Shown: positions 1 through 64,000 of the stretch, piece after piece | Numbering within the stretch: position 1 is the stretch's first letter | Layout of the letters: every line of letters starts with the position of its first letter | Source of the DNA: an uncultured Gammaproteobacteria bacterium | Lineage (GTDB): Bacteria > Patescibacteriota > Microgenomatia > 0-14-0-10-38-17 | Length of the DNA stretch: 64,000 nt | Assembly (NCBI GenBank): GCA_964348895.1 | Contig: CAYGEH010000001.1 | Location: forward strand, 182,610-246,609 | Direction: 5' to 3' | The notes under the pieces: generated by a model | Seen by the model: the letters and a program-made list of their open reading frames with translations, nothing else | What the model was told of the DNA's origin: nothing | Database searches by the model: none | Program-made: the position numbers and the translations under genes

Positions 1-638
1 TAAACAAACTCGTGACAATAATCACCACCAATATAACCACTATCAGCCTCGACCATCAGGGTTGTGTCTAGTCCCAAGCGAATAAAAATTTTCCGATAAG
101 TTTCTTTCATTTTTTCATATTCTTTTTTAAACTCAGCTTCGTCGCGATCAAAGGAATAAGCATCCTTCATTATAAATTCTCTCACTCTTAGTAATCCCCC
201 TCGGGATCGTAATTCGTCACGAAACTTAGTAGAAAACTGATAAAGATTAAAGGGGAGGTCTCGATAAGAAAGGTTTAAGTTTCTGACTAAATTAACAAAC
301 ATTTCCTCTGCTGTTCCCCCTAGGGCAAACTCTGCCCCAGTTCGACTTTTAATAGTCATTAATTCAAAGGCGACAGCACTAGTGCGATTAGTTTCCTGCC
401 ACAGTTCAATTGGGTGAAGGGTTGGCGAAAGCATTTCTTGGGCTCCGATTTGATTCATTTCATCACGAATTAATTTCTCAATTTTTTGATGAACCATCCA
501 GCCTAGAGGAAGAAAATAGTAATAGCCAGCAGCGCTCTGTCTGATAAATCCGCCCCGATAAAGCAATTTGTGACTATTTAATTTAGCTCCTCGAGGGATA
601 GTTTTGGTGGTTTTGCCAAAAAGGCGAGAGTAATACAT
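1..638 (-). CDS. proS: Prolyl-tRNA synthetase, N-terminal ~212 aa (partial, runs off window start)
   Basis: Minus-strand translation from the ATG at 636-638 gives MYYSRLFGKTTKTIPRGAKLNSHKLLYRGGFIRQSAAGYYYFLPLGW...AFELMTIKSRTG..., a typical class II ProRS N-terminus. Not in the ORF track because it is truncated by the window edge. Confidence 0.8.
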   Translation of the reverse strand, partial: MYYSRLFGKTTKTIPRGAKLNSHKLLYRGGFIRQSAAGYYYFLPLGWMVHQKIEKLIRDEMNQIGAQEMLSPTLHPIELWQETNRTSAVAFELMTIKSRTGAEFALGGTAEEMFVNLVRNLNLSYRDLPFNLYQFSTKFRDELRSRGGLLRVREFIMKDAYSFDRDEAEFKKEYEKMKETYRKIFIRLGLDTTLMVEADSGYIGGDYCHEFV

Positions 639-691
639 TAAATTTTTATTGGGTTGGCTTTAAATTTAACAAAAAAGTTTTTTAGCTATTT

Positions 692-2371
692 TCAAACTTC
701 AATAATGGTCAAAAGCACCATGGGTCGACGACCAGTGGTTCGATAAAAAAATTTTTCCAAAGAATCTTGAATTAACACTTTTAAGTCACGAACGTTAGTT
801 TCTTTTTTAGTACCGCTGATAATTCTATTGATTTCTTTTTGGGCTAAAGATAAAATTTGCCGACCATCCTTAATTTGACCATAAACAAAGCCTCGACTTA
901 AAACTTCAGGTTCCTGAACCGGTTTTCTTGTATTTTTATCTAACATTACCACTGCTGAAACCACCCCCTCTCGAGACAAAATATCTCGATCTCTTAAAAC
1001 AACATTGCCAACGTCGCCAACACCTAAACCATCAACCATCACATCACGAGCCTGAAACTGACCAATAATTTTGGCCTGTCCTTGACTAAGACCAACAACA
1101 TCACCAGAGTTTGGCAATAAGATTTTATCTTCAGAATAGCCAATTTTCTGAGCCAGAAAAGAATATTGTTTCATTTGGCGAAATCCACCGCCAATTGGGA
1201 TCAAAAATTTTGGTTTGACTAAATTAATTAACAGCGACAAGTCACCACGAGCACCATGTCCAGAAACATGTAAATCTTCAGAAATATCAATATAAGAAAC
1301 CTCTGCCCCCTGACGCATTAACAAATCAATTAGGGCTTGAATTGATGATTCGTTGCCAGGAATATAGTCGGTCGAAAAAACAACAAAGTCGCCTGGTTTA
1401 ATTCTAATGTTTTGATGGGTTTGAGACGCAATTCTGTCTAATGAAGAACCGCTTTGAGCTTGAGAACCAGCAACTAAAAGAGTAATTTTATCGTCAGGAC
1501 AGCGATTAATTTTTTTAAGACTAACCTCTTCTTTTTCCGGTAAATTAAGATAGCCAAATTGACGACCAATTTTAATAATTTCAATAATTGAGCGACCAAC
1601 TAAGGCTATTTTTCGTCCGCGAGACAGAGAGGCGTCAATTGCTGTTTTTAGCCGACTAATATTAGAAGACATGGTGGTAACAATAAAGCGACCCTTTGCT
1701 CTATCAATTTCTCTTTCAAAAATTTCTATTAACTGTTGTTCTGATTCTGTATATCCCTCGCGTTCAGAGCGTAAACAATCAGAAAGCATTAAATCAACTC
1801 CTTCGCCAGAGGCCCAGACCATTTTTTCTACTTCAATTTTGGTTTTATCAATTGGCGTCCAATCAAATTTAAAGTCTGAGCCGTGATAAACGTTGCCATA
1901 AGGAGTTCTTAAATAAATATGAAATGCTTCGGGCACAGAGTGGGTAACCTGAATAAAACTAACCCTAAAATCACCCAAGCCCAGGTCTTGCTTGCTGTTA
2001 ATTGGCCGCAGGTCTGCTTTAACTTGGTTTTCTTTTAATTTCCTTTCCACAATAGCCAAGGCCAGAGGAGAAGAAAAAACTGGCACACCCGGAAAAAGCG
2101 GTAAAAGAAAGGGCAGAGCCCCAAAGTGATCCTCATGACCGTGAGAAAGAATAATTCCCCTAATTTTTTCTTTCTTATCCTTCAAGTAACTAACATCAGG
2201 GATAACCAAATCTACTCCCAACATTTCTTCGTCAGGAAAACCAATACCACAATCAACAATTAAAATGTCCTTAGGGGTTTCGTAAACGAACATGTTTTTC
2301 GTTACTAGACCAAATCCCCCTAAAGAAACAATTTTTAATTGATTTTGCTGATTATTTGCTAGATTGTTCAT
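692..2371 (-). CDS. rnj: Ribonuclease J (metallo-beta-lactamase / beta-CASP RNase)
   Basis: HGHEDHFGALPFL metallo-beta-lactamase motif, beta-CASP region and RNase J-type C-terminus; 559 aa. Confidence 0.85.
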   Translation of the reverse strand: MNNLANNQQNQLKIVSLGGFGLVTKNMFVYETPKDILIVDCGIGFPDEEMLGVDLVIPDVSYLKDKKEKIRGIILSHGHEDHFGALPFLLPLFPGVPVFSSPLALAIVERKLKENQVKADLRPINSKQDLGLGDFRVSFIQVTHSVPEAFHIYLRTPYGNVYHGSDFKFDWTPIDKTKIEVEKMVWASGEGVDLMLSDCLRSEREGYTESEQQLIEIFEREIDRAKGRFIVTTMSSNISRLKTAIDASLSRGRKIALVGRSIIEIIKIGRQFGYLNLPEKEEVSLKKINRCPDDKITLLVAGSQAQSGSSLDRIASQTHQNIRIKPGDFVVFSTDYIPGNESSIQALIDLLMRQGAEVSYIDISEDLHVSGHGARGDLSLLINLVKPKFLIPIGGGFRQMKQYSFLAQKIGYSEDKILLPNSGDVVGLSQGQAKIIGQFQARDVMVDGLGVGDVGNVVLRDRDILSREGVVSAVVMLDKNTRKPVQEPEVLSRGFVYGQIKDGRQILSLAQKEINRIISGTKKETNVRDLKVLIQDSLEKFFYRTTGRRPMVLLTIIEV

Positions 2372-2383
2372 TTGAAAAAATAT

Positions 2384-3037
2384 TTAAATTAATTTCATTT
2401 GTTTTTCTGTTTTATTTTGGTTTGATTTAGGGCTATCCTTTTGTTTGTTTTCTTGATTCTCAGTTAGTTTAAGTAAAAACTGGCCCAATTTTTTAAAGTC
2501 TTCTTCTTCAAGAACTCTTATTCTACCACTTCTTAAGGAAGCAGCTGGATGATACATTGGAAAAACAATTTTTTCTCTGCCTTTAAACTGAACAAAGCGT
2601 GGTTGACCATGAACTTGGGAAATTTGTGCTCCCGGCAAAAACTTTTCCAAGGAAAATCTTCCTAGTGTAACAATAACCCGGGGAGAAACTATTTCTATTT
2701 GACGATCTAAGAATGGCTGACAGGCAACCATTTCTTCTTCTAGTGGATCACGATTGTTTGGTGGACGATGCCTTAACATATTCGCAATAAAGACTTCTTT
2801 TCGGTTAAGAAAGGCTAATTCTAAAAAAAAATCCAGCAATTTGCCCGCTCGACCACAGAAGGGAACTCCCTGTTGATCCTCGTTAAACCCAGGCGCCTCA
2901 CCAACAAAAAAAACTAAAGCCTCTGGGTTGCCAGTGCCCGGAACTGGACTATTAGCTGTTTGATAAAGACGACACCTTTGGCAGCTAGCCACCAATTGAG
3001 ATATTTGATCTAGAGCTTCTTTTTTATCAATTACCAT
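2384..3037 (-). CDS. Uracil-DNA glycosylase, family 4
   Basis: GEAPGxxEDxxGxPFxGRAGKLL motif with a conserved Cys cluster (CQRCRL); overlaps the upstream Lon-like gene by 7 nt. Confidence 0.8.
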   Translation of the reverse strand: MVIDKKEALDQISQLVASCQRCRLYQTANSPVPGTGNPEALVFFVGEAPGFNEDQQGVPFCGRAGKLLDFFLELAFLNRKEVFIANMLRHRPPNNRDPLEEEMVACQPFLDRQIEIVSPRVIVTLGRFSLEKFLPGAQISQVHGQPRFVQFKGREKIVFPMYHPAASLRSGRIRVLEEEDFKKLGQFLLKLTENQENKQKDSPKSNQNKTEKQMKLI

Positions 3038-4074
3038 GACGGCAAATATTGATTAATGTTGTTCTCGTCCACAACAAACTTCTCTCCTTCTTGAGAAACA
3101 ATTTTCTTGGCTATTTGTCGACAAATACCATCAATGTTTCTTTTCAAGGTTCTAACCCCAGCGTCATACCCTAAGGGGCGAACAATTTTAGGCCAAAGAG
3201 AGTCTTCTATCACTATTTGGGTTTCCTTAAGACCAGCATCTCTTAGTGCCCGAGGCAAGAGATATTTTCGAGCGATAATAATTTTTTCTTGATCTGAGTA
3301 AGAGGGCATCGTGATTATTTCCAGTCGATCTAAAACTGCTTGAGAAATGTTTGTGGTGTTGTTGCAGGTTGCAATAAAAAAGCTTTCTGATAGGTTAAAC
3401 GGATAGTCAAGATAATAATCTAAAAATCGATCATTTTGTTCTGGGTCAAGCAGACCCAATAAAACCCCCATAATAGAATCCCGAGATTTTTCGCTAATTC
3501 TGTCAATTTCGTCTAATAGAATAATTGGATTTCTAACTTCAGCCCGTCTTAGTCCTTTAATAATTTGCCCAGGTTCAGCTTGAGGTAGAGATCTCGCTTG
3601 GCCTCGTAAATAAAAAGGTCTTTCAATCCCACCAAAGGGGATTCTAATCATTTTCCGCCCCATGCTCTCGGCGATTGAGGCAACCAAAGTAGTTTTGCCA
3701 GTTCCCACTAATCCCACTAAACATAAAATTGGTGCTCGAGCAACCTCTCCAGCCCTAGACTTTAACTCCATTACCGCCAAATACTCTAACACCCTTTCTT
3801 TAATATCAACCAACCCATGATGATAGCTGTCTAGAGTTTCTCTTGCTCTTGCCAAGTCTAATTGATCAACAGTTTTCTTTTCCCAAGGTAAATTAACAAC
3901 CCAATCAATGTAAGCGGCAATATTGTCATACTCTTCAGAAAAACCGCCGAAACGAAGAGAAACTCTTAGCCTTTCAATTGAAGAAAGAGTCTTTTCTTCT
4001 AAGTCTTTTGGTAGTTTGGCTTGAAGAACTTTTTCTTTAAGTTGATCAACCTCAACTAGGTGATTTTCATTCAT
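3031..4074 (-). CDS. Lon-like AAA+ ATPase module lacking both the N-terminal LON domain and the C-terminal S16 protease domain
   Basis: Aligns by eye to E. coli Lon from about residue 250 to 600: YIDWVVNLPW, Walker A LVGLVGTGKTTL, Walker B ILLDEIDRIS, sensor/arginine region DRLEIITMPSYSDQEK. It ends where the protease domain would begin. Confidence 0.75.
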   Translation of the reverse strand: MNENHLVEVDQLKEKVLQAKLPKDLEEKTLSSIERLRVSLRFGGFSEEYDNIAAYIDWVVNLPWEKKTVDQLDLARARETLDSYHHGLVDIKERVLEYLAVMELKSRAGEVARAPILCLVGLVGTGKTTLVASIAESMGRKMIRIPFGGIERPFYLRGQARSLPQAEPGQIIKGLRRAEVRNPIILLDEIDRISEKSRDSIMGVLLGLLDPEQNDRFLDYYLDYPFNLSESFFIATCNNTTNISQAVLDRLEIITMPSYSDQEKIIIARKYLLPRALRDAGLKETQIVIEDSLWPKIVRPLGYDAGVRTLKRNIDGICRQIAKKIVSQEGEKFVVDENNINQYLPSW

Positions 4075-4230
4075 CTTTTTAATCTTATCACAACCAAAAT
4101 TAACTAAAAATTAAGCTTAGTGTTTTTTTGTTTTTTTTAGACCCTACCCAAACCAAGCTTTTTTGTCTTTTAAATCAAAGACAAGGAAACTAAGAAAACA
4201 GCAAGACGACTTTTGTTGGAGAGTTAAAAT

Positions 4231-6447
4231 TTAATGTTTTCGAAAGTGGGAAAATCGGTCAAATTCAGTTTTTGATTTTCTGTCTCGCTGTCTTCGATTG
4301 CCAAAACTTCGATCCAAAGAAGGTTGAGGCTTGTCCTGACCAGATTGATTATTGGTAATTTTTCTGCCAGAAACATCTTCTTCCTCCATTACCATGGTTA
4401 AGTTAATTCTATCCCTTTCGTCAATTTTAATCACTTTAACTTTTACTTTGTCACCAAGAGAAACAATTTCCTTGGGATCTTTAACATAGTTTGTCGACAT
4501 ATTGGAAACATGAACTAATCCGTCTCGATTAGGCAAGATATTAACAAATACCCCAAACGGCTCAATTCGTTCAACAGTTCCCTCAAAGATTTCACCTGGC
4601 CTGACTTCTCTTACTAATCCCTCAATCCATTCAATTGCTCTTTTAACCGACTCTTTGTCTTGACCGATAACACTCACTCTGCCGTCGTCTTCAACATTAA
4701 CTTCACAACCAGTCTCTTGACTAATTTTCTTAATCACTCGACCGCTTGGGCCAATTACTTCCCCAATTTTTTCTTTATTAATTACGATCATTTCTACTTT
4801 GGGGGCCCATTTGGAAATTTCACCACGAGCCTGACCAATTGCCTCGTTCATTTTTACCAGAATTTCCTCTCTGGCTTTTTTGGCTGCCGACAAAGCCTCT
4901 TTGGTCATTTCTAGAGTCAAGCCTTGATTTTTAACATCAAGTTGAATCGCAGTAATTCCCTTAATGGTTCCAGCAACCTTAAAATCCATTTCGCCGTTAA
5001 AGTCCTCTATTCCAGCAATATCGGTTAAGAGTTGATATTCCTCTTTGTCGCCTTCTTTTTGAGACACAATTCCTATCGCAATGCCCGCAACCGCTTCTTT
5101 AATTGGCACTCCAGCATCCATTAAGGACAGAGATGAGGCGCAGGCAGAAGCCATTGAAGTAGATCCGTTAGATGACATTACTTCAGAGACCAGCAAAATT
5201 GTATAGGGGAATTCTTCCTCAGAAGGAATAACTGGCAATAAAGCTTTTTCGGCCAAGGCTCCATGCCCAATTTCTCTCCTCCCTGGTCCTCTCATAAAAC
5301 CAACCTCTCCCACCGTGAAAGGAGGCATAGAGTAATGATGAATATAGCGTTTTTCCTCTTCTCCTTCTGGGCTTTCAATCATTTGACCCAAAGATAGTGG
5401 CCCCAAGGTAGTAATGTTTAAAACATGGGTTTGTCCTCGCTTGAAAAAAGCACTCCCGTGAGTTCGGGGAAAAATTCCAACTTCAGCCTCAATCGACCTA
5501 ACTTCATCAACTCTGCGTCCATCAGGACGCTCACCCTTAAGTAGTCTTTTCTTTATTTCTTTTTTAAACAGCTTCTCTACCACCTTGTCGACTTCAGTTG
5601 AGTTACTGTCCTTGAAGTGTTCTCTGGTCGTTTTTTTGACTAAAGCAAGGCTCTCTAAAAGATCTCCTCCATTAGTAAAAATCGCCAGTAAATCTTTTTT
5701 AACAAACACTTCAATCTCTTTTTCTAGGTCTTTGTTTTCTTTAAGTTGCAAAGCTGTCTTTTCTCGACCAACAACCTTGCTCATTTGGTTAATAAAATCA
5801 ACCAATACTCCATTTGCTTTTAGGCCAAAATCAATCGCTTGTGCTATTACAACCTCCGAAACTTGATCAGCCTGACTTTCAATCATCACTGCTCGCTTGT
5901 CCGTACCAGCTACAACTAAATCTAAACCAGAGTTCTTCATTTGATCAGTGGTTGGATTCAAAATAAATTCTCCCTTTTCTCCTAAACCAACACTAACAAT
6001 TCCCAAGGGCCCAGCCCAAGGTGCTGGCGAAAAAGCTAGGGCGGCAAAAGAAGCAATTGCTCCAACTAAAACTGGATCGTTTTGGCCGTCAACTGACAAA
6101 ACTGTAATAACAATTTGAGTCTCGTTAAGATAACCCTCGGGAAAAAGTGGTCTAATTGAACGATCAATTAATCGACCCGCCAGAATCGCTTCATCCGATG
6201 GTCTTCCGTCTCGCTTAACCCATCGACTTCCTTTAATTCTGCCACCAGCATAAAGCTTTTCTAGGTAGTCAACCGTCAAGGGAAAATAGTCAAACTCTGG
6301 TTTAGCCTGACCAGTGACAATAGTAGCCAAAACACAGGTTTCTCCATAAGTGGCCAAAACAGCCATATCGGCCTGAGAGGCGAAACGGCCAACTTCAAAA
6401 CTTAAAGTTCGATCACCAAAATTAATTTCTTTCTTAACTATTTTCAT
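4231..6447 (-). CDS. pnp: Polynucleotide phosphorylase
   Basis: Two RNase PH domains plus KH and S1 domains; 738 aa; directly downstream of rpsO as in the canonical operon. Confidence 0.9.
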   Translation of the reverse strand: MKIVKKEINFGDRTLSFEVGRFASQADMAVLATYGETCVLATIVTGQAKPEFDYFPLTVDYLEKLYAGGRIKGSRWVKRDGRPSDEAILAGRLIDRSIRPLFPEGYLNETQIVITVLSVDGQNDPVLVGAIASFAALAFSPAPWAGPLGIVSVGLGEKGEFILNPTTDQMKNSGLDLVVAGTDKRAVMIESQADQVSEVVIAQAIDFGLKANGVLVDFINQMSKVVGREKTALQLKENKDLEKEIEVFVKKDLLAIFTNGGDLLESLALVKKTTREHFKDSNSTEVDKVVEKLFKKEIKKRLLKGERPDGRRVDEVRSIEAEVGIFPRTHGSAFFKRGQTHVLNITTLGPLSLGQMIESPEGEEEKRYIHHYSMPPFTVGEVGFMRGPGRREIGHGALAEKALLPVIPSEEEFPYTILLVSEVMSSNGSTSMASACASSLSLMDAGVPIKEAVAGIAIGIVSQKEGDKEEYQLLTDIAGIEDFNGEMDFKVAGTIKGITAIQLDVKNQGLTLEMTKEALSAAKKAREEILVKMNEAIGQARGEISKWAPKVEMIVINKEKIGEVIGPSGRVIKKISQETGCEVNVEDDGRVSVIGQDKESVKRAIEWIEGLVREVRPGEIFEGTVERIEPFGVFVNILPNRDGLVHVSNMSTNYVKDPKEIVSLGDKVKVKVIKIDERDRINLTMVMEEEDVSGRKITNNQSGQDKPQPSLDRSFGNRRQRDRKSKTEFDRFSHFRKH

Positions 6448-6517
6448 TTTAATTTAAAACAAGAAGTCTCCAAGCAAAGGTATCAGACGCGAGGCCTTTG
6501 TGAAGAAATTTCTTAAA

Positions 6518-6787
6518 TTATCTTTTTAGCTCCAATTTTTTAATTAGTTCTTGATAGCGTTTTTGATACCGACCGGCTAAATAATTTAATAAACGGCGTC
6601 TTTTAGAGACCATTGACAGCAGTCCTCGTCGAGAGTGAATGTCTTTTTTGTGACTTTTGAGATGTTCTGCTAACTTCTCAATTTTAGTTGTCAATAAAGC
6701 AACCTGAATTTCTGGAGACCCAGTATCCCCTTGTTCTGTGGCAAACTTTTTAATAATTTTTTCTTTTTCCTCTTTACGTAAAGACAT
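6518..6787 (-). CDS. rpsO: 30S ribosomal protein S15
   Basis: 89 aa; [15 protein letters not shown] motif. Confidence 0.9.
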
Positions 6788-6990
6788 TTTTTCTTTTAAT
6801 TAATTATTTTTTTAAATTATACAATACACATGATACACGTTGTTTATTCTAACACTTTCGTCAGAAAAAAAACAAGAGGCATTTATTTAATCAAAACCCT
6901 TATTTTTGCTAGCAAGACTCATTCCCTAAAGAACCTGCTTTCTCTTGGTCTTTTAGATTTGGTAACAGAAAAAAAGTCTCATCTTAAGAA

Positions 6991-7818
6991 TTAATCCCCA
7001 GCGCTCCCCCGATAGATTTTTGGCCTAGCAAATTCTGTTGTTTTTTCTGGAGAAGTTTGCTCGGAAAAATTATTTTTTAACAGCTGTCCTCCGGCTCGTA
7101 AACAAAACGCCGCTGCTTCGAAAGTGTCTGGGCCAAGACCAGAAACAGAAAAGGAGTTAGTGGCCGCTTGAAGACCTAAAAGTAAATTACCTGCGGACTC
7201 TCCCTCGATTGGTAGGGATAGCCCTTCAATAAGCCCAGCAACTATTTCTGAGAAAGATGAAGCCTCAAGATCAATCAGCTTAATTTGCCCAAAAAACTCA
7301 CTCTCCCTATTAAGGTTAATATTAACTAAGCTAAGAGAATCTAATGTTTTTTTAACACCCAAAGATTTAATTGTCTGGTCTAGTTCTTTTTGAGAAGAAA
7401 AACCAAAAACAATCGCATTTTTAAGACTTCCACTACCTTTCTTAAAAGAAACCAAGCGATCGTTAATTGAGGGAGCTTCTGGTTTTGGCTCTATAATTAA
7501 ACTTACTCTTTCTTGTTCTCGATCGTCCCAGTTAATTTTTTCAATATTAGCCAAAGAATAATTGATGTTAATAATAAAACTTCTTCCTTCAAGTTGGTTG
7601 GTGATTTTCTCAACTCCAACCACCTGACTGAATTCGACTGTTAGGGGCCGAGAACATACCACTTGAGTTTTTTTCCCGCTTTTATTTAATGAAGCAGAGA
7701 GGGCGGTGGCGGCAGCAACTTGATCAAGGCGAGGCTTTTCTGGCAGCAAAATTTTAAGATCATCTGCTTGGCCCAACCAGGCGTTAAGATCGGAAAGGGG
7801 ATAGCTTTTTTTGTTCAT
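6991..7818 (-). CDS. Hypothetical protein, possibly a degenerate DHH-family (NrnA-like) protein lacking catalytic motifs
   Basis: Sits between infB and rpsO, where NrnA/DHH or rbfA/truB occur in other bacteria. The N-terminal LDQVAAATALSASLNKSGKKTQVV resembles the DHH motif-I region, but the Asp/His residues are absent. Confidence 0.35.
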   Translation of the reverse strand: MNKKSYPLSDLNAWLGQADDLKILLPEKPRLDQVAAATALSASLNKSGKKTQVVCSRPLTVEFSQVVGVEKITNQLEGRSFIININYSLANIEKINWDDREQERVSLIIEPKPEAPSINDRLVSFKKGSGSLKNAIVFGFSSQKELDQTIKSLGVKKTLDSLSLVNINLNRESEFFGQIKLIDLEASSFSEIVAGLIEGLSLPIEGESAGNLLLGLQAATNSFSVSGLGPDTFEAAAFCLRAGGQLLKNNFSEQTSPEKTTEFARPKIYRGSAGD

Positions 7819-7836
7819 TAATATAATGAATTATTT

Positions 7837-9270
7837 TTAAGACTGCCTGTATTTTATCACATCGCCAATAGAAAAATCAACCGCAGGAAAAAACATTGCC
7901 CCAAACTCTCGACCCTTTTCCACTCGACTAACTTTTTCTTTTCCTCGCTGAAGAGAAACTATTTTTGTTTTTTTCTCTGTTTTGTCTTGCTTAACAATAA
8001 AAACTTCCGTTTGGTCTTTTATTTCCCCAGAAAGAACCTTGGCTCCAGCAATTCTTCCTTCAGGAAGAGAGAAATTAGCCACTATTTCTGCTTCACCAAA
8101 AATACTCTTTTCTTCTTCGATATTTTTTAGGGCTTTTATTCTCTCTTCAATATGTTGAAGTAACTGATAAATTATTAGTTCCGTTTTAATAAAAATTCCC
8201 TCTATTTTTGCTAGTTTTATTGCTGAAGAAGAGGGTTGAACATTAAAACCAATTATTTCAGCCTGACTTAAAGAAGCTAAAAAAACATCAGACTCGTTTA
8301 TCTGCCCAACGCCAGTTTCAATAATTACCAGGTCTTCTTTTGGTAAAGAATTAAGTAGGGCCTCTAGTGTCCCTTGGGTGTCGGCTTTCACTATTAGTTT
8401 CATTAAAGCCTTTCTTTGTTCGTTGGTTTTTTTATCTTCTTGGTCTTTGCTGTGAGGTTGCTTAACTTCAAGACTAGAATCATAAACTATACTGCCAGCC
8501 GAGGGTTGACTGGTAAAGCCTAAAATTGCCACTGGCTGACTAATCAAGGCTTCTTTGATCGATCTACCTAAGTCGTCAAAAATAGCCTTAACCTTAACCT
8601 TTTCTCCTTCAGAAGCAATTTCCTGACCAACCAAAAGCTTGCCCTGTCTAACAATCACATTTACCAGGGTTCCTTTTTGACGATCAACATAAGACTCAAC
8701 CACCACTCCCTTAAATGGTGCCTCTGGAAGAAAAGCAAGTTCTTCCATTTGAGCTAAAAGAACAATCATTTCCAGTAACTCATCAATTCCTTGCCCAGTC
8801 TTAGCTGAAACTGAAACAAGAACCGTTTCACCGCCTCGATCTTCCGTTACCACCCCAAATTGAGTCAACTTATTTTTAATTTCTTCTTCATTGGCGTTAG
8901 GTAAGTCAATTTTATTTAAAGCAATTAAAAAGGGCACTCCAGCTTTTTTAATGTGATCTAAGCATTCTTGAGTTTGGGGTTTAATTCCTTCATCAGCGGC
9001 AATCACCAAAACCACTAAGTCTGTGGCCATAGCTCCCCGTCCTCTCATTTTTTCAAAAACTTTGTGACCAGGGGTATCAACAAAAGTAATTTTTTGCTTA
9101 CCAATAACAACCTGATAAGCGCTAATGTGCTGGGTAATGCCACCCGCTTCTCCTTTTTGAAGATGGCTTTGCCGGATTCGATCAAGAAGTGAGGTTTTGC
9201 CGTGATCAATATGCCCCATTAAGGCAACAACGGGAGGACGAATGGGGTCTTGAGTTTGATTGGTCTTCAT
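7837..9270 (-). CDS. infB: Translation initiation factor IF-2 (short form)
   Basis: G-domain GHIDHGKTSLLD, DTPGH, NKIDL; 477 aa lacking a long N-terminal extension. Confidence 0.9.
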   Translation of the reverse strand: MKTNQTQDPIRPPVVALMGHIDHGKTSLLDRIRQSHLQKGEAGGITQHISAYQVVIGKQKITFVDTPGHKVFEKMRGRGAMATDLVVLVIAADEGIKPQTQECLDHIKKAGVPFLIALNKIDLPNANEEEIKNKLTQFGVVTEDRGGETVLVSVSAKTGQGIDELLEMIVLLAQMEELAFLPEAPFKGVVVESYVDRQKGTLVNVIVRQGKLLVGQEIASEGEKVKVKAIFDDLGRSIKEALISQPVAILGFTSQPSAGSIVYDSSLEVKQPHSKDQEDKKTNEQRKALMKLIVKADTQGTLEALLNSLPKEDLVIIETGVGQINESDVFLASLSQAEIIGFNVQPSSSAIKLAKIEGIFIKTELIIYQLLQHIEERIKALKNIEEEKSIFGEAEIVANFSLPEGRIAGAKVLSGEIKDQTEVFIVKQDKTEKKTKIVSLQRGKEKVSRVEKGREFGAMFFPAVDFSIGDVIKYRQS

Positions 9271-9341
9271 TTTTATAATTTCTATTTAAAAGTTTGACAA
9301 AATTAATCTGGCTGATTAAAGAAATCCTTTTGTTAATCATT

Positions 9342-10424
9342 TCAGTCAGACTGTTTTGATTCGACTCTTAACTTTTCCTTCGCTCCTTCTTTGCTGTCTT
9401 TTGGGGTTTGTTTCTTCTTGCTAGTTTTCTTGCCCGCTTCGTTTGCAAAAGAATTAATATCAATCTCAAATTCAGTCAGTTGACTGGCTAGTCGAACATT
9501 TTGCCCCTCCTTTCCAATAGCCAAAGATAATTGGCTTTCTGGAGCATTAACTTCAGCTGTCTTCTTAGTCTGATCAATTTTAATGACTAATTCCTCGGCT
9601 GGTAATAGAGCAGAAGCAATTAGCTTTTCAGGATCGTCAGTAAACTGAATTACATCTACTTTTTCGCCTCCCAGAGCCCTAATCACTTCCGCCACCCGAA
9701 CCCCTTTTTGACCAACACAGGCCCCCACTGGATCAACCCCTCTTCGATTAGAATAAACGGCTAATTTTGTTCTAACTCCAGCCTGACGAGCAATTGCTCT
9801 AATCTCCACTGTGTTGTTATTAATTTCGGGAACTTCTCGCCTAAACAGAGCTTTCACCAAATCAGGACTGGTTCGAGACAAGATAATTTGTCGACCCTGA
9901 TCTTCTGTTTCGGCAATTTCTTTAATTAGAAAACTAAATTTGTTGCCAATCGAATAATCTTCGCCACGAATCTGATCAGAAAAAGGTAGGACTCCATAGG
10001 TCCTACCGATATCAACCGAGATTCTTCGACCATCTTGTCTGATTACTGTTCCCATTACGACCGAACCACCCTTATCTTGATAATCGTCAATTATGGCTGA
10101 CTTTTCTGCCTCACGTACTTTCTGTAAAACCACTTGTCTGGCGGTTTGGGTGGCAATTCGGCCAAATCCTGGCGGAGTCACTTCTAGTGCTTGATCGGGC
10201 TTTTCTTCGGGCCAACCATAAATCTCAACCTCCCCAGTACGATTGTTTAAATCAACTCGATATTGCCAGTTCTCTCTAAGGTTTCCCGCCTCTTGGGCGT
10301 CACGAATATAAGCAGCTTTAATTGCTTCTTTAATACTAGACAAAACTACTTCAGGATTAATTCCTCTTTCGCGAGCCAGCTCGGCGACAGCGGCGGAAAA
10401 TTCAGTTCTGGTTAGTTGAGGCAT
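9342..10424 (-). CDS. nusA: Transcription termination/antitermination factor NusA
   Basis: N-terminal domain, S1 and KH domains, acidic/basic C-terminal tail; located upstream of infB. Confidence 0.85.
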   Translation of the reverse strand: MPQLTRTEFSAAVAELARERGINPEVVLSSIKEAIKAAYIRDAQEAGNLRENWQYRVDLNNRTGEVEIYGWPEEKPDQALEVTPPGFGRIATQTARQVVLQKVREAEKSAIIDDYQDKGGSVVMGTVIRQDGRRISVDIGRTYGVLPFSDQIRGEDYSIGNKFSFLIKEIAETEDQGRQIILSRTSPDLVKALFRREVPEINNNTVEIRAIARQAGVRTKLAVYSNRRGVDPVGACVGQKGVRVAEVIRALGGEKVDVIQFTDDPEKLIASALLPAEELVIKIDQTKKTAEVNAPESQLSLAIGKEGQNVRLASQLTEFEIDINSFANEAGKKTSKKKQTPKDSKEGAKEKLRVESKQSD

Positions 10425-10447
10425 TTTTTTGAATTAAATTTAATTTT

Positions 10448-10482
10448 AAAAAAAATGGTGGGCTCTCCCCACCACCGTTTTT
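10448..10482. terminator. Intrinsic-terminator-like hairpin about 25 nt upstream of the nusA start; candidate leader attenuator
   Basis: Stem TGGTGGG / CCCACCA with loop CTCTC, flanked by A8 on one side and T5 on the other. On the minus strand it reads hairpin followed by T8, just before the nusA RBS. Confidence 0.45.
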
Positions 10483-10748
10483 CTCTAGAAACAACCAAGC
10501 AGCCTTAATTTAGGCTCTCCTGGTAAAGGAAATGTTTATCGACAAATCTTCCAAAAACCAATCTCTAATTTAACACAAGAGGAGGTTTTAGTCAATTAAA
10601 GTTTCTCTAAAATATTCTTAAAAATAAAGAATTGAGGGTGTCCGTTCTAGTTTTTTCTTGGAGGTCGTTTTTAAATTAAACCTTTTTGCTTTTCTGTCGT
10701 TTTTTTTAACTAAATCAAAAAATTTTCAAAATAAAATCTTGGCTAAAC

Positions 10749-10786
10749 TTGACAATTATTTAGCAATCGTGTTATAGTCTTGCTAA
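10749..10786 (+). promoter_or_regulatory. Promoter (TTGACA-18-TATAGT) overlapping a CIRCE-like inverted repeat TTAGCA-N15-TGCTAA upstream of hrcA
   Basis: TTGACA at 10749-10754 and TATAGT at 10773-10778. The IR TTAGCAATCGTGTTATAGTCTTGCTAA resembles the CIRCE operator (TTAGCACTC-N9-GAGTGCTAA) bound by HrcA. Confidence 0.6.
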
Positions 10787-10801
10787 TAAAAAGCTGTAAT
10801 T

Positions 10802-11527
10802 ATGGCTCCAACTAATCGTCAAATCGCTATTTTAAAAACCCTGATCGAAGAATATATTGAAACAGCTGAACCAGTTTCTTCTGATACTTTAGATAAAAAA
10901 TATAATCTTGGAGTTTCTCCAGCCACAATCAGAAACGAAATGGCTAATCTAACTCGAGAGGGTTTTATTAAAAAACCGCATGTTTCCTCTGGTCGGGTTC
11001 CAACTCCAATGGGTTTAAAGTTTTACATCCAAAACCTAATAGAGCCAAAGCCTGTTCCAATCACTCAGGAGGTCAGCGTGAAAGAAAGAATCTGGGACCA
11101 CCGACAAGAAATTGACAAACTTATTCCCGAGGCCGCCAGTGAATTAGCCCGCTTAACTAACTCAATGGCCTTAATAATCTCCTTGGATAATCAGAAATTC
11201 AATTGGGCTGGAGTGGCTAACATTCTCGACTTTCCTGAATTTTGGGACATTGACTTAACCCACGCCCTCCTTTCTCTGCTTGATGATGTTTCTTTTTGGC
11301 AAAAATTAGCCAATCAAGCCCGAGGTGAAGCTCGAGTCAGTGTTTTGCTAGGAGATGATTTCGGTAATGAAATTCTAGAACCCTGTGGTTTTGTTTTTAC
11401 TAGGTTTGCCATTAGCTCTAGAGAGTATCTTTTGGGTATAGTTGGTCCAGGACGCTGTTCTTATCAAAAGGTTATTCCTTTGGTTGACTATTTTGGTCGC
11501 TTAATTAGCGAGCTTGGTCAGGAATAG
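10802..11527 (+). CDS. hrcA: Heat-inducible transcription repressor HrcA (short form)
   Basis: N-terminal winged helix ILKTLIEEYIETAEPVSSDTL...ATIRNEMANL; gene order hrcA-grpE-dnaK-dnaJ. Confidence 0.8.
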   Translation: MAPTNRQIAILKTLIEEYIETAEPVSSDTLDKKYNLGVSPATIRNEMANLTREGFIKKPHVSSGRVPTPMGLKFYIQNLIEPKPVPITQEVSVKERIWDHRQEIDKLIPEAASELARLTNSMALIISLDNQKFNWAGVANILDFPEFWDIDLTHALLSLLDDVSFWQKLANQARGEARVSVLLGDDFGNEILEPCGFVFTRFAISSREYLLGIVGPGRCSYQKVIPLVDYFGRLISELGQE

Positions 11528-11551
11528 AAAGTTTAAAAATTAATAAAAATT

Positions 11552-12007
11552 ATGGAAAAGGGGTTAAAAAAAAATAAAAATAAAGAACAAGATTTTCAAG
11601 AAGAATTAAATAAATTAGAGGAACAATTAAAGCGAGCCCTGGCTGATTATGCTAATTTGGAAAAGAGAATTAGTCGAGAAAGAAGCCATTGGATTAATTC
11701 TGCCAACGAAGCCTTAATTGACAAATTGCTTTTTATTTTCGACGATCTAGAACGAGCCTGTCAAAATATTAAGGACTCGGGTGTTGCCATCATTCGCGAT
11801 CAATTTTGGCAAATTTTATCAAGCGAGGGGGTTGAAAAAATTGACAGTCAGGGAAAAATTTTTGACGCCCAAAGTATGGACGCCCAAGAATTAGTTACAG
11901 GAAAGAAAGATCATGTTATCAGTGAAATTTGTCCCGGTTACTTTTATAAAGGGCGATGTCTTCGTCCAGCCAAGGTTAAGGTTGGTCGAGGCAAAAATAA
12001 CTCTTGA
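11552..12007 (+). CDS. grpE: Nucleotide exchange factor GrpE
   Basis: Coiled-coil N-terminus and GrpE-like C-terminus; position in the hrcA operon. Confidence 0.8.
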   Translation: MEKGLKKNKNKEQDFQEELNKLEEQLKRALADYANLEKRISRERSHWINSANEALIDKLLFIFDDLERACQNIKDSGVAIIRDQFWQILSSEGVEKIDSQGKIFDAQSMDAQELVTGKKDHVISEICPGYFYKGRCLRPAKVKVGRGKNNS

Positions 12008-12042
12008 CAGCTTATTGGCAGTCGTGATAACTTATTGCTAGA
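12004..12042 (+). promoter_or_regulatory. Second copy of the CIRCE-like operator/promoter module upstream of dnaK
   Basis: TTGACAGCTTATTGGCAGTCGTGATAACTTATTGCTAGATAAA aligns nearly position-for-position with the hrcA-upstream element TTGACAATTATTTAGCAATCGTGTTATAGTCTTGCTAATAAA. Confidence 0.55.
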
Positions 12043-12053
12043 TAAATTTTAAT

Positions 12054-13964
12054 ATGACAGGAAATAACCTTAGCAACAAAATTATTGGTATTGATTTGGG
12101 GACCACTAACTCCTGTATTGCTGTGATGGAGGGGGGTAAACCTACCATCATCCCCACCGAAGAGGGCGGTCGCCTTATCCCATCAATAGTTGAACCAACC
12201 AAGGGTTTAGTTGGCGAACCAGCCAAAAGACAAATGATTATTAACCCCAAAAATACTTTTTTCTCTGTCAAAAGATTAATGGGGAAGCGCTATGATGACG
12301 AATCGGTTCAACAAGACAAGAAGTGGTTGCCTTATAAGGTCAGTCAGGGCCAAAATAATTTAGCGGTGGTAGAAACTCAAGACGGCAAACAGCTTACCCC
12401 CCAAGAAGTCTCAGCTAAAATTTTACAAAAAGCTAAGGCTGACGCGGAAAGCTATTTAGGCGAGAAAGTAGAACAGGCCGTTATTACTGTCCCAGCCTAT
12501 TTTGACGACTCTCAGCGTCAAGCCACCAAAGAAGCAGGCGAAATCGCTGGCTTAAAAGTGGCTCGGATTATTAATGAACCAACCGCCTCTGCTCTAGCCT
12601 ATGGCTTAGACAAAAAAAAGGCAGAAAAAATAGCTGTTTTTGATTTAGGGGGAGGAACCTTTGATATTTCCATTTTAGAAATTAGTGACGGAGTCTATGA
12701 AGTTCTCTCGACTAATGGCGACACCCATTTGGGCGGCGACGACTGGAATCAGAAAATTATAGAATATGTTTTGGCTGAATTTAAGAAAGAACAGGGAATT
12801 GATTTATCAGGAGACTCTCAGGCAATGCAAAGAATTAAAGATGCGGCTGAAAAAGCTAAGATTGAATTATCTTCCTCGCAAAACACTGAAATTAACCTCC
12901 CCTTCATTACTCAAGGCGAATCTGGCCCCCTACACTTGACTATTTCTTTAACCAGAGCAAAGCTAGAGCAAATTACTAGTTCTCTTTTAGACCGACTCTT
13001 GCCGCCAGTTAAGTCGGCCCTTAAAGACGCCAAGTTGACCACCAAAGACATTAATGAGGTCTTGCTGGTTGGGGGTCAAACCAGAATGCCCAAAATACAG
13101 CAAATCGTTAAAGATTTTTTTGCTAAAGAGCCAAATAAATCTGTCAATCCCGATGAAGTAGTTGCGCTAGGAGCAGCTGTTCAGGGTGGAGTTTTGGCTG
13201 GTGAAGTTAAAGATGTTGTTCTTTTAGACGTTACCCCCCTAACTTTAGGCTTGGAAACATTAGGTCGGGTGGCAACTCCCTTAATTGAAAGAAACACCAC
13301 TATTCCTGTTAGCAAATCTCAGGTTTTTTCGACTGCTGGTGATAATCAAACTCAAGTAGAAATTCACATCGTTCAAGGCGAGCGAAGCATGGCGCCCGAC
13401 AATAAATCCCTGGGCCGATTCACACTAGACGGCATTCCTCCAGCTCCCCGAGGTGTTCCCCAAATTGAAGTTGCTTTTGACATTGATTCAAACGGTATTT
13501 TAACCGTAACTGCCAAAGATAAGGCGACCGGGAAGTCTCAAAATATCATCATTAAGGGATCAACGGGTTTATCAGAAGATGAGGTTGAAAGAATGACTCA
13601 AGAGGCTAAAGCCAACGAAGAAGAAGACCAAAAAAAGAAAGCTTTAGTTGAGTCCCGAAATAAGGCAGATAGTTTAGTTTTTAGTGTTGAGGGCAGCTTA
13701 AAAGATTTAGGCGATAAAATAGGTAAAGAGGACAAAGAAAAACTAGAAAAACAAATTAAGGCCGTTAGAGACTTACTAGCTAAAGACAATCTTCTCGACA
13801 AAGAAGATTTAGACAGAGAAACTAACCAGTTAACAGAACTTTGGCAGAGCTTAGGTCAAAAAATTCACCAACCAAGCCAAGAAGAAAAAGAAGCTTCGCC
13901 AAAAGATAAGCCCGAGAAAAAGAACGATCAAAATGAAGCCGAAGAAGGCGAAGTAGTTAATTAA
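12054..13964 (+). CDS. dnaK: Chaperone DnaK (Hsp70)
   Basis: [33 protein letters not shown]; 636 aa. Confidence 0.95.
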
Positions 13965-14084
13965 AAAATTCTTCTCCTTAAATCAAATAGATTTGTTAAT
14001 TTAAGACTCCCTTTTTTCTTAAAAACAGTTTTTCTTGCTAAAATAGCAAAGAAGTAATTAAATCAGTTTTAATTTATTTAATTT

Positions 14085-14915
14085 ATGAGTAAAGATTACT
14101 ATCAAGTTTTAGGCCTAACAAAAAGCGCCAATCAAGACGAAATTAAAAAAGCCTATCGTAAACTAGCTCTTCAGTGGCATCCTGATAAAAATAAATCAGT
14201 TGAGGCTGAAAAAAAGTTTAAGGAAATTAATCAAGCCTACGAAGTTTTGTCTGATTCCCAAAAAAGGCAAGCCTACGATCAGTACGGAGAAGCGGCCTTT
14301 AGTGGCGGATCGCCCTTTGGGGGCACAACTGGTCGTCGGGGACCATTTACTTATACCTATTCTTGGGGAGGAAACGAAGACTCTTTTGCTGGTTTTTCTA
14401 ATCCTTTTGATATTTTTGAATCATTTTTCGGCAATCGCTCCCCTTTTGGCCGAAGAGAGCAAGTTCCTCACTATCAAATTAGCCTTAGTCTAAAAGAAGC
14501 TGTTGTTGGTACAGAAAAAGAGGTAGAAGTTAATGGTCAAAAAAGAAAGATAAAAATCCCCGCTGGAAGCGAAACTGGCTCTCAAATCAAATTCAAAGAT
14601 TTTTATTTAATCGTTCAAGTTTTGCCTGACGACAATTTTTCTCGCCAAAACGATGATTTAGTTACCAGTAAGAAAATAAGCTTTAAGACTGCTGTTCTGG
14701 GAGGGACTGTTGCTGTCACTAATCTTAACGGAGAAGAAATTAAATTCCGAATTCGACCAGGAACTGATTCGGGAAAAATCATTCGCTTGAGGGGCTATGG
14801 CGTTCCTCGTCGCTTTAGTTCAGGCCGAGGCGACCTTTATCTTCGTCTAGAAATTGCTGTTCCCAATAAGCTTTCCCGAAAACAAAAAGAACAAATTAAG
14901 AATTTAGACTTCTAG
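14085..14915 (+). CDS. J-domain co-chaperone (DnaJ/CbpA-like, no zinc-finger domain)
   Basis: J domain DYYQVLGL...HPDKN, G/F-rich linker, C-terminal substrate-binding domains; no CxxCxGxG repeats. Confidence 0.8.
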
Positions 14916-15601
14916 TTTTCGAAGTAGGGAAGAAAAGAAACTATTCTCGATTTCTCTCTTAGATTTTGATACCAGCCTTGAAATTTTTCGTTCATTTTGC
15001 TTTCTCTGATTGCCTGAAAAGCCTGATTGGCTCGCTCTTCTTCGCCTTCGGCTGTAATTAACGCCTCGTTATCAACTAAATACTGATCAATTTCTTCTTG
15101 GCTAATCTCAAGATCAACAGACAATAGTTCTTCCAAAACTAGCTGGGTTTCAATATCCTTTCTTAGTCGTTCCATTGTAAAGCCTCGAAGAGCCAGGGCC
15201 TCCTCTAAAGAATTCTCTGCCCCCAAATTTTCTTCTATTTGTTTTACTTCTTGGTCAATTCTTTCCTGGCTAATCTTTACTCCTTCTCTTTTTGCCTCTT
15301 GTTTGATTAATTTTTCATCAATTAGTTGTCCCAAAACTTGGCTTCCGTGCTGTTTTTCAAGAGCTTGATTAAATTGCCAGCGCCAAATTGGTTGACCGCC
15401 AACTGTAGCCACAACGAACCAGTGGCGCTTAAAATAAATTAGACCAAGAAGAAAAATAACCGCCACAATGGCAATGGTTGTTTTACGAGAAAGACGAAGG
15501 GGTTGGCTTATTTTTTTAATAACCTCTTTTACTCCTGCCATTTTCAGACAAGCAGTTCTTTTTTCTCCCCCCACACTGGTAACAGTTTTCTTTTTTATCA
15601 T
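14912..15601 (-). CDS. Membrane-anchored SurA-N/PpiD-like periplasmic chaperone domain protein (no PPIase domain)
   Basis: N-terminal TM anchor followed by a helical domain resembling the SurA N-terminal / PpiD chaperone domain. Confidence 0.4.
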
Positions 15602-15705
15602 TAGTTAATTAAAGATTGTATCACAATAATTTTTCAAAAAAAATCTCTTTTTTGTTTTACCTTAAGTCATTCGCTAATTTGTTTTTGTCCACTTAAAAAA
15701 AAGAG

Positions 15706-18312
15706 TTAGGGGGCAATTTCCTGCCAAATCTGATGAGAAGAGCGAAAAAATTCAGGGGCATTAAAAAGATGTCGAGGATTAAAAATAAATAACTCGGCTG
15801 GATTAAAAGTATTGCCACCCTCAAGATCTTTATTTAAAGAAAAGGCAGTTCCGGAAAAGAAAACGCCTTCGCCAACAAACTTTGACTCGGCATCATTTTT
15901 AACAGTGGTAATTTGGCCATCAACGAGAAAGACTCCTTGAACTTGAGGAGTGGTTGAAGCAAGATTCATGGTGCCAACATCAATCGTCAAATCTCCGCTA
16001 ACAATCACCGCCAAGAAACCACTTGGCCCAACAGTAATTTGGTCATTGATATTTAGATCGCCAGCCACAAAAATAATTTTTTTGACATCTCCAATTGCCC
16101 AACCATTAATATTCATCATTCCTCCATCTCCCGAAGAATAAACCACAATATTTCTGTCAAGTGAAACTGGGTTTGTTAGAATATTTTCTTCTCGAAAGGC
16201 TATTTCCTCGTTTGCTTCGTTAACGTCTAGAAGAGAAATAAAGTGAGAATAGTGATAGCGATTTCTTAGCGCACTTAGGCTTCCCCTGATCTGCCAGTTA
16301 GTGTTTCCTTGAGACACTTGGGCGCCGTTAAAATTATCCTGACTAGTGGGAAGATGACTCCGAGCTGAAACAAGCCCCGATTGTCCCCACACTCCACCTA
16401 AAGAGAAGAATCTGTTCGTAGCAAGCCGAGAGATCCGACTGGCAACATTACCCCCGTGAACATTTCCGCCCTGAGTTTGAAACCAGGGGGCAGGAGGTCT
16501 AACGGTAACAAGAATAGAATCATTGTTGGTGCAGTCACGCCAGGTATCACAAGTAAACCCACTTATGGGAGAAGCTCCCCAAGGACAGGCGGGATTACCA
16601 GTACAAATTTCGTTTAAACTTCTGGCATTACAAATAACATGATATGTGCCTGGTTGTAAAAAGGTATGTGTCACGCAACCATTGTTCGGAGGGGTTATGG
16701 GTTCTATAGGGCGAAGCCTTGTCCAAGAATTTGCGTTGTCAAGGGGAGACTCAGAAAAAGCAGAGAAAATTCCGCCACCAAGGTCGGCATTTTCTGTTGT
16801 AACACAGTATTGGGCTGGTTCACCAGAAACAGCCACCAGATTACCAGTAATAATACAAGTTGGGGGAGGGGTAATATTAAAGGAGCGTAATTCGCTATCA
16901 GTGCAACCATCATTATTACAGGCCCTAACAAACCACCAGTATACACCATTGTCGCGAACAGTTCGAGAAATACTTAAAACATTACTTCTGGTGATCGTGT
17001 CTGAACCGGAATATCGCATTTGATCGCTGTAAATTTCGTCACGAACCAGGGTTTCCTCTCCCCCCACTATTGTTCTTTCTGGCTCTTCCCAGTGAGCAGG
17101 TGTTTTGCTTTCAGCCTGGGCACGAGTTAGGTTTTTTACCCGACTAACAAAAAGCCCATATCTTCTAGTGTTAAGCGATATACCATAGCCTCCCCTGGCA
17201 CACTGATACCCCCAACAAAATCTATCGTTATACCAAATATATCTACCCGAACTACAACCATAATGTCTTTGATCGACCCTGTCACAAGTGGGTTCTCCCC
17301 CTTGAAATTTCCACCAAGAAAAATCAAGAGACCCGCCAGTACTAATCCTTGTTCCTTCGGCGGGAAGGTTTAAAGAAGGTCTAGCTGGAGCGCAAGAACC
17401 ACAACCAAGATCCCACCCTACATTAAAACAGGGAGTACAATTACCATGTGGAAACATTCCCCATCTTAACCTCTCACAGGGACCAGCCCCACACCCACCA
17501 TACCCCCAACACTCCCGATAACCAGTAGGACCGCAAGTTGAACCAGAATCAGAGGTACCACCGGGTGGCGTTGGCATAACAATTGGAATTTCTCCGCCGG
17601 TTGTTCCGCAAGGATTCACCGTCCACGAAAACCCATCAAAAATACCTAGGCAAAGATCGTTGCTACAAGAGGGGCCAGGCGAACGAAAATCACCCCAACG
17701 AACAACCGCAACATTTGTCCCAGAACAACCCCCGTTCCCAGTACAAGACCCCCTTACTCCACTCAGTCTAGCTCCAGCTACAATACTACCGCTCACCTGA
17801 CAACATGTTTTGTACCAACCACCAGAAGCACAACCAGTGTCGTTACAAATACCAGCGCAAATACTTTCTCCTGCTGGCTGAGAACCGACACAAGGACCAC
17901 AGCGATCAGCCGCCGAACAATTTTGCTGTTGCCACTCCCAAGCACAAACAACACCTATGATTCCACCAGTAACCGAATAAATATGACGGTCGACAACACA
18001 TTGGGCGCTGTGTGCATAGGTCCAAGTCTGCCAACCGTTGGGACAAGAAACCCCTGGTCGACAGCAAACATTGTTTGGTTGAGAAGAAGAACAAAGCGGA
18101 GTTGAACAAACAACACCAAGAGCACAATCTTGGTTTGCTTCCGGGACGGAACAACACTCATAGTCAAGAACTTCGCAAATTCCGTTATTACAACCTCTGT
18201 ATAGTTGACAACCTGTTTGAGAAAAAAGATCTTTTGGTGAAAACAAAAATAATCCCCCTGTTAACAGTAATAAAAAAAATAGAACCAGTCTTTTTTTCAT
18301 TTTGCTTGTCAA
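15706..18312 (-). CDS. Large secreted Cys/Gly/Trp-rich protein (868 aa) with a central Fn3/PKD-like region and a C-terminal beta-rich domain; unknown function
   Basis: Signal peptide MTSKMKKRLVLFFLLLLTGGLFLF. More than 60 Cys in the first ~500 aa (CxxC, CGxC, GCGxGxC patterns). Fn3-like strand NGVYWWFVRACNNDGCTDS. Locally elevated GC. Start codon abuts the upstream ORF stop. Confidence 0.6.
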   Translation of the reverse strand: MTSKMKKRLVLFFLLLLTGGLFLFSPKDLFSQTGCQLYRGCNNGICEVLDYECCSVPEANQDCALGVVCSTPLCSSSQPNNVCCRPGVSCPNGWQTWTYAHSAQCVVDRHIYSVTGGIIGVVCAWEWQQQNCSAADRCGPCVGSQPAGESICAGICNDTGCASGGWYKTCCQVSGSIVAGARLSGVRGSCTGNGGCSGTNVAVVRWGDFRSPGPSCSNDLCLGIFDGFSWTVNPCGTTGGEIPIVMPTPPGGTSDSGSTCGPTGYRECWGYGGCGAGPCERLRWGMFPHGNCTPCFNVGWDLGCGSCAPARPSLNLPAEGTRISTGGSLDFSWWKFQGGEPTCDRVDQRHYGCSSGRYIWYNDRFCWGYQCARGGYGISLNTRRYGLFVSRVKNLTRAQAESKTPAHWEEPERTIVGGEETLVRDEIYSDQMRYSGSDTITRSNVLSISRTVRDNGVYWWFVRACNNDGCTDSELRSFNITPPPTCIITGNLVAVSGEPAQYCVTTENADLGGGIFSAFSESPLDNANSWTRLRPIEPITPPNNGCVTHTFLQPGTYHVICNARSLNEICTGNPACPWGASPISGFTCDTWRDCTNNDSILVTVRPPAPWFQTQGGNVHGGNVASRISRLATNRFFSLGGVWGQSGLVSARSHLPTSQDNFNGAQVSQGNTNWQIRGSLSALRNRYHYSHFISLLDVNEANEEIAFREENILTNPVSLDRNIVVYSSGDGGMMNINGWAIGDVKKIIFVAGDLNINDQITVGPSGFLAVIVSGDLTIDVGTMNLASTTPQVQGVFLVDGQITTVKNDAESKFVGEGVFFSGTAFSLNKDLEGGNTFNPAELFIFNPRHLFNAPEFFRSSHQIWQEIAP

Positions 18313-18846
18313 CTAATTGGCTAAAAAATCTTTCGGTTCAAGTTTTATAATTTCCTTTTCAGCATCAAAAACAGAAACTATCAGATTAACTCCAAAGTCG
18401 GCAATTTCTCCTGATTGAGTCTTTAAAATTTCTTCTTCTGCCCAAACATTAACCAGCCTCTGTTCATCTCTTCCTGTTAAAACATAATTAACACTAAATC
18501 CGCTATTAAAATCGGTTAAAATTAAACTTGGAAATTGCCCTCCACTGGTCATATTAATATAGTTCATTCTACTGTTTTTAACCTGACCAGCAAAAACTGC
18601 CAAAATTGGTGTGTTTTCTGGAACTTGGTAGCCAATTCCCAAATAGCTTCCGTCAACTTCAACTATTTTTCCCCTGGAACAATATTCTTGAGGTACTGGA
18701 CAATGAAGAAACTTTTTTATTGTGCTTCTTTCAATAAAAAGCTCGTCTTCTCGAGCGGGACGAAAAATAAAAAAATAATAAGAGGCTAAAAAACCAATAG
18801 TAGCCAACAACAAAATAAGGAAAAACAAAACTAAAGGCCGTTTCAC
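18313..18846 (-). CDS. Small N-terminally membrane-anchored protein, unknown function
   Basis: 177 aa; TM helix LVLFFLILLLATIGFLASYYFFIF; translationally coupled to the downstream Cys-rich protein gene. Confidence 0.5.
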   Translation of the reverse strand: MKRPLVLFFLILLLATIGFLASYYFFIFRPAREDELFIERSTIKKFLHCPVPQEYCSRGKIVEVDGSYLGIGYQVPENTPILAVFAGQVKNSRMNYINMTSGGQFPSLILTDFNSGFSVNYVLTGRDEQRLVNVWAEEEILKTQSGEIADFGVNLIVSVFDAEKEIIKLEPKDFLAN

Positions 18847-18890
18847 AGCTTTTTTAGTTTAGGAAAAAAAAACCTCTAAGTCAAGAGCTG

Positions 18891-20816
18891 TTATTGGTCT
18901 CTATCTAAACTAAAAACCAAAGCCTGATCAACTCTCAAAATACGCTCTAGAGAAAAACTATGTGGTCCCATCAGACTTGATGCCGTAAAAATAATCTGAC
19001 TTTCACTGTTTATGGAAATTCCTCTGCTAAACAAGCCTTCCTTTTCGATTTCAGTAAAGATAATTTCGTCAAAACTAACCTGCCTTGCTCCCCAATCTCC
19101 TAGATTAATCTCTTGCGCTGACTTAATTAAAAAACTTAAGCCATGATTAGCCCCCCTCAAATGCTTTTCTAGCAAATTCTCTGGTGTATCTATTGATATC
19201 GCGTAAAAACCTCTCTGTGGAGACCAAATAGCTCGAGTTTGCTCGATAAATGGAGAGCGAAATTTCGCCGTTGACGGTAACCCCCCAATTTCAACCCAAT
19301 AAAATGTTTTGTCAGAGCCTTCTTCCCATATTTTTATTCTTTCTCCTCTTGGGTCAAAATTAAAAGCCATCCGCCACTGGTCTTTTTCGATTGCCTCCGA
19401 CGTGTTAGTTTTTTCTAAAAGTTTTCTTCTAACTTCACTAGCCAAAGCTAACCCCTGTCCAGACGAAGTCCCAGTTTCATCATCAAATTCGAACAAGTAA
19501 CCAGCATATTCTCCTTCTTGCAGGTTGTAGGGGTTGTCCTTCTCTGCTCGGTAAATAACCTTCTCCTCTTCCCAACCAAGAATTAACCCCTCTACGCTTG
19601 GAGCCTTGGCCAATAGCTCTTCTGGAGAAAAAATTCTTTCCCATTTCCATTCGCCTTGTTCTATGTTGTATTTTGCTTGAGCAAGGTTTTTAAAATCTCC
19701 TGTTTCCTGATCCTGACTTTTTAAGATAAAGCTGGTTCTACCCTCTTCGTCGACTGTTTCCTCAAAATCCCAAACCGCAGGCATTTCCTCAAAGTGGGGG
19801 ACTATTGGGTTTTTGATCATCTCGCCATTTATTTGATCAACAAAAACCATTCCTACTTCTTTTCTAATTTCAGCAATTAGAGCTTCTCCTTCAATTTGGT
19901 TGAGGTTTAGTCGTGTTTCTTTCTGACCCTCGTTAAGAACGATCTGCTGGCTTTGAGAGTCAAATTGATAGCCATTGGCGACTAAAAGATTTTCCAGTGA
20001 AAGCGCATTTCTGTTTTCTGGATCAGCTGGAAAATGAGTGGGCAAAAGAGCTAAATAATGGCGAGGAACGCCACTTTCCCCTGAAGTCCGAAGATAGTCA
20101 GTAAAGGCAACTAAGACAGAGTTTAATTCTCCTCCGGGGGTATTTTTGTCAATGGTGATTTCCGTTGACGGCTTGGGTTCATTAAGCAAGCCCACCACGG
20201 TCATTTGGGTTCCTGAACGCAATAAAAAGCTTCGAGGAGTAATCCATTCTTTGAGCTCTGAAGCTTCTTGTTCTGCTTCAGAAGGAACCTCACTTAGAGT
20301 TAGTCGAGCCAAGGACAGTTCGGCCAATTGGGGAAAAATTACTTCTCCGCCTTGTTTTCCAGGAGCGAAAAATCCTTCCTCGCCTCGATAAGCTCCCAGA
20401 GAAACCAAATATTTTAATGGGTCAACTGATTTTTCTGGTAGGTGGGTAAATTTAATTGTTTCTCCCCAAGACTTGCTAACATAGTCTAAACCAAATTCAA
20501 CTAGTGATGTTTCCGCTTGGCCTTCTCCCACTCTTTCTCCTCCGCCGACGCCAACAAAAGCATTTCTAAGATATTCTTCAGTGATAGTTGTCCCTAAGAT
20601 TCCAATTACTTCTCTGGTAGGAGCTGGCTCAATGGTTGGAATCTTGGTAGGGGTAGGTTCTGGTGAAGCAATTACAGAGGTCTTGTCGACCTGTTCTGGC
20701 TGTCGTCCGCAACTGGAAGAAAGGGCGCCAACCACAATGGTCCCAGCAGCTCCCAAAAGGAACTCTCTTCTGGTCATTACTGGCCCTCTATTTAATACTT
20801 CCTTAGAGTTGGTCAT
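18891..20816 (-). CDS. Large secreted lipoprotein with twin-arginine (Tat) signal peptide, unknown function
   Basis: MTRREFLLGAAGTIVVGALSSSCGRQ combines the Tat motif RREFLL with a lipobox LSSSC; 641 aa; first gene of the three-gene operon. Confidence 0.55.
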   Translation of the reverse strand: MTNSKEVLNRGPVMTRREFLLGAAGTIVVGALSSSCGRQPEQVDKTSVIASPEPTPTKIPTIEPAPTREVIGILGTTITEEYLRNAFVGVGGGERVGEGQAETSLVEFGLDYVSKSWGETIKFTHLPEKSVDPLKYLVSLGAYRGEEGFFAPGKQGGEVIFPQLAELSLARLTLSEVPSEAEQEASELKEWITPRSFLLRSGTQMTVVGLLNEPKPSTEITIDKNTPGGELNSVLVAFTDYLRTSGESGVPRHYLALLPTHFPADPENRNALSLENLLVANGYQFDSQSQQIVLNEGQKETRLNLNQIEGEALIAEIRKEVGMVFVDQINGEMIKNPIVPHFEEMPAVWDFEETVDEEGRTSFILKSQDQETGDFKNLAQAKYNIEQGEWKWERIFSPEELLAKAPSVEGLILGWEEEKVIYRAEKDNPYNLQEGEYAGYLFEFDDETGTSSGQGLALASEVRRKLLEKTNTSEAIEKDQWRMAFNFDPRGERIKIWEEGSDKTFYWVEIGGLPSTAKFRSPFIEQTRAIWSPQRGFYAISIDTPENLLEKHLRGANHGLSFLIKSAQEINLGDWGARQVSFDEIIFTEIEKEGLFSRGISINSESQIIFTASSLMGPHSFSLERILRVDQALVFSLDRDQ

Positions 20817-21006
20817 TTCTCTTTGTTTTATTTCTTTTTCAAGAAAACCTAGCCTTTTTACTGTTTAAATAAAAACTAAGATTTGTTTTTATTTAAGAAA
20901 ACAATTAGCAGTTAAAAATGGCTAATTGTTTAATTGTGGGTAGTGTAACATAATTAAAACTATAAGTCAAGACTCGTTTTTCTGTCCTCCTTCGTGGCTT
21001 GAATAA

Positions 21007-21461
21007 TCAGACTAACATCGCGTGTTGGCAAAACCTCTTGACCAGCCCTGGTAATAATCTCTCCTTTTCTACTCTTTGTCCGTTTTGAATTAGTGGTTCA
21101 CCAACAAAAATATATCTTCCTTCTAGCTTGCCATCTTCACTTGTAAGTATGATTACTTTTTGAGGACTGTTTTTCCCTGACCACTCCACTCTGCCAGAAA
21201 AAACAGCATAAATGGGCTCTTCTTTTAGAAGAAGAACTCCCCAGTCACTAACATTGTAATCTAGTTGAACTTTTTTCCCCGCAACAATCTTTCTTCTTCT
21301 ACCGGAGGCCCAAAAATGTCAGCTGGAAGATAAGGAGCTGGGTCTGGAAGAAAAACTTCTATTTGAGATTCTTGAGGCGGAGGAACCTGAAGGTCGACTT
21401 TTTCCCCTTCTCTTCTTGTTTGAAAAATAAAATAAATCCCCCAACCGACTAAAGTTAACAA
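21007..21461 (-). pseudogene. Frameshift-split gene for a small membrane-anchored protein with a beta-barrel-like (M23/LytM-like, non-catalytic) C-terminal domain
   Basis: ORFs 21261..21461 and 21007..21189 are joined by a single +/-1 shift near the G4A6 run at about 21263-21319. The second frame is open from 21318. The fused product is about 140 aa with an N-terminal TM segment. Confidence 0.4.
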
Positions 21462-21842
21462 CGCTAATCCTAGTGCTAAAAAAAAGAAGAAACTTTCGCC
21501 TGCTATTTTTTTGATAAGACAGGGCTTTAATAATAAATTGATTGTTTTTCTTTTAGAGATGTTAACATCTAACTAAAGAATAAAGAAATAAACGACAACT
21601 GTCAAGAGAAACACACTATAATATAAATAACAAACTGAGTGTTTCTGTCATTTGATTTAGAAAGCTATTAGCATTCTTTGTCGAGTAAGCATTTTTCCTG
21701 CTTGCAGAATCGTCGTCTTCTATTCTTATTCTTCTTGGTGTTTGTTAAACCATAAGTTACAATTTACAAAAACTCTTCTATTCCAAACACCCCAAATCCT
21801 TAAAAAAGACCAATATATCCGACAGTCCTCCCCTCCAGAGCA

Positions 21843-22571
21843 ATGATTTATGATAAAATTACCTTAATGAGAATTCATTTTCTTGAGTTTGGGAAAAAGG
21901 GAAAGCCAATCGTTTTCCTCCACGGCTGGCAACAAAATAGTCGTTCTTTTTTGCCATTAGTCAACTTTCTTTGTCAAAACTATCGCCTCTTTTTGCTTGA
22001 CTTACCCGGCTTTGGACAGAGCGAGGCTCCGCCAAATCACTTTTGTTCAATTGACTATGCCAAGCAAATTCAGGACTGGATTAAAAAAAATAAATTAAGA
22101 AACATTACTTTAGTCGGTCATTCTTTTGGGGGGAAAGTTGCAGCAATAATCGCCTCCCAAAAACCACAATTTCTAGAAAAACTAGTTTTAATTGCCAGTG
22201 CTGGAATTCCCCAACCGCCAAAACACGCCACCTTGTTTAGGTTAATCCCCGATAAATTAAAACAAAAAATTCCTTTGAGGTTTAAATTTATTTTTGCCAG
22301 CGAAGATTATAAAAATGCTGGAGACTTACTAACAATTTTTAAAAGAATTATCGGCGAAGACATTCGACCACTGCTGGCAAAAATTAGGGTGCCAACTCTT
22401 ATTCTTTGGGGCAAGAATGACAATGAGTTGCCCCCTGAAGATGGAAAAACTATAAAGAAATATGTTAAAAACAGTCAGTTGGTTTTTATCGGAAATGGAC
22501 ATTTTCCCTTTTGGGAAAATCCGAAAAACACTTCAACTTTAATTAAAAAATTTATAGAAAATGGGCATTAA
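21843..22571 (+). CDS. Alpha/beta-fold hydrolase
   Basis: Nucleophile elbow GHSFGG; FLHGWQQN region; 242 aa. Confidence 0.7.
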   Translation: MIYDKITLMRIHFLEFGKKGKPIVFLHGWQQNSRSFLPLVNFLCQNYRLFLLDLPGFGQSEAPPNHFCSIDYAKQIQDWIKKNKLRNITLVGHSFGGKVAAIIASQKPQFLEKLVLIASAGIPQPPKHATLFRLIPDKLKQKIPLRFKFIFASEDYKNAGDLLTIFKRIIGEDIRPLLAKIRVPTLILWGKNDNELPPEDGKTIKKYVKNSQLVFIGNGHFPFWENPKNTSTLIKKFIENGH

Positions 22572-23730
22572 ACGCTTAAGAAAATTCATTTATCTTCTCC
22601 AGCTGGAAGAATATCAAACCAGTCGCTACAACTTATGGTTGAAAAAACATTCTATTGATCGTCTTGAAGAAAGAAAAAATAAGCTTCGTTGGACAACTAG
22701 GGCAAGGTTAACCCTGGCTCTTTCTTTACTTCTTAACATCTTCTCCCCAGAAGAAAAATCAGTCGAAAATGCTAATCGTTTTTTGGGGCCATTTTTTAAA
22801 ATGGCCCAAAAGCTAATCATTTTGATCGCTAAATTAAAATTAAGATTTTTTTCCCCAATAACCAGAGTCGTTGTTGTCGGAAGCTATGGCAAAACGACTT
22901 TTAAAGAAATGCTTGCCTGGGTCTTGGCAACAAATAGTTCCGTTTTTAAAACTCCTGGCAATATTAACACTGCTATCGGTATCGCCCAAGTAATACTTAA
23001 GAATTTAAAAAAACATCACCAGTTAATGATTATTGAGGCTGATGCTTACCAGGCGGGAGAAATAAAGGAAATTTGCCAGTTGATTGCGCCAAACTTTGGC
23101 GTGATTACCGTTATCGGCTGGATGCATCTTGAAAGATTTGGGAGCGTTGATAATATCCGCTCGACAAAGTTTGAAATGGCGGAATTCATAAAAGATAAAA
23201 ATAGGTTTTTTTATCCCCCAAAAGACCATCAGTTTATTAATTTTGAAAAAACAGTTGAAAAAATTGCTGGCAAACTTTTCGTTCCAACTTCAACAATTAA
23301 AGAAAGAATCGCCAGCTTCACTCCACCAGATCATCGCTTAACAGTCAAAAAGGTTAGCCAAAAAATGATTTTATTGGACGATTCTTATAATTCTAATCCT
23401 TTGGGTTTCCAAAAAGCTCTGGATAAACTAAAAAGCTACCCCCATCACCAAAGAATTGTCGTTACTCCAGGCATGATCGAACTTGGCAGCCAACAATTCT
23501 CTTTAAATGAAACCGCTGGGTTTGAGACGGCAAAAATTGCTGATATTTTCGTCATTGTCGGAAAGACTAATCAAAGAGCGCTCTTGAGTGGTGCCAAAAA
23601 AGCAAAAAGAAAGAAGCTAAGAATCATCTTTATTGATAAAAACGACCGTTTTGCTGATAAAATTAATGCGTTTTTACGCCCTCCAGCGGCAATTCTGCTT
23701 GAAAATGATTTGCCCGACCACTACTTTTGA
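22561..23730 (+). CDS. Mur ligase family protein, MurF-like (UDP-MurNAc-tripeptide--D-Ala-D-Ala ligase) with a divergent N-terminus
   Basis: P-loop VVGSYGKTTFKEM, DDSYNSNP and TPGMIELG motifs as in MurF; convergent with ddl. Confidence 0.6.
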   Translation: MGIKRLRKFIYLLQLEEYQTSRYNLWLKKHSIDRLEERKNKLRWTTRARLTLALSLLLNIFSPEEKSVENANRFLGPFFKMAQKLIILIAKLKLRFFSPITRVVVVGSYGKTTFKEMLAWVLATNSSVFKTPGNINTAIGIAQVILKNLKKHHQLMIIEADAYQAGEIKEICQLIAPNFGVITVIGWMHLERFGSVDNIRSTKFEMAEFIKDKNRFFYPPKDHQFINFEKTVEKIAGKLFVPTSTIKERIASFTPPDHRLTVKKVSQKMILLDDSYNSNPLGFQKALDKLKSYPHHQRIVVTPGMIELGSQQFSLNETAGFETAKIADIFVIVGKTNQRALLSGAKKAKRKKLRIIFIDKNDRFADKINAFLRPPAAILLENDLPDHYF

Positions 23731-24875
23731 GACAAAATTTCACTCTCAAAAGAGAATTTTAATTTATTGGTCGCTCTTTTTCTCTCTTTGGCCAAAATAA
23801 TCATTTTTTCAACAAGTTCTGATCGCTTTATTCCGCTTGCCTCCCAAAGATAGAAAGCCAAAGAACCCGGAATGGTGTTTATTTCGTTAGGATAAATTTT
23901 CCCAGTCTTTTTTTGATAAAGAAAGTCCACTCTGGCCATACCCCAACCGACTATTCTTGGAAAAATAATCTGGGTCATCTGTCTGATTTCCTCGGATATT
24001 TTCTCTGGAATGGGAGCCGGAATAATTCGAGCAAGGCCAGCCATTCCCTTGCTTTTCCCTCCTTTTAAATACTTTTCCTTAAAGGATAGAAATTTATCTT
24101 CAGAAATTGGCTGTTCACAAACAGAAACAATTAGCCTGTTTCCACCCAGCGCCGCACAATTAATATCAACTGCTCCTTCAATGCTTTTTTCAACTAAAAT
24201 TTTAAAATCATAAAGCAGGGCTAAATTAATAGCTTTTGTCAGTTCATTTTTATTATCTACCTTGCTAATACCGATACTAGAGCCACCTCTTGCCGGTTTA
24301 ATAAAAACGGGGTATTTAATTTTCTTCTCAATCCGGCTAATAATTACTTTGGGTTTATTTTTAAATTCATAGCCATAAAAACTCAAATAAGGAGCAACTC
24401 TAAAGCCACACCTTACAAGAAGATCTTTTGTTAAAACCTTATCCATACTTAATCCACTACCCAAAACATCACTTCCAGTATAAGGAATATCAAAAAAATC
24501 AAGAAGGCCCTGTAGTTCACCATTTTCACCACTTCCACCATGCGTCAAAAGCAGTGCCGCACCTAAATCAACATGTTTTTTTAACAAACCTTGCTTAAAC
24601 TCAATTCCCCCCTTAACAAAATTAACATTAATTTTTTGCCTAAGCACTTTTTTAATAAACTTTTGCGGTTCATCCCCTTGAAGAAGTGGACACAGAAAAC
24701 TGTTGTTTTGTTGATCTAAATAGATTAGATAACATTTAAATTTTTGTTGATTAATCCAACTCCACACTTGAAAAGCGGTTACAATTGAAACCTCATGTTC
24801 GGAAGATTTGCCTCCAAAAACCACGGCGAGATTAAGTTGTTTGCCTTTCATCACTTTTTTGATTTTAACAGACAC
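23721..24875 (-). CDS. ddl: D-alanine--D-alanine ligase-like ATP-grasp enzyme
   Basis: N-terminal VVFGGKSSEHEVS, ATP-grasp core, C-terminal EINTIPG; 384 aa. Confidence 0.75.
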   Translation of the reverse strand: MSVKIKKVMKGKQLNLAVVFGGKSSEHEVSIVTAFQVWSWINQQKFKCYLIYLDQQNNSFLCPLLQGDEPQKFIKKVLRQKINVNFVKGGIEFKQGLLKKHVDLGAALLLTHGGSGENGELQGLLDFFDIPYTGSDVLGSGLSMDKVLTKDLLVRCGFRVAPYLSFYGYEFKNKPKVIISRIEKKIKYPVFIKPARGGSSIGISKVDNKNELTKAINLALLYDFKILVEKSIEGAVDINCAALGGNRLIVSVCEQPISEDKFLSFKEKYLKGGKSKGMAGLARIIPAPIPEKISEEIRQMTQIIFPRIVGWGMARVDFLYQKKTGKIYPNEINTIPGSLAFYLWEASGIKRSELVEKMIILAKERKRATNKLKFSFESEILSQK

Positions 24876-25168
24876 TGAGGGTGGGGACTAGTCTTAACTC
24901 CAGTCGCCTCACAAAACGCGGGTCGTGGCTTAACACCATAGTCGCGACATTTACTTTGGCCAAAATCAAAGCGATCACAATTATAAACACCAACCACTTG
25001 CTCATGCCCAAGAGAATCTAAAACCAATTCCTGACCCGTTCGTTGAATAAACGGAAAGGCTTTTAATTCTTTTCGAAGATTAATTGGATCGTTAAGTTCG
25101 GAGGTAATTTTAAAATCAAAACAGCAACTTCTAGAACAACTTTCACAAAGATTCATGAAAAAAAACAA
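24851..25168 (-). CDS. YkgJ-family (CxxCxxCC) putative zinc/iron-chelating protein
   Basis: N-terminal CESCSRSCC motif; 105 aa; overlaps the ddl start by 25 nt. Confidence 0.5.
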   Translation of the reverse strand: MFFFMNLCESCSRSCCFDFKITSELNDPINLRKELKAFPFIQRTGQELVLDSLGHEQVVGVYNCDRFDFGQSKCRDYGVKPRPAFCEATGVKTSPHPQCLLKSKK

Positions 25169-25379
25169 ATTAACTTTATTACCCTACTCGTAGCCAAAGC
25201 CAAAACAACATTTTTAACTTGACTCCAAGAAGATGACTCTTTTCTAGACACCTTAGCAAGATTGTATCATCAAATAACTATAAGTCAAGATTTTTCTCTA
25301 AAAAAACCCTTAACAATTAGCCAAAAAAAGTTTTCCCCTCTTTCCAAAACCTTTTCTTCTATTTATACTAAAGGCCAGA

Positions 25380-27011
25380 ATGATTAACACCGCCATTAAA
25401 AACGGCAAAAAGTTTTTCTCTCAACAGCAAACTGGAATTTTTTCTGCTGCCTTTACTATTGGTTTGGCAATGTTGGGGTCGGCTATTTTGGGCATTTTGC
25501 GTGATCGACTCCTCTACGCTAGGTTTTTCGCTACACGAGCTGGAGAATTAGATGTTTATAACGCTGCTTTTAAAATTCCCGATATTCTTTTTCAAATTTT
25601 AATCACTGGGGCCCTGTCGGCCGCTTTCATTCCTATCTTTTCCGAGCTAATTAACAAAAATCCTAAAATTACCAACAGGGTCGCCTCTATTATGCTCAAC
25701 TGGCTACTTTTAATTTTTATGGTTTTGGGGGTGTTAATTTTTATTTTCGCCCATCCCTTATCAAACTTAATTACCTTTAACTTTTCTCCAGAACAAATTG
25801 ATCTAATGACTCTTTTGACCAGAATTCTTGTTTTGGCCCAACTTTTTTTGGTTGCCTCAACCTTCTTAACAGGAATCATTCACTCTCATCAGCGCTTCAT
25901 TTTGCCAGCACTATCTCCCATTGTTTATAATTTGGGAATTATTGCTGGAATTATTTTCTTTTCCGACCGTTTTGGAATTGTGGGTCCAACTATCGGTGTT
26001 GTTATTGGTGCTTTCTTACATCTTCTGGTTCAGGTTCCTCTGACCATTTCTTTGGGGTTTTCTTTTAAGCCTTTTCTTTTTGATTTTTCTGATCCAATTG
26101 TTAGAAAAATTATTAATTTAATGGCTCCAAGAAACTTAAGTCTAATTATTGCCCAAGTAGAGGCAATAATTATTATCTATTGGGCCACCTCCGCTGGAGA
26201 GGGCATGCTGTCTCTATTTTATTTGGCCCAACATTTATCCCAACTCCCAGTTAGGTTAATTGGGGCAACCATAGGCCAGGCAACTCTCCCTGCTCTGTCT
26301 TATCAAAAAGCCAAAAACGGACTGAATTCTTTTGGACAACTATTGCGACAAACCTTTTCTCAAACCGCCTATTTGGCTCTGCCAGTAACAGCTTTGATTT
26401 TGGCCTTAAGAATCCCCCTGGTAAGGTTAGCTTTCGGAGCTCAAGAATTCCCCTGGGAGGCAACTGTTTTAACTGGACAAATTTTGGCTATTTTATCCGT
26501 GGCGATTTTAGCTCAAACTCTATGTGAAATTACCCGCCGAGCCTTCTATGCTTTTGCTGACACCAAAACCGTTTTATTTATTGATGGTTTGGCAACAGTT
26601 GCTAATCTAATTTTTATCGCCATTGCCACCAGGTTGGGCTGGGGAATTTTGGGTTTAACCGCTGGTATTTCTTTGTCTAATTTAATTCGTCTAGTTCTTT
26701 TCTCGATTAAATTAGAAGAAAAAATTAATTTAATTAATCAGAAAGATTTTGTTTCTTGGGTCAAAATGATAATTTCGGCTATCTTTAGTGTTTTGGTTTC
26801 TTGGCAAACAATGAAACTTCTAGATCGCTTTGTTTTTGACACCACCAGGGTAGTTCCATTAATCTTTTTAACTGCTATTTCTGCCCTAGCTGGTCTTGCT
26901 ACTTATCTTCTTTTCTCTTGGCAGCTAAGGGTGGCTGAATTTAGTCAATTTGCCACTCTGGTAACCAGGCTTATTCGCAGCCCCTTCTGGGCCAAAAAGG
27001 CCGATCAGTAA
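25380..27011 (+). CDS. murJ: Lipid II flippase MurJ (MviN)
   Basis: 14-TM MOP-family topology; RDRLLYARFFATRAGELDVYNAAFKIPD MurJ N-terminal signature. Confidence 0.8.
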   Translation: MINTAIKNGKKFFSQQQTGIFSAAFTIGLAMLGSAILGILRDRLLYARFFATRAGELDVYNAAFKIPDILFQILITGALSAAFIPIFSELINKNPKITNRVASIMLNWLLLIFMVLGVLIFIFAHPLSNLITFNFSPEQIDLMTLLTRILVLAQLFLVASTFLTGIIHSHQRFILPALSPIVYNLGIIAGIIFFSDRFGIVGPTIGVVIGAFLHLLVQVPLTISLGFSFKPFLFDFSDPIVRKIINLMAPRNLSLIIAQVEAIIIIYWATSAGEGMLSLFYLAQHLSQLPVRLIGATIGQATLPALSYQKAKNGLNSFGQLLRQTFSQTAYLALPVTALILALRIPLVRLAFGAQEFPWEATVLTGQILAILSVAILAQTLCEITRRAFYAFADTKTVLFIDGLATVANLIFIAIATRLGWGILGLTAGISLSNLIRLVLFSIKLEEKINLINQKDFVSWVKMIISAIFSVLVSWQTMKLLDRFVFDTTRVVPLIFLTAISALAGLATYLLFSWQLRVAEFSQFATLVTRLIRSPFWAKKADQ

Positions 27012-27151
27012 AGTAAACAATTAAAGTTGACTGTTTCCGTTTTGAAAAAAATAAATTGAACCAAAAAATATTTTTAAAGCCTAAGCTGGCGTTCTTTTGT
27101 CAGCTTCTTTTTGTGCTACAATAAATCTTGCCTTAGCAAACTAAAACTATT

Positions 27152-27223
27152 GGCCTGGTCGCCAAGCAGTAAGGCAAGGGTCTGCAAAACCCTCATTCGT
27201 GGGTGCGATTCCCACCCAGGCCT
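27152..27223 (+). tRNA. tRNA-Cys (GCA)
   Basis: Cloverleaf checked by hand: acceptor GGCCTGG/CCAGGCC, anticodon stem AGGGT/ACCCT, loop CTGCAAA, T-arm GTGGG-TGCGATT-CCCAC. Confidence 0.85.
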
Positions 27224-27261
27224 CCCATTCTTGGCTCTAAAAAACAAAAACTAGTGATTTA

Positions 27262-28083
27262 ATGAAAAAGATTATTCTGCCAATTGCTGCAATACTAGTT
27301 GTCGGACTAGTAGGCCTTTCTTTTCGCCATTCTCTTTTTTCTGATCCCGGAGTTTTAGAAATCATTACCACCCCCTCAACTCAGGTTGTTATTAACGGAG
27401 AGGCTTTGGGAACAACCCCCTTCAAAAGAGAAATGTCTCCTCAAAGAGTCGAGGTTAAGCTTTTGTCTAGTGATGATGGTCAGCAAATTCTCTGGCAGGG
27501 AGGCGTTTCTGTTGTTTCTTCCGCACTTACTTTAATTAAATATCAATTTGAAAGCAGTCAACAGCAAAGTTATGGTGAAATACTTACTTTCAGTAAAATT
27601 CCTGACAAAAATAACGGAGCCTTGTTAGTTTCTTCTTTTCCAGACAGAGCAATTGTTAATCTTGACGGCGAAACCAAGGGTTATACTCCAATACTTTTAG
27701 AAAACGTCCCTTCTGGTCGACATAATTTAGAACTTAGCCTTGCTGGCCACGAAAACACTGTTATTGGACTCAATGTCGCCACTGGATTTCAACTCAATGC
27801 AGAAATAAAAATGGCTAAACTTAAAGAAGTGGTTGAAGAAGAAAATGTCAATTTACCAAGCGATCAAGAAAGGCTTGTAACTATTCTTGCCACCTCTACT
27901 GGCTGGCTAAGAGTAAGAAGCGGCCCTGGAACTCAGTTCCCAGAAACCGCTCGAATCAATCCAGGAGGACAATATCCCCTTTTAGAAGAAGAGGGTGACT
28001 GGCTAAAAATTGCCCTAGAAGAAGACAAAGAGGGGTGGATATCAGCCCAGTATGGAGAGATAGTTGAAGTAGAAAGTCTTTAA
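27262..28083 (+). CDS. Secreted PEGA-repeat protein with C-terminal SH3b domain
   Basis: Signal anchor; two PEGA-like repeats (VINGEALGTTPF; VNLDGETKGYTPILLENVPSGRHNLEL); C-terminal SH3_3-like region GWLRVRSGPG...GDWLKI. Confidence 0.6.
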   Translation: MKKIILPIAAILVVGLVGLSFRHSLFSDPGVLEIITTPSTQVVINGEALGTTPFKREMSPQRVEVKLLSSDDGQQILWQGGVSVVSSALTLIKYQFESSQQQSYGEILTFSKIPDKNNGALLVSSFPDRAIVNLDGETKGYTPILLENVPSGRHNLELSLAGHENTVIGLNVATGFQLNAEIKMAKLKEVVEEENVNLPSDQERLVTILATSTGWLRVRSGPGTQFPETARINPGGQYPLLEEEGDWLKIALEEDKEGWISAQYGEIVEVESL

Positions 28084-28139
28084 TTTTTTTTAAAGTAAAA
28101 ATCTATTCTTAAAAAAGAACAATTTTTCTTTCAACCCCA

Positions 28140-29222
28140 TTAGCTTTCGCCCCTACCTCTTCCTTTCTCAAAAAAAAGCTTAAACCAAGCCGAAAAAGCG
28201 ACCAAAATAACAAAAACCATTACTATGGCATAAAACTTCTGTTGGGAATTTAACGACAAAGCAATTATTCCTAAAACTAAAGACGAGAAGAGATAAAACA
28301 GAGCAATCGCTCGTTTGCTTAAGCCAAGATCTAAAAACTTATGGTGTAAATGGCCTCTATCTCCCCAAACTGGAGACTTTCCCTTAGACAGGCGTCTTAA
28401 AATGGCAATTAGAGCATCCATGGTTGGTATTCCCAAAACTAAAATCGCAGTCGCAACCTTTGCTCCAGAAAGAATCGCTAAAACACCTAAAAAAAATCCA
28501 GCCAAACTTTTTCCGCTATATCCTGGCATAATTTTTTGCGGATAAAAATTCCAGGGCAAGAAACCAAAATAAGCCCCAGAGACAGACGCCGACAAAACAA
28601 TGACCGGCCATTGGGTAACGTCAGCACTAAACCTTAGCCCTAGAACCGCCATTACCAAAGCAGCAATAAAAACAAAAGCTGGTAATTGACCATCTACTCC
28701 TGACGACCAGCCAACAACATTCATATTCCAAACCAACCAAAGAAGCCCAAAAAGGCTTGATAAAATCCACAAAGACCTTGTCTGGCCTAGAAATTCAAAA
28801 ATAAGCTGAGGTTGATCAAGACGAATTAGACCATTAAAGGGGTTGGTAATAAAAGCGATGCCAATTCCCGCCCCAACAACAGACAGAGCCGCCAAGCAAT
28901 TAAAAAACAATCTCAAATAGGGGTTTAAATTAAATTTATCATCAAATAAACCAACCACCAAGGTTATCAAAGCACCAATAAAGATTCCCCACCAGTGCTT
29001 GTCCATCGGCAACCAAAGAAAGCTAGTCAAAAAAACAGCCAAGAAAACTGGTAGGCCTCCGCCTCTAGGAACTGGATATTGGTGAACCACTTTAGGATGA
29101 TGGTGTTTCTTGGGGTCATCAATTCCAATCAGCTTCGTCCGCCAAGCCAGTATTATCGTTGCCTTGGTGAAAATAAAACTTAAAAGCAGTGAAACTAAAA
29201 ATGGACCAAAGAAGCGACTCAT
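28140..29222 (-). CDS. Polyprenol-phosphate HexNAc-1-phosphate transferase (WecA/TagO/MraY glycosyltransferase family 4)
   Basis: Motif DDPKKHHHPKVVHQYPVPRGGG (the WecA DxxxxRKxHxxPxPxxGG motif); 10-11 TM helices; 360 aa. Confidence 0.7.
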   Translation of the reverse strand: MSRFFGPFLVSLLLSFIFTKATIILAWRTKLIGIDDPKKHHHPKVVHQYPVPRGGGLPVFLAVFLTSFLWLPMDKHWWGIFIGALITLVVGLFDDKFNLNPYLRLFFNCLAALSVVGAGIGIAFITNPFNGLIRLDQPQLIFEFLGQTRSLWILSSLFGLLWLVWNMNVVGWSSGVDGQLPAFVFIAALVMAVLGLRFSADVTQWPVIVLSASVSGAYFGFLPWNFYPQKIMPGYSGKSLAGFFLGVLAILSGAKVATAILVLGIPTMDALIAILRRLSKGKSPVWGDRGHLHHKFLDLGLSKRAIALFYLFSSLVLGIIALSLNSQQKFYAIVMVFVILVAFSAWFKLFFEKGRGRGES

Positions 29223-29229
29223 TAATAAG

Positions 29230-29607
29230 CTAAATAATTATAAAAATAATTTGAGCCAAGGTAAAAAAAGCTAAAAAAGCAAAGACTGTTGCTGTCCAAA
29301 TTAAAATTTGCACCAAAAATGGCGAGTCAAAAAATAGACCACTCAAAATAAAATTAAAAATCATAATAAACAAGGACAGGGCTGGCAAAATTAATAATAA
29401 CCAGGGAGAAGCTAATTGGGGATCGCCCCATGGTCGGCTGTAAAAAAGAGGTACTTGAGGTGGTAGCTTGGCCTGAAAAGTAAAAAACAAAACCACCATT
29501 GCCAACACTAAGGCAATTCCAATAAACAAGGCAATTTTAACCTGTTTTTGGTTAAAAACTAGTCCCGGCAACAGGCGTGTTTGGCGTGATAACTTTGGAG
29601 CAATCAA
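29230..29607 (-). CDS. Small polytopic membrane protein, unknown function
   Basis: 125 aa, 3-4 predicted TM helices. Confidence 0.4.
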   Translation of the reverse strand: MIAPKLSRQTRLLPGLVFNQKQVKIALFIGIALVLAMVVLFFTFQAKLPPQVPLFYSRPWGDPQLASPWLLLILPALSLFIMIFNFILSGLFFDSPFLVQILIWTATVFAFLAFFTLAQIIFIII

Positions 29608-29637
29608 ATTGTTTAGGTTTTTTTAATAAAACTTTAT

Positions 29638-31131
29638 CTATAGAGAAAGGTGGCTCCAAACCTGTAGTGAGCCAAACTGCTTAATTGGGTAGTAGTTTTC
29701 AAATAAAAAAGCTAGCAAGTCCGCAAACGAATACCTGTGGTCAAGATCATAAATAATTATTCTTGGAGGATTATTTTTAATGGCAGATAAAACTTCTTGA
29801 TAGCGATTAAAGTCGTGAATGTGATAAGCCACGGTGTAGCGACCAACTGGCAAGCGCCGAGAAAGAGCATATATATTTGGCTCATTACCCCAAATAAAAA
29901 ATCTTTCTCTGGGCAGCAAGAAGTCGTTAAGAAAACTGGCTACTTGATAGTTGCGCTCAGTTTTTTGATCAAACCAATTCAAATAATCGGCCTGAGTTCT
30001 TCTGCCTAAACTAAATTCAATAAAGTTTTGATAATAACCAATCACTGGATATGTATAAAACTGATAATAGAAAAAGCCTGCTAACAACAAAACTATTGGT
30101 GATAAACCAAAAAGAAAATAGGTTATTTTTTCCTTATTTTTTAAAAAAGAAAGTAAAAAGCCGATTAGCAAAACAAGCGGTGCTGCCACCTGAAGAAGAT
30201 AATGAGGATAGGGTCTTGAAGACATAAAAGCACCAAAAATAGCTAAAATTAACCATAATAAAACCAATAAAAACAGCTGTTTCTTAAGTAAAAGTTTTCT
30301 TTTTAGAAAAATAGCCCCTAAAACCAACAATAAAATCAACCCTCGCCAAAATAGCTGCTTAGACAATAAGCTGGTTGCCTCTTGATCCATCCAGGCAAAA
30401 AGATAGGGAAGATTCTGTAACCAGGCCGATTCAAGATAAAACGATAAGGCTCCTGGCTCTAGGGCATAAAGAACAAAAGTCAAGCCAACAGGAATAACAA
30501 AGCCAACCACTAAGGGCCACTTGTTTTTGATTTCAGCAAAAAACTGTTCTCGTTTTGAAAAAGCTAGTAAAAAAGAAAAAATGAGTAGTGACGACCAATC
30601 TAAAAATGGCGGACTTTTAAATAAAAAGGCCACTCCAAACATCAGACCAGAACGCCAAAATCTTTTTTCAATGAAAAAATAAAATCCTAAAATGACTAAA
30701 CCGATAAAGAAATGTTCTGCATTCGTAATCGTTCCTTCAAATAAAGGAAGTGAGGTTAGTAAAATAAAAACTGAAGTTAATAGCAAAGCTAAGCCATCTT
30801 CTTTAAAAAATTTTTTAGCCAATTTAAAAAAAACAACGGTTGTTCCCATTAGCCAAACCATAAGAATAAACCTAAACCAAAAAACGCTTCCCGCAATAGC
30901 CGCTACCCAATAAAGCAGGGGGGGTTTATTGTCATGAATGTCCCGATAAAGAACCTGTCCTTGGCGAATTGCCTGACCTAGGGTTAGGTAAATTCCTTCG
31001 TCCCCATACCAAAAAGGTTCAAAAAGAGATGGAAGCCTAAGTAATAAGGAAATAAACAAGAGAATAACTAAGAAAGCGGGTAAGTCTTTAGTTCTTTCCT
31101 CTAATTTTGCCAGCCAAAAAGAAGGTCTCAT
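29638..31131 (-). CDS. GT-C fold glycosyltransferase (ArnT/PMT family-like)
   Basis: Polytopic membrane protein with a first-loop FWYGDEGIY (DE) motif typical of GT39/GT83 GT-C enzymes; 497 aa. Confidence 0.55.
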   Translation of the reverse strand: MRPSFWLAKLEERTKDLPAFLVILLFISLLLRLPSLFEPFWYGDEGIYLTLGQAIRQGQVLYRDIHDNKPPLLYWVAAIAGSVFWFRFILMVWLMGTTVVFFKLAKKFFKEDGLALLLTSVFILLTSLPLFEGTITNAEHFFIGLVILGFYFFIEKRFWRSGLMFGVAFLFKSPPFLDWSSLLIFSFLLAFSKREQFFAEIKNKWPLVVGFVIPVGLTFVLYALEPGALSFYLESAWLQNLPYLFAWMDQEATSLLSKQLFWRGLILLLVLGAIFLKRKLLLKKQLFLLVLLWLILAIFGAFMSSRPYPHYLLQVAAPLVLLIGFLLSFLKNKEKITYFLFGLSPIVLLLAGFFYYQFYTYPVIGYYQNFIEFSLGRRTQADYLNWFDQKTERNYQVASFLNDFLLPRERFFIWGNEPNIYALSRRLPVGRYTVAYHIHDFNRYQEVLSAIKNNPPRIIIYDLDHRYSFADLLAFLFENYYPIKQFGSLQVWSHLSL

Positions 31132-31239
31132 AAATAGATAGTCTTGTTAAACCATAAAAGGAACTCAAGGTCAAGAAAAAGAAAGTCAAAAACTATAGCT
31201 TTTTTTAGTTTTAGTTTTTAATTTTGACTCTTCTTGGGA

Positions 31240-32727
31240 TTACACTTTTTCCGTTACCCGATATCCTAAATATTTTCCCAGCATTAAACGGGTGTGGGCA
31301 TCGATACCTGGTAAGGCTCCAAAAAAGAACCCTGAAATTGGCATTAGCAAAAATTCAAAAGGAATCAATAATGCTCGTAGGCGAGAAACCTCTTTGGGTC
31401 TTTTTGGCCTCTGCTTACCATTAACCCAAATAACTGCCGCCAGCGATAATAAGGTTAAGGAAAGAATCGCTGAAGAAAAATTAGCCATCATATATCCCAT
31501 TGACGACCTAGTAAATTCAGGATTAATTAGGGCTGGAATATTAACTCCCAGAGTAATGATGAACCAGTGAACTGGCCAGAGAAAATGATCACGCAAAACA
31601 TGTAAAACCCGAACTGTTTTGCTCCAAAAAGAAATTTTTCCCGAAGTTAAGTAGCGATAGATAATATAGGCATCATCAATCGCCCCCCAAGCCCAGCGCT
31701 TATATTGCTCATATTGATTAACTAATGTTTTCCAAGTCGTAGTTGATTCAGCGGCATCAACAAAAACAGGTAATGAAATTGGATCAACCTCTACTTGACC
31801 TTGTTTATCAAAATAAGCCTTAAAAAAAATTCGATAATCTTCGGGAATTATGTCTGGATCCCAATAGCCCACCTCATCAATTAACCTTAAAGAAGCAGAA
31901 TAATTAGCACAAGTAATAATTCGATAAGAGTGAACAGAAAAGGCAAAATGACGAACAGAGCTAAAAGTGTTACTGATTCTGGTTAAGGCGGGAAGATTCC
32001 AAAAATTATTGTAAAACAAAACTACTGGTTGCCAAAACCTTAAATATCGCTTGGGATTGTCTAAAAAGTGATAGGCAAGGGCAGAAAAATATTTTGGATG
32101 ATAAACATGATCGGCATCACAGCTTGATATTGTTAAATAATTAATGTCGTAGTTAAGTTCATCAACTAAGTACTTTTTCGTCTCCAATGCTGCCCAGCGC
32201 TCATTAGAGGACTTCCCCGCCATTTCTCCGGGTTGGAGCTGATGGGTTGTCACCAAGAAATGACCAAATTTAGAACCAAATTCTTTTTTCAAAACCCCAA
32301 CCTTTCGCTCTCTTTCTTTAACATCTTCTTTTGCTTCGGTAGCCAAAACAACAATAATATTTTTTAGAGGAAAATCTTGTTTAGCAATCGCCTGAAGAGT
32401 TCTCTGAAGAATGTGGAGAGGTTCTTTATAGGTAACTATCACTATAATATGATGAACTTTCTTCCAATCTCCAAAACCCTTAGCCTCCCCCAACCAGTCA
32501 GTCATTTTAGAGGCTTCCATTTTATAGTGACCCATAACCGCACCAATACCTAAGAAAGCCGATTGATATAGCCAATAAAGTCCATAGAAAAGAATAAAAT
32601 AGGCTACCGCTAAAGAAGAAACAAACGATCCCCAAAATGGAAAAAGAATTAAATTCCAAGAAACAAACCCAGGCAAAATCTCTAATAAGCGAATCACTAT
32701 TCGACGATTTTTTTCTAAAAATTTCAT
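31240..32727 (-). CDS. Membrane-integrated processive GT2 glycosyltransferase (cellulose/chitin/hyaluronan-synthase-like)
   Basis: GT-A core with DAD(H) and QYEQYKRWAWG (QxxRW) motifs; N- and C-terminal TM helices. Confidence 0.7.
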   Translation of the reverse strand: MKFLEKNRRIVIRLLEILPGFVSWNLILFPFWGSFVSSLAVAYFILFYGLYWLYQSAFLGIGAVMGHYKMEASKMTDWLGEAKGFGDWKKVHHIIVIVTYKEPLHILQRTLQAIAKQDFPLKNIIVVLATEAKEDVKERERKVGVLKKEFGSKFGHFLVTTHQLQPGEMAGKSSNERWAALETKKYLVDELNYDINYLTISSCDADHVYHPKYFSALAYHFLDNPKRYLRFWQPVVLFYNNFWNLPALTRISNTFSSVRHFAFSVHSYRIITCANYSASLRLIDEVGYWDPDIIPEDYRIFFKAYFDKQGQVEVDPISLPVFVDAAESTTTWKTLVNQYEQYKRWAWGAIDDAYIIYRYLTSGKISFWSKTVRVLHVLRDHFLWPVHWFIITLGVNIPALINPEFTRSSMGYMMANFSSAILSLTLLSLAAVIWVNGKQRPKRPKEVSRLRALLIPFEFLLMPISGFFFGALPGIDAHTRLMLGKYLGYRVTEKV

Positions 32728-32736
32728 TTTTTCTGT

Positions 32737-34143
32737 TTATTTTCTAATAAATAATGGTTTTGGTGAGATAATTTTTTTTGCCAAAAAAGTTTCTCTAATT
32801 ATCGTCGTAGCCTGAGGAAGAAATGGCTCTAGCTTTAAGTTAACCGTCAACATTTGTGTAATTAGCCCCAAAAGAACTTCTTTCAGTCTTTTTTTGTTTT
32901 TAATCTGCCAAGGCTGTGCTTGATTAATTTCTTGATCAATTAGAGAAATTTCTTTCCAGATCAAGGTTAGGGCGTCAAAAATTTTATAATCATCCATTAG
33001 ATCAACAAAGGTTTTTTGGTTTTTATCTAATAAACTGGGGTAGCTAACTTTAAAATCTTGTTTGGATAATTGACAGAGTCGAGAAAGACGGGCTGTTAGG
33101 TTTCCCAAGCCGTTAGCAAGGTCCGCATTGTATTTTGCTTTCATTTTTATCCAAGAAATATCGCCATCACCAGCCAAGGTTTTGGCGCTAACCAACAAAT
33201 AACGAGCACCATCAGAGCCAAATTTTTCAACCAATTCTTTGGGTCTAATAATATTGCCTAGGCTTTTGCTAATTTTTTGATCGTTAAGAGTAAGAAAACC
33301 ATGGGCATAAATTGTTTTGGGCAGAGGAAGATTAGCGGACTTAAGCATCGCAGGCCAAAGCAAAGCGTGCCAGCGAGTGTTGTCTTTGCCCAAAAGATGT
33401 AAGTCGGCAGGCCAAAAGCCCTTCGGCGCACCAGTTAAATAATTAATTAAAGCATCAAACCAAACATACAGCGTTTGACTTGAATCGTTTGGTACTAAAA
33501 TTCCCCAAGTAACATTTTGTCTGGAAATAGAAATGTCGCTTAGGCCTTGATCTAAAAAAGCCAACATTTCTCGGGCCCTGCTCTTGGGTTTAATAAAGTC
33601 GGGGTTATTTCTAATGTGGTCTTTTAAAAATTCCTGATATTTCGACCAGGCAAAAAAATAATTATTTTCGGCTAACTTCTTAATTGGTAAGTTGGGATGA
33701 AGAGGGCAGCGGCCGTTATCATCAAGATCAGAAACGGTCTTGTATTCTTCACATCCCAAACAATAAAAACCCTCAAATCTTGCCTGATAAATATCACCTG
33801 CCTCCTTGATCCTAAGATAAAGATCTTTTACTTTTTCAAGATGATCTTTGTCTGTTGTTCTAATATAGCGATCAAAGCCTATATCCAAAGCAGATAGCTG
33901 GTCCTTGTTCTCCGCAACTATTTGGTCAACAAACCAAGAAACCTCCTGACCAACAGCCTTAGCCGCTTCTTCAGCCTTAGAACCATGTTCATCAGAACCA
34001 GTCAAGAAAAAAACTTTTTCACCTTTTAGTCGATGATAGCGAGCCAAAACATCGGCAACCACCTTTTGGTAAGCATGGCCAATGTGAATAACATCATTAA
34101 CGTAGTCAATTGCAGTAGTAATATAAAAACCCTTTTTGTTCAT
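32737..34143 (-). CDS. metG: Methionyl-tRNA synthetase (short form)
   Basis: HIGH motif (VIHIGHAY), TGSDEHG, KISKSLGN (KMSKS); 468 aa. Confidence 0.85.
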   Translation of the reverse strand: MNKKGFYITTAIDYVNDVIHIGHAYQKVVADVLARYHRLKGEKVFFLTGSDEHGSKAEEAAKAVGQEVSWFVDQIVAENKDQLSALDIGFDRYIRTTDKDHLEKVKDLYLRIKEAGDIYQARFEGFYCLGCEEYKTVSDLDDNGRCPLHPNLPIKKLAENNYFFAWSKYQEFLKDHIRNNPDFIKPKSRAREMLAFLDQGLSDISISRQNVTWGILVPNDSSQTLYVWFDALINYLTGAPKGFWPADLHLLGKDNTRWHALLWPAMLKSANLPLPKTIYAHGFLTLNDQKISKSLGNIIRPKELVEKFGSDGARYLLVSAKTLAGDGDISWIKMKAKYNADLANGLGNLTARLSRLCQLSKQDFKVSYPSLLDKNQKTFVDLMDDYKIFDALTLIWKEISLIDQEINQAQPWQIKNKKRLKEVLLGLITQMLTVNLKLEPFLPQATTIIRETFLAKKIISPKPLFIRK

Positions 34144-34225
34144 ACTTTCCTTGAAGATTATTAAAGTTTTTATTTATCGTCCCTTTATTATCTTACCACC
34201 ATAAAGCACTCTTAAGGATAAAAGT

Positions 34226-34585
34226 TTATGAAGAAGGATTGAGAATGTTTTTAATTTTTTTCTCCCAAGTGGTTGCCCACTCCTCTGCTTCGAGACGCTG
34301 GAGAATCTTTTTTACTTCCGAGCGAGAAAGGTCGTTTTGTAGCTTAGCAATTGTTGCTGGAGAAATGTGAAACCTGCTTCTAATTTGGCTGTATTTCTGC
34401 CCCCTTTTAAGCGCCCAAAGAACGGCTAGTCTTTTGGCTAAAGCAATTTGTTCTGCCGAACTCAAGAGTTGGCGACAAAAATTTTCCGCCTCTTCAGGAG
34501 AGTTGATGTCAGCAATCAACTGATGAAGATAAGCGAAAATTTCTTGCTTAATTTTAGGGGTAAGCTTTTTTCCTGATAAACGCAT
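34226..34585 (-). CDS. TrpR/YerC/YecD-family DNA-binding protein
   Basis: Small helical protein with HTH; resembles the Trp-repressor-like YerC/YecD family. Confidence 0.5.
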   Translation of the reverse strand: MRLSGKKLTPKIKQEIFAYLHQLIADINSPEEAENFCRQLLSSAEQIALAKRLAVLWALKRGQKYSQIRSRFHISPATIAKLQNDLSRSEVKKILQRLEAEEWATTWEKKIKNILNPSS

Positions 34586-34869
34586 AGTTCACTAAACTAA
34601 AGCTACTTAACAATATTACATTATAGTATATCACAATTTTATTTGTTTTAATAAAATACTTTTTTTTACTTTACCCTTAATGTTTACACAGTGTTTAATG
34701 GTGTTTACAAAATAAATTTCTTTTCTCCGCCGACTTAGTTTTGTCTTAGAAATAAAAACAAAAAAGTGAAAATTTTTTTACTGATGTTTGTTTAAAGTAA
34801 ATCTTTGTCTTTGTTTTTTTATTTAGTTCTTGCGTTATTGATTAGCGGTTGATAAAATTACCAGCATAA

Positions 34870-35166
34870 ATGCCAGTAACTAAATCAGCCAAAAAAGCTC
34901 TCAGACAGGAAAAGAGACGATGGACAGAAAATCAAAAAACGAAAGACTCTTATAAAGAGGCTGTTCGTTATTTTAAAAAACATCTTTCTTTTGAATCCTT
35001 AGCTAAGGCTTACACTAAAATTGATCGGGCAGCGAAAAACCATTTAATTCACCAAAACAAGGCCTCAAGGCTTAAATCTCAATTGGCCAAGCTCCTAAAG
35101 GGAGTGCAAGCAGAAAAACCTGCTCAAAAACTAAAAAAGAAGCCCTCGACAGTTAAAGCAAAATAA
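34870..35166 (+). CDS. rpsT: 30S ribosomal protein S20
   Basis: 98 aa, basic helical protein; N-terminus MPVTKSAKKALRQ. Confidence 0.85.
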   Translation: MPVTKSAKKALRQEKRRWTENQKTKDSYKEAVRYFKKHLSFESLAKAYTKIDRAAKNHLIHQNKASRLKSQLAKLLKGVQAEKPAQKLKKKPSTVKAK

Positions 35167-35353
35167 AAATTCTTTCGCTGAGCCTAAAAAAAAAGACAAA
35201 CATCTTCAGGACAAAAGAAATGAAGGTTTTGTTTATAGTTTTACTTAGTTTAGACCACCTCTTTAGATGGGCCACTCTTTTCTTTTTTTTATTGTTCTGC
35301 TTGATTCTTTTATCTTAAGACAAAGCCCGAACAACTCTCCTTTTAAAGAGGTT

Positions 35354-35382
35354 TTGACAATCATTAAAAAACAACCTATACT
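35354..35382 (+). promoter_or_regulatory. Sigma70-like promoter TTGACA-17-TATACT for the pilN-like operon
   Basis: TTGACA at 35354-35359 and TATACT at 35377-35382, about 28 nt upstream of the GTG start. Confidence 0.5.
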
Positions 35383-35409
35383 GATTTTAAGATTAGTTTT
35401 TGGCTTGCC

Positions 35410-35973
35410 GTGTCTAAAATAAAAGGGGAAATTTCACTACTACCAAAGGAAAAAGATGAAAACCGACTCGAACAAGCCTCTGACTGGATAATAACTACTG
35501 GTCGGTGGGTTGTTGTTTTTACCCTTTTCTTTGTTTTACTGGCCTTTCTGTCTCGTTTTTGGCTAGACCAAAGAATTGCCGACCTCTACGCCCAAAGCGC
35601 GCAAAGAATTGCTATCGTTGAAGCCTCTAAAGACTTTGAGGAAGATTTTAGATTACTTCAAAATCAGTTTGATAGAATCCAAGCTTTAGATCAAGAAAAG
35701 CCAAATCAGGCCGAACAGGTTAAAAAAATAATTGCAATTCTGCCGGAAAGAATTAACCTGACCTCAATTAACATTGTTGACGATCAAGTTGATTTCACTA
35801 TTATTTCCCAAAACGAGCTTGATTTAAATCATTTTTTTCAAAATTTAATTCTTTGTCCATACCTTGATCAAATTAATATTGCTAACATTTCCACCAAAAC
35901 ATTTGGTATCGAAACAGAAATTTCTGTTAACGCTAGATTTGTCGATGTTATTAGCGAGACCAACAAACAATGA
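35410..35973 (+). CDS. PilN-like type IV pilus assembly protein
   Basis: N-terminal ISLLPKEK...R (INLLP-type PilN signature), a single TM helix and a periplasmic domain; 187 aa; likely GTG start. Confidence 0.55.
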   Translation: MSKIKGEISLLPKEKDENRLEQASDWIITTGRWVVVFTLFFVLLAFLSRFWLDQRIADLYAQSAQRIAIVEASKDFEEDFRLLQNQFDRIQALDQEKPNQAEQVKKIIAILPERINLTSINIVDDQVDFTIISQNELDLNHFFQNLILCPYLDQINIANISTKTFGIETEISVNARFVDVISETNKQ

Positions 35974-36611
35974 TTAATCTACCCAAGCTTTCTTATCGCA
36001 ATGCTTTGTCTCAAATACCAATTCCAGTGCGAGAAAAAAGTCGCAAATGGGCTTCAACAATAGCAACTCTCTTTTTGACTACTTTCTTTATTGCTTTTGC
36101 CATCAGACCCACTGTGATTACTATTGTTGAACTTTTGGCCGAAATTAGAGCTCGAGAGGAATTAAACCAAAAGCTTCAAGAAAAAATAGAGCAAATTATG
36201 GTGGCTCAAAAACTATATAACCAAATATATCCTCGACTTTATCTTCTCGACCAAGCTTTACCGACAAATCCTAAATTTGCCTATTTCTCGCAAACTCTAG
36301 AAAGCAATCGAATAGAGGCTAATTTAAACTTGGAAACTCTTAATTATTCTTCAATAGTTTTAACTGAAATGGCCGACACTAAAACAGAAGAAAAAAATCA
36401 AGAATTTGTCTTTACCACGGGTCTTTCTGGTCGCTATCACGACCTAAAGAGTTTTCTAGAAAATCTTTTTAACCAAAGAAGAATTATTTATATTAATAAT
36501 CTAAAGATTGACCAAAAGCAGAATAATCAACAAGGCGAGCAGGCCCAGGCTGACATCCTCCCCTTAACCATTACCATTGACGGCGAAGCATTTTATTTGG
36601 GCAGTGAATAA
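35970..36611 (+). CDS. PilO-like type IV pilus assembly protein
   Basis: Short cytoplasmic N-terminus, TM helix, coiled coil (ELNQKLQEKIEQ) then a periplasmic domain; overlaps the pilN-like gene by 4 nt. Confidence 0.5.
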   Translation: MINLPKLSYRNALSQIPIPVREKSRKWASTIATLFLTTFFIAFAIRPTVITIVELLAEIRAREELNQKLQEKIEQIMVAQKLYNQIYPRLYLLDQALPTNPKFAYFSQTLESNRIEANLNLETLNYSSIVLTEMADTKTEEKNQEFVFTTGLSGRYHDLKSFLENLFNQRRIIYINNLKIDQKQNNQQGEQAQADILPLTITIDGEAFYLGSE

Positions 36612-37035
36612 CAACATCGAACAAACAAACAATAAAAAGTCGAACAAAAACAACGATTGGTTAATAATCGCCATTTTTGTTTTACTTTGCGCTCTGGTTT
36701 GGGTGGCTACAAGCTCTTATCACAGCTTTGTTGATAAAAAAGAGGTGGTAATTAGACAGGAGCTACTTGTTCCTCTTCAGCCAAAAATTGATCCATCTTT
36801 ATTTGATACTTTAGAGGCTCGGATTCACCCCGACGAAGAGAAGTTAATAGAAATTCTTTCTGAAAACAGTCCCAACATAATTGGTTTGGACGAAGAAACA
36901 GAAGAAACTGAAATGGACCCCATTTCGCCTCGACCAATAGAAACCAGAGAAACAGTCGACCCGCTAGACGGATCAGCTCCTCCGCCAACAACAAATGAAA
37001 TAAATCAAGAAGAGTTGCCGGCTCTAGCTCCATAA
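36577..37035 (+). CDS. Small membrane-anchored acidic protein, unknown function (PilP-position)
   Basis: TM helix LIIAIFVLLCALVWVA; acidic, Pro-rich C-terminus; 152 aa. Confidence 0.4.
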   Translation: MTAKHFIWAVNNNIEQTNNKKSNKNNDWLIIAIFVLLCALVWVATSSYHSFVDKKEVVIRQELLVPLQPKIDPSLFDTLEARIHPDEEKLIEILSENSPNIIGLDEETEETEMDPISPRPIETRETVDPLDGSAPPPTTNEINQEELPALAP

Positions 37036-37067
37036 AAGAAAGAGGCATAATTTCCCTAAAAAAAGCA

Positions 37068-38525
37068 ATGAGGCTTAAACCCGCCAAAACCATTCCCAGT
37101 ATTATTGGCCTTTTGCTTTTAACCGTTCTTGTCTTTGGCGGTGTTTATCTTACTCAAAGACTAGGCAGAACCACCACTCAAATTGCTGCCTCGCGCCAAC
37201 CCTTATCAGTCAGGGTGGCCAATATTACTGATCGAGCCGCTGTCGTTTACTGGCTAACAGAAGAAGAAACAGAGGGAAGTATTAAGCTTAACGATAAAAT
37301 TTATCTTGATAATCGAGACAGGGTTTCTTCTCAGGCAAAAAAACGCTTTACTCATTATGTCGCCATTGATGATCTTCTTCCAGGCGAAACCTATCATTTT
37401 GCCATTATCAGCCAAGGGCAAATTCAACAAAAAGACAGCTTTCAGTTTACCACTGCCCAAGCCTTGATTGGTCCTCCTGCAGAAGTTGCCGATTTGGCTT
37501 TTGGTATTATTTTGGACAATCAACAAAATCAGCCCTTGGCTGACACTCTTGTTACTCTTTCTCTGCCTGGAGCCACTAATCTGGCTAGCCTAACTGACGA
37601 CAATGGTTTTTGGTCTATTCCCTTGAGCACTGCTTATCAGAAAGATTTATCTAGGCCAATTAGTTATGATCGAGAAAAAGAGGTTCTTGAAATCCTAGTT
37701 GAATCTCGTCCTGGATTAAGCTCAACCGTTATCACTAATACTGGTAATGATCATCCAGTTCCTCCGATAATCATTGGAAAGTCATATGATTTTTCCCAAA
37801 ATCCTCCCACCCCAAGACAGCAACCAGAAGATTTTGATTGGACTAACCCTCTAGAAACAGTTGAAGAAATAAACAACTCTTCTTTTTTTCTTCCCCAAGA
37901 GCAAATTGACCCAAAAGAAGCTCAAGCTGTAATCAATATCAACGATCCCCAAGAGGGAGAAACTGTTTTTACCGCTAAACCAGAATTTTCTGGACGAGGT
38001 CCGGCTAATCAAACTATTAAAGTTACTTTAGAATCGCCTAAAAAGTTTGAGGAGGAGATTGTTGTTTCTGCCTTTGGCTCGTGGCAATGGAGTCCACCAG
38101 AACACCTTACCCCCGGAAGACACACTCTCACTGTTGAGTATCACGACGAAAACAACATTCTTCATGTTGTCAGTAGAACCTTTATAGTTCAAGCCTCTAG
38201 TATTTCTCCTTCGCCAACACCAATAGTGCCTCTACCAACCATCCCCCCTCAAGTTACCCCAACTCCTACTCCAGTTCGAACTACTCCAACCCCTACTCCA
38301 GTTCGCACTACCCCAACTCCTACTCCAGTTCGCACTACCCCAACTCCTACTCCAGTTCGAACTACTCCAACCCCTACCCCTTTGCCAACAATAACACCAA
38401 TAATTAAAGAAGCCACTGCTCCAGCCGAAATAGTTTCTGGCAACTTGACGCCCTTGGTTATTCTTGCTATTCTGGGCTTAGGCTTAATTTATTTTGCTTT
38501 TGTTGTTCATCAAAAAAAACACTAA
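37068..38525 (+). CDS. Surface protein with Fn3-like domain, 4x PTPTPVRTT repeat linker and C-terminal TM anchor with basic tail
   Basis: Signal anchor; Fn3-like VANITDRAAVVYW...YHFAI; tandem 27-nt repeats; C-terminus TPLVILAILGLGLIYFAFVVHQKKH. Confidence 0.55.
   Translation: MRLKPAKTIPSIIGLLLLTVLVFGGVYLTQRLGRTTTQIAASRQPLSVRVANITDRAAVVYWLTEEETEGSIKLNDKIYLDNRDRVSSQAKKRFTHYVAIDDLLPGETYHFAIISQGQIQQKDSFQFTTAQALIGPPAEVADLAFGIILDNQQNQPLADTLVTLSLPGATNLASLTDDNGFWSIPLSTAYQKDLSRPISYDREKEVLEILVESRPGLSSTVITNTGNDHPVPPIIIGKSYDFSQNPPTPRQQPEDFDWTNPLETVEEINNSSFFLPQEQIDPKEAQAVININDPQEGETVFTAKPEFSGRGPANQTIKVTLESPKKFEEEIVVSAFGSWQWSPPEHLTPGRHTLTVEYHDENNILHVVSRTFIVQASSISPSPTPIVPLPTIPPQVTPTPTPVRTTPTPTPVRTTPTPTPVRTTPTPTPVRTTPTPTPLPTITPIIKEATAPAEIVSGNLTPLVILAILGLGLIYFAFVVHQKKH
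38259..38366 (+). repeat. Perfect 27-bp tandem repeat, 4 copies, encoding PTPTPVRTT
   Basis: ccaactcctactccagttcgaactact repeated four times with only synonymous variation. Confidence 0.8.
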
Positions 38526-39928
38526 TGCTTCCCGCTTCAAATAAACCATCACCGCCACCTCTTCCTCCAGAAAACTACAAGAATCAAATTGCCGTTAACT
38601 TTAGCTCTATTGACAATAATCAAGTCAAAACCCAACCCTCTCAAGGCTCCAAACAAAAAACAAAAAAAATATTTATAATCATCGCTGCTATTTTTTTGGC
38701 ACTAATAGCGCTAATGGGAGCTCTTTTTTTCATTCGAGAAAGACAAGACATCAGAGAAGAAGCAGCAACAACTGGACGCTTAATTTGTATGCCTGTTGAC
38801 AACAATGGAAATATCACTAATGAAAAATATCAACATGATCGAATGTTGGTTAAAAACGAAACAAATAGAGACATCCAAATCAAAATTCAAACTAATCTTT
38901 GTCCATATCAAGGACAAAATCCTCAAATCGGATATCGCTGCGATGACTATGTTGGCGCTTTCCCTTATATTGTTCGGGCGGGAACTCAGGTAATTTTACC
39001 CAATCCCGATACCGAATCATGGTTGTCACAGGGCTGGGTTGGTTGTCAAAAAATTGGTCAAATGGACATTCAAAAAGATAAAGATCACTACATTCACATT
39101 GGTGTTGACCCCAACACTATTCCAGACTGCTTTAACACTGTTGACAATCGCGTTTGGGAAGGGGGAATTGCTTTTACTATCAAGGCTAATTCTGCCTCCT
39201 GTTGTCCAAAAATGGAAGTAGCCGTCTCCCCTAATAATCCTAGACCAGGACAAGAGGTTGTTGTCAGAGCCTCTAGTCCATCTCCCCTAGTTTGTGCTGA
39301 ACTAGTTAATTTTTCTGGCTTGGCCGGAAAACCAACTTGGATTGGCATGGACGGAAATTATAACTGGTCCTGGAGGGCAACCGCTGGAAACACCCCCGGA
39401 CAATACAGTCTTACCTTTAGGGGCAATACTAGGGATTCTGGTCAAGGAGTCTGTCCGGGTCGGGCGATCGGTGACTGGTGTCAAGTAACTGGCAACTTTG
39501 GTGTTGGCGTTGCCCCAACTCCAACCCCAACTCCAACTCCCACTCCGACAATCTTTCCGACTCCCACTCCAACCCCCACCCCAACACCTCCCCAATACGA
39601 CTACAACTGCCATACTATTAATGTTTACGATGCTAATCGAAATTTAATTAATCGTAACGACTTAAAAAACCTAAAAGCAGGAGACTTAATTTACATCGGA
39701 GTGGTCGCCAACAGTGGCCATCCAATCCACCAAATTAATAAAGCCAGGATTCGTGTTAATCGTAATTATTGGCTGGCTCAAGATGAAACTAGCGAAAAAT
39801 TAACTACCAGCGCTAATCATTTAACTGAATTTGTTAAAAGCTACATTATTCCTGAAGGATTATTGAATTTTAAGATTGAGGCAGAGGTTCACCTTAACGC
39901 TCCCAGTCCAGTCGGAGGCTGGCGTTAG
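38525..39928 (+). CDS. Membrane-anchored extracellular Cys-containing protein with a (TP)n linker and a C-terminal beta-rich domain
   Basis: Pro-rich cytoplasmic N-terminus (PSPPPLPPENY), TM helix, Cys-containing ectodomain, [12 protein letters not shown] linker; its ATG overlaps the upstream stop (TAATG). Confidence 0.5.
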   Translation: MLPASNKPSPPPLPPENYKNQIAVNFSSIDNNQVKTQPSQGSKQKTKKIFIIIAAIFLALIALMGALFFIRERQDIREEAATTGRLICMPVDNNGNITNEKYQHDRMLVKNETNRDIQIKIQTNLCPYQGQNPQIGYRCDDYVGAFPYIVRAGTQVILPNPDTESWLSQGWVGCQKIGQMDIQKDKDHYIHIGVDPNTIPDCFNTVDNRVWEGGIAFTIKANSASCCPKMEVAVSPNNPRPGQEVVVRASSPSPLVCAELVNFSGLAGKPTWIGMDGNYNWSWRATAGNTPGQYSLTFRGNTRDSGQGVCPGRAIGDWCQVTGNFGVGVAPTPTPTPTPTPTIFPTPTPTPTPTPPQYDYNCHTINVYDANRNLINRNDLKNLKAGDLIYIGVVANSGHPIHQINKARIRVNRNYWLAQDETSEKLTTSANHLTEFVKSYIIPEGLLNFKIEAEVHLNAPSPVGGWR

Positions 39929-39940
39929 TTAAAAATTATT

Positions 39941-40414
39941 ATGACATCTAAAAAAACCCTAAAGACCATTGTTATTATTGTTGCCAGCCTCTTGTTGTTA
40001 GGACTAACTGTTTTCTTGGCTAGTCAAATTTATCAAACTCGCCAAGAACGTCTGGCTCCCACTGAACCAAGGGCGGTCAGCCCCACTTGCACTCTGGCTT
40101 TTACTATTTTGCCACCAACCCCAACCCCCACTCCGACACCTCCTCCAATCGTAACGCCTACTCCTACTCCAACCCCAACTCCCACTCCGACACCCTCTCC
40201 GACTCCGACTCCAACCCCAACCCCCACTCCAACACCTCCTCCAATCGTGACGCCTACTCCTACTCTTACCCCAATCCCAACACCCTCCCCAATCGTAACA
40301 CCTCCTCCTACTCCACCAACCACTCTGCCAGAAGCTGGAAGCATTTTGCCAACCATTGGAGTAGCCTTGGGCGGATTATTTTTGGGAATACTGGGACTCC
40401 TCCTCGTTTTTTAA
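39941..40414 (+). CDS. Small Thr/Pro-rich surface protein with C-terminal LPEAG + hydrophobic segment (sortase-signal-like)
   Basis: N-terminal signal anchor, about 90 aa of TP repeats, then [29 protein letters not shown] at the C-terminus. Confidence 0.5.
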
Positions 40415-40427
40415 AAAATTTTAAAGG

Positions 40428-41657
40428 GTGTTATCTGGAAAAAAAATTGCTATTGTTGGCGCTGGAATCAGTGGTTTATACTTGGCTTATCGTTTAAGCT
40501 CTAAGAACAAAGTTATTGTTTTTGAAAAAAATAACCAAGTCGGGGGATTAGCCTCAACTTTTCAATCCGACAACTGGAGTTGGCCGCTAGAAAGCTTTTA
40601 TCATCATTTTTTCACTTCTGATAAAAAATTAATAAGTCTTTTAAAAGAATTATCTTTATCGTTTTTTTGGCAAAAACCAACAACCGCTATTTGGCAAAAC
40701 GAAAAAGTTAATGATTTTTCTTCACCCCAAGATTTGTTTACTTTTCCCGAAATAAGTTTTTTTGACAAGGTTCGCCTGGGAGGAACACTGGGTTTATTAA
40801 AAATAATTCCTAATTATCGCCTAATTCCTAAAAAAGAAGCCAGTAAATTGTTCCCCTTGCTTATGGGTAAAACATCCTATCAAAAAATTTGGGAGCCGTT
40901 GATGCGAGGAAAGTTTGGTTCTTTTCAAAACAGGATTCCCGCCGTTTGGCTTTGGGCTAGAATAAAAAAAAGATCAACCTCTCTTGGTTATCCCAAGGGA
41001 GGGTTTAGTCAAATAACCAATTGCTTGGTTCAAAAAATTAAAACTCAAGGCGGTCAAATAAAAACTAATTTTCCAATCACTAGGGCTACTCAATTGGCTG
41101 GTTTTGATAAAATCATTTTTACTACCCCAAAAATAACTTTCCAACAAATTTTTAAAGAAAAGCCTCTTTGTCAAGTTGCTTACCTGGCAAGCTTAAACTT
41201 AATTATTTCAAGTCCCCAGCCACTTTTTGAAGACAGTCTGTATTGGCTCAATATTACTGACCCCTCTTTTCCTTTCGTGGCAATAATTAATCACTCTGGC
41301 TTGGTTTCTTCTAAAAAATACAATAACAGTTTTCCAATTTATCTTGGCGGATACTATCAACAAAACGATCCCATTATGAAAGAATCAGCTCAAGAAGTTT
41401 TTACTAAATTCAATCCGTTTTTAAAAAGAATTAATCCTAAATTTAATCCCCAAAACTGTCAGTTCTTTCTAAACAAAAACTTATGGGCTCAACCAATTGC
41501 TGATCTTAATCAGCCCCAACCTCATCCTTCGTTTAAAACGAAATATCAAAACGTTTTCTTGGTTAACATGGAACAAATTTATCCTTGGGACCGGGGAGTT
41601 AATTATGCTCTTGATTTGGCCGACAAGTTTTTGCACTCTGTTGCTCTTGTCTCTTAG
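40428..41657 (+). CDS. FAD-dependent oxidoreductase (amine-oxidase / UDP-galactopyranose-mutase-like Rossmann family)
   Basis: IAIVGAGISGL dinucleotide-binding motif followed by VGGLAST; 409 aa. Confidence 0.55.
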   Translation: MLSGKKIAIVGAGISGLYLAYRLSSKNKVIVFEKNNQVGGLASTFQSDNWSWPLESFYHHFFTSDKKLISLLKELSLSFFWQKPTTAIWQNEKVNDFSSPQDLFTFPEISFFDKVRLGGTLGLLKIIPNYRLIPKKEASKLFPLLMGKTSYQKIWEPLMRGKFGSFQNRIPAVWLWARIKKRSTSLGYPKGGFSQITNCLVQKIKTQGGQIKTNFPITRATQLAGFDKIIFTTPKITFQQIFKEKPLCQVAYLASLNLIISSPQPLFEDSLYWLNITDPSFPFVAIINHSGLVSSKKYNNSFPIYLGGYYQQNDPIMKESAQEVFTKFNPFLKRINPKFNPQNCQFFLNKNLWAQPIADLNQPQPHPSFKTKYQNVFLVNMEQIYPWDRGVNYALDLADKFLHSVALVS

Positions 41658-41676
41658 TTGATTTAAAATATGACTA

Positions 41677-42588
41677 ATGCTAAGGGCAAAAACTATTCTT
41701 GCTTCTTTAAGGCCGTATCAGTGGATTAAAAATCTTGCCATTTACGCCGCTCTTCTTTTTACTGGCTATCTCTTCGATGAAAACCACTTTTTGATTACCA
41801 CCGCAGGATTTGTCATTCTTTGTTTGCTCTCTTCTGCTTCTTATTTACTAAATGACATCGTTGATGTTGCTCGAGATCGTCTTCATCCTATTAAGAAAAA
41901 TCGACCTATTGCCACAGGGGAATTATCTGTTAATACCGCTTTTCAAGTTTCCGTGGGCTTGTTTATTTTTGGCCTAACAGCCGCCTTTCTGCTTAGTCGA
42001 GGATTTTTTATCATTTCACTAGTCTTTGTCGTTCTTCATTTAATTTATTCTTTTTATCTCAAAAAGCATCCCCCTCTAGATATTTTGGCAATCGCTGCCT
42101 CTTTTGTTTTAAGAACTCTGGCTGGAACAACCCTAAGCGGGTTTCACATTCCTATCTGGTTAGTCTTCTCGGTTATCTTTCTTTCTCTTTTTATTGCCAG
42201 CGGCAAGAGACGGTCCGAATTATTAAAAAAAGGACAAGGAACTCGACCCGCCCTAAAAGAATATCGTCGAGAATTACTAAATTCTTATTTATCTATTTTT
42301 GGCACCGCCACTCTTATTTCTTACGCTATGTTTACTTTTACCGCTTCTCCCCCCGAGTTTAGCGATAAGCTCTTAAGATTTCTGCTATATAACTATCCCC
42401 AAACGGTTGACAGAAAGTGGTTAACGCTCTCTGTTCCTTTTGTTATTATTGGTCTAATGCGTTATGCCCAATTAGTTTTTTTGGCTCAAGAGGGGGAAGC
42501 TCCAGAGAAAACGATTAAAGACACCTATTTAATTTTAAGTGTTTTGGGTTGGGGAGCGAGTATTTTTGCCATCATTTATGTCTTCTAG
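41677..42588 (+). CDS. UbiA-family polyprenyl-phosphate transferase (decaprenyl-phosphate phosphoribosyltransferase-like)
   Basis: NDIVDVARDRLHPIKKNRP (NDxxDxxxD) motif, about 8 TM helices; 303 aa. Confidence 0.65.
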   Translation: MLRAKTILASLRPYQWIKNLAIYAALLFTGYLFDENHFLITTAGFVILCLLSSASYLLNDIVDVARDRLHPIKKNRPIATGELSVNTAFQVSVGLFIFGLTAAFLLSRGFFIISLVFVVLHLIYSFYLKKHPPLDILAIAASFVLRTLAGTTLSGFHIPIWLVFSVIFLSLFIASGKRRSELLKKGQGTRPALKEYRRELLNSYLSIFGTATLISYAMFTFTASPPEFSDKLLRFLLYNYPQTVDRKWLTLSVPFVIIGLMRYAQLVFLAQEGEAPEKTIKDTYLILSVLGWGASIFAIIYVF

Positions 42589-44200
42589 GCAGGAAAAGAT
42601 TCTTCTCTTGGCTATTCTTGTTTTTTCCGCTCTGTTACGATTTGGTGGCCTGAATTGGGGCGACGGTTATTTCTTTCACCCTGATGAAAACAACATGGCT
42701 CGGGCAATTCTTAATTTAAGTCAAGGGAATAGTCCTGGTCTTTACGCTTACGGGCAATATCCCCTTTTTATCGCTCTTTTTTCTGCCAGAATTTATAATC
42801 TTTTTTCCTTTGTCCATCAACAACACCAGCTAACCTTTAGTCAGGCTGTTTTCTTCTTACGTTTTTGGTCAGCCTTAACTGGAGTCGCGGTTGTTTGGCT
42901 GGTTTATCTTTTGGGTCGAAATTTAATCGAAGCAAGGAGTGGTTTGATTGCTGCTGCCACCACCGCCTTTTTACCTGGTTTAATTCAAGCCAGCCACTTT
43001 GGCACCACCGAATCATGGTTAACTCTTTTTTATTTAACAATGGTTTATTTCTCTTTTCTCTTTTATCAAGAAAATAAAAGAGTCTATCTATTTAGCATTG
43101 GTTTATTGCTTGGCTTAGCTTTGGCAACTAAGATTTCGGCCGCTATTTTTATTTTTGTTCCTTTGACGGCAATAGGGCTTGTTGTTAAAAATGACAAAAA
43201 ATCTATTAAAGATAATTTAATTGGGTTTTTTCTTCTTATTATTATTGCTCTTATCGTAATGCTGCTTTTTTCTCCTTTTTTGGTTATTAATTACCAGCAA
43301 AGCCTTGCCGTCTTAAGGTACGAAATAGCCATTGCCAGGGGTAGTTTACCAATTTTTTACACTCGGCAATTTTTTAATACTCAACCATTCTTGTTCCAAA
43401 TTAAAAAGGTTTTGCCCTTTTTACTGGGTTGGCCGATTCTAGTTTTAGCTCCATTGGCAATAATTTCAATTATTAAAATTAGCAAAAGAAGAAACAAAAA
43501 AAATTATTTTTTTAGCTGGTTAATTGTTCTGCTTCCCAGTTTAATTTTTTTTATTTATCAAGGACAGCTGTTTGTTAAATGGACGCGCTTTATGGTTCCA
43601 ATTCTTCCAGTCTTTTCCCTGCTTTTTGCCCAAACAATAACTAGCTTTTATAAACCACTACAATATATTTTAATAGTTTCTTCTTTTCTTCCTGGCTTAT
43701 TTTTATTTGATTTAGTTTATGGACAACCTGATGTTCGTCAACAGTTTTCCTCTTGGGCTAAAAAAAATCTTCCCGAAAACTCTATTGTTCTTTTTGAAGA
43801 AAATAATGTTGTTGATCTTCCTCTAGGAAAACACTCTTTTCAAACAATTAGTTTTAACTTTTATCGTCTAGAAGAAGAGGACTTTCAAAACCAACTCAGC
43901 CAATTACTGGAATTAAGCGATTATCTTCTTATCCCCAGTCGTAGAGTTTTTGCTAACCATTCTTCAGCTAAATTTCCCAATACCGCTAATTTTTATCAAA
44001 AACTTTTTTCCGAACAGTTAGGTTTTCTTGAGTTAAAAAAATTTAACCCCACCAGCCGCCTATGGCTGGCCAATCTTTACTATGCCGAGGCCGAAAAAAG
44101 GGCAGAAGAAACCTGGACTGTCTTTGATCACCCCACTATCAGAATTTATCAAAAGAAAAAACCATATTCTGCCGAAGAATATCGGCAAATTTTATTTTAA
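42539..44200 (+). CDS. GT-C glycosyltransferase, ArnT/PMT-like (COG1807-type)
   Basis: Polytopic membrane protein with an FFHPDENN (DE) first-loop motif; 553 aa. Confidence 0.55.
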   Translation: MFWVGERVFLPSFMSSRQEKILLLAILVFSALLRFGGLNWGDGYFFHPDENNMARAILNLSQGNSPGLYAYGQYPLFIALFSARIYNLFSFVHQQHQLTFSQAVFFLRFWSALTGVAVVWLVYLLGRNLIEARSGLIAAATTAFLPGLIQASHFGTTESWLTLFYLTMVYFSFLFYQENKRVYLFSIGLLLGLALATKISAAIFIFVPLTAIGLVVKNDKKSIKDNLIGFFLLIIIALIVMLLFSPFLVINYQQSLAVLRYEIAIARGSLPIFYTRQFFNTQPFLFQIKKVLPFLLGWPILVLAPLAIISIIKISKRRNKKNYFFSWLIVLLPSLIFFIYQGQLFVKWTRFMVPILPVFSLLFAQTITSFYKPLQYILIVSSFLPGLFLFDLVYGQPDVRQQFSSWAKKNLPENSIVLFEENNVVDLPLGKHSFQTISFNFYRLEEEDFQNQLSQLLELSDYLLIPSRRVFANHSSAKFPNTANFYQKLFSEQLGFLELKKFNPTSRLWLANLYYAEAEKRAEETWTVFDHPTIRIYQKKKPYSAEEYRQILF

Positions 44201-44248
44201 AGAAGTAGAACCAAAAAAAACCTTGTTGAATGACTTACAACGCTTTTA

Positions 44249-44833
44249 TCAGGCAATAGGTGTTTGGGTAAGCTTTTTCAAGGCTTCTTCTATGGAAGAA
44301 ATCACCACAATATCTTTTCGTTTGTTTTCTGCTTTTTGCCTCCAACCAGGAATCAACCAGAAAAGTTTTGCTTTAGTTGAAACAGCTAATTTTTCCAATA
44401 CTTCTAGGTCATCGTCAATAAAAACATCAAGCCCTTCTGTGTTTATCGCCAAAGATTTAAACTGAATCGGATCTTGGTCTTCTTTATTAATAACAATTTG
44501 GCTAAATAAGTTGGTTAAATTGTTGCACTCCAACCAGTCTAGGGTTAATTGTTTTAAAAAGCTAAATCTGGCAGTAATTAAAAAAAGCTGAAAATCCCCA
44601 AGATTAGACCAGGTCTTGATTTTATTCTTATCAGAAAAAGATATTCTTCTTAAATAATTAATCGTTTTTAAAACTAGCTTCTCCCACCTATTTTTAGGAT
44701 AGAAATGGCTCATTCCTCCATTCGCAATTAATCCACTTTCTTTTTGTTTCCTTATCTTAAACCAAAAATAATCCAAACAGTGTCGTGCTAAAACTCCGTC
44801 TAAATCAAAACCAACTTTTATCGTTGCTGTCAT
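44249..44833 (-). CDS. HAD-superfamily hydrolase (nucleotidase/phosphatase-like)
   Basis: N-terminal GFDLDGVLA (DxDGV HAD motif I); 194 aa. Confidence 0.5.
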   Translation of the reverse strand: MTATIKVGFDLDGVLARHCLDYFWFKIRKQKESGLIANGGMSHFYPKNRWEKLVLKTINYLRRISFSDKNKIKTWSNLGDFQLFLITARFSFLKQLTLDWLECNNLTNLFSQIVINKEDQDPIQFKSLAINTEGLDVFIDDDLEVLEKLAVSTKAKLFWLIPGWRQKAENKRKDIVVISSIEEALKKLTQTPIA

Positions 44834-44905
44834 TTTCTGGTAGTCAGTTTAACATACCAACAGCACCTTTTTTAATCAAGCCAAATCAATTACAATAAAG
44901 CCTAA

Positions 44906-46942
44906 ATGGAAATTGTTCACGAGTTGGGTTTGGTTTTCTATTGGTGGTTTATTTTATTTTCTTTGGGAATAATTGTTCTTCCCTTGACTCAGTTGCTCTT
45001 TCGAGGTTTGTTTTCTTCTGGTTACTTGTTTTCTAAGGTTGTTGCCCTAGTTCTGTTTTCCTGGCCAGTTTTTCTCTTGGCTCACTTAAGAATTCTTCCC
45101 TTTACCCAAACAAGCATTTTGATATTTTTGGGATTAATGGGGGTGGGGCTTTTGTTCTTCTTTAAAAAAAGGCCCTTTCTTGACCGAAAAATGATTAGAC
45201 AAATTTTTTGGCAAGAAATTGGTTTTTTACTTGCTCTTTTACTCTGGTCATATGTTAGGTCTTTAAAGCCAGACATTTCCTGTTTAGAGAAGTTTATGAA
45301 TTTTGGCTTTATGAGAGTCCTAATCAATAGTCGTTTTTTGCCTCCAATCGATATGTGGTTTGCTGGAGAAACAATCAATTATTATTATTATGGTCATTTC
45401 CTTGCTGCTTTCCTAACTAAACTCTCCGGAATAGTCCCAATAATTACCTACAACCTAATGATTGCCACTCTTTTTGCTCTAACCACCAGTCAGGTTTTTT
45501 CTTTAGTTTCAAGTCTTGTCAGTAAAATCAGCAAAAACAAGAGAACCGTTATTGTCGCTGGTCTATTGGGAGCACTACTAATCGGTTTTGCCAGCAATCT
45601 TCACACTCCATATTATGTTTTGAAGGACGGAATCCAAAGCTATTGGTATCCTAACGCCACTCGCTATATTGGTTATAATCCCCCCACCGACGATAAAACC
45701 ATCCACGAGTTTCCAGCCTACTCTTTTGTTGTGGCTGACCTTCATGGTCATGTTTCTTCTCTGCCCTTGGTTATTTTATTTATTGGCTTGAATCTATCTT
45801 TAATTTTGGAGGGGAAAAGTAATTTTTGGCTAAAGGTAGCTTTCTTGGGTTTTCTTTTGGGAATAATTTACATGATTAATGCTTGGGATTTGCCAATTTA
45901 CCTTTTGTTTTTTGGCATTTGCTTGTTAATTAACCTTCTGGCTAGTGTCAAAAAATTAAAGACTTTTTCTCAGTTTATTTCTAAGCTACCAATTATAATT
46001 AAGCCGATAATGGTCGTAATCGGCCTTTTTCTTTTAGCCTCTCTCCCCTTCAATTTAAATTTTCAACCTATGACTCAGGGGATTGGAATAGTAAAAAGTC
46101 AAACACCTTTTTCCCAACTTCTAGTTCTTTGGGGTGCGTTTGGTTTTTGGGCTATAAGTTTCTTGTTTGTCTTTAAATTTATTCCTTCACGAAAACCAAC
46201 TGACTTTTTCGTTTTGGGGTTAATCACAACTGCTCTAATTCTTATCGGATTACCAGAAATAATTTATGTTAAAGACATTTATATTGACACCTTTCATCGA
46301 GCCAACACTATGTTTAAGCTTACCTTTCAAGCTTATTTAATGCTTACGGTCGCCTCTGTTTATATTATAGTTCGAACCTATCAAAGCTTAGGCTGGCTAT
46401 TAAAAAGATTATTTTTATTCATTTGTTTCGTTCTGATTGGCAGTCTTCTTATTTATCCCTTTTTTTCAATTCCTGGCTTTTACGGAAAGCCAAGGCTTGT
46501 TAAAACCCAAACCTTGTCGGGATTAGGCTTTCTGGCTCAAAGATACCCAGAAGACTATCAAGCAATTATTTGGATCGAAGAAAATCTTGTTCAAACGGCA
46601 GTTGTTTTAGAGGCGGCTGGGGATAGTTATACTGATTTTGGTCGCGTTTCTGTTTTCACTGGTCGCCCCACCATTCAAGGCTGGTTTGTTCATCAATGGC
46701 TTTGGCGAGGAAACTATGAAGAACCAACTAGAAGAGCTCTTCATGTTGAGCAAATTTACCAATCAGCCAATATCGATGTTGCTCAAAGCTTATTACAGAA
46801 ATACGCTGTTGACTATCTTTTCTTTGGTCAATTGGAGCGGGAAAAGTATCCCCAAGCAACTCTTGAAAGGCTAAGTCTTCTGGGAGAACCAGTTTTTAGA
46901 GCGGGAAGGACAGTGGTTTTTAGAATAAACAGCAGTCTTTAA
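44906..46942 (+). CDS. Large polytopic membrane protein of the YYY-motif (DUF2298 / Chlor_Arch_YYY) family, putative GT-C-like glycosyltransferase
   Basis: 678 aa, more than 14 TM helices; INYYYYGHF motif characteristic of the Chloroflexi/Archaea YYY family. Confidence 0.5.
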   Translation: MEIVHELGLVFYWWFILFSLGIIVLPLTQLLFRGLFSSGYLFSKVVALVLFSWPVFLLAHLRILPFTQTSILIFLGLMGVGLLFFFKKRPFLDRKMIRQIFWQEIGFLLALLLWSYVRSLKPDISCLEKFMNFGFMRVLINSRFLPPIDMWFAGETINYYYYGHFLAAFLTKLSGIVPIITYNLMIATLFALTTSQVFSLVSSLVSKISKNKRTVIVAGLLGALLIGFASNLHTPYYVLKDGIQSYWYPNATRYIGYNPPTDDKTIHEFPAYSFVVADLHGHVSSLPLVILFIGLNLSLILEGKSNFWLKVAFLGFLLGIIYMINAWDLPIYLLFFGICLLINLLASVKKLKTFSQFISKLPIIIKPIMVVIGLFLLASLPFNLNFQPMTQGIGIVKSQTPFSQLLVLWGAFGFWAISFLFVFKFIPSRKPTDFFVLGLITTALILIGLPEIIYVKDIYIDTFHRANTMFKLTFQAYLMLTVASVYIIVRTYQSLGWLLKRLFLFICFVLIGSLLIYPFFSIPGFYGKPRLVKTQTLSGLGFLAQRYPEDYQAIIWIEENLVQTAVVLEAAGDSYTDFGRVSVFTGRPTIQGWFVHQWLWRGNYEEPTRRALHVEQIYQSANIDVAQSLLQKYAVDYLFFGQLEREKYPQATLERLSLLGEPVFRAGRTVVFRINSSL

Positions 46943-47042
46943 ACTAAGACAATAAGAAAGTTTATAAAAACAATATATTTTTAAAAAAACCTAAAAATGT
47001 TCGCTTTTAACATCACGCCTTGGAGTTTTAATTAGTTCTTTT

Positions 47043-48851
47043 ATGGTCGATATTCTTAGTTCTCTTAACTCCCAACAACAAAAGGCTGTTTGCTTTGATC
47101 AGGGACCATTATTAATCCTGGCTGGAGCTGGTTCCGGCAAAACTAGGGTTATTACCCATCGAGTAGCATATTTAATCAAACAAGATTTGGCTAGAGCTGA
47201 AGAAATTGTTTGTATTACTTTTACCAACAAGGCCGCTCAAGAAATGCAGGAAAGATTAAAAAAACTACTTAGCAACCTGCCTCTTCTTCCTTACGCTGGA
47301 ACATTTCACGCTTTCTGTGCTCGACTTTTAAGAGTTGATGGTCAAGCAATCGGTATTCCCAAAAATTATGTTATTTGGGATAGAAACGATCAATCTTTGC
47401 TTATTAAAAAACTAATTGGGGGCGAGACTAGATGGCGTCACTCCACCTCTAGTATAATTAACCATATCTCTCAGGCCAAAAATGAACTTATCGGACCGCT
47501 GGAATATGCTAAGTTTGCCCAAGGATCTTTTCAGGAATTAGTTGCCCAAGTTTATCTTGGTTATCAAAAAGAGCTTCGCCTCTCTTGCGCTCTAGATTTT
47601 GATGATTTGTTGGTAAAAACAGTTAATTTGTTTAATCAATCCCCGATAGTTTTGGAAAAATATCAACGAAAGTGTCGCTATCTTTTCGTTGACGAATATC
47701 AAGACACCAATCAGGCTCAATATCAAATAACCAAGCTTCTGGCCCAAAAACATCACAACCTCTGTGTTGTCGCAGACGCTTCCCAATCTATTTATAGCTG
47801 GCGTGGCGCCGATTATCGCAACATTAATCGCCTCCAAAAAGATTTTTCTAAAATTACTGTTATGAATCTAGAACAAAATTATCGCTCAACTCAAAACATC
47901 CTTGACGTTGCCTTTCATATTATCACCCAAAACCAGTCTCATCCCATTCTCAATCTCTGGACTGAAAACAATCGTGGCGACAAGGTTTCTGTTTATCAGG
48001 CTCAAAGCGCCCAAGACGAAGCTGGTTTCATTGTAAAAAACATTCTCTCTTTAAAACAGAACGGTTATTCTTTGAATGACTTTAGTGTTCTTTATCGCAC
48101 CAACGCTCAGTCAAGAATCATAGAAGAAGCCCTTCTTCGACATAGCCTTCCCTATCACCTTGTTGGAGGGTTTCGTTTTTATGAAAGAAAAGAAATTAAA
48201 GACATCTTGGCTTTTTTAAGAATAATCACCAACCCTCAAGATTCCGCCTCGAAACAAAGAACTCAAAAAATTGGTCAAAAAATTTTGAAAAATATTTTAC
48301 AGTTGGCTCAGGAGCTTGAAGGCCAAAAGTTAACAACCGTTAAGGTTTTAAATCTTGTTTTAGAAAAGAGCAGTTATTTGGAAAGATTTAAGCCCGAAAA
48401 CGAAGACGACTTATCCCGATTAGAGAATATTAAAGAACTAGAAAGTGTCGCCCTAGAATTTCCCGAGCTTAATCAGTTTTTAGAAAATATAGCCTTAATG
48501 GAACAAGAGTATTTTCCCCAAAACCAATTAAAAGAATTTTCGCAAAATAAAGAAAGAGTTACTTTAATGACCCTTCATTCCGCTAAGGGAACAGAATTTG
48601 AAGTCGTTTTTTTAGCTGGAATGGAGGAAGGGTTACTGCCTCATTCTCGATCTCTCTTTGAAAAAGAATTACTAGAAGAGGAGAGAAGGTTGGCCTATGT
48701 TGGCATCACTAGGGCTAAAACTAAACTTTTCTTAACTTATTCTTCGTCTAGGTTAATTTTTGGACAAACTCAAAGCAATGGACCCTCAAGGTTCTTAATT
48801 GATATTCCCGAAAATCTTATTAGCCAATCATTTTCACCTGTTTACTCTTAG
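47043..48851 (+). CDS. uvrD: UvrD/PcrA-family DNA helicase (short form)
   Basis: Walker A AGAGSGKTRVITHR, DEYQDTN, helicase motifs III-VI; 602 aa. Confidence 0.85.
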   Translation: MVDILSSLNSQQQKAVCFDQGPLLILAGAGSGKTRVITHRVAYLIKQDLARAEEIVCITFTNKAAQEMQERLKKLLSNLPLLPYAGTFHAFCARLLRVDGQAIGIPKNYVIWDRNDQSLLIKKLIGGETRWRHSTSSIINHISQAKNELIGPLEYAKFAQGSFQELVAQVYLGYQKELRLSCALDFDDLLVKTVNLFNQSPIVLEKYQRKCRYLFVDEYQDTNQAQYQITKLLAQKHHNLCVVADASQSIYSWRGADYRNINRLQKDFSKITVMNLEQNYRSTQNILDVAFHIITQNQSHPILNLWTENNRGDKVSVYQAQSAQDEAGFIVKNILSLKQNGYSLNDFSVLYRTNAQSRIIEEALLRHSLPYHLVGGFRFYERKEIKDILAFLRIITNPQDSASKQRTQKIGQKILKNILQLAQELEGQKLTTVKVLNLVLEKSSYLERFKPENEDDLSRLENIKELESVALEFPELNQFLENIALMEQEYFPQNQLKEFSQNKERVTLMTLHSAKGTEFEVVFLAGMEEGLLPHSRSLFEKELLEEERRLAYVGITRAKTKLFLTYSSSRLIFGQTQSNGPSRFLIDIPENLISQSFSPVYS

Positions 48852-49008
48852 ATTGTTTTTATTAAACTCCACCACTAAAAGAATCTTTCAATTTTTTTGT
48901 TTCCTTCTTGTTAATTTAATAACTAAATAACCTCCTGTTCTTTTTCTTGTTTTTCTTGCTAATGTTTTTTGAGTTTCTTTTGTTGATAAGCTATCATAAC
49001 AACTAGCA

Positions 49009-50004
49009 ATGGCTTTGATAATAACCACTAATCCTCAACAAGAACAATACGACAGGCTAGTTAGTCACCCGATTCAATCTTGGGCCTGGGGTAGTTTCCG
49101 CCAAAAAATGGGAGTTAGTCTGACTCGCTTTATCATTAATAACGAGTTTGCTGGTCAGGTTTTTTTTTATAAAGTGCCTCACTTGTCGCTAACAATCGGA
49201 CACTGCCCCAAAATTAATTTCATCAACCCTCCTCTTCTTGACTATTTGCTTTTGCTTAATCAAGAAAAAAAGGCTATTTTTACTAAAATTGAGCCTCAAA
49301 TCATTAGTTCGCCCAAAGCGATTAATCAATTGTCTGCCTTAAAAAAAATTCGTCCTAGCCGAGAAATCTTCTCTTGCTATACCATGATAATTGATTTAAC
49401 CCAAACAGAGGAAGAGCTTTTGGCTGGCTTTACACCTAAAACCAGATACAATCTTCGCTTGGCTCAAAAAAAGGGCGTCAAGGTTAGAGAAAATAATTCC
49501 AATTCTGCTTTTGAGATCTATTGGCAATTAACCAAGCAAACCACCGCCAGACAAGGCTTTTACGCTCACAACAAAGAATATCATCAGAAAATGTGGCAAA
49601 CCATGAGTCAGGCTGGTCTTGCTCATCTATTTCAAGCTGAATATCAACAAAAAATAATCGCCTCTTGGATCCTTTTTAAGTTCAAAAATACCCTTTATTA
49701 CCCCTATGGGGCATCTTCGCGAGAATATCGCAACATTACAGCTTCAAACTTACTAATGTGGGAGGCAATCCGTTTTGGAAAAAACACTAACTGTCATAGC
49801 TTTGATCTCTGGGGGACTTCGGGTCCAAACCCAAAAGAAAGTGACTCTTGGTATGGTTTCCATCGCTTTAAGTCTGGCTACAACCCGAAAATCGTCAAGC
49901 TGATTGGCGCCTATGATTTGGTTACCAGTCCCAATTTCTATCGACTCTATCGGTCGGCTGACAGAGCTCGACAATGGTGGCTAAAACTAAAAACTAAAAC
50001 TTAG
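49009..50004 (+). CDS. FemAB-family peptidyltransferase (peptidoglycan cross-bridge formation)
   Basis: GNAT-like FemAB core with YYPYGASSREYRN...NLLMWEAIRFGK; 331 aa. Confidence 0.55.
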   Translation: MALIITTNPQQEQYDRLVSHPIQSWAWGSFRQKMGVSLTRFIINNEFAGQVFFYKVPHLSLTIGHCPKINFINPPLLDYLLLLNQEKKAIFTKIEPQIISSPKAINQLSALKKIRPSREIFSCYTMIIDLTQTEEELLAGFTPKTRYNLRLAQKKGVKVRENNSNSAFEIYWQLTKQTTARQGFYAHNKEYHQKMWQTMSQAGLAHLFQAEYQQKIIASWILFKFKNTLYYPYGASSREYRNITASNLLMWEAIRFGKNTNCHSFDLWGTSGPNPKESDSWYGFHRFKSGYNPKIVKLIGAYDLVTSPNFYRLYRSADRARQWWLKLKTKT

Positions 50005-50114
50005 GCGCTTCCTTCAAAAAAATAAAAACCCCTAGTTGTTTTGTTTGAGCTAAGACAAAACCAAAAGAATTTGTGATTTAAGTTCTTTTGTTTTAAAATC
50101 AAAAAATTGTTTTT

Positions 50115-50927
50115 ATGAAAATTGGTGTTTTTGACTCTGGCTTAGGTGGTTTGGCTATTTTGAAGGCCTTTAGAAAAGATCTTCCTCAATATGATTATCT
50201 TTATTTGGGGGATAACCTCCATTTTCCTTATGGCAATCGAAGCCAAGAACAAATTATTAACTGGACAAGAAAAGCTGTTCTTTTTTTTATTAGAAACAAC
50301 TGTCGATTGATAATCTTTGCCTGCAACACTGTCACCGCTGTTGCTCTTCCAATTCTTCAAAAAGAATTTTTAGATCAAGCTAAAATATTGGGAATTGTTC
50401 GTCCCACTAGTGAATTTCTGTCTAGCAGTTCGTTTACTAGAGTTGGTATTGTTGGCACCACCAATACGATTAAGTCTAATATTTTTAATTATGATCTTAG
50501 AAGAATAAACTCAAGCAAAAGAATCACCCTCTATCAACAAGACTGTCCTGGCCTAGTCGAAGAAATAGAAAAAGGGCCAACTGGCTGGCAAAACTTAGAA
50601 AAACTTTTAACCCAACACTTGTCTTGGCTGAAAAGAGAAAAAATTGAAGCCTTAGTTTTAGGTTGTACTCACTACAATCTAGTGACAACCCAAATCAGGG
50701 CTATTTTTCCCGAAACTAAAATAGTTACTCAGGGGGAATTAGCGGCTCAAAAATTAAACGAGTATTTAAAAAAACAATCAAAAATAACAAGAGAACTAAG
50801 CAAGGGTCAATCTTTAAAACTATTCTTTACTAAAGAAAATCCTAACTATGAAGAATTGGCTAACTTTTTTCTCGAAAACAATAGTCCAATTAAACCAGAA
50901 TTTATTAAAATAAACTTTTCTGGGTAG
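50115..50927 (+). CDS. murI: Glutamate racemase
   Basis: GVFDSGLGGL, ACNT catalytic Cys region; 270 aa. Confidence 0.85.
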   Translation: MKIGVFDSGLGGLAILKAFRKDLPQYDYLYLGDNLHFPYGNRSQEQIINWTRKAVLFFIRNNCRLIIFACNTVTAVALPILQKEFLDQAKILGIVRPTSEFLSSSSFTRVGIVGTTNTIKSNIFNYDLRRINSSKRITLYQQDCPGLVEEIEKGPTGWQNLEKLLTQHLSWLKREKIEALVLGCTHYNLVTTQIRAIFPETKIVTQGELAAQKLNEYLKKQSKITRELSKGQSLKLFFTKENPNYEELANFFLENNSPIKPEFIKINFSG

Positions 50928-50950
50928 AAGTTTTTTGTAAATCAAAAAAA

Positions 50951-52021
50951 TCAAACTGTTTTTTTTAAAGAAATTAAATTCGTTTGATAATCTAGAAAGG
51001 TTTCTTCTTGAGCTAGGGTTGCCAGTGTTTGTCGGTCAATAAAATTGGTCATCACCATTTGTCTGTGCTCTTGATCAAGTTCAGAAAAAATATCGTCTAA
51101 TAATAATATCGGTCTCTTTTGGGTTATTCGTTCCAAGAATTTTAATTGTCCTAACCTTAACCATAAAACGCTCAGGCGCTGTTCTCCTCGGCTACCAAAA
51201 ATGGTCAAGTCTCGATTGCCAGCTAAAATAAGAAAATTGTCCCGATGAGGACCAGACAGAGTTTTCCCAGCAGCAATTTCAATTAATTGCTGTTTAGCCA
51301 ATTTCTGCGAAGAAAGAACGCTTGGTTGATAAAGAACTCGATAATCATCTTCCGATTCCTGATTGTTAATAAAATCAATTAATCTCTCTCTTTTTTTGCT
51401 GATTTTTTGACCATTTTCCAAAAGTAGACAATCCCAAAAAAACAGTGCTTTTGGCGTGGTTTGTCCATTTCTAATTTGCTCTAAAACTCGATTCCGAGAG
51501 CGAAGACCTTTTTGATAAGAAAGATTGGCTCGATAATATTCTGAGTCTGCTTGTTCTAAGACATCGTCTAAAAATCTCCTTCTAAAAGAAGGCGAGTCAG
51601 TAATAATATCTAGGTCTTGAGGGGAAAAAAGAACGGTTAATAGGTTGCCAACAAACTTGTTTCGTGGTCTTTTGAGACCGTTTATCGAAAACTGTCTCAG
51701 GGGAGTTTTCTGACCATTAACTTCTCCTCGAGAAAGAACTGAAGCGATTTTGATCTGATCGCTATTTTCAATCACTGCCCCCTCAATGTGGGCCACTGGC
51801 GATTGATTGTTAATCATTTGACTAATTTTGCTAGCCCGAAAGCTTCTCCCCGTAGAAAGCAAATAAATTGCCTCTAAAAGATTGGTTTTTCCCGAAGCAT
51901 TTGGTCCCAAGATTAAATTGATTCCTTCAGAAAATTTAAACCGAGCCTGATCGTAATTGCGAAAATTAGTTAAAAATAATTCTTTTAAAAACATTATTAA
52001 AAATTTAATTTTCCAAAACAA
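50951..52021 (-). CDS. recF: DNA replication and repair protein RecF
   Basis: Walker A GPNASGKTNLLEAI, signature/Walker B LLLDDIFSELD; 356 aa. Confidence 0.85.
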   Translation of the reverse strand: MFWKIKFLIMFLKELFLTNFRNYDQARFKFSEGINLILGPNASGKTNLLEAIYLLSTGRSFRASKISQMINNQSPVAHIEGAVIENSDQIKIASVLSRGEVNGQKTPLRQFSINGLKRPRNKFVGNLLTVLFSPQDLDIITDSPSFRRRFLDDVLEQADSEYYRANLSYQKGLRSRNRVLEQIRNGQTTPKALFFWDCLLLENGQKISKKRERLIDFINNQESEDDYRVLYQPSVLSSQKLAKQQLIEIAAGKTLSGPHRDNFLILAGNRDLTIFGSRGEQRLSVLWLRLGQLKFLERITQKRPILLLDDIFSELDQEHRQMVMTNFIDRQTLATLAQEETFLDYQTNLISLKKTV

Positions 52022-52155
52022 AGTCTTTTTGTTTTTATAGCGATAAAGTTATTATTCTTAATCCTGTTTGTTAACAATCAATCTCTTTAAATTACTTCAA
52101 TCTATTGACGGCTTTTAAAAAAGAGTCATGTTTTAAAAAATATATTTTTGTTGTT

Positions 52156-53007
52156 TTATTCTTGACACTTGGAACAAAAAAAAGTTCCTCGTCCTGCCTG
52201 AATAATTTTTTTTATTTTTTTCGAACAATTGAAGCACTCTTTTCCTTCCCGTTGATAGACTTTAAGAAAGTTTTGATATCGACCGAGAGAGGCATCAGGC
52301 CTAAGGTATGCTTTGTCAGCCGCACTAGTCCCACCATGCTTAATTGCCTCAAGTAGAACTTCTCTAATTACCTGATAAAGCTTCTCTGTTTCCCGATTCG
52401 ACAGCAAATTAGCTTGTCGTCGAGGGTTAAGGCCAACTTTAAATAAAATCTCATTAGCATAAATATTGCCAATTCCGGCAATTTTTGTCTGATCCATTAA
52501 AACAATTTTTATTTCTCGACTAGTTTTAGCTAAAACATCTTTAAGTTGATTTATTTTAAAGTCTTTTCTCAACGGCTCTGGCCCCAAAATCGAGAACTCT
52601 CGCTTGGCTTCCGATTTGGTCAAAATTTTCAGCCAACCAAATTTTCTTAAATCATTAAAGAAGATTCGCGAGCCATCGTCTAGTTGAATAATTACTCTAG
52701 TTGCCTTGTTGGGTAATTGATTAGGCGAAAACGGAAGGGGATGACCAAGGCCAATTGGTTTTTTCTTCTTAGACAAATAGATAATTTGACCGGTCATTTT
52801 AAGATGAATTAACAGACTAAGAGAGTCAAGCCCTATAATTAGCACTTTAGCTCGGCGACTAATTTCTTTTATCTTTTGACCAATAATTGCTTCTGGCGAC
52901 CCAAAAAACTGTTTTTTCTCCAAAACTTCAATTTGATTAATCCGACAACCAAGAACCACTTTTTTTAGTTGTCGCTTAACTGTTTCTACCTCTGGTAATT
53001 CGGGCAT
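52156..53007 (-). CDS. mutM: Formamidopyrimidine-DNA glycosylase
   Basis: N-terminal MPELPEVE, H2TH domain, C-terminal zinc finger CxxC...CxxC; 283 aa. Confidence 0.85.
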   Translation of the reverse strand: MPELPEVETVKRQLKKVVLGCRINQIEVLEKKQFFGSPEAIIGQKIKEISRRAKVLIIGLDSLSLLIHLKMTGQIIYLSKKKKPIGLGHPLPFSPNQLPNKATRVIIQLDDGSRIFFNDLRKFGWLKILTKSEAKREFSILGPEPLRKDFKINQLKDVLAKTSREIKIVLMDQTKIAGIGNIYANEILFKVGLNPRRQANLLSNRETEKLYQVIREVLLEAIKHGGTSAADKAYLRPDASLGRYQNFLKVYQREGKECFNCSKKIKKIIQAGRGTFFCSKCQE

Positions 53008-53070
53008 TTTAATAAATAAAAATCTTAATAAGCTAGGATTATTTTGGCCTTGAAGTTAGAGTTTATTTAA

Positions 53071-54207
53071 CTAGGCTTGTTGTTTTTTTAAAGAGTTTAT
53101 TTTTAAAATAAACTCTTTAATCTCTTCCTTAAATCTTTCTTCGCTAAAGCTTCTTGCCCAAACCTGAAGAGTTTCCTTGTTCCAGTTTATTTTCTTGAAT
53201 TGTTCCAAAGCTTTATTGATAGCAGAAACCTCGGTGCTATTAATTAAAATACCCGTTTCCCCATTTTTGACTGATTCCCGAAAACCACCACCATTAAAAG
53301 CAATCACTGGTGTTCCAGCCGCTTGAGCCTCAACTACAGTAATTCCAAAATCCTCGTCCTGAGCTAAAGCCAAGAACCCCTTAGCTTCAGCATAAAGAAT
53401 GGCTAATTCATCATCGTTAACTCGCCCTAAAAACTCAACTATACCCTCTCCAAGTTTTTCTAGTCTTTCTCTTATTGTTTCGTACCCAGCGGTACCGCCA
53501 ACAATTTTTAGGGGCAACTTCAGTTCTTTGGCGGCAATAATTGCCTCCTCTAGTCCCTTTGCCCCCACCAGACGAGACACAATTAAAAAATACTCTTTTT
53601 TCCGCTTAATTTCGTTACTGGTAGCAACAAATTTTCTTACTAGCACTGGAGGATAAATAACCTTAGAATTAACCCGATAAAATTTTTTTACTCTTTGAGC
53701 AACATTTTTAGAATTTACTAGCCAATAGTCAACTTTTTTGGCTGAATAAAAATCAAATTTTCGCAAAAAATGGTTAATCACTAAGGCATAGAGCCTAACT
53801 AGACGATACTTTCTCCAATCACGACTAGTTTGATAGCCATACAGAAACCGTGGCGGAGTGTGACAATACGCCACCACCTTGGTTTGGTTACCAGTTTTAA
53901 ATCCTCGAGCAAAATAACCAGAACAAGAAGTAATTACCAAATCATAGTCGGACAAATCACAGCTTTGCCAAACCAGAGGAGCTAAAAACCTTAACGGACT
54001 ATAGAGATTTCTTCTTTTAATTAACCAGGCCCAACGACTTTCAATAATCTTTCGATCAGCAAAAGCCTTAGCCGCAATAGACTTTCGATCAGCAAAGGCA
54101 GTATAAATTGGCGCCTGAGGAAAAATGTCCGATAAAGAACGCAAAACTCTTTCCGCTCCACCAAATTCTTTTAAATAATCGTGAACTAAGGCAATTTTTT
54201 TTGTCAT
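53071..54207 (-). CDS. GT4-family glycosyltransferase (GT-B fold)
   Basis: EDFGITVVEAQAAGTPVIA (E-x7-E-like) motif; 378 aa. Confidence 0.7.
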   Translation of the reverse strand: MTKKIALVHDYLKEFGGAERVLRSLSDIFPQAPIYTAFADRKSIAAKAFADRKIIESRWAWLIKRRNLYSPLRFLAPLVWQSCDLSDYDLVITSCSGYFARGFKTGNQTKVVAYCHTPPRFLYGYQTSRDWRKYRLVRLYALVINHFLRKFDFYSAKKVDYWLVNSKNVAQRVKKFYRVNSKVIYPPVLVRKFVATSNEIKRKKEYFLIVSRLVGAKGLEEAIIAAKELKLPLKIVGGTAGYETIRERLEKLGEGIVEFLGRVNDDELAILYAEAKGFLALAQDEDFGITVVEAQAAGTPVIAFNGGGFRESVKNGETGILINSTEVSAINKALEQFKKINWNKETLQVWARSFSEERFKEEIKEFILKINSLKKQQA

Positions 54208-55139
54208 TTGTTCTTAAAAAGGTCCATTTGCCCCGAAGGAGCCTTGTTCAGATCCGCCAACAAAGACCTAAACCCTAACAAGGAAAATGTTGACTTTAAT
54301 TTAGAAAAATCAACCCTGTTTGCTTGTAAAGAGTCAAGATTAAAATCAAAAGGAACTTGACAGTTAATTTTAGCTAGTTCGGCTGATAAAAAAACATCGT
54401 TTCGATATTGAACCAACTTTTCCCTGACAGAAAGAGGCTTGACTTGGTCAAGAGAGGCATAAATTGTTGCCAGATTGTCAAATTGATTTAAAAGACTAGC
54501 TCCCGTTTTAGGACCAATTCCTAGAGCTCCCGGATAATTATCGGAACTATCACCGACCAGCCCCTTATAATCCACCACTTGACTAGGCTTAATCCCTAAA
54601 TCCTCTTTCACCTGCCTTGGGCCCATTATTCGCCCCAGCGAAAAGCCATTTTTGGGTAAAAATAAGCTAACCTTATTGCCAACTAATTGTGTTAAATCTT
54701 TATCACCAGTAACAATCAAAACCGGAAATTTGTTTTTAACCTTTTTCGTAACCGTACCAATAAGGTCGTCGGCTTCATAACCAGCTTTTTGACTGGCGGC
54801 AATCCGAGACTGAATCAGTATCTCTCTAGTCAGGTTAATTTGGCTAACTAATTTTTCGTCAGTCTTGGCTCTTTTTGCCTGATAACCAATAAATTTTTCG
54901 TGGCGAAAATTTGGCCCAGGAGCATCTAGGGCGACTAAAAAATATTTCGGAGCAAAATCAGCCCAAAGACGAAGAATCATTTTAAAAAAACCATAAACCG
55001 CTCCTGTTGGCTGTCCCCCAGAAGAAGTCAGAGGTGGTAGGGCGTGAAAGGCTCGATGTAAAACAGCATGACCATCCACAATAATTAACCCGTCATTCAT
55101 AACTCTTAGCCTTTTTCCCCACCACTTTTTCAAACTCAT
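54204..55139 (-). CDS. 5'-3' exonuclease (Pol I N-terminal / FEN-like domain)
   Basis: LIIVDGHAVLHRAFHAL...GFFKM...VALDAPGPNFRHE; H3TH region; 311 aa. Confidence 0.8.
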   Translation of the reverse strand: MSLKKWWGKRLRVMNDGLIIVDGHAVLHRAFHALPPLTSSGGQPTGAVYGFFKMILRLWADFAPKYFLVALDAPGPNFRHEKFIGYQAKRAKTDEKLVSQINLTREILIQSRIAASQKAGYEADDLIGTVTKKVKNKFPVLIVTGDKDLTQLVGNKVSLFLPKNGFSLGRIMGPRQVKEDLGIKPSQVVDYKGLVGDSSDNYPGALGIGPKTGASLLNQFDNLATIYASLDQVKPLSVREKLVQYRNDVFLSAELAKINCQVPFDFNLDSLQANRVDFSKLKSTFSLLGFRSLLADLNKAPSGQMDLFKNK

Positions 55140-56964
55140 TTTGGTCTAGAGTTTCTTTTGTTATTAATTCTTGAACTAGTTTGTCTAGGGTTGGTCTGTT
55201 TTTTTTCAATAACTGTCCAGCCTTCCAATAAGCTTTTTTTATTATTACCTCTATTTCCTCGTCAACTCTGGCTTTCATTTTCGAAGACATCGGATCAATA
55301 AGCGACCAGCTATTTTCATCTTCTTGAACATCCCAAGTAATTGGCCCCAAGGTGCTCATGCCAAAATCAACCACCATGGCCCGAGCCAGCCTGCTAGCCT
55401 TGCCAAGATCGTCCGCGGCTCCAGTAGTCATCTCCCCAAAAACCAGCTCTTCAGCCACTCTTCCTCCCAATAGCACCGATAATCTTTCCATTAGTCTGGT
55501 TTTGGTTTCTTGGGTTCGATCTTGGGTGGGAGAAATCATTGTGTGTCCCAGGGTTAGTCCTCTGGCAACAATTGAAACCCGACCAATTGGGTCAACACTA
55601 GGCAGAAGATGGGCAATTAGAGCGTGTCCTGACTCATGGTAGGCAGCAATCTCTTTTTCTTTTTTAGATTGAAGTCTTTTTCTTTGTGGTCCCAACTTTA
55701 CCTTGGTGGCTGCTTCGTCCAAATCATTCATATCAACCATTTTTTTATTTTCTCGAGCCGCCAAAATTGCCGCTTCATTAAGCATGTTTTCTAGGTCGGC
55801 CCCAGAAAAACCAACTGTTTGTTTTGCCACCGCTTGCCAATCAACTAGGTCAGAAAACGGCTTTCCCTGAGCGTGAATTTTTAAAATTGCTTTTCTCCCT
55901 TCAATGTCGGGTAAATCTAAAACCACTCGTCGGTCAAACCGCCCTGGTCGAAGAAGAGCTTGATCTAATAGGTCGGGCCGATTTGAGGCGCCAATAACAA
56001 CAACGTTATCGTTAGGAGAAAAACCATCCATTTCAACCAGCATCTGGTTTAGGGTTTGCTCTCTTTCGTCATGACCACTACTGGCGGTTCGCGAACGAGA
56101 TCGCCCAATGCTTTCAATTTCATCAATAAAAATTATCGCTGGCGGATTCTTTTTCGCTGTTTCAAATAAGTCACGCATTCTTGCCGAACCAACTCCAACT
56201 AACATCTCCATAAACTCTGATCCTGCCATAGAGTAAAAGGGAACGCCTGCTTCCCCTGCCACCGCCCTGGCTAATAAAGTTTTTCCCGTTCCTGGTGGAC
56301 CAACTAAAAGCACTCCCTTGGGGGTTCTGGCTCCCAAAAGACGATATTTGCCAGGCTGTTTCAAGAAATCAACAACTTCCTCAAGCTCTTTTTTGGCCTC
56401 ATCAACTCCAGCAACATCAGCAAAGGTAGTATTTTGTTTCCCCTTAAAAAACTGCTTTGCTCTTGACTTCCCAAACGAAAAAATAGAATCTTGGGCTCCT
56501 CGAGCCTGTTTAAAAGTATAATAAAAAAAGCCCCCAATCAAAACTAGAGGAAAAATTGTCAAAAGAATATCAAGCCAAATTCGAGACATTGTTTCGTCTT
56601 TCACCATGATTTCAATCTTGGTCGGATCAACCCCCTCTTGTTGCAAAATTGCCACCAAGCTTTCTCCTGATTCCTTTCTGGTTACCATCGAAGTTTCGTC
56701 CTGATAAAAAAGACTAATTTTATCGCCCTCAACTTCTATTCTACTAACTCTTTCGTCTCTAATGTCAGAAAGTGCTTGGGAAAGAGGAATCTCTTCTGGT
56801 GAAACAGCAGTATTGGCTAAAAACCCCAAAAGCCAAAAAACAGAGAAAATAGCTAGGCCCCAAGTTAGGATTTTTTTTAGATTAAGTCTAACTTCAAGTT
56901 TTTTAAAACTCTTTCTGTTTAGCCTTTTAATCCGACCATTGCCAGCCTTGCTTTTTTGTCGCAT
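55093..56964 (-). CDS. ftsH: ATP-dependent zinc metalloprotease FtsH
   Basis: TM anchor, AAA+ GPPGTGKT, SRH, HESGH zinc motif; 623 aa. Confidence 0.9.
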   Translation of the reverse strand: MRQKSKAGNGRIKRLNRKSFKKLEVRLNLKKILTWGLAIFSVFWLLGFLANTAVSPEEIPLSQALSDIRDERVSRIEVEGDKISLFYQDETSMVTRKESGESLVAILQQEGVDPTKIEIMVKDETMSRIWLDILLTIFPLVLIGGFFYYTFKQARGAQDSIFSFGKSRAKQFFKGKQNTTFADVAGVDEAKKELEEVVDFLKQPGKYRLLGARTPKGVLLVGPPGTGKTLLARAVAGEAGVPFYSMAGSEFMEMLVGVGSARMRDLFETAKKNPPAIIFIDEIESIGRSRSRTASSGHDEREQTLNQMLVEMDGFSPNDNVVVIGASNRPDLLDQALLRPGRFDRRVVLDLPDIEGRKAILKIHAQGKPFSDLVDWQAVAKQTVGFSGADLENMLNEAAILAARENKKMVDMNDLDEAATKVKLGPQRKRLQSKKEKEIAAYHESGHALIAHLLPSVDPIGRVSIVARGLTLGHTMISPTQDRTQETKTRLMERLSVLLGGRVAEELVFGEMTTGAADDLGKASRLARAMVVDFGMSTLGPITWDVQEDENSWSLIDPMSSKMKARVDEEIEVIIKKAYWKAGQLLKKNRPTLDKLVQELITKETLDQNEFEKVVGKKAKSYE

Positions 56965-57204
56965 GTCTTTTATTGTATCAAATCAAGCCTTAATAAAGTA
57001 GGGTTTATATTTATTTTTGAAAATTATTGTCTATTTGCTGATGTTTTTTTATCTCTATCACCAATCGTTTTGCTAAGCTAAAAACAAATCGGCTTCTTTT
57101 TTCTTAAACTTGAAAAAAAATACAAAAAAGTTGTTATTTTAATCTCGAGCCTTAGCCCTGCTGATTTTTTCAAAAATAGCGTTTGTGTTATAATATTTTT
57201 TACG

Positions 57205-57274
57205 CGCGGGGTAGTGTACGGTGGCACGTGAGGCTCATAATCTCACAGATCAGGTTCAACTCCTGACCCCGCAA
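57205..57274 (+). tRNA. tRNA with CAT anticodon, probably initiator tRNA-fMet (C1:A72 mismatch)
   Basis: CGCGGGG...CCCCGCA acceptor with a C:A first pair, as in E. coli tRNA-fMet; anticodon loop CTCATAA; T-arm TCAGG-TTCAACT-CCTGA. Preceded by an extended -10 TGTTATAAT. CCA is not encoded. The D-stem and anticodon stem are not fully initiator-like. Confidence 0.55.
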
Positions 57275-57539
57275 CATTAATTGCCAAGTCTTCTAGGGGC
57301 AATCTTTCTTCACTTCGTTTTAGTTTAAATTAAAAAACAAAAAGGCTTTTTGTTTTATTTATTTGGTCTTCGTTTATTTCAAGAGTTTTTCTTTGTTAAA
57401 TTACTTTCTTCTTTGATTCTAGGTCAAGCCAAGGTTAATTAAAGTAATTAAATTTTAAAAAATCCAAAAAAACAATAACAGCTAATAGCCTTAAATTACT
57501 TAAAAATGAAAAGTTTGATAAAATTAAGAGAATTAATTT

Positions 57540-57616
57540 GGCAGGGTAGCTCAGTTGGTTAGAGCAGGCGAATCATAACCGTCAGGCCGTCGGTTCAAAT
57601 CCGACCCCTGCCACCA
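57540..57616 (+). tRNA. tRNA with CAT anticodon (elongator Met or lysidine-modified Ile2), CCA encoded
   Basis: GGCAGGG TA GCTC AGTTGGTTA GAGC A GGCGA ATCATAA CCGTC AGGCC GTCGG TTCAAAT CCGAC CCCTGCC A CCA. Close to the E. coli elongator tRNA-Met / tRNA-Ile2 framework. Confidence 0.8.
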
Positions 57617-57698
57617 AAGAAAACCAGGGAAAACCTCTTTTGCTTAAACTTTCTCCTGACCTAAAAACACTAACCACAAAGAAGCAGGAACAGTTTTT

Positions 57699-58049
57699 TT
57701 ATTTAAAAAATAGACTCCACCATTGTCGCCAGACAGAAGGCTGCTGATCAGTTTCAACCTTGATCTTTTCTTCTGTAAAGAACTCTTCTGGCAAAATTAA
57801 AATTGACTCTTCTTTGGTTAGCCCTAAGCTGTCGCGAGCCTCCCGCTCTAAGAACTCTTCACTTCCAACATAGTCAAGTCTAGCTCTAAGTCGCTGGTTT
57901 TCTTTTTTTAAGTCTTCTAACTCTTGTTGTTCTTTCCTTACCACCAGTCCTCGCCTGACCAAATTAACAGTATTGCTAGATAAAGAAGCGATCGCAAAAA
58001 TTAAAAATAGCAATAATAATAACTTAAGGGCTTTCTTTGTGGTTGACAT
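57699..58049 (-). CDS. FtsB/DivIC-like septum formation initiator
   Basis: TM helix, coiled coil (EQQELEDLKKENQRLRARL), C-terminal EEFLEREARDSLGL motif; 116 aa. Confidence 0.55.
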   Translation of the reverse strand: MSTTKKALKLLLLLFLIFAIASLSSNTVNLVRRGLVVRKEQQELEDLKKENQRLRARLDYVGSEEFLEREARDSLGLTKEESILILPEEFFTEEKIKVETDQQPSVWRQWWSLFFK

Positions 58050-58151
58050 GTTGGCCGATCTGATGTTATTATAAGCTGTAGATAGGCTTATTTTTCTTCG
58101 TTAAAGTCTTTCGCCTGAAAGAGAGAAAAAATAAACCATTGCTATAAAAAA

Positions 58152-59045
58152 ATGACTCAAAATAACAAACTTGTGAACGACAATTTAACTTCACTTAACA
58201 AGGCTTTAGAAAAGTTCCTTGTTCACCTTAAAAATCAAAGTCGCTCCAACAACACCATCATAGCATATCAGAATGACCTTGATCAGTTGATTATTTTTGT
58301 TGGTCAAAAAAATGTTAGCGACATTAGTCAAATAAGCGCCGATCATCTTAAAGATTTCAAAAATTATCTTCTTGAAGAAAAAAAATATACCAGCAAAACT
58401 GTTTCTCGTAAGCTGAATTCAATTAAGTCGTTTTGTCGTTTTTTGCTTGATTCTGGCGTTATCAGCCAAGATCCCTCCAATAGCATCACTCATCCCAAAA
58501 TTAATCAAAAACTACCCCGAATCCTTTCTCCGCTAGAATACCGGGCTCTAAGAGATGTTTGTCGTGATGATCATCGCAGCTATGCCATTATCGAGTTAAT
58601 GCTTCAGGGGGGGTTAAGAATTTCAGAGGTTACTAATTTAGAAATTTCTGATATTCAAGAAGATAAAATTATTATTCGTCCCTACGAATCTCACTCTGAT
58701 CGCGTCATTCCTCTTAACAAAGCAGCCAAAAGAGCCGTTAACGACTACTTAGAAGAAAGACCAAAAACTAGAAAATCAAACGGCTTGTTTATTACTAAAA
58801 ACGGCAATTCCCTCTTGGTTAGAAATATTAGAAACAGTATTAATCGTTACTTTAAAATCGCTGGCATTGAAAATGTCTATGTTAATAATCTTCGTGATAC
58901 TTTTGTGGTTCAACAGCTAAAGGCTGGAGTCCCCCTTAATGTTGTTTCTCAGGTTATCGGCCATAAGCGAGTTTCTTCAACCGAAAAATATTTGGAGTTG
59001 GTTGAAAAGAGAGAAAGTGAAAATATCAAGCTAAAAGAGCTTTAA
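58152..59045 (+). CDS. Tyrosine recombinase, XerC/XerD-like
   Basis: N-terminal SAM-like core-binding domain; catalytic domain with RISEV (Arg I), GHKRVSSTEKY (His/Tyr). The usual HxLRH box is NNLRD here. Confidence 0.7.
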   Translation: MTQNNKLVNDNLTSLNKALEKFLVHLKNQSRSNNTIIAYQNDLDQLIIFVGQKNVSDISQISADHLKDFKNYLLEEKKYTSKTVSRKLNSIKSFCRFLLDSGVISQDPSNSITHPKINQKLPRILSPLEYRALRDVCRDDHRSYAIIELMLQGGLRISEVTNLEISDIQEDKIIIRPYESHSDRVIPLNKAAKRAVNDYLEERPKTRKSNGLFITKNGNSLLVRNIRNSINRYFKIAGIENVYVNNLRDTFVVQQLKAGVPLNVVSQVIGHKRVSSTEKYLELVEKRESENIKLKEL

Positions 59046-59780
59046 CCCTATCGGGCAATGATCAGACCCCATAACCAAAGGTAGGATGAAGGCGTTTTTA
59101 ACTGACTTTATTAAGTCTTGGCTAGCAAAACAGTAATCAATTCGCCAGCCAACATTTCTTTCTCTGGCTCGAGCGTAATAAACCCAAAAAGAATAGTGTC
59201 CTCCTGTCTTTTCAAACAACCTAAAGGTGTCTTTGAAACCCAGCTTTAACAATTGATCAATCTTTTCTCTTTCTTCTGGAGTGAAGCCAGTGTTGTTTGC
59301 ATTATCCTGCGGACGAGCTAAATCAATTTCCTTATGAGCAATATTAAAATCTCCCATTAAAATTATCTTTTTCTTTTCTTTAAGATAAGCAAAAAGCCTG
59401 TCGTAGGCTTCTAATTTATAAGCTAAATCTTGTTTCTGTCGTCCACCGTTAGGTAAATAAAGATTCATTAAAGTGAAGTCCTTAAAAACAAGCTCTATTA
59501 ATCTTCCCTCGTCATCAAATCTTTTTAAGCCCAAAGTTTTATTTATTGAATCAGGCCTAATTTTAGTGTAAACGGCCGTACCGCTATATCCGGCTCGCTT
59601 GGCGGAGTTAAAAATTAACTGATAGCCGGGAATTTTAACTAGGTCTTGGGGAATTTGGTTGCTGTTGGCTTTAACTTCTTGAAGTCCAATAATTTCAGGA
59701 TTAATTTGCTTTAGGTTAGAGAGAAAGTCTTTTTGATAAATAGCGCGAAGGCCATTAACATTCCAAGAAACAATCTTCAT
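59031..59780 (-). CDS. xth: Exodeoxyribonuclease III (AP endonuclease, EEP family)
   Basis: MKIVSWNVNGLRA, QEVK, C-terminal GSDHCP; 249 aa. Confidence 0.85.
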   Translation of the reverse strand: MKIVSWNVNGLRAIYQKDFLSNLKQINPEIIGLQEVKANSNQIPQDLVKIPGYQLIFNSAKRAGYSGTAVYTKIRPDSINKTLGLKRFDDEGRLIELVFKDFTLMNLYLPNGGRQKQDLAYKLEAYDRLFAYLKEKKKIILMGDFNIAHKEIDLARPQDNANNTGFTPEEREKIDQLLKLGFKDTFRLFEKTGGHYSFWVYYARARERNVGWRIDYCFASQDLIKSVKNAFILPLVMGSDHCPIGLKLF

Positions 59781-59904
59781 AAAAATAAAAAATTAAGGGT
59801 ATATTTTATAAATAAATTCAAAAAAACTAGTTTTTTACTTGGTCCTTTTTTTATCACAAACAAAAGAATAATTAGTTTTTATTTTTTTTAAAAACCTAAA
59901 ATTT

Positions 59905-60921
59905 CTATCTGAATAAATCAAATACTTTTCCCCATTGTCCCAAAATAAATCTATTCGTTTTTTCCAAATTTTCTAAAAATATCGTTAATAGGTTTTTCTT
60001 TCTTTTCTCCTGTATTTCTCGATCGGCTCTTGCTCCCAAAACAGCAACTTCGTCATAAAACCTCATTTTAGTATCTTCAATGTCTTCTCCTAAAACTTCT
60101 GGCCAAGCAATCATTTGTTTTTGCATTTCTTCTTCCTCTTGAGAAATTCTTTCCGGTAAAATCAAATAAGAAACTGAGGCTAAATCTTTTAAAACATTGG
60201 TGCCTCTCCCATCATTGGCCAAAACCATTGAGCTTGGCAAAAATTCTACTTTCACTATTCCCGGCTCCTTCCCTCTAAAGAAAACCGTGCCAAATGTACC
60301 CTGATTTGAAAAAAATCCTGGATTGGGCAAACCTCCAGTAAGCCTAACATAGCCAATCTCGTTGTTTATTTCTTTTTGAATGAAAATATTGGCAAATGAT
60401 TCTTCAATTGAAATTTCTACCACTTCTATTTTGTCAGGATCAAAACCCAAGTCTGCCTGAACTGCATTTATCGGCGTCTTAATCCCAGTTATTTCTACGC
60501 TCATCGGAAACAGTTCTCCTAGTCGATACTGCCCTCGAGAAGGAATAATAAAAGAAACAGTTTTGGGGGTTGGGGGAAAACCAAGCTTGAAAAGTAGTTG
60601 ACTCTCCACAAAAACTATGCCCAAAGAAATAAGAGAGAAAACCAGAATTAGCCCTCCATTTAAAATTGCCGAAGAAAGCCCCGCAGGAGATAAGCCCTCG
60701 CTTTTATTGATTTCCCGACGACAAAAGAAGCACCTTCTTCCTTCTTTTCCCGCCCGACATAGGAAACAGGCAGTTTGGGCTGGAGCAAACAGCCACCAAA
60801 TAGGGTAAGCAATCGCCAAAAAAACGCCAAAAATTGCCAAAACATGAATCAAAACCCAAGAGGCAATAAGTAGGGGAATAATAAATAAAAGTAGCTTAAG
60901 GCTTGGTATTTTGGGGTTCAT
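59905..60921 (-). CDS. Membrane-anchored protein with CxxC-x9-CxxC loop and an extracytoplasmic cohesin-like domain
   Basis: Three N-terminal TM helices around CFLCRAGKEGRRCFFCRRE. Residues ~130-250 (FPMSVEITGIKTPINAVQADLGFDPDKIEVVEISIEE...GYVRLTGG...GTFGTVFFRGKEPGIVKVEF...ANDGRGTNVL) match the cohesin beta-sandwich sequence pattern. Confidence 0.5.
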   Translation of the reverse strand: MNPKIPSLKLLLFIIPLLIASWVLIHVLAIFGVFLAIAYPIWWLFAPAQTACFLCRAGKEGRRCFFCRREINKSEGLSPAGLSSAILNGGLILVFSLISLGIVFVESQLLFKLGFPPTPKTVSFIIPSRGQYRLGELFPMSVEITGIKTPINAVQADLGFDPDKIEVVEISIEESFANIFIQKEINNEIGYVRLTGGLPNPGFFSNQGTFGTVFFRGKEPGIVKVEFLPSSMVLANDGRGTNVLKDLASVSYLILPERISQEEEEMQKQMIAWPEVLGEDIEDTKMRFYDEVAVLGARADREIQEKRKKNLLTIFLENLEKTNRFILGQWGKVFDLFR

Positions 60922-61997
60922 TTGTCCAGATAAAACAATAAAATTGAAAAGTCGATCGCATTACACTCGCCGTCATCATTAAGATCACAATCTGAAATAT
61001 TAGCATAAACCTCTTCCCGGCTGGTTATCGCAACCAAGAATTGCTTCCAGTTATCAACCCAACCGCTTACCGCATCATATAGTTCGCCCCCCTCTATCCT
61101 ACCATCTTTATTAACATCAAAAAAAGCTAAAAAAGAAGGAAGAAGAGCCAAGGGTCTGGTTATTTCGGGAGTAGGGGTTGGTAGTTTAGCTTCTGGGGGC
61201 ACAAACAGAGGAGGCGGAGTTGGTAATGTTAATGGGCCCGGTGGGGGCGAATCGTCTAGGGGAAAACTGGGAAAGATGGTCCTGTTAGTGGCAAGATAAC
61301 CCGCTTTTGTCGCTTGAAAAGCACATCTTCCTGCCAAAACTCTACAGGTAGCTGGAAAAACAATTCCTTCAGTTGTCCACCCTGAACTAGGACTAGCTGA
61401 ACGAACAATATTTAGGACTTGACCGTCAAGGTGATTCCCCACATAAATATTTAAAATGGCAGAGGGAGAAACCCTTGGCGTTGTCGTTGAAATCCTCCAT
61501 TGCAAGGCTCCATCGACCACCACTCCTGACGGAAAACCAGACAAAGACCGGAGAGAAACGGCGGCGACAAGAAGGGAAACTGGGTCGTATTTTGCCTCAT
61601 CTTCTCTGGTTATGGCCGTATTTTGAGGTAAAATAATTCTGCTAAAATCAGTAGAAACGGGAATATTAATTGTAATTTGAGTCGAGGCAAGAAGAGAAGA
61701 AACAAGAGTGATGGTGTCTACTGAAGGTTTTCTTAACAGGCCAGCGGCAAAAAGGGAAGCTACTTGGTGGGGGGCAACATTATCAGGGTCTATCGCTGGA
61801 ATCAAGCAGCCAGAAACATTGAAAGTGCAGGAAGTAAAGGGAAGATTGTTGTTCTCATAACACAGCAAGTCCCCGCCTAAATAACCTAAATTAAGACAAG
61901 TTCTGTTTTGTAAGTCGCCAACCTCACATTCTTCATTGCTTTCTACCGTGCCATCACCACAAACATTTATTCTCACCGTTGCTTTAATGTTACCCAA
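60918..61997 (-). CDS. Secreted protein with N-terminal Cys-rich repeat (CGDGxVExxEEC type) and C-terminal type-I dockerin domain; true start probably at 62124 with a homopolymer frameshift
   Basis: C-terminus FDVNKDGRIEGGELYDAV...DLNDDGECNAIDFSILLFYL is two canonical dockerin Ca-binding loops plus helices. N-terminus INVCGDGTVESNEECEVGD matches the Myxococcus-type Cys-rich repeat. The listed start is TTG. The frame stays open upstream to 62111, and an ATG at 62122-62124 in the +1 frame encodes MNKLTLPFQSKKK, which joins a hydrophobic signal h-region if the T10 run at 62085-62094 were T9. Confidence 0.6.
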   Translation of the reverse strand: MGNIKATVRINVCGDGTVESNEECEVGDLQNRTCLNLGYLGGDLLCYENNNLPFTSCTFNVSGCLIPAIDPDNVAPHQVASLFAAGLLRKPSVDTITLVSSLLASTQITINIPVSTDFSRIILPQNTAITREDEAKYDPVSLLVAAVSLRSLSGFPSGVVVDGALQWRISTTTPRVSPSAILNIYVGNHLDGQVLNIVRSASPSSGWTTEGIVFPATCRVLAGRCAFQATKAGYLATNRTIFPSFPLDDSPPPGPLTLPTPPPLFVPPEAKLPTPTPEITRPLALLPSFLAFFDVNKDGRIEGGELYDAVSGWVDNWKQFLVAITSREEVYANISDCDLNDDGECNAIDFSILLFYLDK

Positions 61998-62120
61998 ATG
62001 GCTTGTTGCTTTTGCTTCTTTAACCCTAGAGAGAAGAATAATTTCAAGAAGTAGGAAAAGGAAAATTATAAAAAAAAAGGGTAATTTTTTTTTTGCTTTG
62101 GAAAGGAAGGGTTAATTTAT

Positions 62121-62774
62121 TCATTTTTCTTTTTTCTCCTGCTTGTCTTCTAAAATAACCTCTTTGGTGGTTTTAGGTTTTTTTAGATTAATTTGAATAT
62201 TAAAGAATCTTTTAAAGGCTAAAAGCAGAGCTACTATTGAGAGGAAAATTAACCCCCGCTGTGGCCAAGGAGCATAAACTCTAAAAAAACTAATTAACTT
62301 ATAGTAAAGACCAGAGAAAACATTAGTTGGCTCAACGGTAAAATAGAGTCTGGCAGCAGCAGCTATACCCACTCTGGTTTGGCTCTCCTGAGCCGTTTCT
62401 ATTGGACGAGCCTCCAAATAAGCAAAATAATCACCTGGCTCCATTCTTAGGGGCAGATTAAGCTTGACATCAACTGGCTTGACTTTGCCTGGTTCTAAGT
62501 GAAAAGTTTTAGGAGAAAAAATAAACCAATCCTGCTCTGGTTTTTTTTCTGGTTGCTATTCGTGATATTGAATTGAAATTTCATAATCAGAGGGTTCTCC
62601 TCCAGTATTTAAAACCGTAAACGAAGGGAGCTGATAGATCATTCCCGGCTTTAGCTTCTCATCAACCTGAATTTTACCCACCCCTACCCCCACGCCTATC
62701 TGGGCTAGGGTTTGACTAAAAAAAGAAAGAAAGATTGTTAATAAAAAAAAACAAAAAAACGTTAACCGTTTCAT
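62121..62774 (-). pseudogene. Signal-peptide protein with C-terminal TM anchor, interrupted by a single in-frame TAG (62556-62558)
   Basis: ORFs 62556..62774 and 62121..62444 are in the same frame. The only interruption is one TAG (...ISIQYHE*QPEKKPEQDWFIF...MEPGDYFAYLEARPIE...), and the frame is otherwise open. The product would be about 217 aa: signal peptide, beta-rich ectodomain, C-terminal TM LIFLSIVALLLAF plus KR-rich tail. Confidence 0.5.
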
Positions 62775-62830
62775 TGAAACAATTATACACTAAAAGAGAA
62801 AGAAACAAACTGGTTTATTGGAGAAAATCA

Positions 62831-63340
62831 TTAAAGTGTAGCCTGAACAATCACATCTACATTTTGCGCAGTAAAGACGGTTGAAGGGTTTGGAGCAGTA
62901 ACTTGTAAGTTAAGGGGTGTTGTGCCAAGTGGTGCCACTGACGTTGCTAGGTTTTGATTAGTAAGGGTTAGGGGGGTCCCGCCAGAAAAGGTGCTACAAG
63001 TGGTGTTTAAATATCGATGGACATATTGATCTGCCCCTGGTGTAGCCGCCAGCGTCCAGTTGGCCGAATTAGTCCCTCTGATGTTAAAAGTTGCTGACAC
63101 ATTACCAGTATTAGTCACCGTTTGAAGTTCGTTTGCTTCAGTGGTACAGGTGCTTCTGCTGGTATTGGCTGGTATTATGCCGTAAGCAATTGTCCCATCT
63201 GTAACCGAAAGGGCTATGTTTTGGACTGTAACTGTTGCTATTACTGTGCTCTGGGCCCCAGCATTTCCGACAAAGAAAGAAGAAACTACGAGTAAAAAAG
63301 AAACTACGAGTAAAATGGCAGAGAAGCGTTTTGTTTTCAT
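62831..63340 (-). CDS. Small secreted beta-rich protein (paralog B), pilin/adhesin-like, unknown family
   Basis: Signal peptide containing an 18-bp tandem duplication. Shares motifs GTIAYG, TFNIRG, WTL, QYVH and C-terminal VDV(I/T)(V/I)QA with the neighbouring paralog; 169 aa. Confidence 0.55.
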   Translation of the reverse strand: MKTKRFSAILLVVSFLLVVSSFFVGNAGAQSTVIATVTVQNIALSVTDGTIAYGIIPANTSRSTCTTEANELQTVTNTGNVSATFNIRGTNSANWTLAATPGADQYVHRYLNTTCSTFSGGTPLTLTNQNLATSVAPLGTTPLNLQVTAPNPSTVFTAQNVDVIVQATL

Positions 63341-63396
63341 TAGTATTTAATAAAACAGATTGTAATTTTCTTGTCAAGAGGTATTTTTCTTTAAAA

Positions 63397-64000
63397 CTAT
63401 TGAACTGCCTGTATAGTTACATCAACTGCTTGCTGGCTGTCACAGAAGGAGAGGCTGGGAACAATGATGCGTAAATCAAAGTTCCTAGAGGCACTTTGGG
63501 CAACATTAGTGTAGAGAGCTTGATTGGTCGTGGTTAGGGGAATATAGTTGGTTGGCGGGCTAGTACAAGAAACATCGGTGGTTCGGCAAAATTGATGAAC
63601 ATACTGATTGCTGCCAATAGTTGAGGCCAGCGTCCAAGGACAGGGAGCATTCTGCCCCCTGATATTAAATGTTACCGTAACATTGCCGTTATTCTGGGCA
63701 GTGATAGTCCGATTCATATCGGCAGAATGAGTGGCTCTGGCGCCTCCAGGGGGAACCATCCCATAGGCAATTGTTCCGTTGGCGGTAATCACAACCGAAA
63801 CAACGGCTGTTGAAACTTCTTGCCATTGAAAAGAAAACTGAAAGCGAATATTTGTATCTCCTGCCGCTGCTTCTTGAAAAAGAGCAATCCCCTCGCCTGG
63901 AGAAAGGATTAGTTCGTCGCCAAAAATAATTTGTCTTTCATAAACACCAATACTTTGATTAACAACCCCAGGGGCAGTAACGCCAAGCAAGCGTGAGTCG
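63397..64000 (-). CDS. Secreted beta-rich protein (paralog A), partial, continues beyond window end
   Basis: Same motif set as paralog B (GTIAYGMVP, VTFNIRGQN, PWTL, QYVHQF, VDVTIQAVQ). No signal peptide within the window and the reading frame stays open to position 64000. Confidence 0.5.
   Translation of the reverse strand, partial: DSRLLGVTAPGVVNQSIGVYERQIIFGDELILSPGEGIALFQEAAAGDTNIRFQFSFQWQEVSTAVVSVVITANGTIAYGMVPPGGARATHSADMNRTITAQNNGNVTVTFNIRGQNAPCPWTLASTIGSNQYVHQFCRTTDVSCTSPPTNYIPLTTTNQALYTNVAQSASRNFDLRIIVPSLSFCDSQQAVDVTIQAVQ

What the first reader, a model, noticed from the sequence alone, without database searches (positions are those of the whole stretch)
40428..46942. FAD-oxidoreductase + UbiA prenyl-phosphate transferase + ArnT-like GT-C + HAD + YYY-family membrane protein: candidate polyprenyl-phospho-sugar donor pathway feeding GT-C transferases
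The arrangement of a UbiA-family enzyme (NDIVDVARDRLHP) next to a flavoenzyme and GT-C transferases echoes the mycobacterial decaprenyl-phospho-ribose/arabinose route (UbiA DPPR synthase, phosphatase, FAD-dependent oxidation/epimerisation, GT-C arabinosyltransferases). The flavoprotein is of the amine-oxidase/UGM-like Rossmann type, not DprE1-like. The phosphatase candidate is HAD-type and divergently oriented. The 678-aa membrane protein carries the YYYY motif of the Chloroflexi/Archaea YYY (DUF2298) family. The UbiA gene overlaps the GT-C gene by about 50 nt, consistent with co-translation.
Basis: inference. Interest (0 to 1): 0.6.

Follow-up and report, generated by a model that had tools for sequence, protein, structure and literature searches.

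The report
Lipid-linked pentose glycosylation locus, CPR bacterium
A tiny uncultured (Shapirobacteria-like) bacterium carries a tight gene set that most likely makes a lipid-linked ribose-type sugar donor and uses it to decorate its cell surface; the set resembles the mycobacterial arabinan route but starts with an uncharacterised flavoenzyme whose job is still open.

Summary
All five genes exist at the stated coordinates, and the family calls hold.

- **UbiA protein:** a DPPR-synthase-type phosphoribosyltransferase. Its best solved relative is Rv3806c (E 3e-32). Nine of eleven PRPP ligands are identical.
- **GT-C:** a PMT_2-type enzyme. It probably starts at ATG 42578, giving an 11-nt overlap with UbiA rather than 50 nt.
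- **194-aa protein:** has a HAD fold and the catalytic motifs.
- **678-aa protein:** passes TIGR03662, and I link it to the GT-C superfamily through an intermediate family.
- **Flavoprotein:** an NF005560 member with a PPOX/phytoene-desaturase/MAO/UGM fold. It is not DprE1-like.

The best precedent is the "three-component" pentofuranose system (PPPRS, flippase, GT-C) of Kelly et al. 2024, together with the mycobacterial DPA route.

Comparative data refine the reading. In 6 of 6 contexts sampled through UbiA, the order is flavoprotein, UbiA, GT-C. The flavoprotein is wider than that: it heads GT-C/DUF2298 loci that lack UbiA, and in Chloroflexota it is coupled to MprF-type flippase-like genes. 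The HAD protein follows a GT4 glycosyltransferase, to which it is often fused, and not UbiA.

The donor-pathway idea is therefore supported for UbiA plus GT-C. The epimerase and phosphatase roles remain unproven. This is a new variant of a known kind.

The parts
40428..41657 (+). FAD flavoprotein of family NF005560 (PRK07233). It is cytoplasmic, with no signal peptide, and is the first gene of the operon.
   Evidence: NF005560 at 334 bits, above the cut-off of 252. It falls far below the cut-offs for PPOX, PDS/CrtI, HpnE and UGM. AF2 model pLDDT 92. The fold is PPOX/PDS/MAO/UGM at TM 0.7-0.8 and 11-16% identity. Invariant residues include GxGxxG, E33, H60, WxWARIKKR (174-182) and YPWDRG (385-390).
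41677..42588 (+). UbiA-superfamily polyprenyl-phosphate 5-phosphoribosyltransferase (PPPRS/DPPRS-like).
   Evidence: The NCBIfam DPPRS models score 195, 186 and 142 bits, against 55 bits or less for any classical prenyltransferase. In the PDB, Rv3806c scores E 3e-32 against 1e-7 for the next hit. The PRPP and decaprenyl-phosphate ligands R22, K28, Y70, N73, D77, K87, R90, Y138, K143 and K191 are conserved as R12, K18, Y56, N59, D63, K73, R76, Y124, K129 and K177. Q135 becomes H and Y157 becomes F. All are invariant in 120 CPR homologues.
42578..44200 (+). GT-C glycosyltransferase (PMT_2 / ArnT-PMT-STT3 type). The probable start is ATG 42578 (540 aa); the longest ORF starts at GTG 42539 (553 aa).
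   Evidence: PMT_2 at 53.7 bits, above the cut-off of 26.1. The family profile hits archaeal AglB at E 1.9e-5. D36-E37 ('HPDE') is invariant in the first loop after TM1. An 11-nt overlap with the UbiA stop is conserved in homologous loci.
44249..44833 (-). HAD-superfamily phosphatase of a CPR-specific family. It is convergent with the GT-C gene and divergent from the YYY gene.
   Evidence: Invariant D10-x-D12, T87, K126 and D141. AF2 model pLDDT 93.5. The top 50 Foldseek PDB hits are almost all HAD-superfamily folds. Relatives are fused to GT4 glycosyltransferases.
44906..46942 (+). Chlor_Arch_YYY / DUF2298 polytopic membrane protein, probably of the GT-C superfamily.
   Evidence: TIGR03662 at 482 bits, above the cut-off of 300. 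DUF2298 at 325 bits. Transitive profile homology through family 'M546': M546 versus YYY gives probability 98.5% over 482 columns, and M546 versus PMT_2-type GT-C gives 96.8% over 287 columns. The direct YYY versus GT-C comparison gives only a local C-terminal match.
37068..40414 (+). Three surface or membrane proteins with (Thr-Pro)n linkers: 37068-38525, 38525-39928 and 39941-40414. They are candidate O-glycosylation acceptors. This is inference only.
   Evidence: The translations show TPTPTPVRT x5, [13 protein letters not shown]... and about 90 aa of TP-rich sequence. Tandem repeats are present in the DNA. The position immediately upstream of the flavoprotein is conserved.
35410..36611 (+). 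PilN-like and PilO-like genes. These are conserved upstream context, not shown to belong to the pathway.
   Evidence: Pfam PilN and PilO are recorded for the identical genes and for orthologues.

Best explanation
The operon flavoprotein-UbiA-GT-C (40428-44200) is a Patescibacteria version of the lipid-linked pentofuranose glycosylation systems.

- **Donor synthesis (inferred from active-site conservation).** On the cytoplasmic face, the UbiA-family enzyme transfers 5-phosphoribose from PRPP to a polyprenyl phosphate.
- **Dephosphorylation (inferred).** The 5-phosphate is removed, possibly by the neighbouring HAD phosphatase. That assignment is weak.
- **Flipping (inferred).** The polyprenyl-P-pentofuranose, as ribose or in a modified form, is flipped. 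The flippase is not identified.
- **Transfer (inferred).** It is used outside the membrane by the translationally coupled PMT_2-type GT-C, and perhaps by the GT-C-related YYY/DUF2298 protein. The acceptor would be a cell-envelope molecule, most plausibly the Thr/Pro-rich linkers of the surface proteins encoded just upstream, or a wall glycopolymer.
- **Flavoprotein (role unresolved).** It is a cytoplasmic, probably membrane-peripheral partner of GT-C-type and flippase-type membrane proteins in general. It acts on the lipid-linked donor, either on its sugar (as a non-homologous stand-in for DprE1, or as a redox-neutral isomerase) or on its polyprenyl tail.

**Shown here:** family memberships, folds, active-site residues, gene coupling and cross-genome conservation. 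**Inferred:** every chemical step.
For: - **UbiA is a PPPRS.** The DPPRS models are by far its best hits. Rv3806c scores E 3e-32 in the PDB. PRPP-, 5-phosphate- and decaprenyl-phosphate-binding residues are conserved and invariant in 120 homologues.
- **GT-C.** PMT_2 scores above its cut-off, the first-loop DE motif is invariant, and the family profile hits AglB.
- **Coupling.** There is a 19-nt gap between flavoprotein and UbiA and an 11-nt overlap between UbiA and GT-C.
- **Conserved triad.** In 6 of 6 contexts sampled through UbiA homologues, the flavoprotein is immediately upstream and a PMT_2 GT-C immediately downstream (in L092 the flavoprotein gene is called in two pieces, so it may be disrupted). 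Two of these neighbourhoods lack the Pil genes.
- **Flavoprotein and membrane partners.** In CPR loci the gene after the flavoprotein is GT-C, M546, UbiA or YYY in 41 of 58 cases. The gap is 30 nt or less in 34 of 40, and the genes overlap in 22 of 40.
- **HAD protein.** The fold and catalytic motifs are present.
- **Precedent.** PPPRS plus phosphatase plus flippase plus GT-C, with optional epimerases, is an experimentally established pathway type (PMC11127046). P. aeruginosa uses it to O-glycosylate pilin, as stated in that paper.
- **Candidate acceptors.** TP-rich proteins and Pil genes lie directly upstream.
Against: - No biochemical data exist for any CPR member.
- No flippase of the MATE, GtrA or SMR type is in the cluster. 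The nearest MOP-family gene is MurJ at 25380-27011.
- The UbiA scores just under the NCBIfam equivalog cut-off (195 against 207 bits).
- The HAD protein follows GT4, SDR and YYY rather than UbiA across genomes. It is fused to GT4 in at least 9 representative clusters, never to UbiA. It does not match the HAD domain of HAD-UbiA fusions.
- Most flavoprotein-GT-C loci (37 of 45) have no UbiA nearby, and Chloroflexota loci have none. The core system can evidently work without an adjacent PPPRS.
- Enzymes with the PF01593 fold rarely oxidise sugar hydroxyls (general knowledge).
- The acceptor is pure inference.
Confidence: 0.6

Rival explanations
1. The flavoprotein modifies the polyprenyl tail of the carrier lipid by saturation, desaturation or cis/trans isomerisation, in the manner of PDS, CrtI, CrtISO, RetSat or HpnE. 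This would produce a special (for example dolichol-like) carrier phosphate that the PMT_2 and YYY GT-C enzymes and the PPPRS prefer. It is compatible with the rest of the best explanation; it is a rival only for the flavoprotein step.
For: - The highest TM-scores are to plant phytoene desaturase (TMq 0.80-0.81).
- Many enzymes of this fold act on polyisoprenoid chains (general knowledge).
- The flavoprotein is the constant member of loci whose sugar-activating genes differ: UbiA in some, an SDR epimerase in 13, UDP-glucose dehydrogenase in Chloroflexota. That pattern fits a role on the common lipid moiety.
- It needs no reductase partner, and none is present in the window.
- TIGR03662 and TIGR03663 are shared with Archaea, which use dolichyl phosphate (family descriptions, from my own knowledge).
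Against: - The fold match does not discriminate between PDS, PPOX, MAO and UGM. All sit at 11-16% identity.
- I know of no report of alpha-saturated polyprenols in CPR or Chloroflexota, and the literature searches found none.
Confidence: 0.27
2. The flavoprotein is a non-homologous functional replacement of DprE1. It oxidises (or, in a redox-neutral cycle, epimerises) the 2'- or 3'-OH of polyprenyl-P-ribofuranose, so that the GT-C transfers arabino- or xylofuranose.
For: - It sits immediately upstream of the PPPRS in 6 of 6 UbiA-sampled contexts.
- The layouts 'flippase-like, flavoprotein' (Chloroflexota) and 'flavoprotein, GT-C, GT-C, SDR' (13 loci) mirror the mycobacterial order Rv3789, dprE1, dprE2, aftA (general knowledge).
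- Known pentofuranose systems carry auxiliary epimerases (PMC11127046).
Against: - No SDR or other reductase partner is in the window or in the minimal flavoprotein-GT-C-YYY loci.
- Most flavoprotein loci lack UbiA.
- Alcohol oxidation is unusual for this fold.
- No DprE1 or DprE2 family signal appears.
Confidence: 0.25
3. The five genes are not one pathway. A conserved core (flavoprotein, GT-C, YYY) using a hexose- or other lipid-linked donor is merely neighboured, in some lineages, by an independent PPPRS module and by a HAD gene. The HAD gene belongs to a GT4 'sugar-phosphate synthase/phosphatase' pair.
For: - The core exists without UbiA in most loci.
- HAD-GT4 fusions and HAD-to-GT4 operons are common.
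- Gene order is strongly conserved by descent within Microgenomates, which can mimic functional linkage.
Against: - UbiA is always inserted exactly between the flavoprotein and a GT-C, with overlapping or near-abutting reading frames. This also holds in a different neighbourhood (L089, L092).
- A PPPRS product has no known use other than as a GT-C donor (general knowledge; PMC11127046).
Confidence: 0.2
4. The UbiA protein is a classical prenyltransferase (quinone, heme O or archaeal-type lipid), and the flavoprotein is a protoporphyrinogen oxidase or phytoene desaturase of pigment or cofactor metabolism.
For: JGI auto-annotations of homologues read '4-hydroxybenzoate polyprenyltransferase' and 'protoporphyrinogen oxidase'. 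The flavoprotein's fold class is shared with PPOX and PDS.
Against: - Classical prenyltransferase models score 55 bits or less, against 195 for DPPRS.
- The PRPP 5-phosphate ligands, which are absent from true UbiA enzymes according to PMC10994848, are conserved.
- PPOX scores 36.5 bits against a cut-off of 97.85, and PDS 30.7 against 569.
- No heme, quinone or carotenoid genes occur in the window or in the roughly 90 loci.
Confidence: 0.02

Closest known systems
Three-component extracytoplasmic pentofuranose glycosylation systems (Citrobacter youngae O1/O2: ORF15 PPPRS-PRP, ORF14 MATE flippase, ORF12 GT-C/GT136, ORF13 SDR epimerase; Kelly et al. 2024, PMC11127046)
   Same: Both have a UbiA-superfamily phosphoribosyltransferase with the same catalytic N-D-x-x-D...D loop, next to a GT-C transferase. 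A HAD-fold phosphatase is present in the locus. Optional accessory redox enzymes occur. The logic is the same: a cytoplasmic polyprenyl-P-Ribf donor and transfer outside the membrane.
   Different: - The phosphatase is a separate gene of a different HAD family. Elsewhere it is fused to GT4, not to the PPPRS.
- No MATE, GtrA or SMR flippase is in the cluster.
- The GT-C is of the PMT_2 type. GT136 membership was not tested.
- The accessory enzyme is an amine-oxidase-fold flavoprotein, not an SDR or DprE1/E2.
- A DUF2298/YYY protein is added.
- The host is a CPR bacterium without LPS.
Mycobacterial decaprenyl-phospho-arabinose pathway (Rv3806c, Rv3807c, DprE1/DprE2, Rv3789, AftA-D/Emb)
   Same: The PPPRS is homologous to Rv3806c (E 3e-32), with conserved PRPP and decaprenyl-phosphate ligands. 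GT-C enzymes are the consumers. A flavoenzyme gene sits next to GT-C and flippase-type genes.
   Different: The flavoprotein is not of the VAO/DprE1 type. There is no DprE2. The phosphatase is unrelated to Rv3807c (PAP2 type, general knowledge). The GT-Cs are not of the Emb/Aft families.
Pseudomonas aeruginosa group IV pilin O-arabinofuranosylation (TfpW GT-C with PPPRS and DprE1/E2 homologues; cited in PMC11127046)
   Same: A PPPRS-fed GT-C glycosylates Ser/Thr of a surface filament protein. Here the locus lies directly downstream of PilN/PilO-like genes and Thr/Pro-rich surface proteins.
   Different: The acceptor here is unknown. No pilin gene was identified in the cluster. The epimerase set is different.
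TIGR03662 (Chlor_Arch_YYY) / TIGR03663 (Agl23-type) gene pairs of Archaea and Chloroflexota
   Same: The 678-aa protein is a bona fide TIGR03662 member. It is paired with a PMT-like GT-C, as in the TIGRFAMs description (from my own knowledge).
   Different: The GT-C here scores only 32 bits on TIGR03663, against a cut-off of 126. The association with an NF005560 flavoprotein and a PPPRS has, to my knowledge, not been described.

Membership tests
Polyprenyl-phosphate phosphoribosyltransferase (DPPRS/PPPRS clade of the UbiA superfamily) | Best match to DPPRS family models and to Rv3806c rather than to aromatic or lipid prenyltransferases | tested here: met
   NF008978 at 195 bits, NF008977 at 186 bits and NF008976 at 142 bits, against 55 bits or less for the others. 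PDB entry 8j8j scores E 3e-32 against 1e-7 for the next hit.
Polyprenyl-phosphate phosphoribosyltransferase (DPPRS/PPPRS clade of the UbiA superfamily) | Score above the curated NCBIfam equivalog cut-off | tested here: not met
   195.2 bits against a cut-off of 207 (NF008978), and 186.1 against 234 (NF008977). This is a near miss and is expected for a distant phylum.
Polyprenyl-phosphate phosphoribosyltransferase (DPPRS/PPPRS clade of the UbiA superfamily) | PRPP ligands: Mg/pyrophosphate (N73, D77, R22, K87, R90, Y138, K143), ribose (Q135), 5-phosphate (K28, Y70, Y157). Decaprenyl-phosphate ligand K191. | tested here: met
   Ten of twelve residues are identical. Q135 becomes H121, and Y157 becomes F143 (Phe also occurs in some mycobacteria, PMC10994848). 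All are invariant in 120 CPR homologues.
Polyprenyl-phosphate phosphoribosyltransferase (DPPRS/PPPRS clade of the UbiA superfamily) | Enzymatic formation of polyprenyl-P-ribose-5-P from PRPP | not testable with these tools
   Requires a membrane assay.
Three-component pentofuranose glycosylation system (PMC11127046) | PPPRS gene adjacent to a GT-C gene | tested here: met
   An 11-nt overlap in the window, conserved in all UbiA-containing loci.
Three-component pentofuranose glycosylation system (PMC11127046) | Phosphoribose 5-phosphatase (HAD-type PRP domain, or a separate enzyme) linked to the PPPRS | tested here: inconclusive
   A HAD-fold phosphatase is present. However, it does not match the HAD half of the HAD-UbiA fusion model NF006088. 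It is fused to GT4 rather than to UbiA. It is absent within 9-10 kb in 4 of 10 UbiA loci.
Three-component pentofuranose glycosylation system (PMC11127046) | Dedicated flippase (MATE, GtrA or SMR) in the locus | tested here: not met
   There is no room for one and no hit between 40428 and 46942. MurJ lies 13 kb upstream.
DprE1 (VAO-type FAD oxidase) / DprE2 (SDR) | FAD_binding_4/VAO fold for the oxidase, with an SDR reductase partner | tested here: not met
   The flavoprotein has a GR2/amine-oxidase fold. No SDR occurs in the window genes scanned.
NF005560 (PRK07233) flavoprotein family | Score above the curated cut-off over the full length | tested here: met
   333.9 bits against 252, covering residues 6-405. 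The family has no assigned function.
Protoporphyrinogen oxidase / phytoene desaturase / UDP-galactopyranose mutase | Score above the family cut-offs | tested here: not met
   TIGR00562 scores 36.5 against 97.85. TIGR02731 scores 30.7 against 569. TIGR00031 scores 27.6 against 304. The matches are essentially confined to the N-terminal half, mostly the dinucleotide-binding region. Structural similarity is at superfamily level only.
GT-C glycosyltransferases (PMT_2 / ArnT-PMT-STT3 class) | Pfam PMT_2 above its gathering score, and an acidic motif in the first extracytoplasmic loop | tested here: met
   53.7 bits against 26.1. D36-E37 is invariant in 20 orthologues. AglB is hit at E 1.9e-5.
TIGR03663 (Agl23-type) | Score above the cut-off | tested here: not met
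   32.5 bits against 126.25.
TIGR03662 Chlor_Arch_YYY / DUF2298 | Score above the cut-off, and the YYYxG motif | tested here: met
   482 bits against 300. N158-Y159-Y160...G163-H164 is invariant.
GT-C superfamily (for the YYY protein) | Detectable homology to established GT-C families | tested here: inconclusive
   The direct hhalign comparison gives only a local match (83% and 43% probability). No Pfam or PDB hit was found. A transitive link through M546 is strong (98.5% and 96.8%).
HAD-superfamily phosphatases | Rossmannoid HAD fold with motifs I (DxD), II (S/T), III (K) and IV (D/E-D) | tested here: met
   D10, D12, T87, K126 and D141 are invariant. Model pLDDT is 93.5. The top Foldseek hits are almost all HAD-superfamily folds.

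The most novel reading that the evidence does not exclude
NF005560 flavoproteins are a previously unrecognised, obligatory cytoplasmic partner of GT-C/DUF2298 glycosyltransferases and MprF-type flippase-like proteins across Patescibacteria and Chloroflexota. They perform a new reaction on polyprenyl-phosphate-linked donors. This is either (a) a DprE1-independent route to arabino- or xylofuranose donors, or (b) a tail modification that creates a dolichol-like bacterial carrier lipid. DUF2298 is a new GT-C glycosyltransferase family that uses those donors.
Probability: 0.3. Interest if true: 0.75.

Novelty: new variant of a known kind. Interest (0 to 1): 0.55.

Why it matters
CPR/Patescibacteria are largely uncultured episymbionts, and their surface chemistry is almost unknown. 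This locus predicts that Microgenomates make polyprenyl-phospho-pentofuranose donors, as mycobacteria do, and use GT-C enzymes to decorate envelope components, possibly the Thr/Pro-rich surface proteins next to the pilus genes.

It also gives three orphan families a concrete, testable context:
- the NF005560 flavoprotein;
- DUF2298/YYY;
- a CPR-specific HAD phosphatase.

If the flavoprotein proves to be a DprE1 analogue or a carrier-lipid-modifying enzyme, that would add a new enzyme class to lipid-linked glycan biosynthesis. DprE1 is a major tuberculosis drug target.

Tried and rejected
- **First HAD structure job.** I repeated it with database homologues.
- **HAD protein against PDB, Pfam and NCBIfam by sequence.** Only sub-threshold HAD-family hits appeared, and there was no match to the HAD-UbiA fusion model. 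I therefore rejected the idea that it is a member of the PRP family of Kelly et al.
- **Rosetta-stone search for HAD-UbiA fusions.** None were found. HAD-GT4 fusions turned up instead.
- **YYY against PDB and Pfam GT-C families, and direct hhalign against the GT-C profile.** These were negative or local only. The question was settled only through the intermediate family M546.
- **Literature.** Nothing relevant was found on DUF2298, on DPPRS in Patescibacteria, or on a phytoene-desaturase-like polyprenol reductase.
- **Promoter and terminator scan.** Counts were not above the shuffled expectation. A hairpin lies at 44168-44189 near the end of the GT-C gene.
- **Rejected readings.** A quinone, heme or carotenoid reading was rejected (see rivals). 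The window's GT4 (53071-54207) was rejected as the partner of the HAD protein, because it scores only 57 bits on that GT4 family's HMM against about 500 for true partners.
- **Not resolved.** I could not determine whether genomes whose flavoprotein-GT-C locus lacks UbiA encode a PPPRS elsewhere.

Full report
**1. What is there**

The window is low-GC (about 38%). It comes from a Candidate Phyla Radiation bacterium of the Microgenomates group, close to Candidatus Shapirobacteria. This rests on the names attached to the nearest homologues and loci.

- **Flavoprotein (40428-41657).** It hits Pfam Amino_oxidase and NAD_binding_8, and passes the curated cut-off of NCBIfam NF005560, 'PRK07233 hypothetical protein' (334 against 252 bits). 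It stays far below the cut-offs of protoporphyrinogen oxidase, phytoene desaturases, HpnE and UDP-galactopyranose mutase.
- **UbiA gene (41677-42588).** It follows after 19 nt.
- **GT-C gene.** It has Pfam PMT_2 above threshold. Its longest ORF starts at GTG 42539. An alternative call of identical DNA, and the conserved 11-nt overlap in homologous loci, point to ATG 42578.
- **194-aa gene (44249-44833, minus strand).** It is convergent with the GT-C gene.
- **678-aa gene (44906-46942).** It diverges from the 194-aa gene and passes TIGR03662 (482 against 300 bits) and DUF2298.

**2. The UbiA protein is a phosphoribosyltransferase**

The three NCBIfam DPPRS models score 195, 186 and 142 bits. 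Every classical prenyltransferase model scores 55 bits or less. Against all PDB sequences, the best hit is M. tuberculosis Rv3806c (E 3e-32), and the next is at 1e-7.

I took the ligand list from the Rv3806c structure paper (PMC10994848) and mapped it through the HMMER alignment.

| Rv3806c residue | Window UbiA residue |
|---|---|
| R22 | R12 |
| K28 | K18 |
| Y70 | Y56 |
| N73 | N59 |
| D77 | D63 |
| K87 | K73 |
| R90 | R76 |
| Q135 | H121 |
| Y138 | Y124 |
| K143 | K129 |
| Y157 | F143 |
| K191 | K177 |

All of these are invariant in 120 CPR homologues. The paper states that the phosphoribose-binding residues are not conserved in true UbiA prenyltransferases, so their conservation here is diagnostic. 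The score sits just under the NCBIfam equivalog cut-off (195 against 207). I read this as divergence, not as a different function.

**3. The other proteins**

*GT-C.* It has the invariant D36-E37 ('HPDE') just after TM1. Its family profile reaches archaeal AglB.

*HAD protein.* The 194-aa family keeps D10-x-D12, T87, K126 and D141. Its AF2 model (pLDDT 93.5) matches almost exclusively HAD-superfamily folds. It is therefore a HAD phosphatase, but one that no Pfam or NCBIfam model recognises.

*Flavoprotein.* The model (pLDDT 92) resembles PPOX, plant PDS, MAO and UGM about equally well, at TM 0.7-0.8 and 11-16% identity. The protein is an orphan branch of that superfamily. It is cytoplasmic and is not VAO/DprE1-like.

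*YYY protein.* It has no direct sequence link to GT-C families. However, a Pfam-less 546-aa family ('M546') often occupies the GT-C position after the flavoprotein. M546 aligns with YYY at 98.5% probability over 482 columns, and with the PMT_2-type GT-Cs at 96.8% over 287 columns. I therefore regard DUF2298 as a probable GT-C superfamily member.

**4. Comparative genomics**

A genome-collection scan with the flavoprotein alignment gave 80 loci, 64 from CPR and 16 from Chloroflexota. I analysed them with ORF calling and iterated HMMs.

*CPR loci.*
- The recurring order is PilN, PilO, x, fn3/Big_13 protein, [TP-rich proteins], flavoprotein, [UbiA], GT-C, [GT-C], [SDR epimerase and/or GT4], HAD, YYY, [LytR_cpsA_psr].
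- Counts per locus set of 64: GT-C in 45, YYY in 36, LCP in 24, HAD in 20, SDR in 13, UbiA in 8.
- The gene after the flavoprotein is GT-C, M546, UbiA or YYY in 41 of 58 cases. The gap is 30 nt or less in 34 of 40, and the genes overlap in 22 of 40.

*Sampling from the UbiA side.* This sampling is unbiased by the flavoprotein. In 6 of 6 contexts the flavoprotein is immediately upstream and a PMT_2 GT-C immediately downstream (in L092 the flavoprotein gene is called in two pieces, so it may be disrupted). Two of these neighbourhoods lack the Pil genes. So UbiA always comes with the flavoprotein and a GT-C, but not the reverse.

*Chloroflexota loci.* The flavoprotein start overlaps an upstream LPG_synthase_TM (MprF-flippase-like) gene by 4 nt in 6 loci. 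Such a gene is directly upstream in 9 of 16 loci. UDP-glucose dehydrogenase follows in 5 of 16. No UbiA is nearby.

**5. The HAD protein**

A full-library profile search found 417 relatives. At least nine of the best 150 representatives are 550-600-aa fusions with the HAD domain at the N-terminus and a GT4 glycosyltransferase at the C-terminus. None is fused to UbiA. HAD-to-GT4 operons lie next to YYY in nine loci. The window has lost that GT4.

The HAD enzyme therefore probably belongs primarily with a GT4 'sugar-phosphate' step. It remains the only phosphatase candidate next to the PPPRS, but the link is weak.

**6. Interpretation**

The closest established systems are two:
- the three-component pentofuranose glycosylation systems (PPPRS with a HAD phosphatase domain, a flippase and a GT-C, with optional SDR or DprE1/E2 epimerases; PMC11127046);
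- the mycobacterial DPA pathway.

I conclude, with confidence about 0.6, that UbiA plus GT-C form such a system in this CPR bacterium. The flavoprotein is a general partner of GT-C-type and flippase-type membrane proteins. Its reaction cannot be fixed from these data.
- A role on the polyprenyl tail fits its fold relatives, its independence from any particular sugar-activating gene, and the absence of a reductase partner.
- A DprE1-like role fits its invariable position before the PPPRS, and the parallel with the mycobacterial gene order (Rv3789, dprE1, dprE2, aftA).

The acceptor is unknown. Three proteins with (Thr-Pro)n linkers are encoded directly upstream, and LCP genes occur in related loci. 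These suggest surface-protein O-glycosylation or a wall polymer. Both are inference.

**7. Verdict**

- **Observation:** confirmed, with the overlap corrected to 11 nt.
partly supported. The donor pathway feeding GT-C holds. The flavoprotein as epimerase and the HAD protein as pathway phosphatase are unproven, and the latter is disfavoured.
- **Novelty:** a new variant of a known kind.
- **Interest:** moderate, 0.55. The score comes mainly from the orphan flavoprotein/GT-C/DUF2298 association spanning two phyla.

Noticed in passing
window 39941-40414: A 157-aa protein made of an N-terminal TM helix, about 90 aa of (Thr-Pro)n, and a C-terminal 'LPEAG' followed by a hydrophobic tail that ends the protein. 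It looks like a sortase- or exosortase-type C-terminal sorting signal.
   Followed up: no
window 37068-38525 and 38525-39928: Two further surface proteins with TP linkers. One has fn3/Big_13 domains, TPTPTPVRT x5 from a 27-nt tandem repeat at 38255-38377, and a C-terminal TM anchor. They lie between the PilN/PilO-like genes (35410-36611) and the flavoprotein, and this order is conserved across Microgenomates.
   Followed up: partly
L010, L012, L013, L017-L024, L032-L060 etc. (24 loci), directly after the YYY gene: A LytR_cpsA_psr (LCP) gene, often followed by triose-phosphate isomerase, follows DUF2298 on the opposite strand in most related loci. The window lacks it, and PcrA/UvrD follows directly at 47043.
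   Followed up: partly
L041, L045, L062, L063, L066, L067, L075, L081, L086 (Chloroflexota): The NF005560 flavoprotein is translationally coupled (4-nt overlap in most of these loci) to one or two LPG_synthase_TM (MprF flippase-like) genes. UDP-glucose 6-dehydrogenase often follows. As far as I could find, this pairing has not been described.
   Followed up: partly
P0289, P0291, P0292, P0294, P0295, P0344, P0347, P0366 (database proteins): These are fusion proteins with the CPR-specific HAD domain at the N-terminus and a GT4 (Glyco_transf_4 plus Glycos_transf_1) glycosyltransferase at the C-terminus. The architecture recalls sugar-phosphate synthase/phosphatase pairs. The substrate is unknown.
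   Followed up: partly
L010:11250-12887 and 9-11 relatives ('M546'): A 545-580-aa polytopic membrane protein family with no Pfam hit, directly after the flavoprotein. By profile comparison it sits between the PMT_2 GT-Cs and DUF2298.
   Followed up: partly
window 16001-18000: GC rises to 0.46 against about 0.38 elsewhere, inside a long ORF (15706-18312, minus strand, 868 aa, TTG start). It is not an rRNA by Rfam. Only three tRNAs were found in the window (27152, 57205, 57540).
   Followed up: no
record titles of L012, L013, L019, L020, L023 and others: Many MAG records carrying this Microgenomates-type locus are titled 'uncultured Gammaproteobacteria' (one is titled 'Pseudomonadales'). The gene order and homology indicate that these are placeholder or mislabelled taxonomies.
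   Followed up: no
window 25380-32727: A cell-envelope gene neighbourhood lies upstream: MurJ, a PEGA/SH3 protein, a Glycos_transf_4 (MraY/WecA-type) gene, a large GT2, a Mur ligase and Ddl. In relatives, MurJ sits directly before the S20-PilN-PilO block.
   Followed up: partly

Follow-up and report, generated by a model that had tools for sequence, protein, structure and literature searches.

The dockerin gene of this locus has a start codon and a lysine-rich signal-peptide start that do not share a reading frame with the rest of the protein, and the question is what kind of event separated them. A sequence-only reading had placed a homopolymer length change between the two parts and had offered a phase-variation switch or an assembly error as its cause. 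Its description of the site holds in the sequence: the T10 and A9 tracts (forward strand), the listed TTG start, the frame that is open to 62111 but has no ATG, and the ATG in another frame are all present. The features are listed in Table 1; the window is the whole stretch of 64,000 nucleotides that was analyzed.

Table 1. Coordinates of the dockerin gene, its 5' tracts and the neighboring genes in the window
Feature	Position	Strand	Remarks
Predicted ancestral ATG start of the dockerin-protein gene	62122..62124	-	4-nt ATGA overlap with the TGA of the upstream gene (62121-62123)
A10 on the gene strand (T10 on the + strand), candidate site of the +1 insertion	62085..62094	-	Only run of at least 10 in 64 kb
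T9 on the gene strand (A9 on the + strand), alternative site of the +1 insertion (T8 to T9)	62070..62078	-	
TGA closing the 26-codon frame opened by the ATG	62044..62046	-	Sequence as it stands
Body of the dockerin gene	60918..62111	-	Open frame of 397 codons plus stop
Upstream gene: signal peptide, conserved domain of an uncharacterized family, C-terminal membrane anchor	62121..62774	-	In-frame TAG at 62556-62558
Downstream gene: 338-aa membrane protein with a weak cohesin-like domain	59905..60921	-	ATG shares an ATGA overlap with the dockerin-gene stop
Intact 169-aa secreted protein, operon member	62831..63340	-	
1074-aa protein, C-terminus	63397..64000		Upstream of the 169-aa gene

On the gene strand, the A10 tract starts thirty bases past the ATG and is followed by a 6-nt spacer (TTACCC) and the T9 tract. 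Together the tracts occupy the region 30 to 54 nt after the ATG, where a 1-nt change in length decides the junction between signal peptide and body. As the sequence stands, the ATG frame translates as MNKLTLPFQSKKKITLFFYNFPFPTS and ends at the TGA. The hydrophobic core, an AKA cleavage motif and the 397-codon body are in the +1 frame relative to the ATG, and the body is free of stops over all 397 codons. The body frame contains no ATG, GTG or TTG from 62111 down to TTG 61997; this TTG and GTG 61976 are its first canonical starts, and both lie past the predicted signal peptide. The ATG of the dockerin gene overlaps the TGA of the upstream gene (ATGA), indicating a translationally coupled start.

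The predicted signal peptide comes into frame only after a conceptual 1-nt deletion, with MNKLTLPFQSKKK as its charged start and AKA at -3 to -1. Removal of one A from the A10 tract gives the repaired N-terminus MNKLTLPFQSKKKLPFFFIIFLFLLLEIILLSRVKEAKA followed by TSHLGNIKATVRINVCGDG..., with the cleavage point between the two and the mature part beginning with TS. Removal of one T from the T9 tract gives MNKLTLPFQSKKKITLFFIIFLF..., which contains KKKITLFFIIFLF and is equally good. The canonical signal peptide expected by the sequence-only reading from deletion of one T in the T10 run was thus obtained, and deletion in the T9 tract works too. The 15-residue hydrophobic window scored 3.23 (Kyte-Doolittle) in both repairs, and since the two are equally good, they do not assign the mutation to either tract. 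With A9 in place of A10, the tract would encode Lys-Lys-Lys in the positively charged start of the signal peptide, and the T9 tract encodes Phe codons of the hydrophobic core.

Relatives were collected in a scan of one genome per species (GTDB representatives), a set from which the window's own species is absent. It yielded 228 relatives; the 80 best loci were retained, and they came mostly from Patescibacteria/CPR-like and DPANN-like metagenome-assembled genomes. The 5' end was read in approximately 22 relatives; in each of them, a single frame runs through the start codon, the hydrophobic signal peptide and the V[KR]I[ST][VI]CG[DN]G motif. The best orthologue (L091, a JGI metagenome contig) has a fully syntenic operon that encodes, in order, a large protein, a 170-aa protein, a 227-aa protein, a 377-aa dockerin protein and a 336-aa cohesin-like membrane protein. 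Both junctions of this operon show the ATGA overlap, and the N-terminus of its dockerin protein, MKCKGTIIIINLISIALVVFLF..., is in frame. The identities between the proteins of L091 and those of the window are 42, 52, 36 and 65%, the last value being that of the cohesin-like membrane protein. A 4-nt ATGA/GTGA overlap of start and stop is found in L006, L007, L008, L015, L018 and L048 as well as in L091. No 5'-end frameshift was detected among the relatives examined (approximately 22 plus L091). The alignment of the L091 and window dockerin proteins begins at residue 26 of the repaired protein, upstream of TTG 61997, and the window gene needs a 1-nt deletion to match its intact orthologues. Judged by these orthologues, the repaired reading is the ancestral gene, which bears out the proposal that a homopolymer length change separates the ATG and the Lys-rich start from the rest of the protein. 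The closest database protein (P0002, 41 to 44% identity) ends at a contig edge and is therefore uninformative on the N-terminus.

After the remainder of the signal peptide, the body frame continues with a Cys-rich DUF4215-like module, which is a weak match in the repaired protein, and with a middle domain; a Pro/Thr linker then leads to the type I dockerin at the C-terminus. The Pfam model Dockerin_1 (PF00404) matched residues 373 to 399 of the repaired protein with 27.5 bits (cut-off, 22.9). Gene callers place the start at TTG 61997 or GTG 61976, giving a protein of 359 or 352 aa, respectively. From the homology, this called protein is a shortened gene-calling artifact, and the ancestral product would be a 401-aa secreted dockerin protein, which the annotation of the gene should reflect.

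The dockerin gene belongs to a five-gene operon (59905-64000, minus strand) that encodes, in order, a large repeat protein, a secreted protein of approximately 170 aa, an anchored protein of approximately 210 aa, the Cys-rich/dockerin protein and a cohesin-like membrane protein. The operon is also present in L091 (29-5093), L006 to L022, L048 and L064; it is conserved in many CPR-like and some DPANN-like metagenome-assembled genomes, with its genes linked by ATGA overlaps. In the window, the match of the 338-aa protein to the Pfam Cohesin model (E = 0.003) is below the cut-off. A scan of 59800-64000 for promoters and terminators gave nothing beyond shuffled expectation. Many genes of the window are joined by 4-nt ATGA overlaps instead of being preceded by Shine-Dalgarno-like cores (GGAG, GAGG, AGGA or AAGG at -22 to -4), which were found before 3 of 48 gene starts when the longest-ORF starts were used; Shine-Dalgarno sites were therefore dropped as an arbiter between starts.

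The gene directly upstream of the dockerin gene is also broken. Its in-frame TAG divides a product of approximately 217 aa into called ORFs of 72 and 107 aa, which should be annotated as halves of one gene. In 17 of 18 relatives, this gene is a single ORF of 198 to 218 aa directly upstream of the dockerin gene, and in L091 it encodes 227 aa. The column of the TAG holds K, E, Q, D, G or N in the relatives and K in the closest one, and a single AAG-to-TAG change would suffice to create the stop, which is present in six assemblies. Recoding of TAG or a changed genetic code was ruled out, as TAG terminates 25 of 75 long ORFs; by these comparisons the stop is a nonsense mutation. Being a substitution, it rules out a homopolymer miscall for the upstream lesion and would not be revertible by repeat slippage. 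An in-frame variant of the upstream gene was not found, the four TAG-reverted proteins being absent from an exact look-up of approximately 15 billion sequences. Searches of Pfam, NCBIfam and PDB sequences returned no match that names the approximately 210-aa family. The orthologue of the upstream gene in L029 (a Parcubacteria metagenome-assembled genome; 3382-3978) has an apparent in-frame stop of its own: the ORF ends at 3627, but one tblastn alignment covers 3430-3978.

Runs of 6, 7, 8, 9 and 10 bases occur 224, 98, 40, 7 and 1 times, respectively, in the 38% GC window. One run of 10 is about the extrapolated expectation, and the length of the A10 tract alone is unremarkable. KKK occurs eight times in the window's 47 intact genes and is never encoded by an uninterrupted 9-mer (AAAAAAAAA; approximately 3 expected [38%], P ~0.02), nor is FFF in its two occurrences (TTTTTTTTT). 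This suggests that in-frame 9-mers are selected against in the coding sequence of the window, indicating that the 5' end of the dockerin gene is unusually prone to slippage. Such a 5' end fits a realized hazard and likewise fits a maintained switch. Among the relatives, the L091 5' end has no long homopolymer run, and the others have runs of 5 to 10 bases at varying places, which can be attributed to the Lys (AAA) and Phe (TTT) codons of AT-rich signal peptides. The dockerin orthologue of L008 (Beckwithbacteria) has a T10 in frame within its signal-peptide coding region, at approximately 4014-4023, indicating that tracts of this length are tolerated in frame in relatives.

The reading that is preferred here, with a probability of roughly 60%, is that the dockerin gene carries a real slippage mutation which is fixed in a clonal population, the allele being null or leaky and its operon undergoing inactivation. 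Replication slippage would have added one A:T pair in one of the two adjacent homopolymers, a change from A9 to A10 being likelier than one from T8 to T9, since slippage increases with run length. Ribosomes starting at the coupled ATG would terminate after 26 codons, and initiation at the downstream TTG or GTG would yield a protein without an export signal that does not reach the cell surface. The dockerin protein is most likely not exported in the sampled population. At the cell surface, the dockerin would bind the cohesin-like protein of the neighboring gene, and this interaction would be lost without export. With ATGA overlaps linking one gene to the next, premature termination would be expected to lower the translation of the cohesin-like gene further downstream as well. 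The allele would then be null, or at best leaky, and fixed in the clonal population that was sampled across several runs. The independent TAG in the coupled upstream gene indicates that the operon is most likely under inactivation in this lineage, either by recent pseudogenization or by selected loss of a surface structure. That the 397-codon body has no further stops suggests that the event was recent, and the intact body would also fit a reversible OFF state or continued expression by slippage. Genetic reversion by slippage at the A10/T9 tracts is plausible, at a rate far above that of point mutation such as has been measured for the poly(A) tract of inlA (PMC2831843), and a small share of frame-restored product may plausibly arise through RNA polymerase slippage or ribosome sliding on AAA codons. 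Disruption of the frame relative to the orthologues and the apparent presence of the lesion in the DNA itself are both as expected of a young pseudogene.

That the true tract is A9 (or T8) and was systematically miscalled is very unlikely. The tract is the longest homopolymer in the window, and one sequencing chemistry may underlie all of the data; however, A10+T9 is found at identical length in five assemblies from different runs and two pipelines (Logan ERR3094287, ERR3094290 and ERR3094301; ENA ERZ27247798 and ERZ27247794), which are 100% identical to the window over 3 to 10 kb. All of these assemblies represent one clonal population, probably from one study with one sequencing chemistry, so that fixation of A10+T9 applies at the consensus level and a minority of in-frame cells may be present. 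Inside intact long ORFs of the window there are 254 other homopolymers of at least 6 bases (25 of at least 8 and three of 9), indicating that the data are not prone to homopolymer miscalls. The lesion in the adjacent gene involves no change in homopolymer length, and the frameshifts of an M23 peptidase-like gene elsewhere in the window, located at short runs, are equally reproducible. The one-base insertion in the DNA is real, an assembly error being unlikely, and the miscall raised in the sequence-only reading is largely excluded. It is scarcely credible that the annotated TTG or GTG start is genuine; the product would then be nonsecreted and stay in the cytoplasm, and the ATG frame upstream would have no relevance or would encode a short leader peptide. 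Gene callers picked these starts, but the homology to L091 and other relatives reaches upstream of the TTG into the hydrophobic core, a signal peptide is present in all relatives that were read, and the ATGA coupling at 62124 is kept in relatives. Cys-rich and dockerin modules are extracellular in cohesin-dockerin systems, which also counts against a cytoplasmic product.

A phase-variable contingency locus, in which A10/T9 is maintained as an ON/OFF switch for a surface dockerin protein and all samples happen to be OFF, is unlikely, and it is rather less likely that the tracts switch both the display of the dockerin and, through lost coupling, the cohesin-like anchor in a small-genome, probably Patescibacteria/CPR-like bacterium. 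The classic layout has a hypermutable tract where the signal peptide of a surface protein is encoded (PMC2831843), and the repeat of the dockerin gene is placed so that changes in its length switch expression. The intact gene body fits this explanation, as does the retention here of uninterrupted KKK/FFF 9-mers that are avoided in other window genes. Against it, a single tract length was observed, at the consensus level, in the five assemblies, and the tract is neither kept in orthologues nor over-long for the genome: the closest syntenic orthologue (L091) has none. An ON state was not found, as both repaired 401-aa proteins were absent from an exact look-up of approximately 15 billion sequences and the protein search returned only the shortened calls of 352 and 359 aa; an exact-match scan of JGI metagenome contigs gave no other tract length in the same strain. 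The coupled neighbor is disabled by a point nonsense mutation that repeats cannot reverse, which points to loss of the operon over switching. Of the original proposal, the mechanism of disruption stands, whereas the switch is not favored, given that only the out-of-frame allele was seen and the tract is not conserved. To our knowledge, there is no earlier example of repeat-mediated phase variation in the Patescibacteria/CPR-like group, and a literature search found none for this group. If reads showed tract-length heterogeneity, the locus would be a candidate phase-variable locus in a group with no known example; without such heterogeneity, it would be a routine young pseudogene, a known kind of event. 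Functional recoding, in which loss of one A/U by RNA polymerase or a +1 slide of the ribosome keeps the frameshifted gene expressed, as rescue or as a programmed event, is quite improbable. Slippage is known to occur at A or T runs of at least 9, and consecutive AAA codons allow ribosomes to slide (PMC5009743, PMC4363877); background on poly(A) rescue in endosymbionts is cited in PMC5574713. The slippery A10/U9 sequence is present, and the open body frame is intact. However, the frameshift is missing from all relatives examined, indicating that it is not a conserved programmed event, and at -2.6 kcal/mol (z = +1.05) the A10-loop-U9 hairpin is weak and does no better than shuffled sequences, so that neither a stable local structure nor a stimulatory one is seen. 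A genome-wide survey of Buchnera did not find restoration of frameshifted genes at the transcript level (PMC5574713), and the product of any rescue would probably be a small fraction. Rfam gave nothing at the dockerin locus and only three tRNAs in the window.

Classical phase-variable surface genes include the opa genes of Neisseria, with CTCTT repeats, and loci of Campylobacter and Neisseria with poly-G/C tracts. In these as in the dockerin gene, the repeat occupies the 5' end of a surface-protein coding sequence, and a change of frame would abolish the exported product. Their tracts are conserved, over-long for the genome and variable in length among isolates and within populations, none of which was seen at the dockerin locus. 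Poly(A) tracts at the 5' end are known hot spots for the inactivation of surface-protein genes, as in inlA of Listeria, where a frameshift in a 5' poly(A) tract cuts InlA to 8 residues (Orsi, Bowen and Wiedmann 2010, PMC2831843). In both cases, a gene for a secreted or surface protein has a poly(A) run a few codons past its ATG, and a 1-base change in that run leaves a short peptide; such a tract mutates far faster than by point mutation, and the lesion is potentially reversible. For inlA, both alleles have been observed in strains and reversion has been measured, whereas for the dockerin gene only the out-of-frame allele was seen. The dockerin gene further differs in that T9 adjoins the A10, in that its host is an uncultured bacterium, probably Patescibacteria/CPR-like, and in that the neighboring gene is also knocked out. 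Frameshifts in poly(A) tracts of Buchnera and Blochmannia, for which transcriptional slippage was proposed as a rescue (Tamas et al. 2008, as cited in PMC5574713; PMC3017870), share with this locus an AT-biased small genome in which long coding runs of A or T lead to indels and young pseudogenes. There as here, RNA polymerase slippage could give some in-frame mRNA; for the dockerin gene such rescue is at most a possibility, and the later genome-wide survey of Buchnera did not recover restored frames.

Signs of decay in the window are not limited to the operon. An M23 peptidase-like gene (approximately 20900-21560, minus strand) is disrupted by two or more frameshifts, which lie at short A runs; conceptually repaired, it matches PF01551 across a junction (Pfam, 1.3e-8). 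Two additional independent assemblies (ERR3094291 and ERZ27247823) reproduce the region with 100% identity. The ATG of the M23-like gene is possibly out of frame as well. Further signs of relaxed selection are mixed: the dockerin body is without extra stops, whereas the coupled upstream gene has a TAG and another gene of the window has multiple frameshifts. Two lesions in adjacent genes, with approximately 3 damaged among roughly 60, are estimated to be only weakly nonrandom (P ~0.1). Two independent knockouts of a conserved five-gene surface-protein operon in one clonal population suggest loss of, or selection against, a cell-surface structure.

Among the genomes with the operon, L006, L011, L013, L015, L018 and L035 are third-party metagenome-assembled genomes titled "uncultured Gammaproteobacteria bacterium". 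They bear the CPR-type operon, the identity of the upstream gene in them is 51 to 66%, and their taxonomic labels look doubtful.

Follow-up and report, generated by a model that had tools for sequence, protein, structure and literature searches.

Chaperones of the chaperone-usher systems are soluble periplasmic proteins that carry a second domain, PapD_C. In the Pam pilus of CPR bacteria, Ig-fold pilins assemble by donor-strand exchange (Troman et al., bioRxiv 10.64898/2026.03.03.709456). The Pam operon encodes two-domain PamA and PamB pilins, and its PapD-like chaperones, PamC and PamD (WP_260763277.1 and WP_260763284.1), possess two beta-barrel domains with a hinge and a C-terminal TM helix (bioRxiv 10.64898/2026.03.03.709456). 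A further protein with an Ig-like ectodomain on a C-terminal TM helix, WxLIP (DUF916-DUF3324-TM), belongs to the WxL clusters of Firmicutes (PMC10599100; PDB 9i1y). Here, we describe a gene of Patescibacteria whose predicted product resembles these proteins in fold and that is interrupted by a single in-frame TAG. The window, by which we mean the whole stretch of DNA that was analyzed, is 64,000 nt long, and all coordinates are counted from its first base.

Translation of the minus strand from 62774 to 62121 gave 217 codons in one frame plus a terminal TGA, and the sole internal stop was the TAG at codon 73 (62556-62558, cta on the plus strand). The codons around this stop are CAC GAA TAG CAA CCA GAA AAA AAA CCA, its 30-nt context is CACGAATAGCAACCAGAAAAAAAACC, and the translation reads MKRLTFFCFFLLTIFLSFFSQTLA QIGVGV...SIQYHE * QPEKKPEQDWFIF...KQEKKEK. 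The two ORF pieces of this frame comprise 62556..62774 (72 aa) and 62121..62444 (107 aa when counted from its first ATG), with the stop-to-stop remainder 3' of the TAG amounting to 144 codons. A preliminary description of this DNA had proposed a gene of about 217 aa that was otherwise intact, with two same-frame ORFs parted only by the TAG, a signal peptide upstream, and a C-terminal TM segment plus basic tail downstream. The translation agrees with that proposal in each respect: the signal-like hydrophobic stretch occupies aa 1-24, and a second hydrophobic segment (aa 174-192) and, C-terminal to it, a Lys-rich tail are present downstream of the stop. The features of the locus are collected in Table 1.

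Table 1. Positions of the disrupted gene, its parts, and the adjoining genes in the window.
Feature	Coordinates	Strand	Description
Large-gene 3' end	63397..64000	-	1074-aa gene continuing past the window; C-terminal domain homologous to the 169-aa protein
Upstream small secreted protein, 169 aa, intact	62831..63340	-	Predicted Ig-like sandwich; conserved unstructured N-terminal strand
Disrupted gene	62121..62774	-	217 codons + TGA; ~212-aa Patescibacteria family with signal peptide, PapD-like Ig domain, and TM segment
Signal-peptide-like N-terminus MKRLTFFCFFLLTIFLSFFSQTLA, aa 1-24	62703..62774	-	Hydrophobic segment
Mature part of truncated product, aa 25-72	62559..62702	-	First 4 of 9 predicted Ig-like strands
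In-frame TAG, codon 73, next base C	62556..62558	-	Predicted loop between beta-strands 62-69 and 84-87
Remainder 3' of TAG, 144 codons + TGA, predicted untranslated	62121..62555	-	Rest of Ig domain, GDYFAYLE and AAAxxLYF motifs, amphipathic helix, TM segment, basic tail
C-terminal membrane anchor, predicted	62199..62270	-	Helix aa 169-190; hydrophobic core GLIFLSIVALLLAF, aa 174-187
ATGA overlap	62121..62124	-	TGA of PapD-like gene shares bases with ATG of dockerin-type gene
A10 run (T10 on plus strand)	62085..62094	-	5' end of dockerin-type gene, within signal-peptide coding region
Dockerin-type gene, frameshifted at A10	60918..62124	-	Signal peptide, Cys-rich repeat, Pro-rich linker, dockerin-like C-terminus
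Last cassette gene, TM protein, weak cohesin-like match	59905..60921	-	Intact; 338 aa versus 340 aa in L010; TAG end

The read-through product, with X at the stop, was used as the query of a protein search with a cut-off of E ≤ 1e-3, and 544 proteins matched. The best 120 of these 544 matches are 186-246 aa in length and cover 81-100% of the query; the top matches had E values of 4.4e-89 to 1e-71 and identities of 54-66%, and those with names derive from Patescibacteria (Levy-, Davies- and Beckwithbacteria). Alignments to the homologs run continuously through codon 73 (for example, query residues 1-202 against L012), and codon 73 lies inside a single ungapped segment when genomic loci are examined by tblastn. 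Because single alignments to homologs cross the stop without a gap, the two pieces are, as judged by comparison with the family, one gene and not a chance juxtaposition. Within alignment A1 (34 sequences), the query conforms to all 42 invariant columns, both before and after the stop, and it possesses all of the family features, namely the IGVGV, GDYFAYLE, AAAxKLYF, and APWP motifs, the signal peptide, the TM segment, and the basic tail.

To survey orthologs, one genome per GTDB species was scanned, giving 113 relatives, and the best 80 of the 113 loci were retrieved. These loci span Microgenomates, Parcubacteria, WWE3, Dojkabacteria, and other groups, and they contain 82 copies of the gene. 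No internal stop was found in any of the 82 copies (80 GTDB species genomes), and stops within the alignments occur only at query positions 199-211, the natural gene ends. The preliminary description had suggested looking for a sense codon at the TAG position in orthologs, and all 82 copies have one; it had also considered that the orthologs might themselves be split or absent, as in simple decay, and they are intact. This result points to a young, lineage-specific lesion rather than to old decay. The residues in the TAG column are Asp (22), Lys (19), Asn (16), Gly (11), Gln (4), and others, and the codons are AAT (15), GAT (14), AAG (11), AAA (8), GAC (8), and others. In relatives that share the preceding YHE motif with the window, the next residue is mostly Lys (AAG or AAA), so AAG (Lys) to TAG, a single A-to-T transversion, is the most economical change and the likeliest ancestral event by sequence comparison. 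As a separate matter, DGR adenine mutagenesis was considered as a source of an A-to-T change and rejected, given that no repeat of at least 30 nt touches 62450-62650.

Each ORF is intact and has been called as a gene, as would be expected if the two pieces acted together as a split, two-polypeptide protein. We assign this arrangement next to no probability. The first possible restart 3' of the TAG is the ATG at 62444 (aa 111), which is preceded by no visible Shine-Dalgarno sequence, offers no signal peptide, and would skip three strands, and no split homolog was found among the best 120 matches or the 82 genomic copies. Without a signal peptide on the 3' piece, a functional split protein is implausible.

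The fold of the encoded protein was predicted by using AlphaFold2 with alignment A1, which yielded a model with a mean pLDDT of 80.9. The model consists of a signal helix (residues 2-18), a nine-strand Ig-like sandwich (28-147), an amphipathic helix (152-167), and another helix (169-190). A Foldseek comparison to the PDB matched this model to PapD-like/ASH domains and to the N-domains of the chaperones Caf1M, DraB, FaeE, SafB, and FimC (E values of 1.6e-7 to 1e-5, TM scores of ~0.35-0.4), and also to WxLIP of Enterococcus faecium (9i1y, E value of 1e-5). Pfam PapD_N gave weak matches in 22 of the 34 family members (best E value of 9.8e-5), Pfam and NCBIfam gave no match with the read-through protein of the window, and profile searches of PDB sequences with alignments A1 and A2 returned nothing meaningful; thus, the fold is visible only through AlphaFold2 with Foldseek and through the weak PapD_N matches in relatives. 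On the basis of the model, the gene product is predicted to be exported by the Sec route, to contain one PapD-like domain, and to be anchored in the membrane by its C-terminus. Its probable role is that of a chaperone or assembly factor, tethered to the membrane, that serves the pilin-like proteins whose genes lie just upstream.

Comparison of this protein to the described systems revealed both similarities and differences. Its best structural matches, the chaperone-usher proteins PapD, FimC, Caf1M, DraB, and FaeE, have their second domain and are soluble in the periplasm, whereas the window protein has a single domain and a TM helix; moreover, its host lacks an outer membrane, and no usher-like gene is present in the cassette. 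When compared by description, the window protein shares with PamC and PamD a CPR/Patescibacteria host, a Sec signal, a PapD/FimC-like Ig fold, and a C-terminal TM helix, and its gene likewise adjoins those of Ig-fold pilin-like proteins with a conserved extra strand. The Pam chaperones have two domains, however, whereas the window family has a single domain of ~120 aa. Additional differences are that the pilin-like neighbors are single-domain proteins here and that the locus includes dockerin-like and cohesin-like genes, which are unmentioned in the preprint. WxLIP resembles the window protein in placing its Ig-like ectodomain on a C-terminal TM helix but has two such domains rather than one. 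The WxL clusters are similar in that a "small" and a "large" protein share one C-terminal domain, but the partner family in the window has a single invariant W-T-L rather than the dual WxL motif. Membership in the WxL clusters was rejected, as there were no WxL, DUF916, or DUF3324 Pfam matches and only the architecture is analogous.

The disrupted gene occupies the middle of a five-gene cassette. The gene order in L010 and L012 (closest relative) is large, 175-aa, 212-aa, 215-aa, and 340-aa TM, and the window shows the same order. The first gene encodes a large Gly-rich protein with a C-terminal domain, the second (175 aa in L010/L012) encodes that domain alone, and the fourth (215 aa in L010/L012) encodes a signal peptide, a Cys-rich part, and a dockerin-like part, with its ATG overlapping the preceding TGA. 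Among the 80 loci, the large gene was found as a neighbor in 75, the small gene in 75, the dockerin type in 67, and the cohesin-like gene in 62; by this measure of recurrence, most of the 80 sampled Patescibacteria genomes share the conserved five-gene cassette. The cassette (59905-64000, minus strand) continues 8.4 kb upstream in L001, and the homologous loci are L010 to L091. Upstream of the window end, positions 1551-3881 of L001 encode a 776-aa protein with DUF8128 and faint DUF87/TrwB-like ATPase matches, and this gene and a beta-lactamase-like gene adjoin the upstream side of the 1074-aa cassette gene.

The 169-aa protein encoded just upstream of the disrupted gene has ~156 detectable homologs. 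Its model (pLDDT of 88.5) is an Ig-like sandwich in which a highly conserved N-terminal stretch (consensus ATVTATVTVQNISVSV) is unstructured. The matches of this model to the PDB are individually weak (E values of 0.013-0.2) and are mostly to donor-strand-exchange subunits, including FimA/F/G, CfaB, CsuA/B, PapA/E, archaeal cannulae, and bundling pili. These predicted folds are suggestive of a fiber assembled by donor-strand exchange, related in principle to the Pam pilus but built from a different gene set. The cassette may represent a Pam pilus relative that is so far undescribed and that combines donor-strand exchange, a single-domain membrane-anchored PapD-like chaperone, and cohesin/dockerin anchoring, an assignment that we put forward tentatively as somewhat short of an even chance; it concerns the locus and not the TAG. 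Elsewhere in the window, positions 35368-40414 of the plus strand contain genes for PilN-like and PilO-like proteins followed by those for large secreted proteins with Ig-like domains, the latter including long Pro/Thr-rich tandem repeats at 38228-38389 and 39496-40325. This cluster looks like a type IV pilus-related locus typical of CPR genomes.

To examine whether the TAG is real, the two fragment proteins were used for an exact look-up, and the 72-aa and 107-aa fragments were each found to be called on 11 to 12 contigs. Five contigs were retrieved, four from Logan assemblies (ERR3094287, ERR3094288, ERR3094290, and ERR3094301) and one from the ENA assembly ERZ27247798, and all five matched the window with 100% identity across stretches of 1.9-11.9 kb in which the TAG and the nearby homopolymers are included. 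An NCBI record whose contig measures 691,268 bp also contains both fragment proteins. No variants were found in the 90% clusters of the two fragments, and no intact allele of the species was found among 5.8 billion protein clusters, where the best full-length match was 66% identical. A scan of JGI metagenomes with the flanks of the TAG (NNN at the codon) gave 0 matches and was uninformative, the species being absent from that collection. As observed in the assembled contigs, the TAG is genuine in the DNA. MAG consensus sequences do carry single-base errors, and a sequencing, base-calling, or assembly error that conceals a sense codon would account for the stop; nevertheless, the same base was obtained in five separately built assemblies (four runs and one ENA MEGAHIT-style assembly), and the substituted base does not fall in a homopolymer. 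Because separate read sets and assemblers give the same base, random errors of base calling or assembly are excluded, and we consider an error of any of these kinds to be extremely improbable.

The consecutive run numbers and the identical contigs indicate that the contigs probably sample one clonal population, so the word "fixed" applies to this allele within that habitat only. Population variation often affects surface and pilus loci, and the TAG could represent the majority consensus in a heterogeneous population where a subpopulation retains the intact allele, for example by frequency-dependent loss of a surface structure. The adjoining A10 tract, a classical slip-prone site, fits such a scenario. 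On the other hand, every assembly passes through the TAG site without a break or variant, the protein collection holds no intact allele of at least 90% identity, and a base substitution is not reversible at a high rate. Heterogeneity of this type is thus given as an unlikely explanation.

The use of stop codons in the window was then compared. ORFs of at least 100 codons end in TAA (30), TAG (25), and TGA (20), and ~12 of the 25 that end in TAG are at least 250 aa long. The D-Ala-D-Ala ligase (Ddl) gene ends in TAG with the Pfam C-domain matched to 203/204, and the last gene of the cassette ends in TAG at 338 aa versus 340 aa for its counterpart in homologous locus L010. TAG is a normal terminator in the window, and the standard code is used. 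This finding agrees with the earlier statements that TGA, TAA, and TAG end the neighboring genes normally and that code reassignment is unlikely. Altered codes are used by some Patescibacteria lineages and some phages, and the TAG could in principle be a sense codon by reassignment, pyrrolysine insertion, or a dedicated suppressor, but TAG closes about a dozen long genes at the expected protein ends and no tRNA with a CUA anticodon is encoded in the 64-kb window. We regard the chance of this possibility as negligible. The tRNAs of the window are one for Cys and two for Met only; the two tRNA-Met genes (57205-57275 and 57540-57616) are 265 nt apart and are located between ftsH and a DivIC-like gene. 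In the window, TAG separates four pairs of same-frame ORFs in which one ORF or both reach 100 codons, and homology was examined for this pair only, which represents one gene.

Partial decoding of the UAG by a near-cognate tRNA (Lys, Gln, or Tyr), whether leaky or programmed, would mean that a reduced amount of full-length protein is still made and that the allele attenuates expression rather than being null. Known examples of programmed read-through include the A1 protein of Q-beta and the UAG-CAA-UUA context of tobacco mosaic virus, and the stop of the window resembles the latter in that UAG is followed by CAA. A TAG followed by C is a relatively weak terminator, as found for E. coli termination contexts and viral read-through motifs, so some full-length protein may be made from the UAG-CAA-CCA sequence here. 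Also compatible with read-through, the stop is situated in a variable surface loop that tolerates almost any residue, and the remaining ORF is flawless and has diverged no more than intact homologs, as expected from purifying selection under partial read-through. A young pseudogene predicts an intact ORF equally well, however, and the window differs from the programmed examples in several respects. The stop is conserved in 0 of the 82 orthologous copies. The RNA downstream of the TAG showed no stable structure (MFE of -16.1 kcal/mol versus a shuffle mean of -17.65, z = 0.47), and no Rfam match was found around the TAG at E values up to 1. Furthermore, TAG ends many genes normally, the window has no suppressor tRNA, and the neighboring dockerin-type gene is also broken. 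We consider read-through of this stop to be improbable.

The age of the lesion was gauged from the deviation at conserved columns over the core of the protein (aa 25-200) in the alignment of 34 sequences. This measure took the place of dN/dS, given that identity to the closest relative reaches just 66% and that the synonymous sites are saturated. The query ranked 24th of 34 in mean identity to the family over this core. Its N-terminal half showed an identity of 0.706 versus the family mean of 0.708, and its C-terminal half showed 0.619 versus 0.650 (SD of 0.04) for the family. At the 74 columns that are at least 90% conserved, the query deviated at 3, and the intact members deviated at 0-8. 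By core identity and conserved columns, no decay other than the stop was detectable; therefore, either the lesion is young or weakly tolerated, or selection still acts on the gene.

The preliminary description had offered three options for the stop. A recent nonsense mutation that creates a pseudogene is the one that held, with the TAG present in five contigs, all 82 orthologous copies intact, and no read-through signal detected. The base-call error that it also listed is contradicted by the reproduction of the TAG at 100% identity in those contigs, and no signal for programmed read-through was seen, the stop being nonconserved and free of an RNA structure or Rfam element. We conclude that the TAG is probably a genuine recent nonsense mutation that is fixed in the sampled population of one strain of Patescibacteria (Microgenomates-like). 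The disrupted gene is an ordinary lineage-specific pseudogene. As in other nonsense pseudogenes, one stop is found in a conserved domain, the orthologs are intact, the standard code applies, and a second lesion is present in the operon; nothing essential differs here, and the gene is without further decay.

The consequences of a nonsense mutation at this site would be as follows. Translation would stop at the TAG to yield a 72-aa precursor, or 48 aa after signal cleavage, and this product would contain approximately four of the nine predicted strands while lacking the invariant GDYFAYLE and AAAxxLYF motifs and the membrane anchor. The truncated product is almost certainly inactive, as judged from the model, because it lacks five of the nine strands, the motifs that are most conserved in the family, and the anchor. 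The 3' part would not be usefully translated, and a restart at aa 111 would generate a cytoplasmic fragment without a signal peptide. The ATGA overlap at the end of the gene, which is present in ~24 of 77 homologous loci, suggests translational coupling to the dockerin-type gene; early termination would remove this stop/start coupling, with polarity as the presumed outcome, in that translating ribosomes would no longer reach the junction.

The dockerin-type gene is itself disrupted. Frame 0 from the ATG at 62124 reads MNKLTLPFQSKKK... and reaches a stop 13 codons later, and beyond the A10 run, the signal peptide LPFFFIIFLFLLLEIILLS and a 385-codon body are encoded with a frame shift of one base. 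Homologs align upstream of the annotated TTG start of this gene. The preliminary description had noted a frameshift in a dockerin gene of the same surface operon, and we located it at the A10 run of the adjoining gene. The A10 run is identical in all retrieved assemblies, and homopolymers of at least 9 nt are present at the same 5' position in 8 of the 77 homologous loci, which marks this position as a slip-prone spot. The A10 site could be phase-variable or rescued by slippage. The TAG and A10 lesions are ~470 bp apart in adjacent cassette genes, and the other three cassette genes, including the 1074-aa gene seen in L001, are intact. With two lesions in adjacent genes, the cassette of this strain appears to be off or decaying. 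Low but useful read-through of the UAG, combined with correction of the A10 frameshift by transcriptional or translational slippage, would instead make the two sites a dimmer of the surface-fiber cassette in a Patescibacterium with a reduced genome rather than signs of a dead locus. We view that combination as highly improbable, and we rank it below the assignment of the cassette as a relative of the Pam pilus. At a distant position (21007-21572 of the window, minus strand), a pair of 103-codon ORFs that overlap in different frames resembles one frameshifted gene and represents a possible third lesion. The first ORF encodes an N-terminal TM segment, the second is a degenerate LytM/Peptidase_M23-like sequence (Pfam E value of 4e-5, below the cut-off), and the two join around GGGAAAAAAG.

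For annotation of this genome, the gene should be marked as a pseudogene and the TAG should not be "repaired," since the base call is correct. The conserved cassette is a more interesting object than the lesion, and its predicted folds tie it to Pam pili, the donor-strand-exchange fibers recently described for CPR bacteria. The strain has probably lost one conserved surface structure. As a natural knockout, it would, provided that it can be tracked in its habitat, offer a handle on the role of that structure, for example in host attachment, by comparison with its intact relatives.
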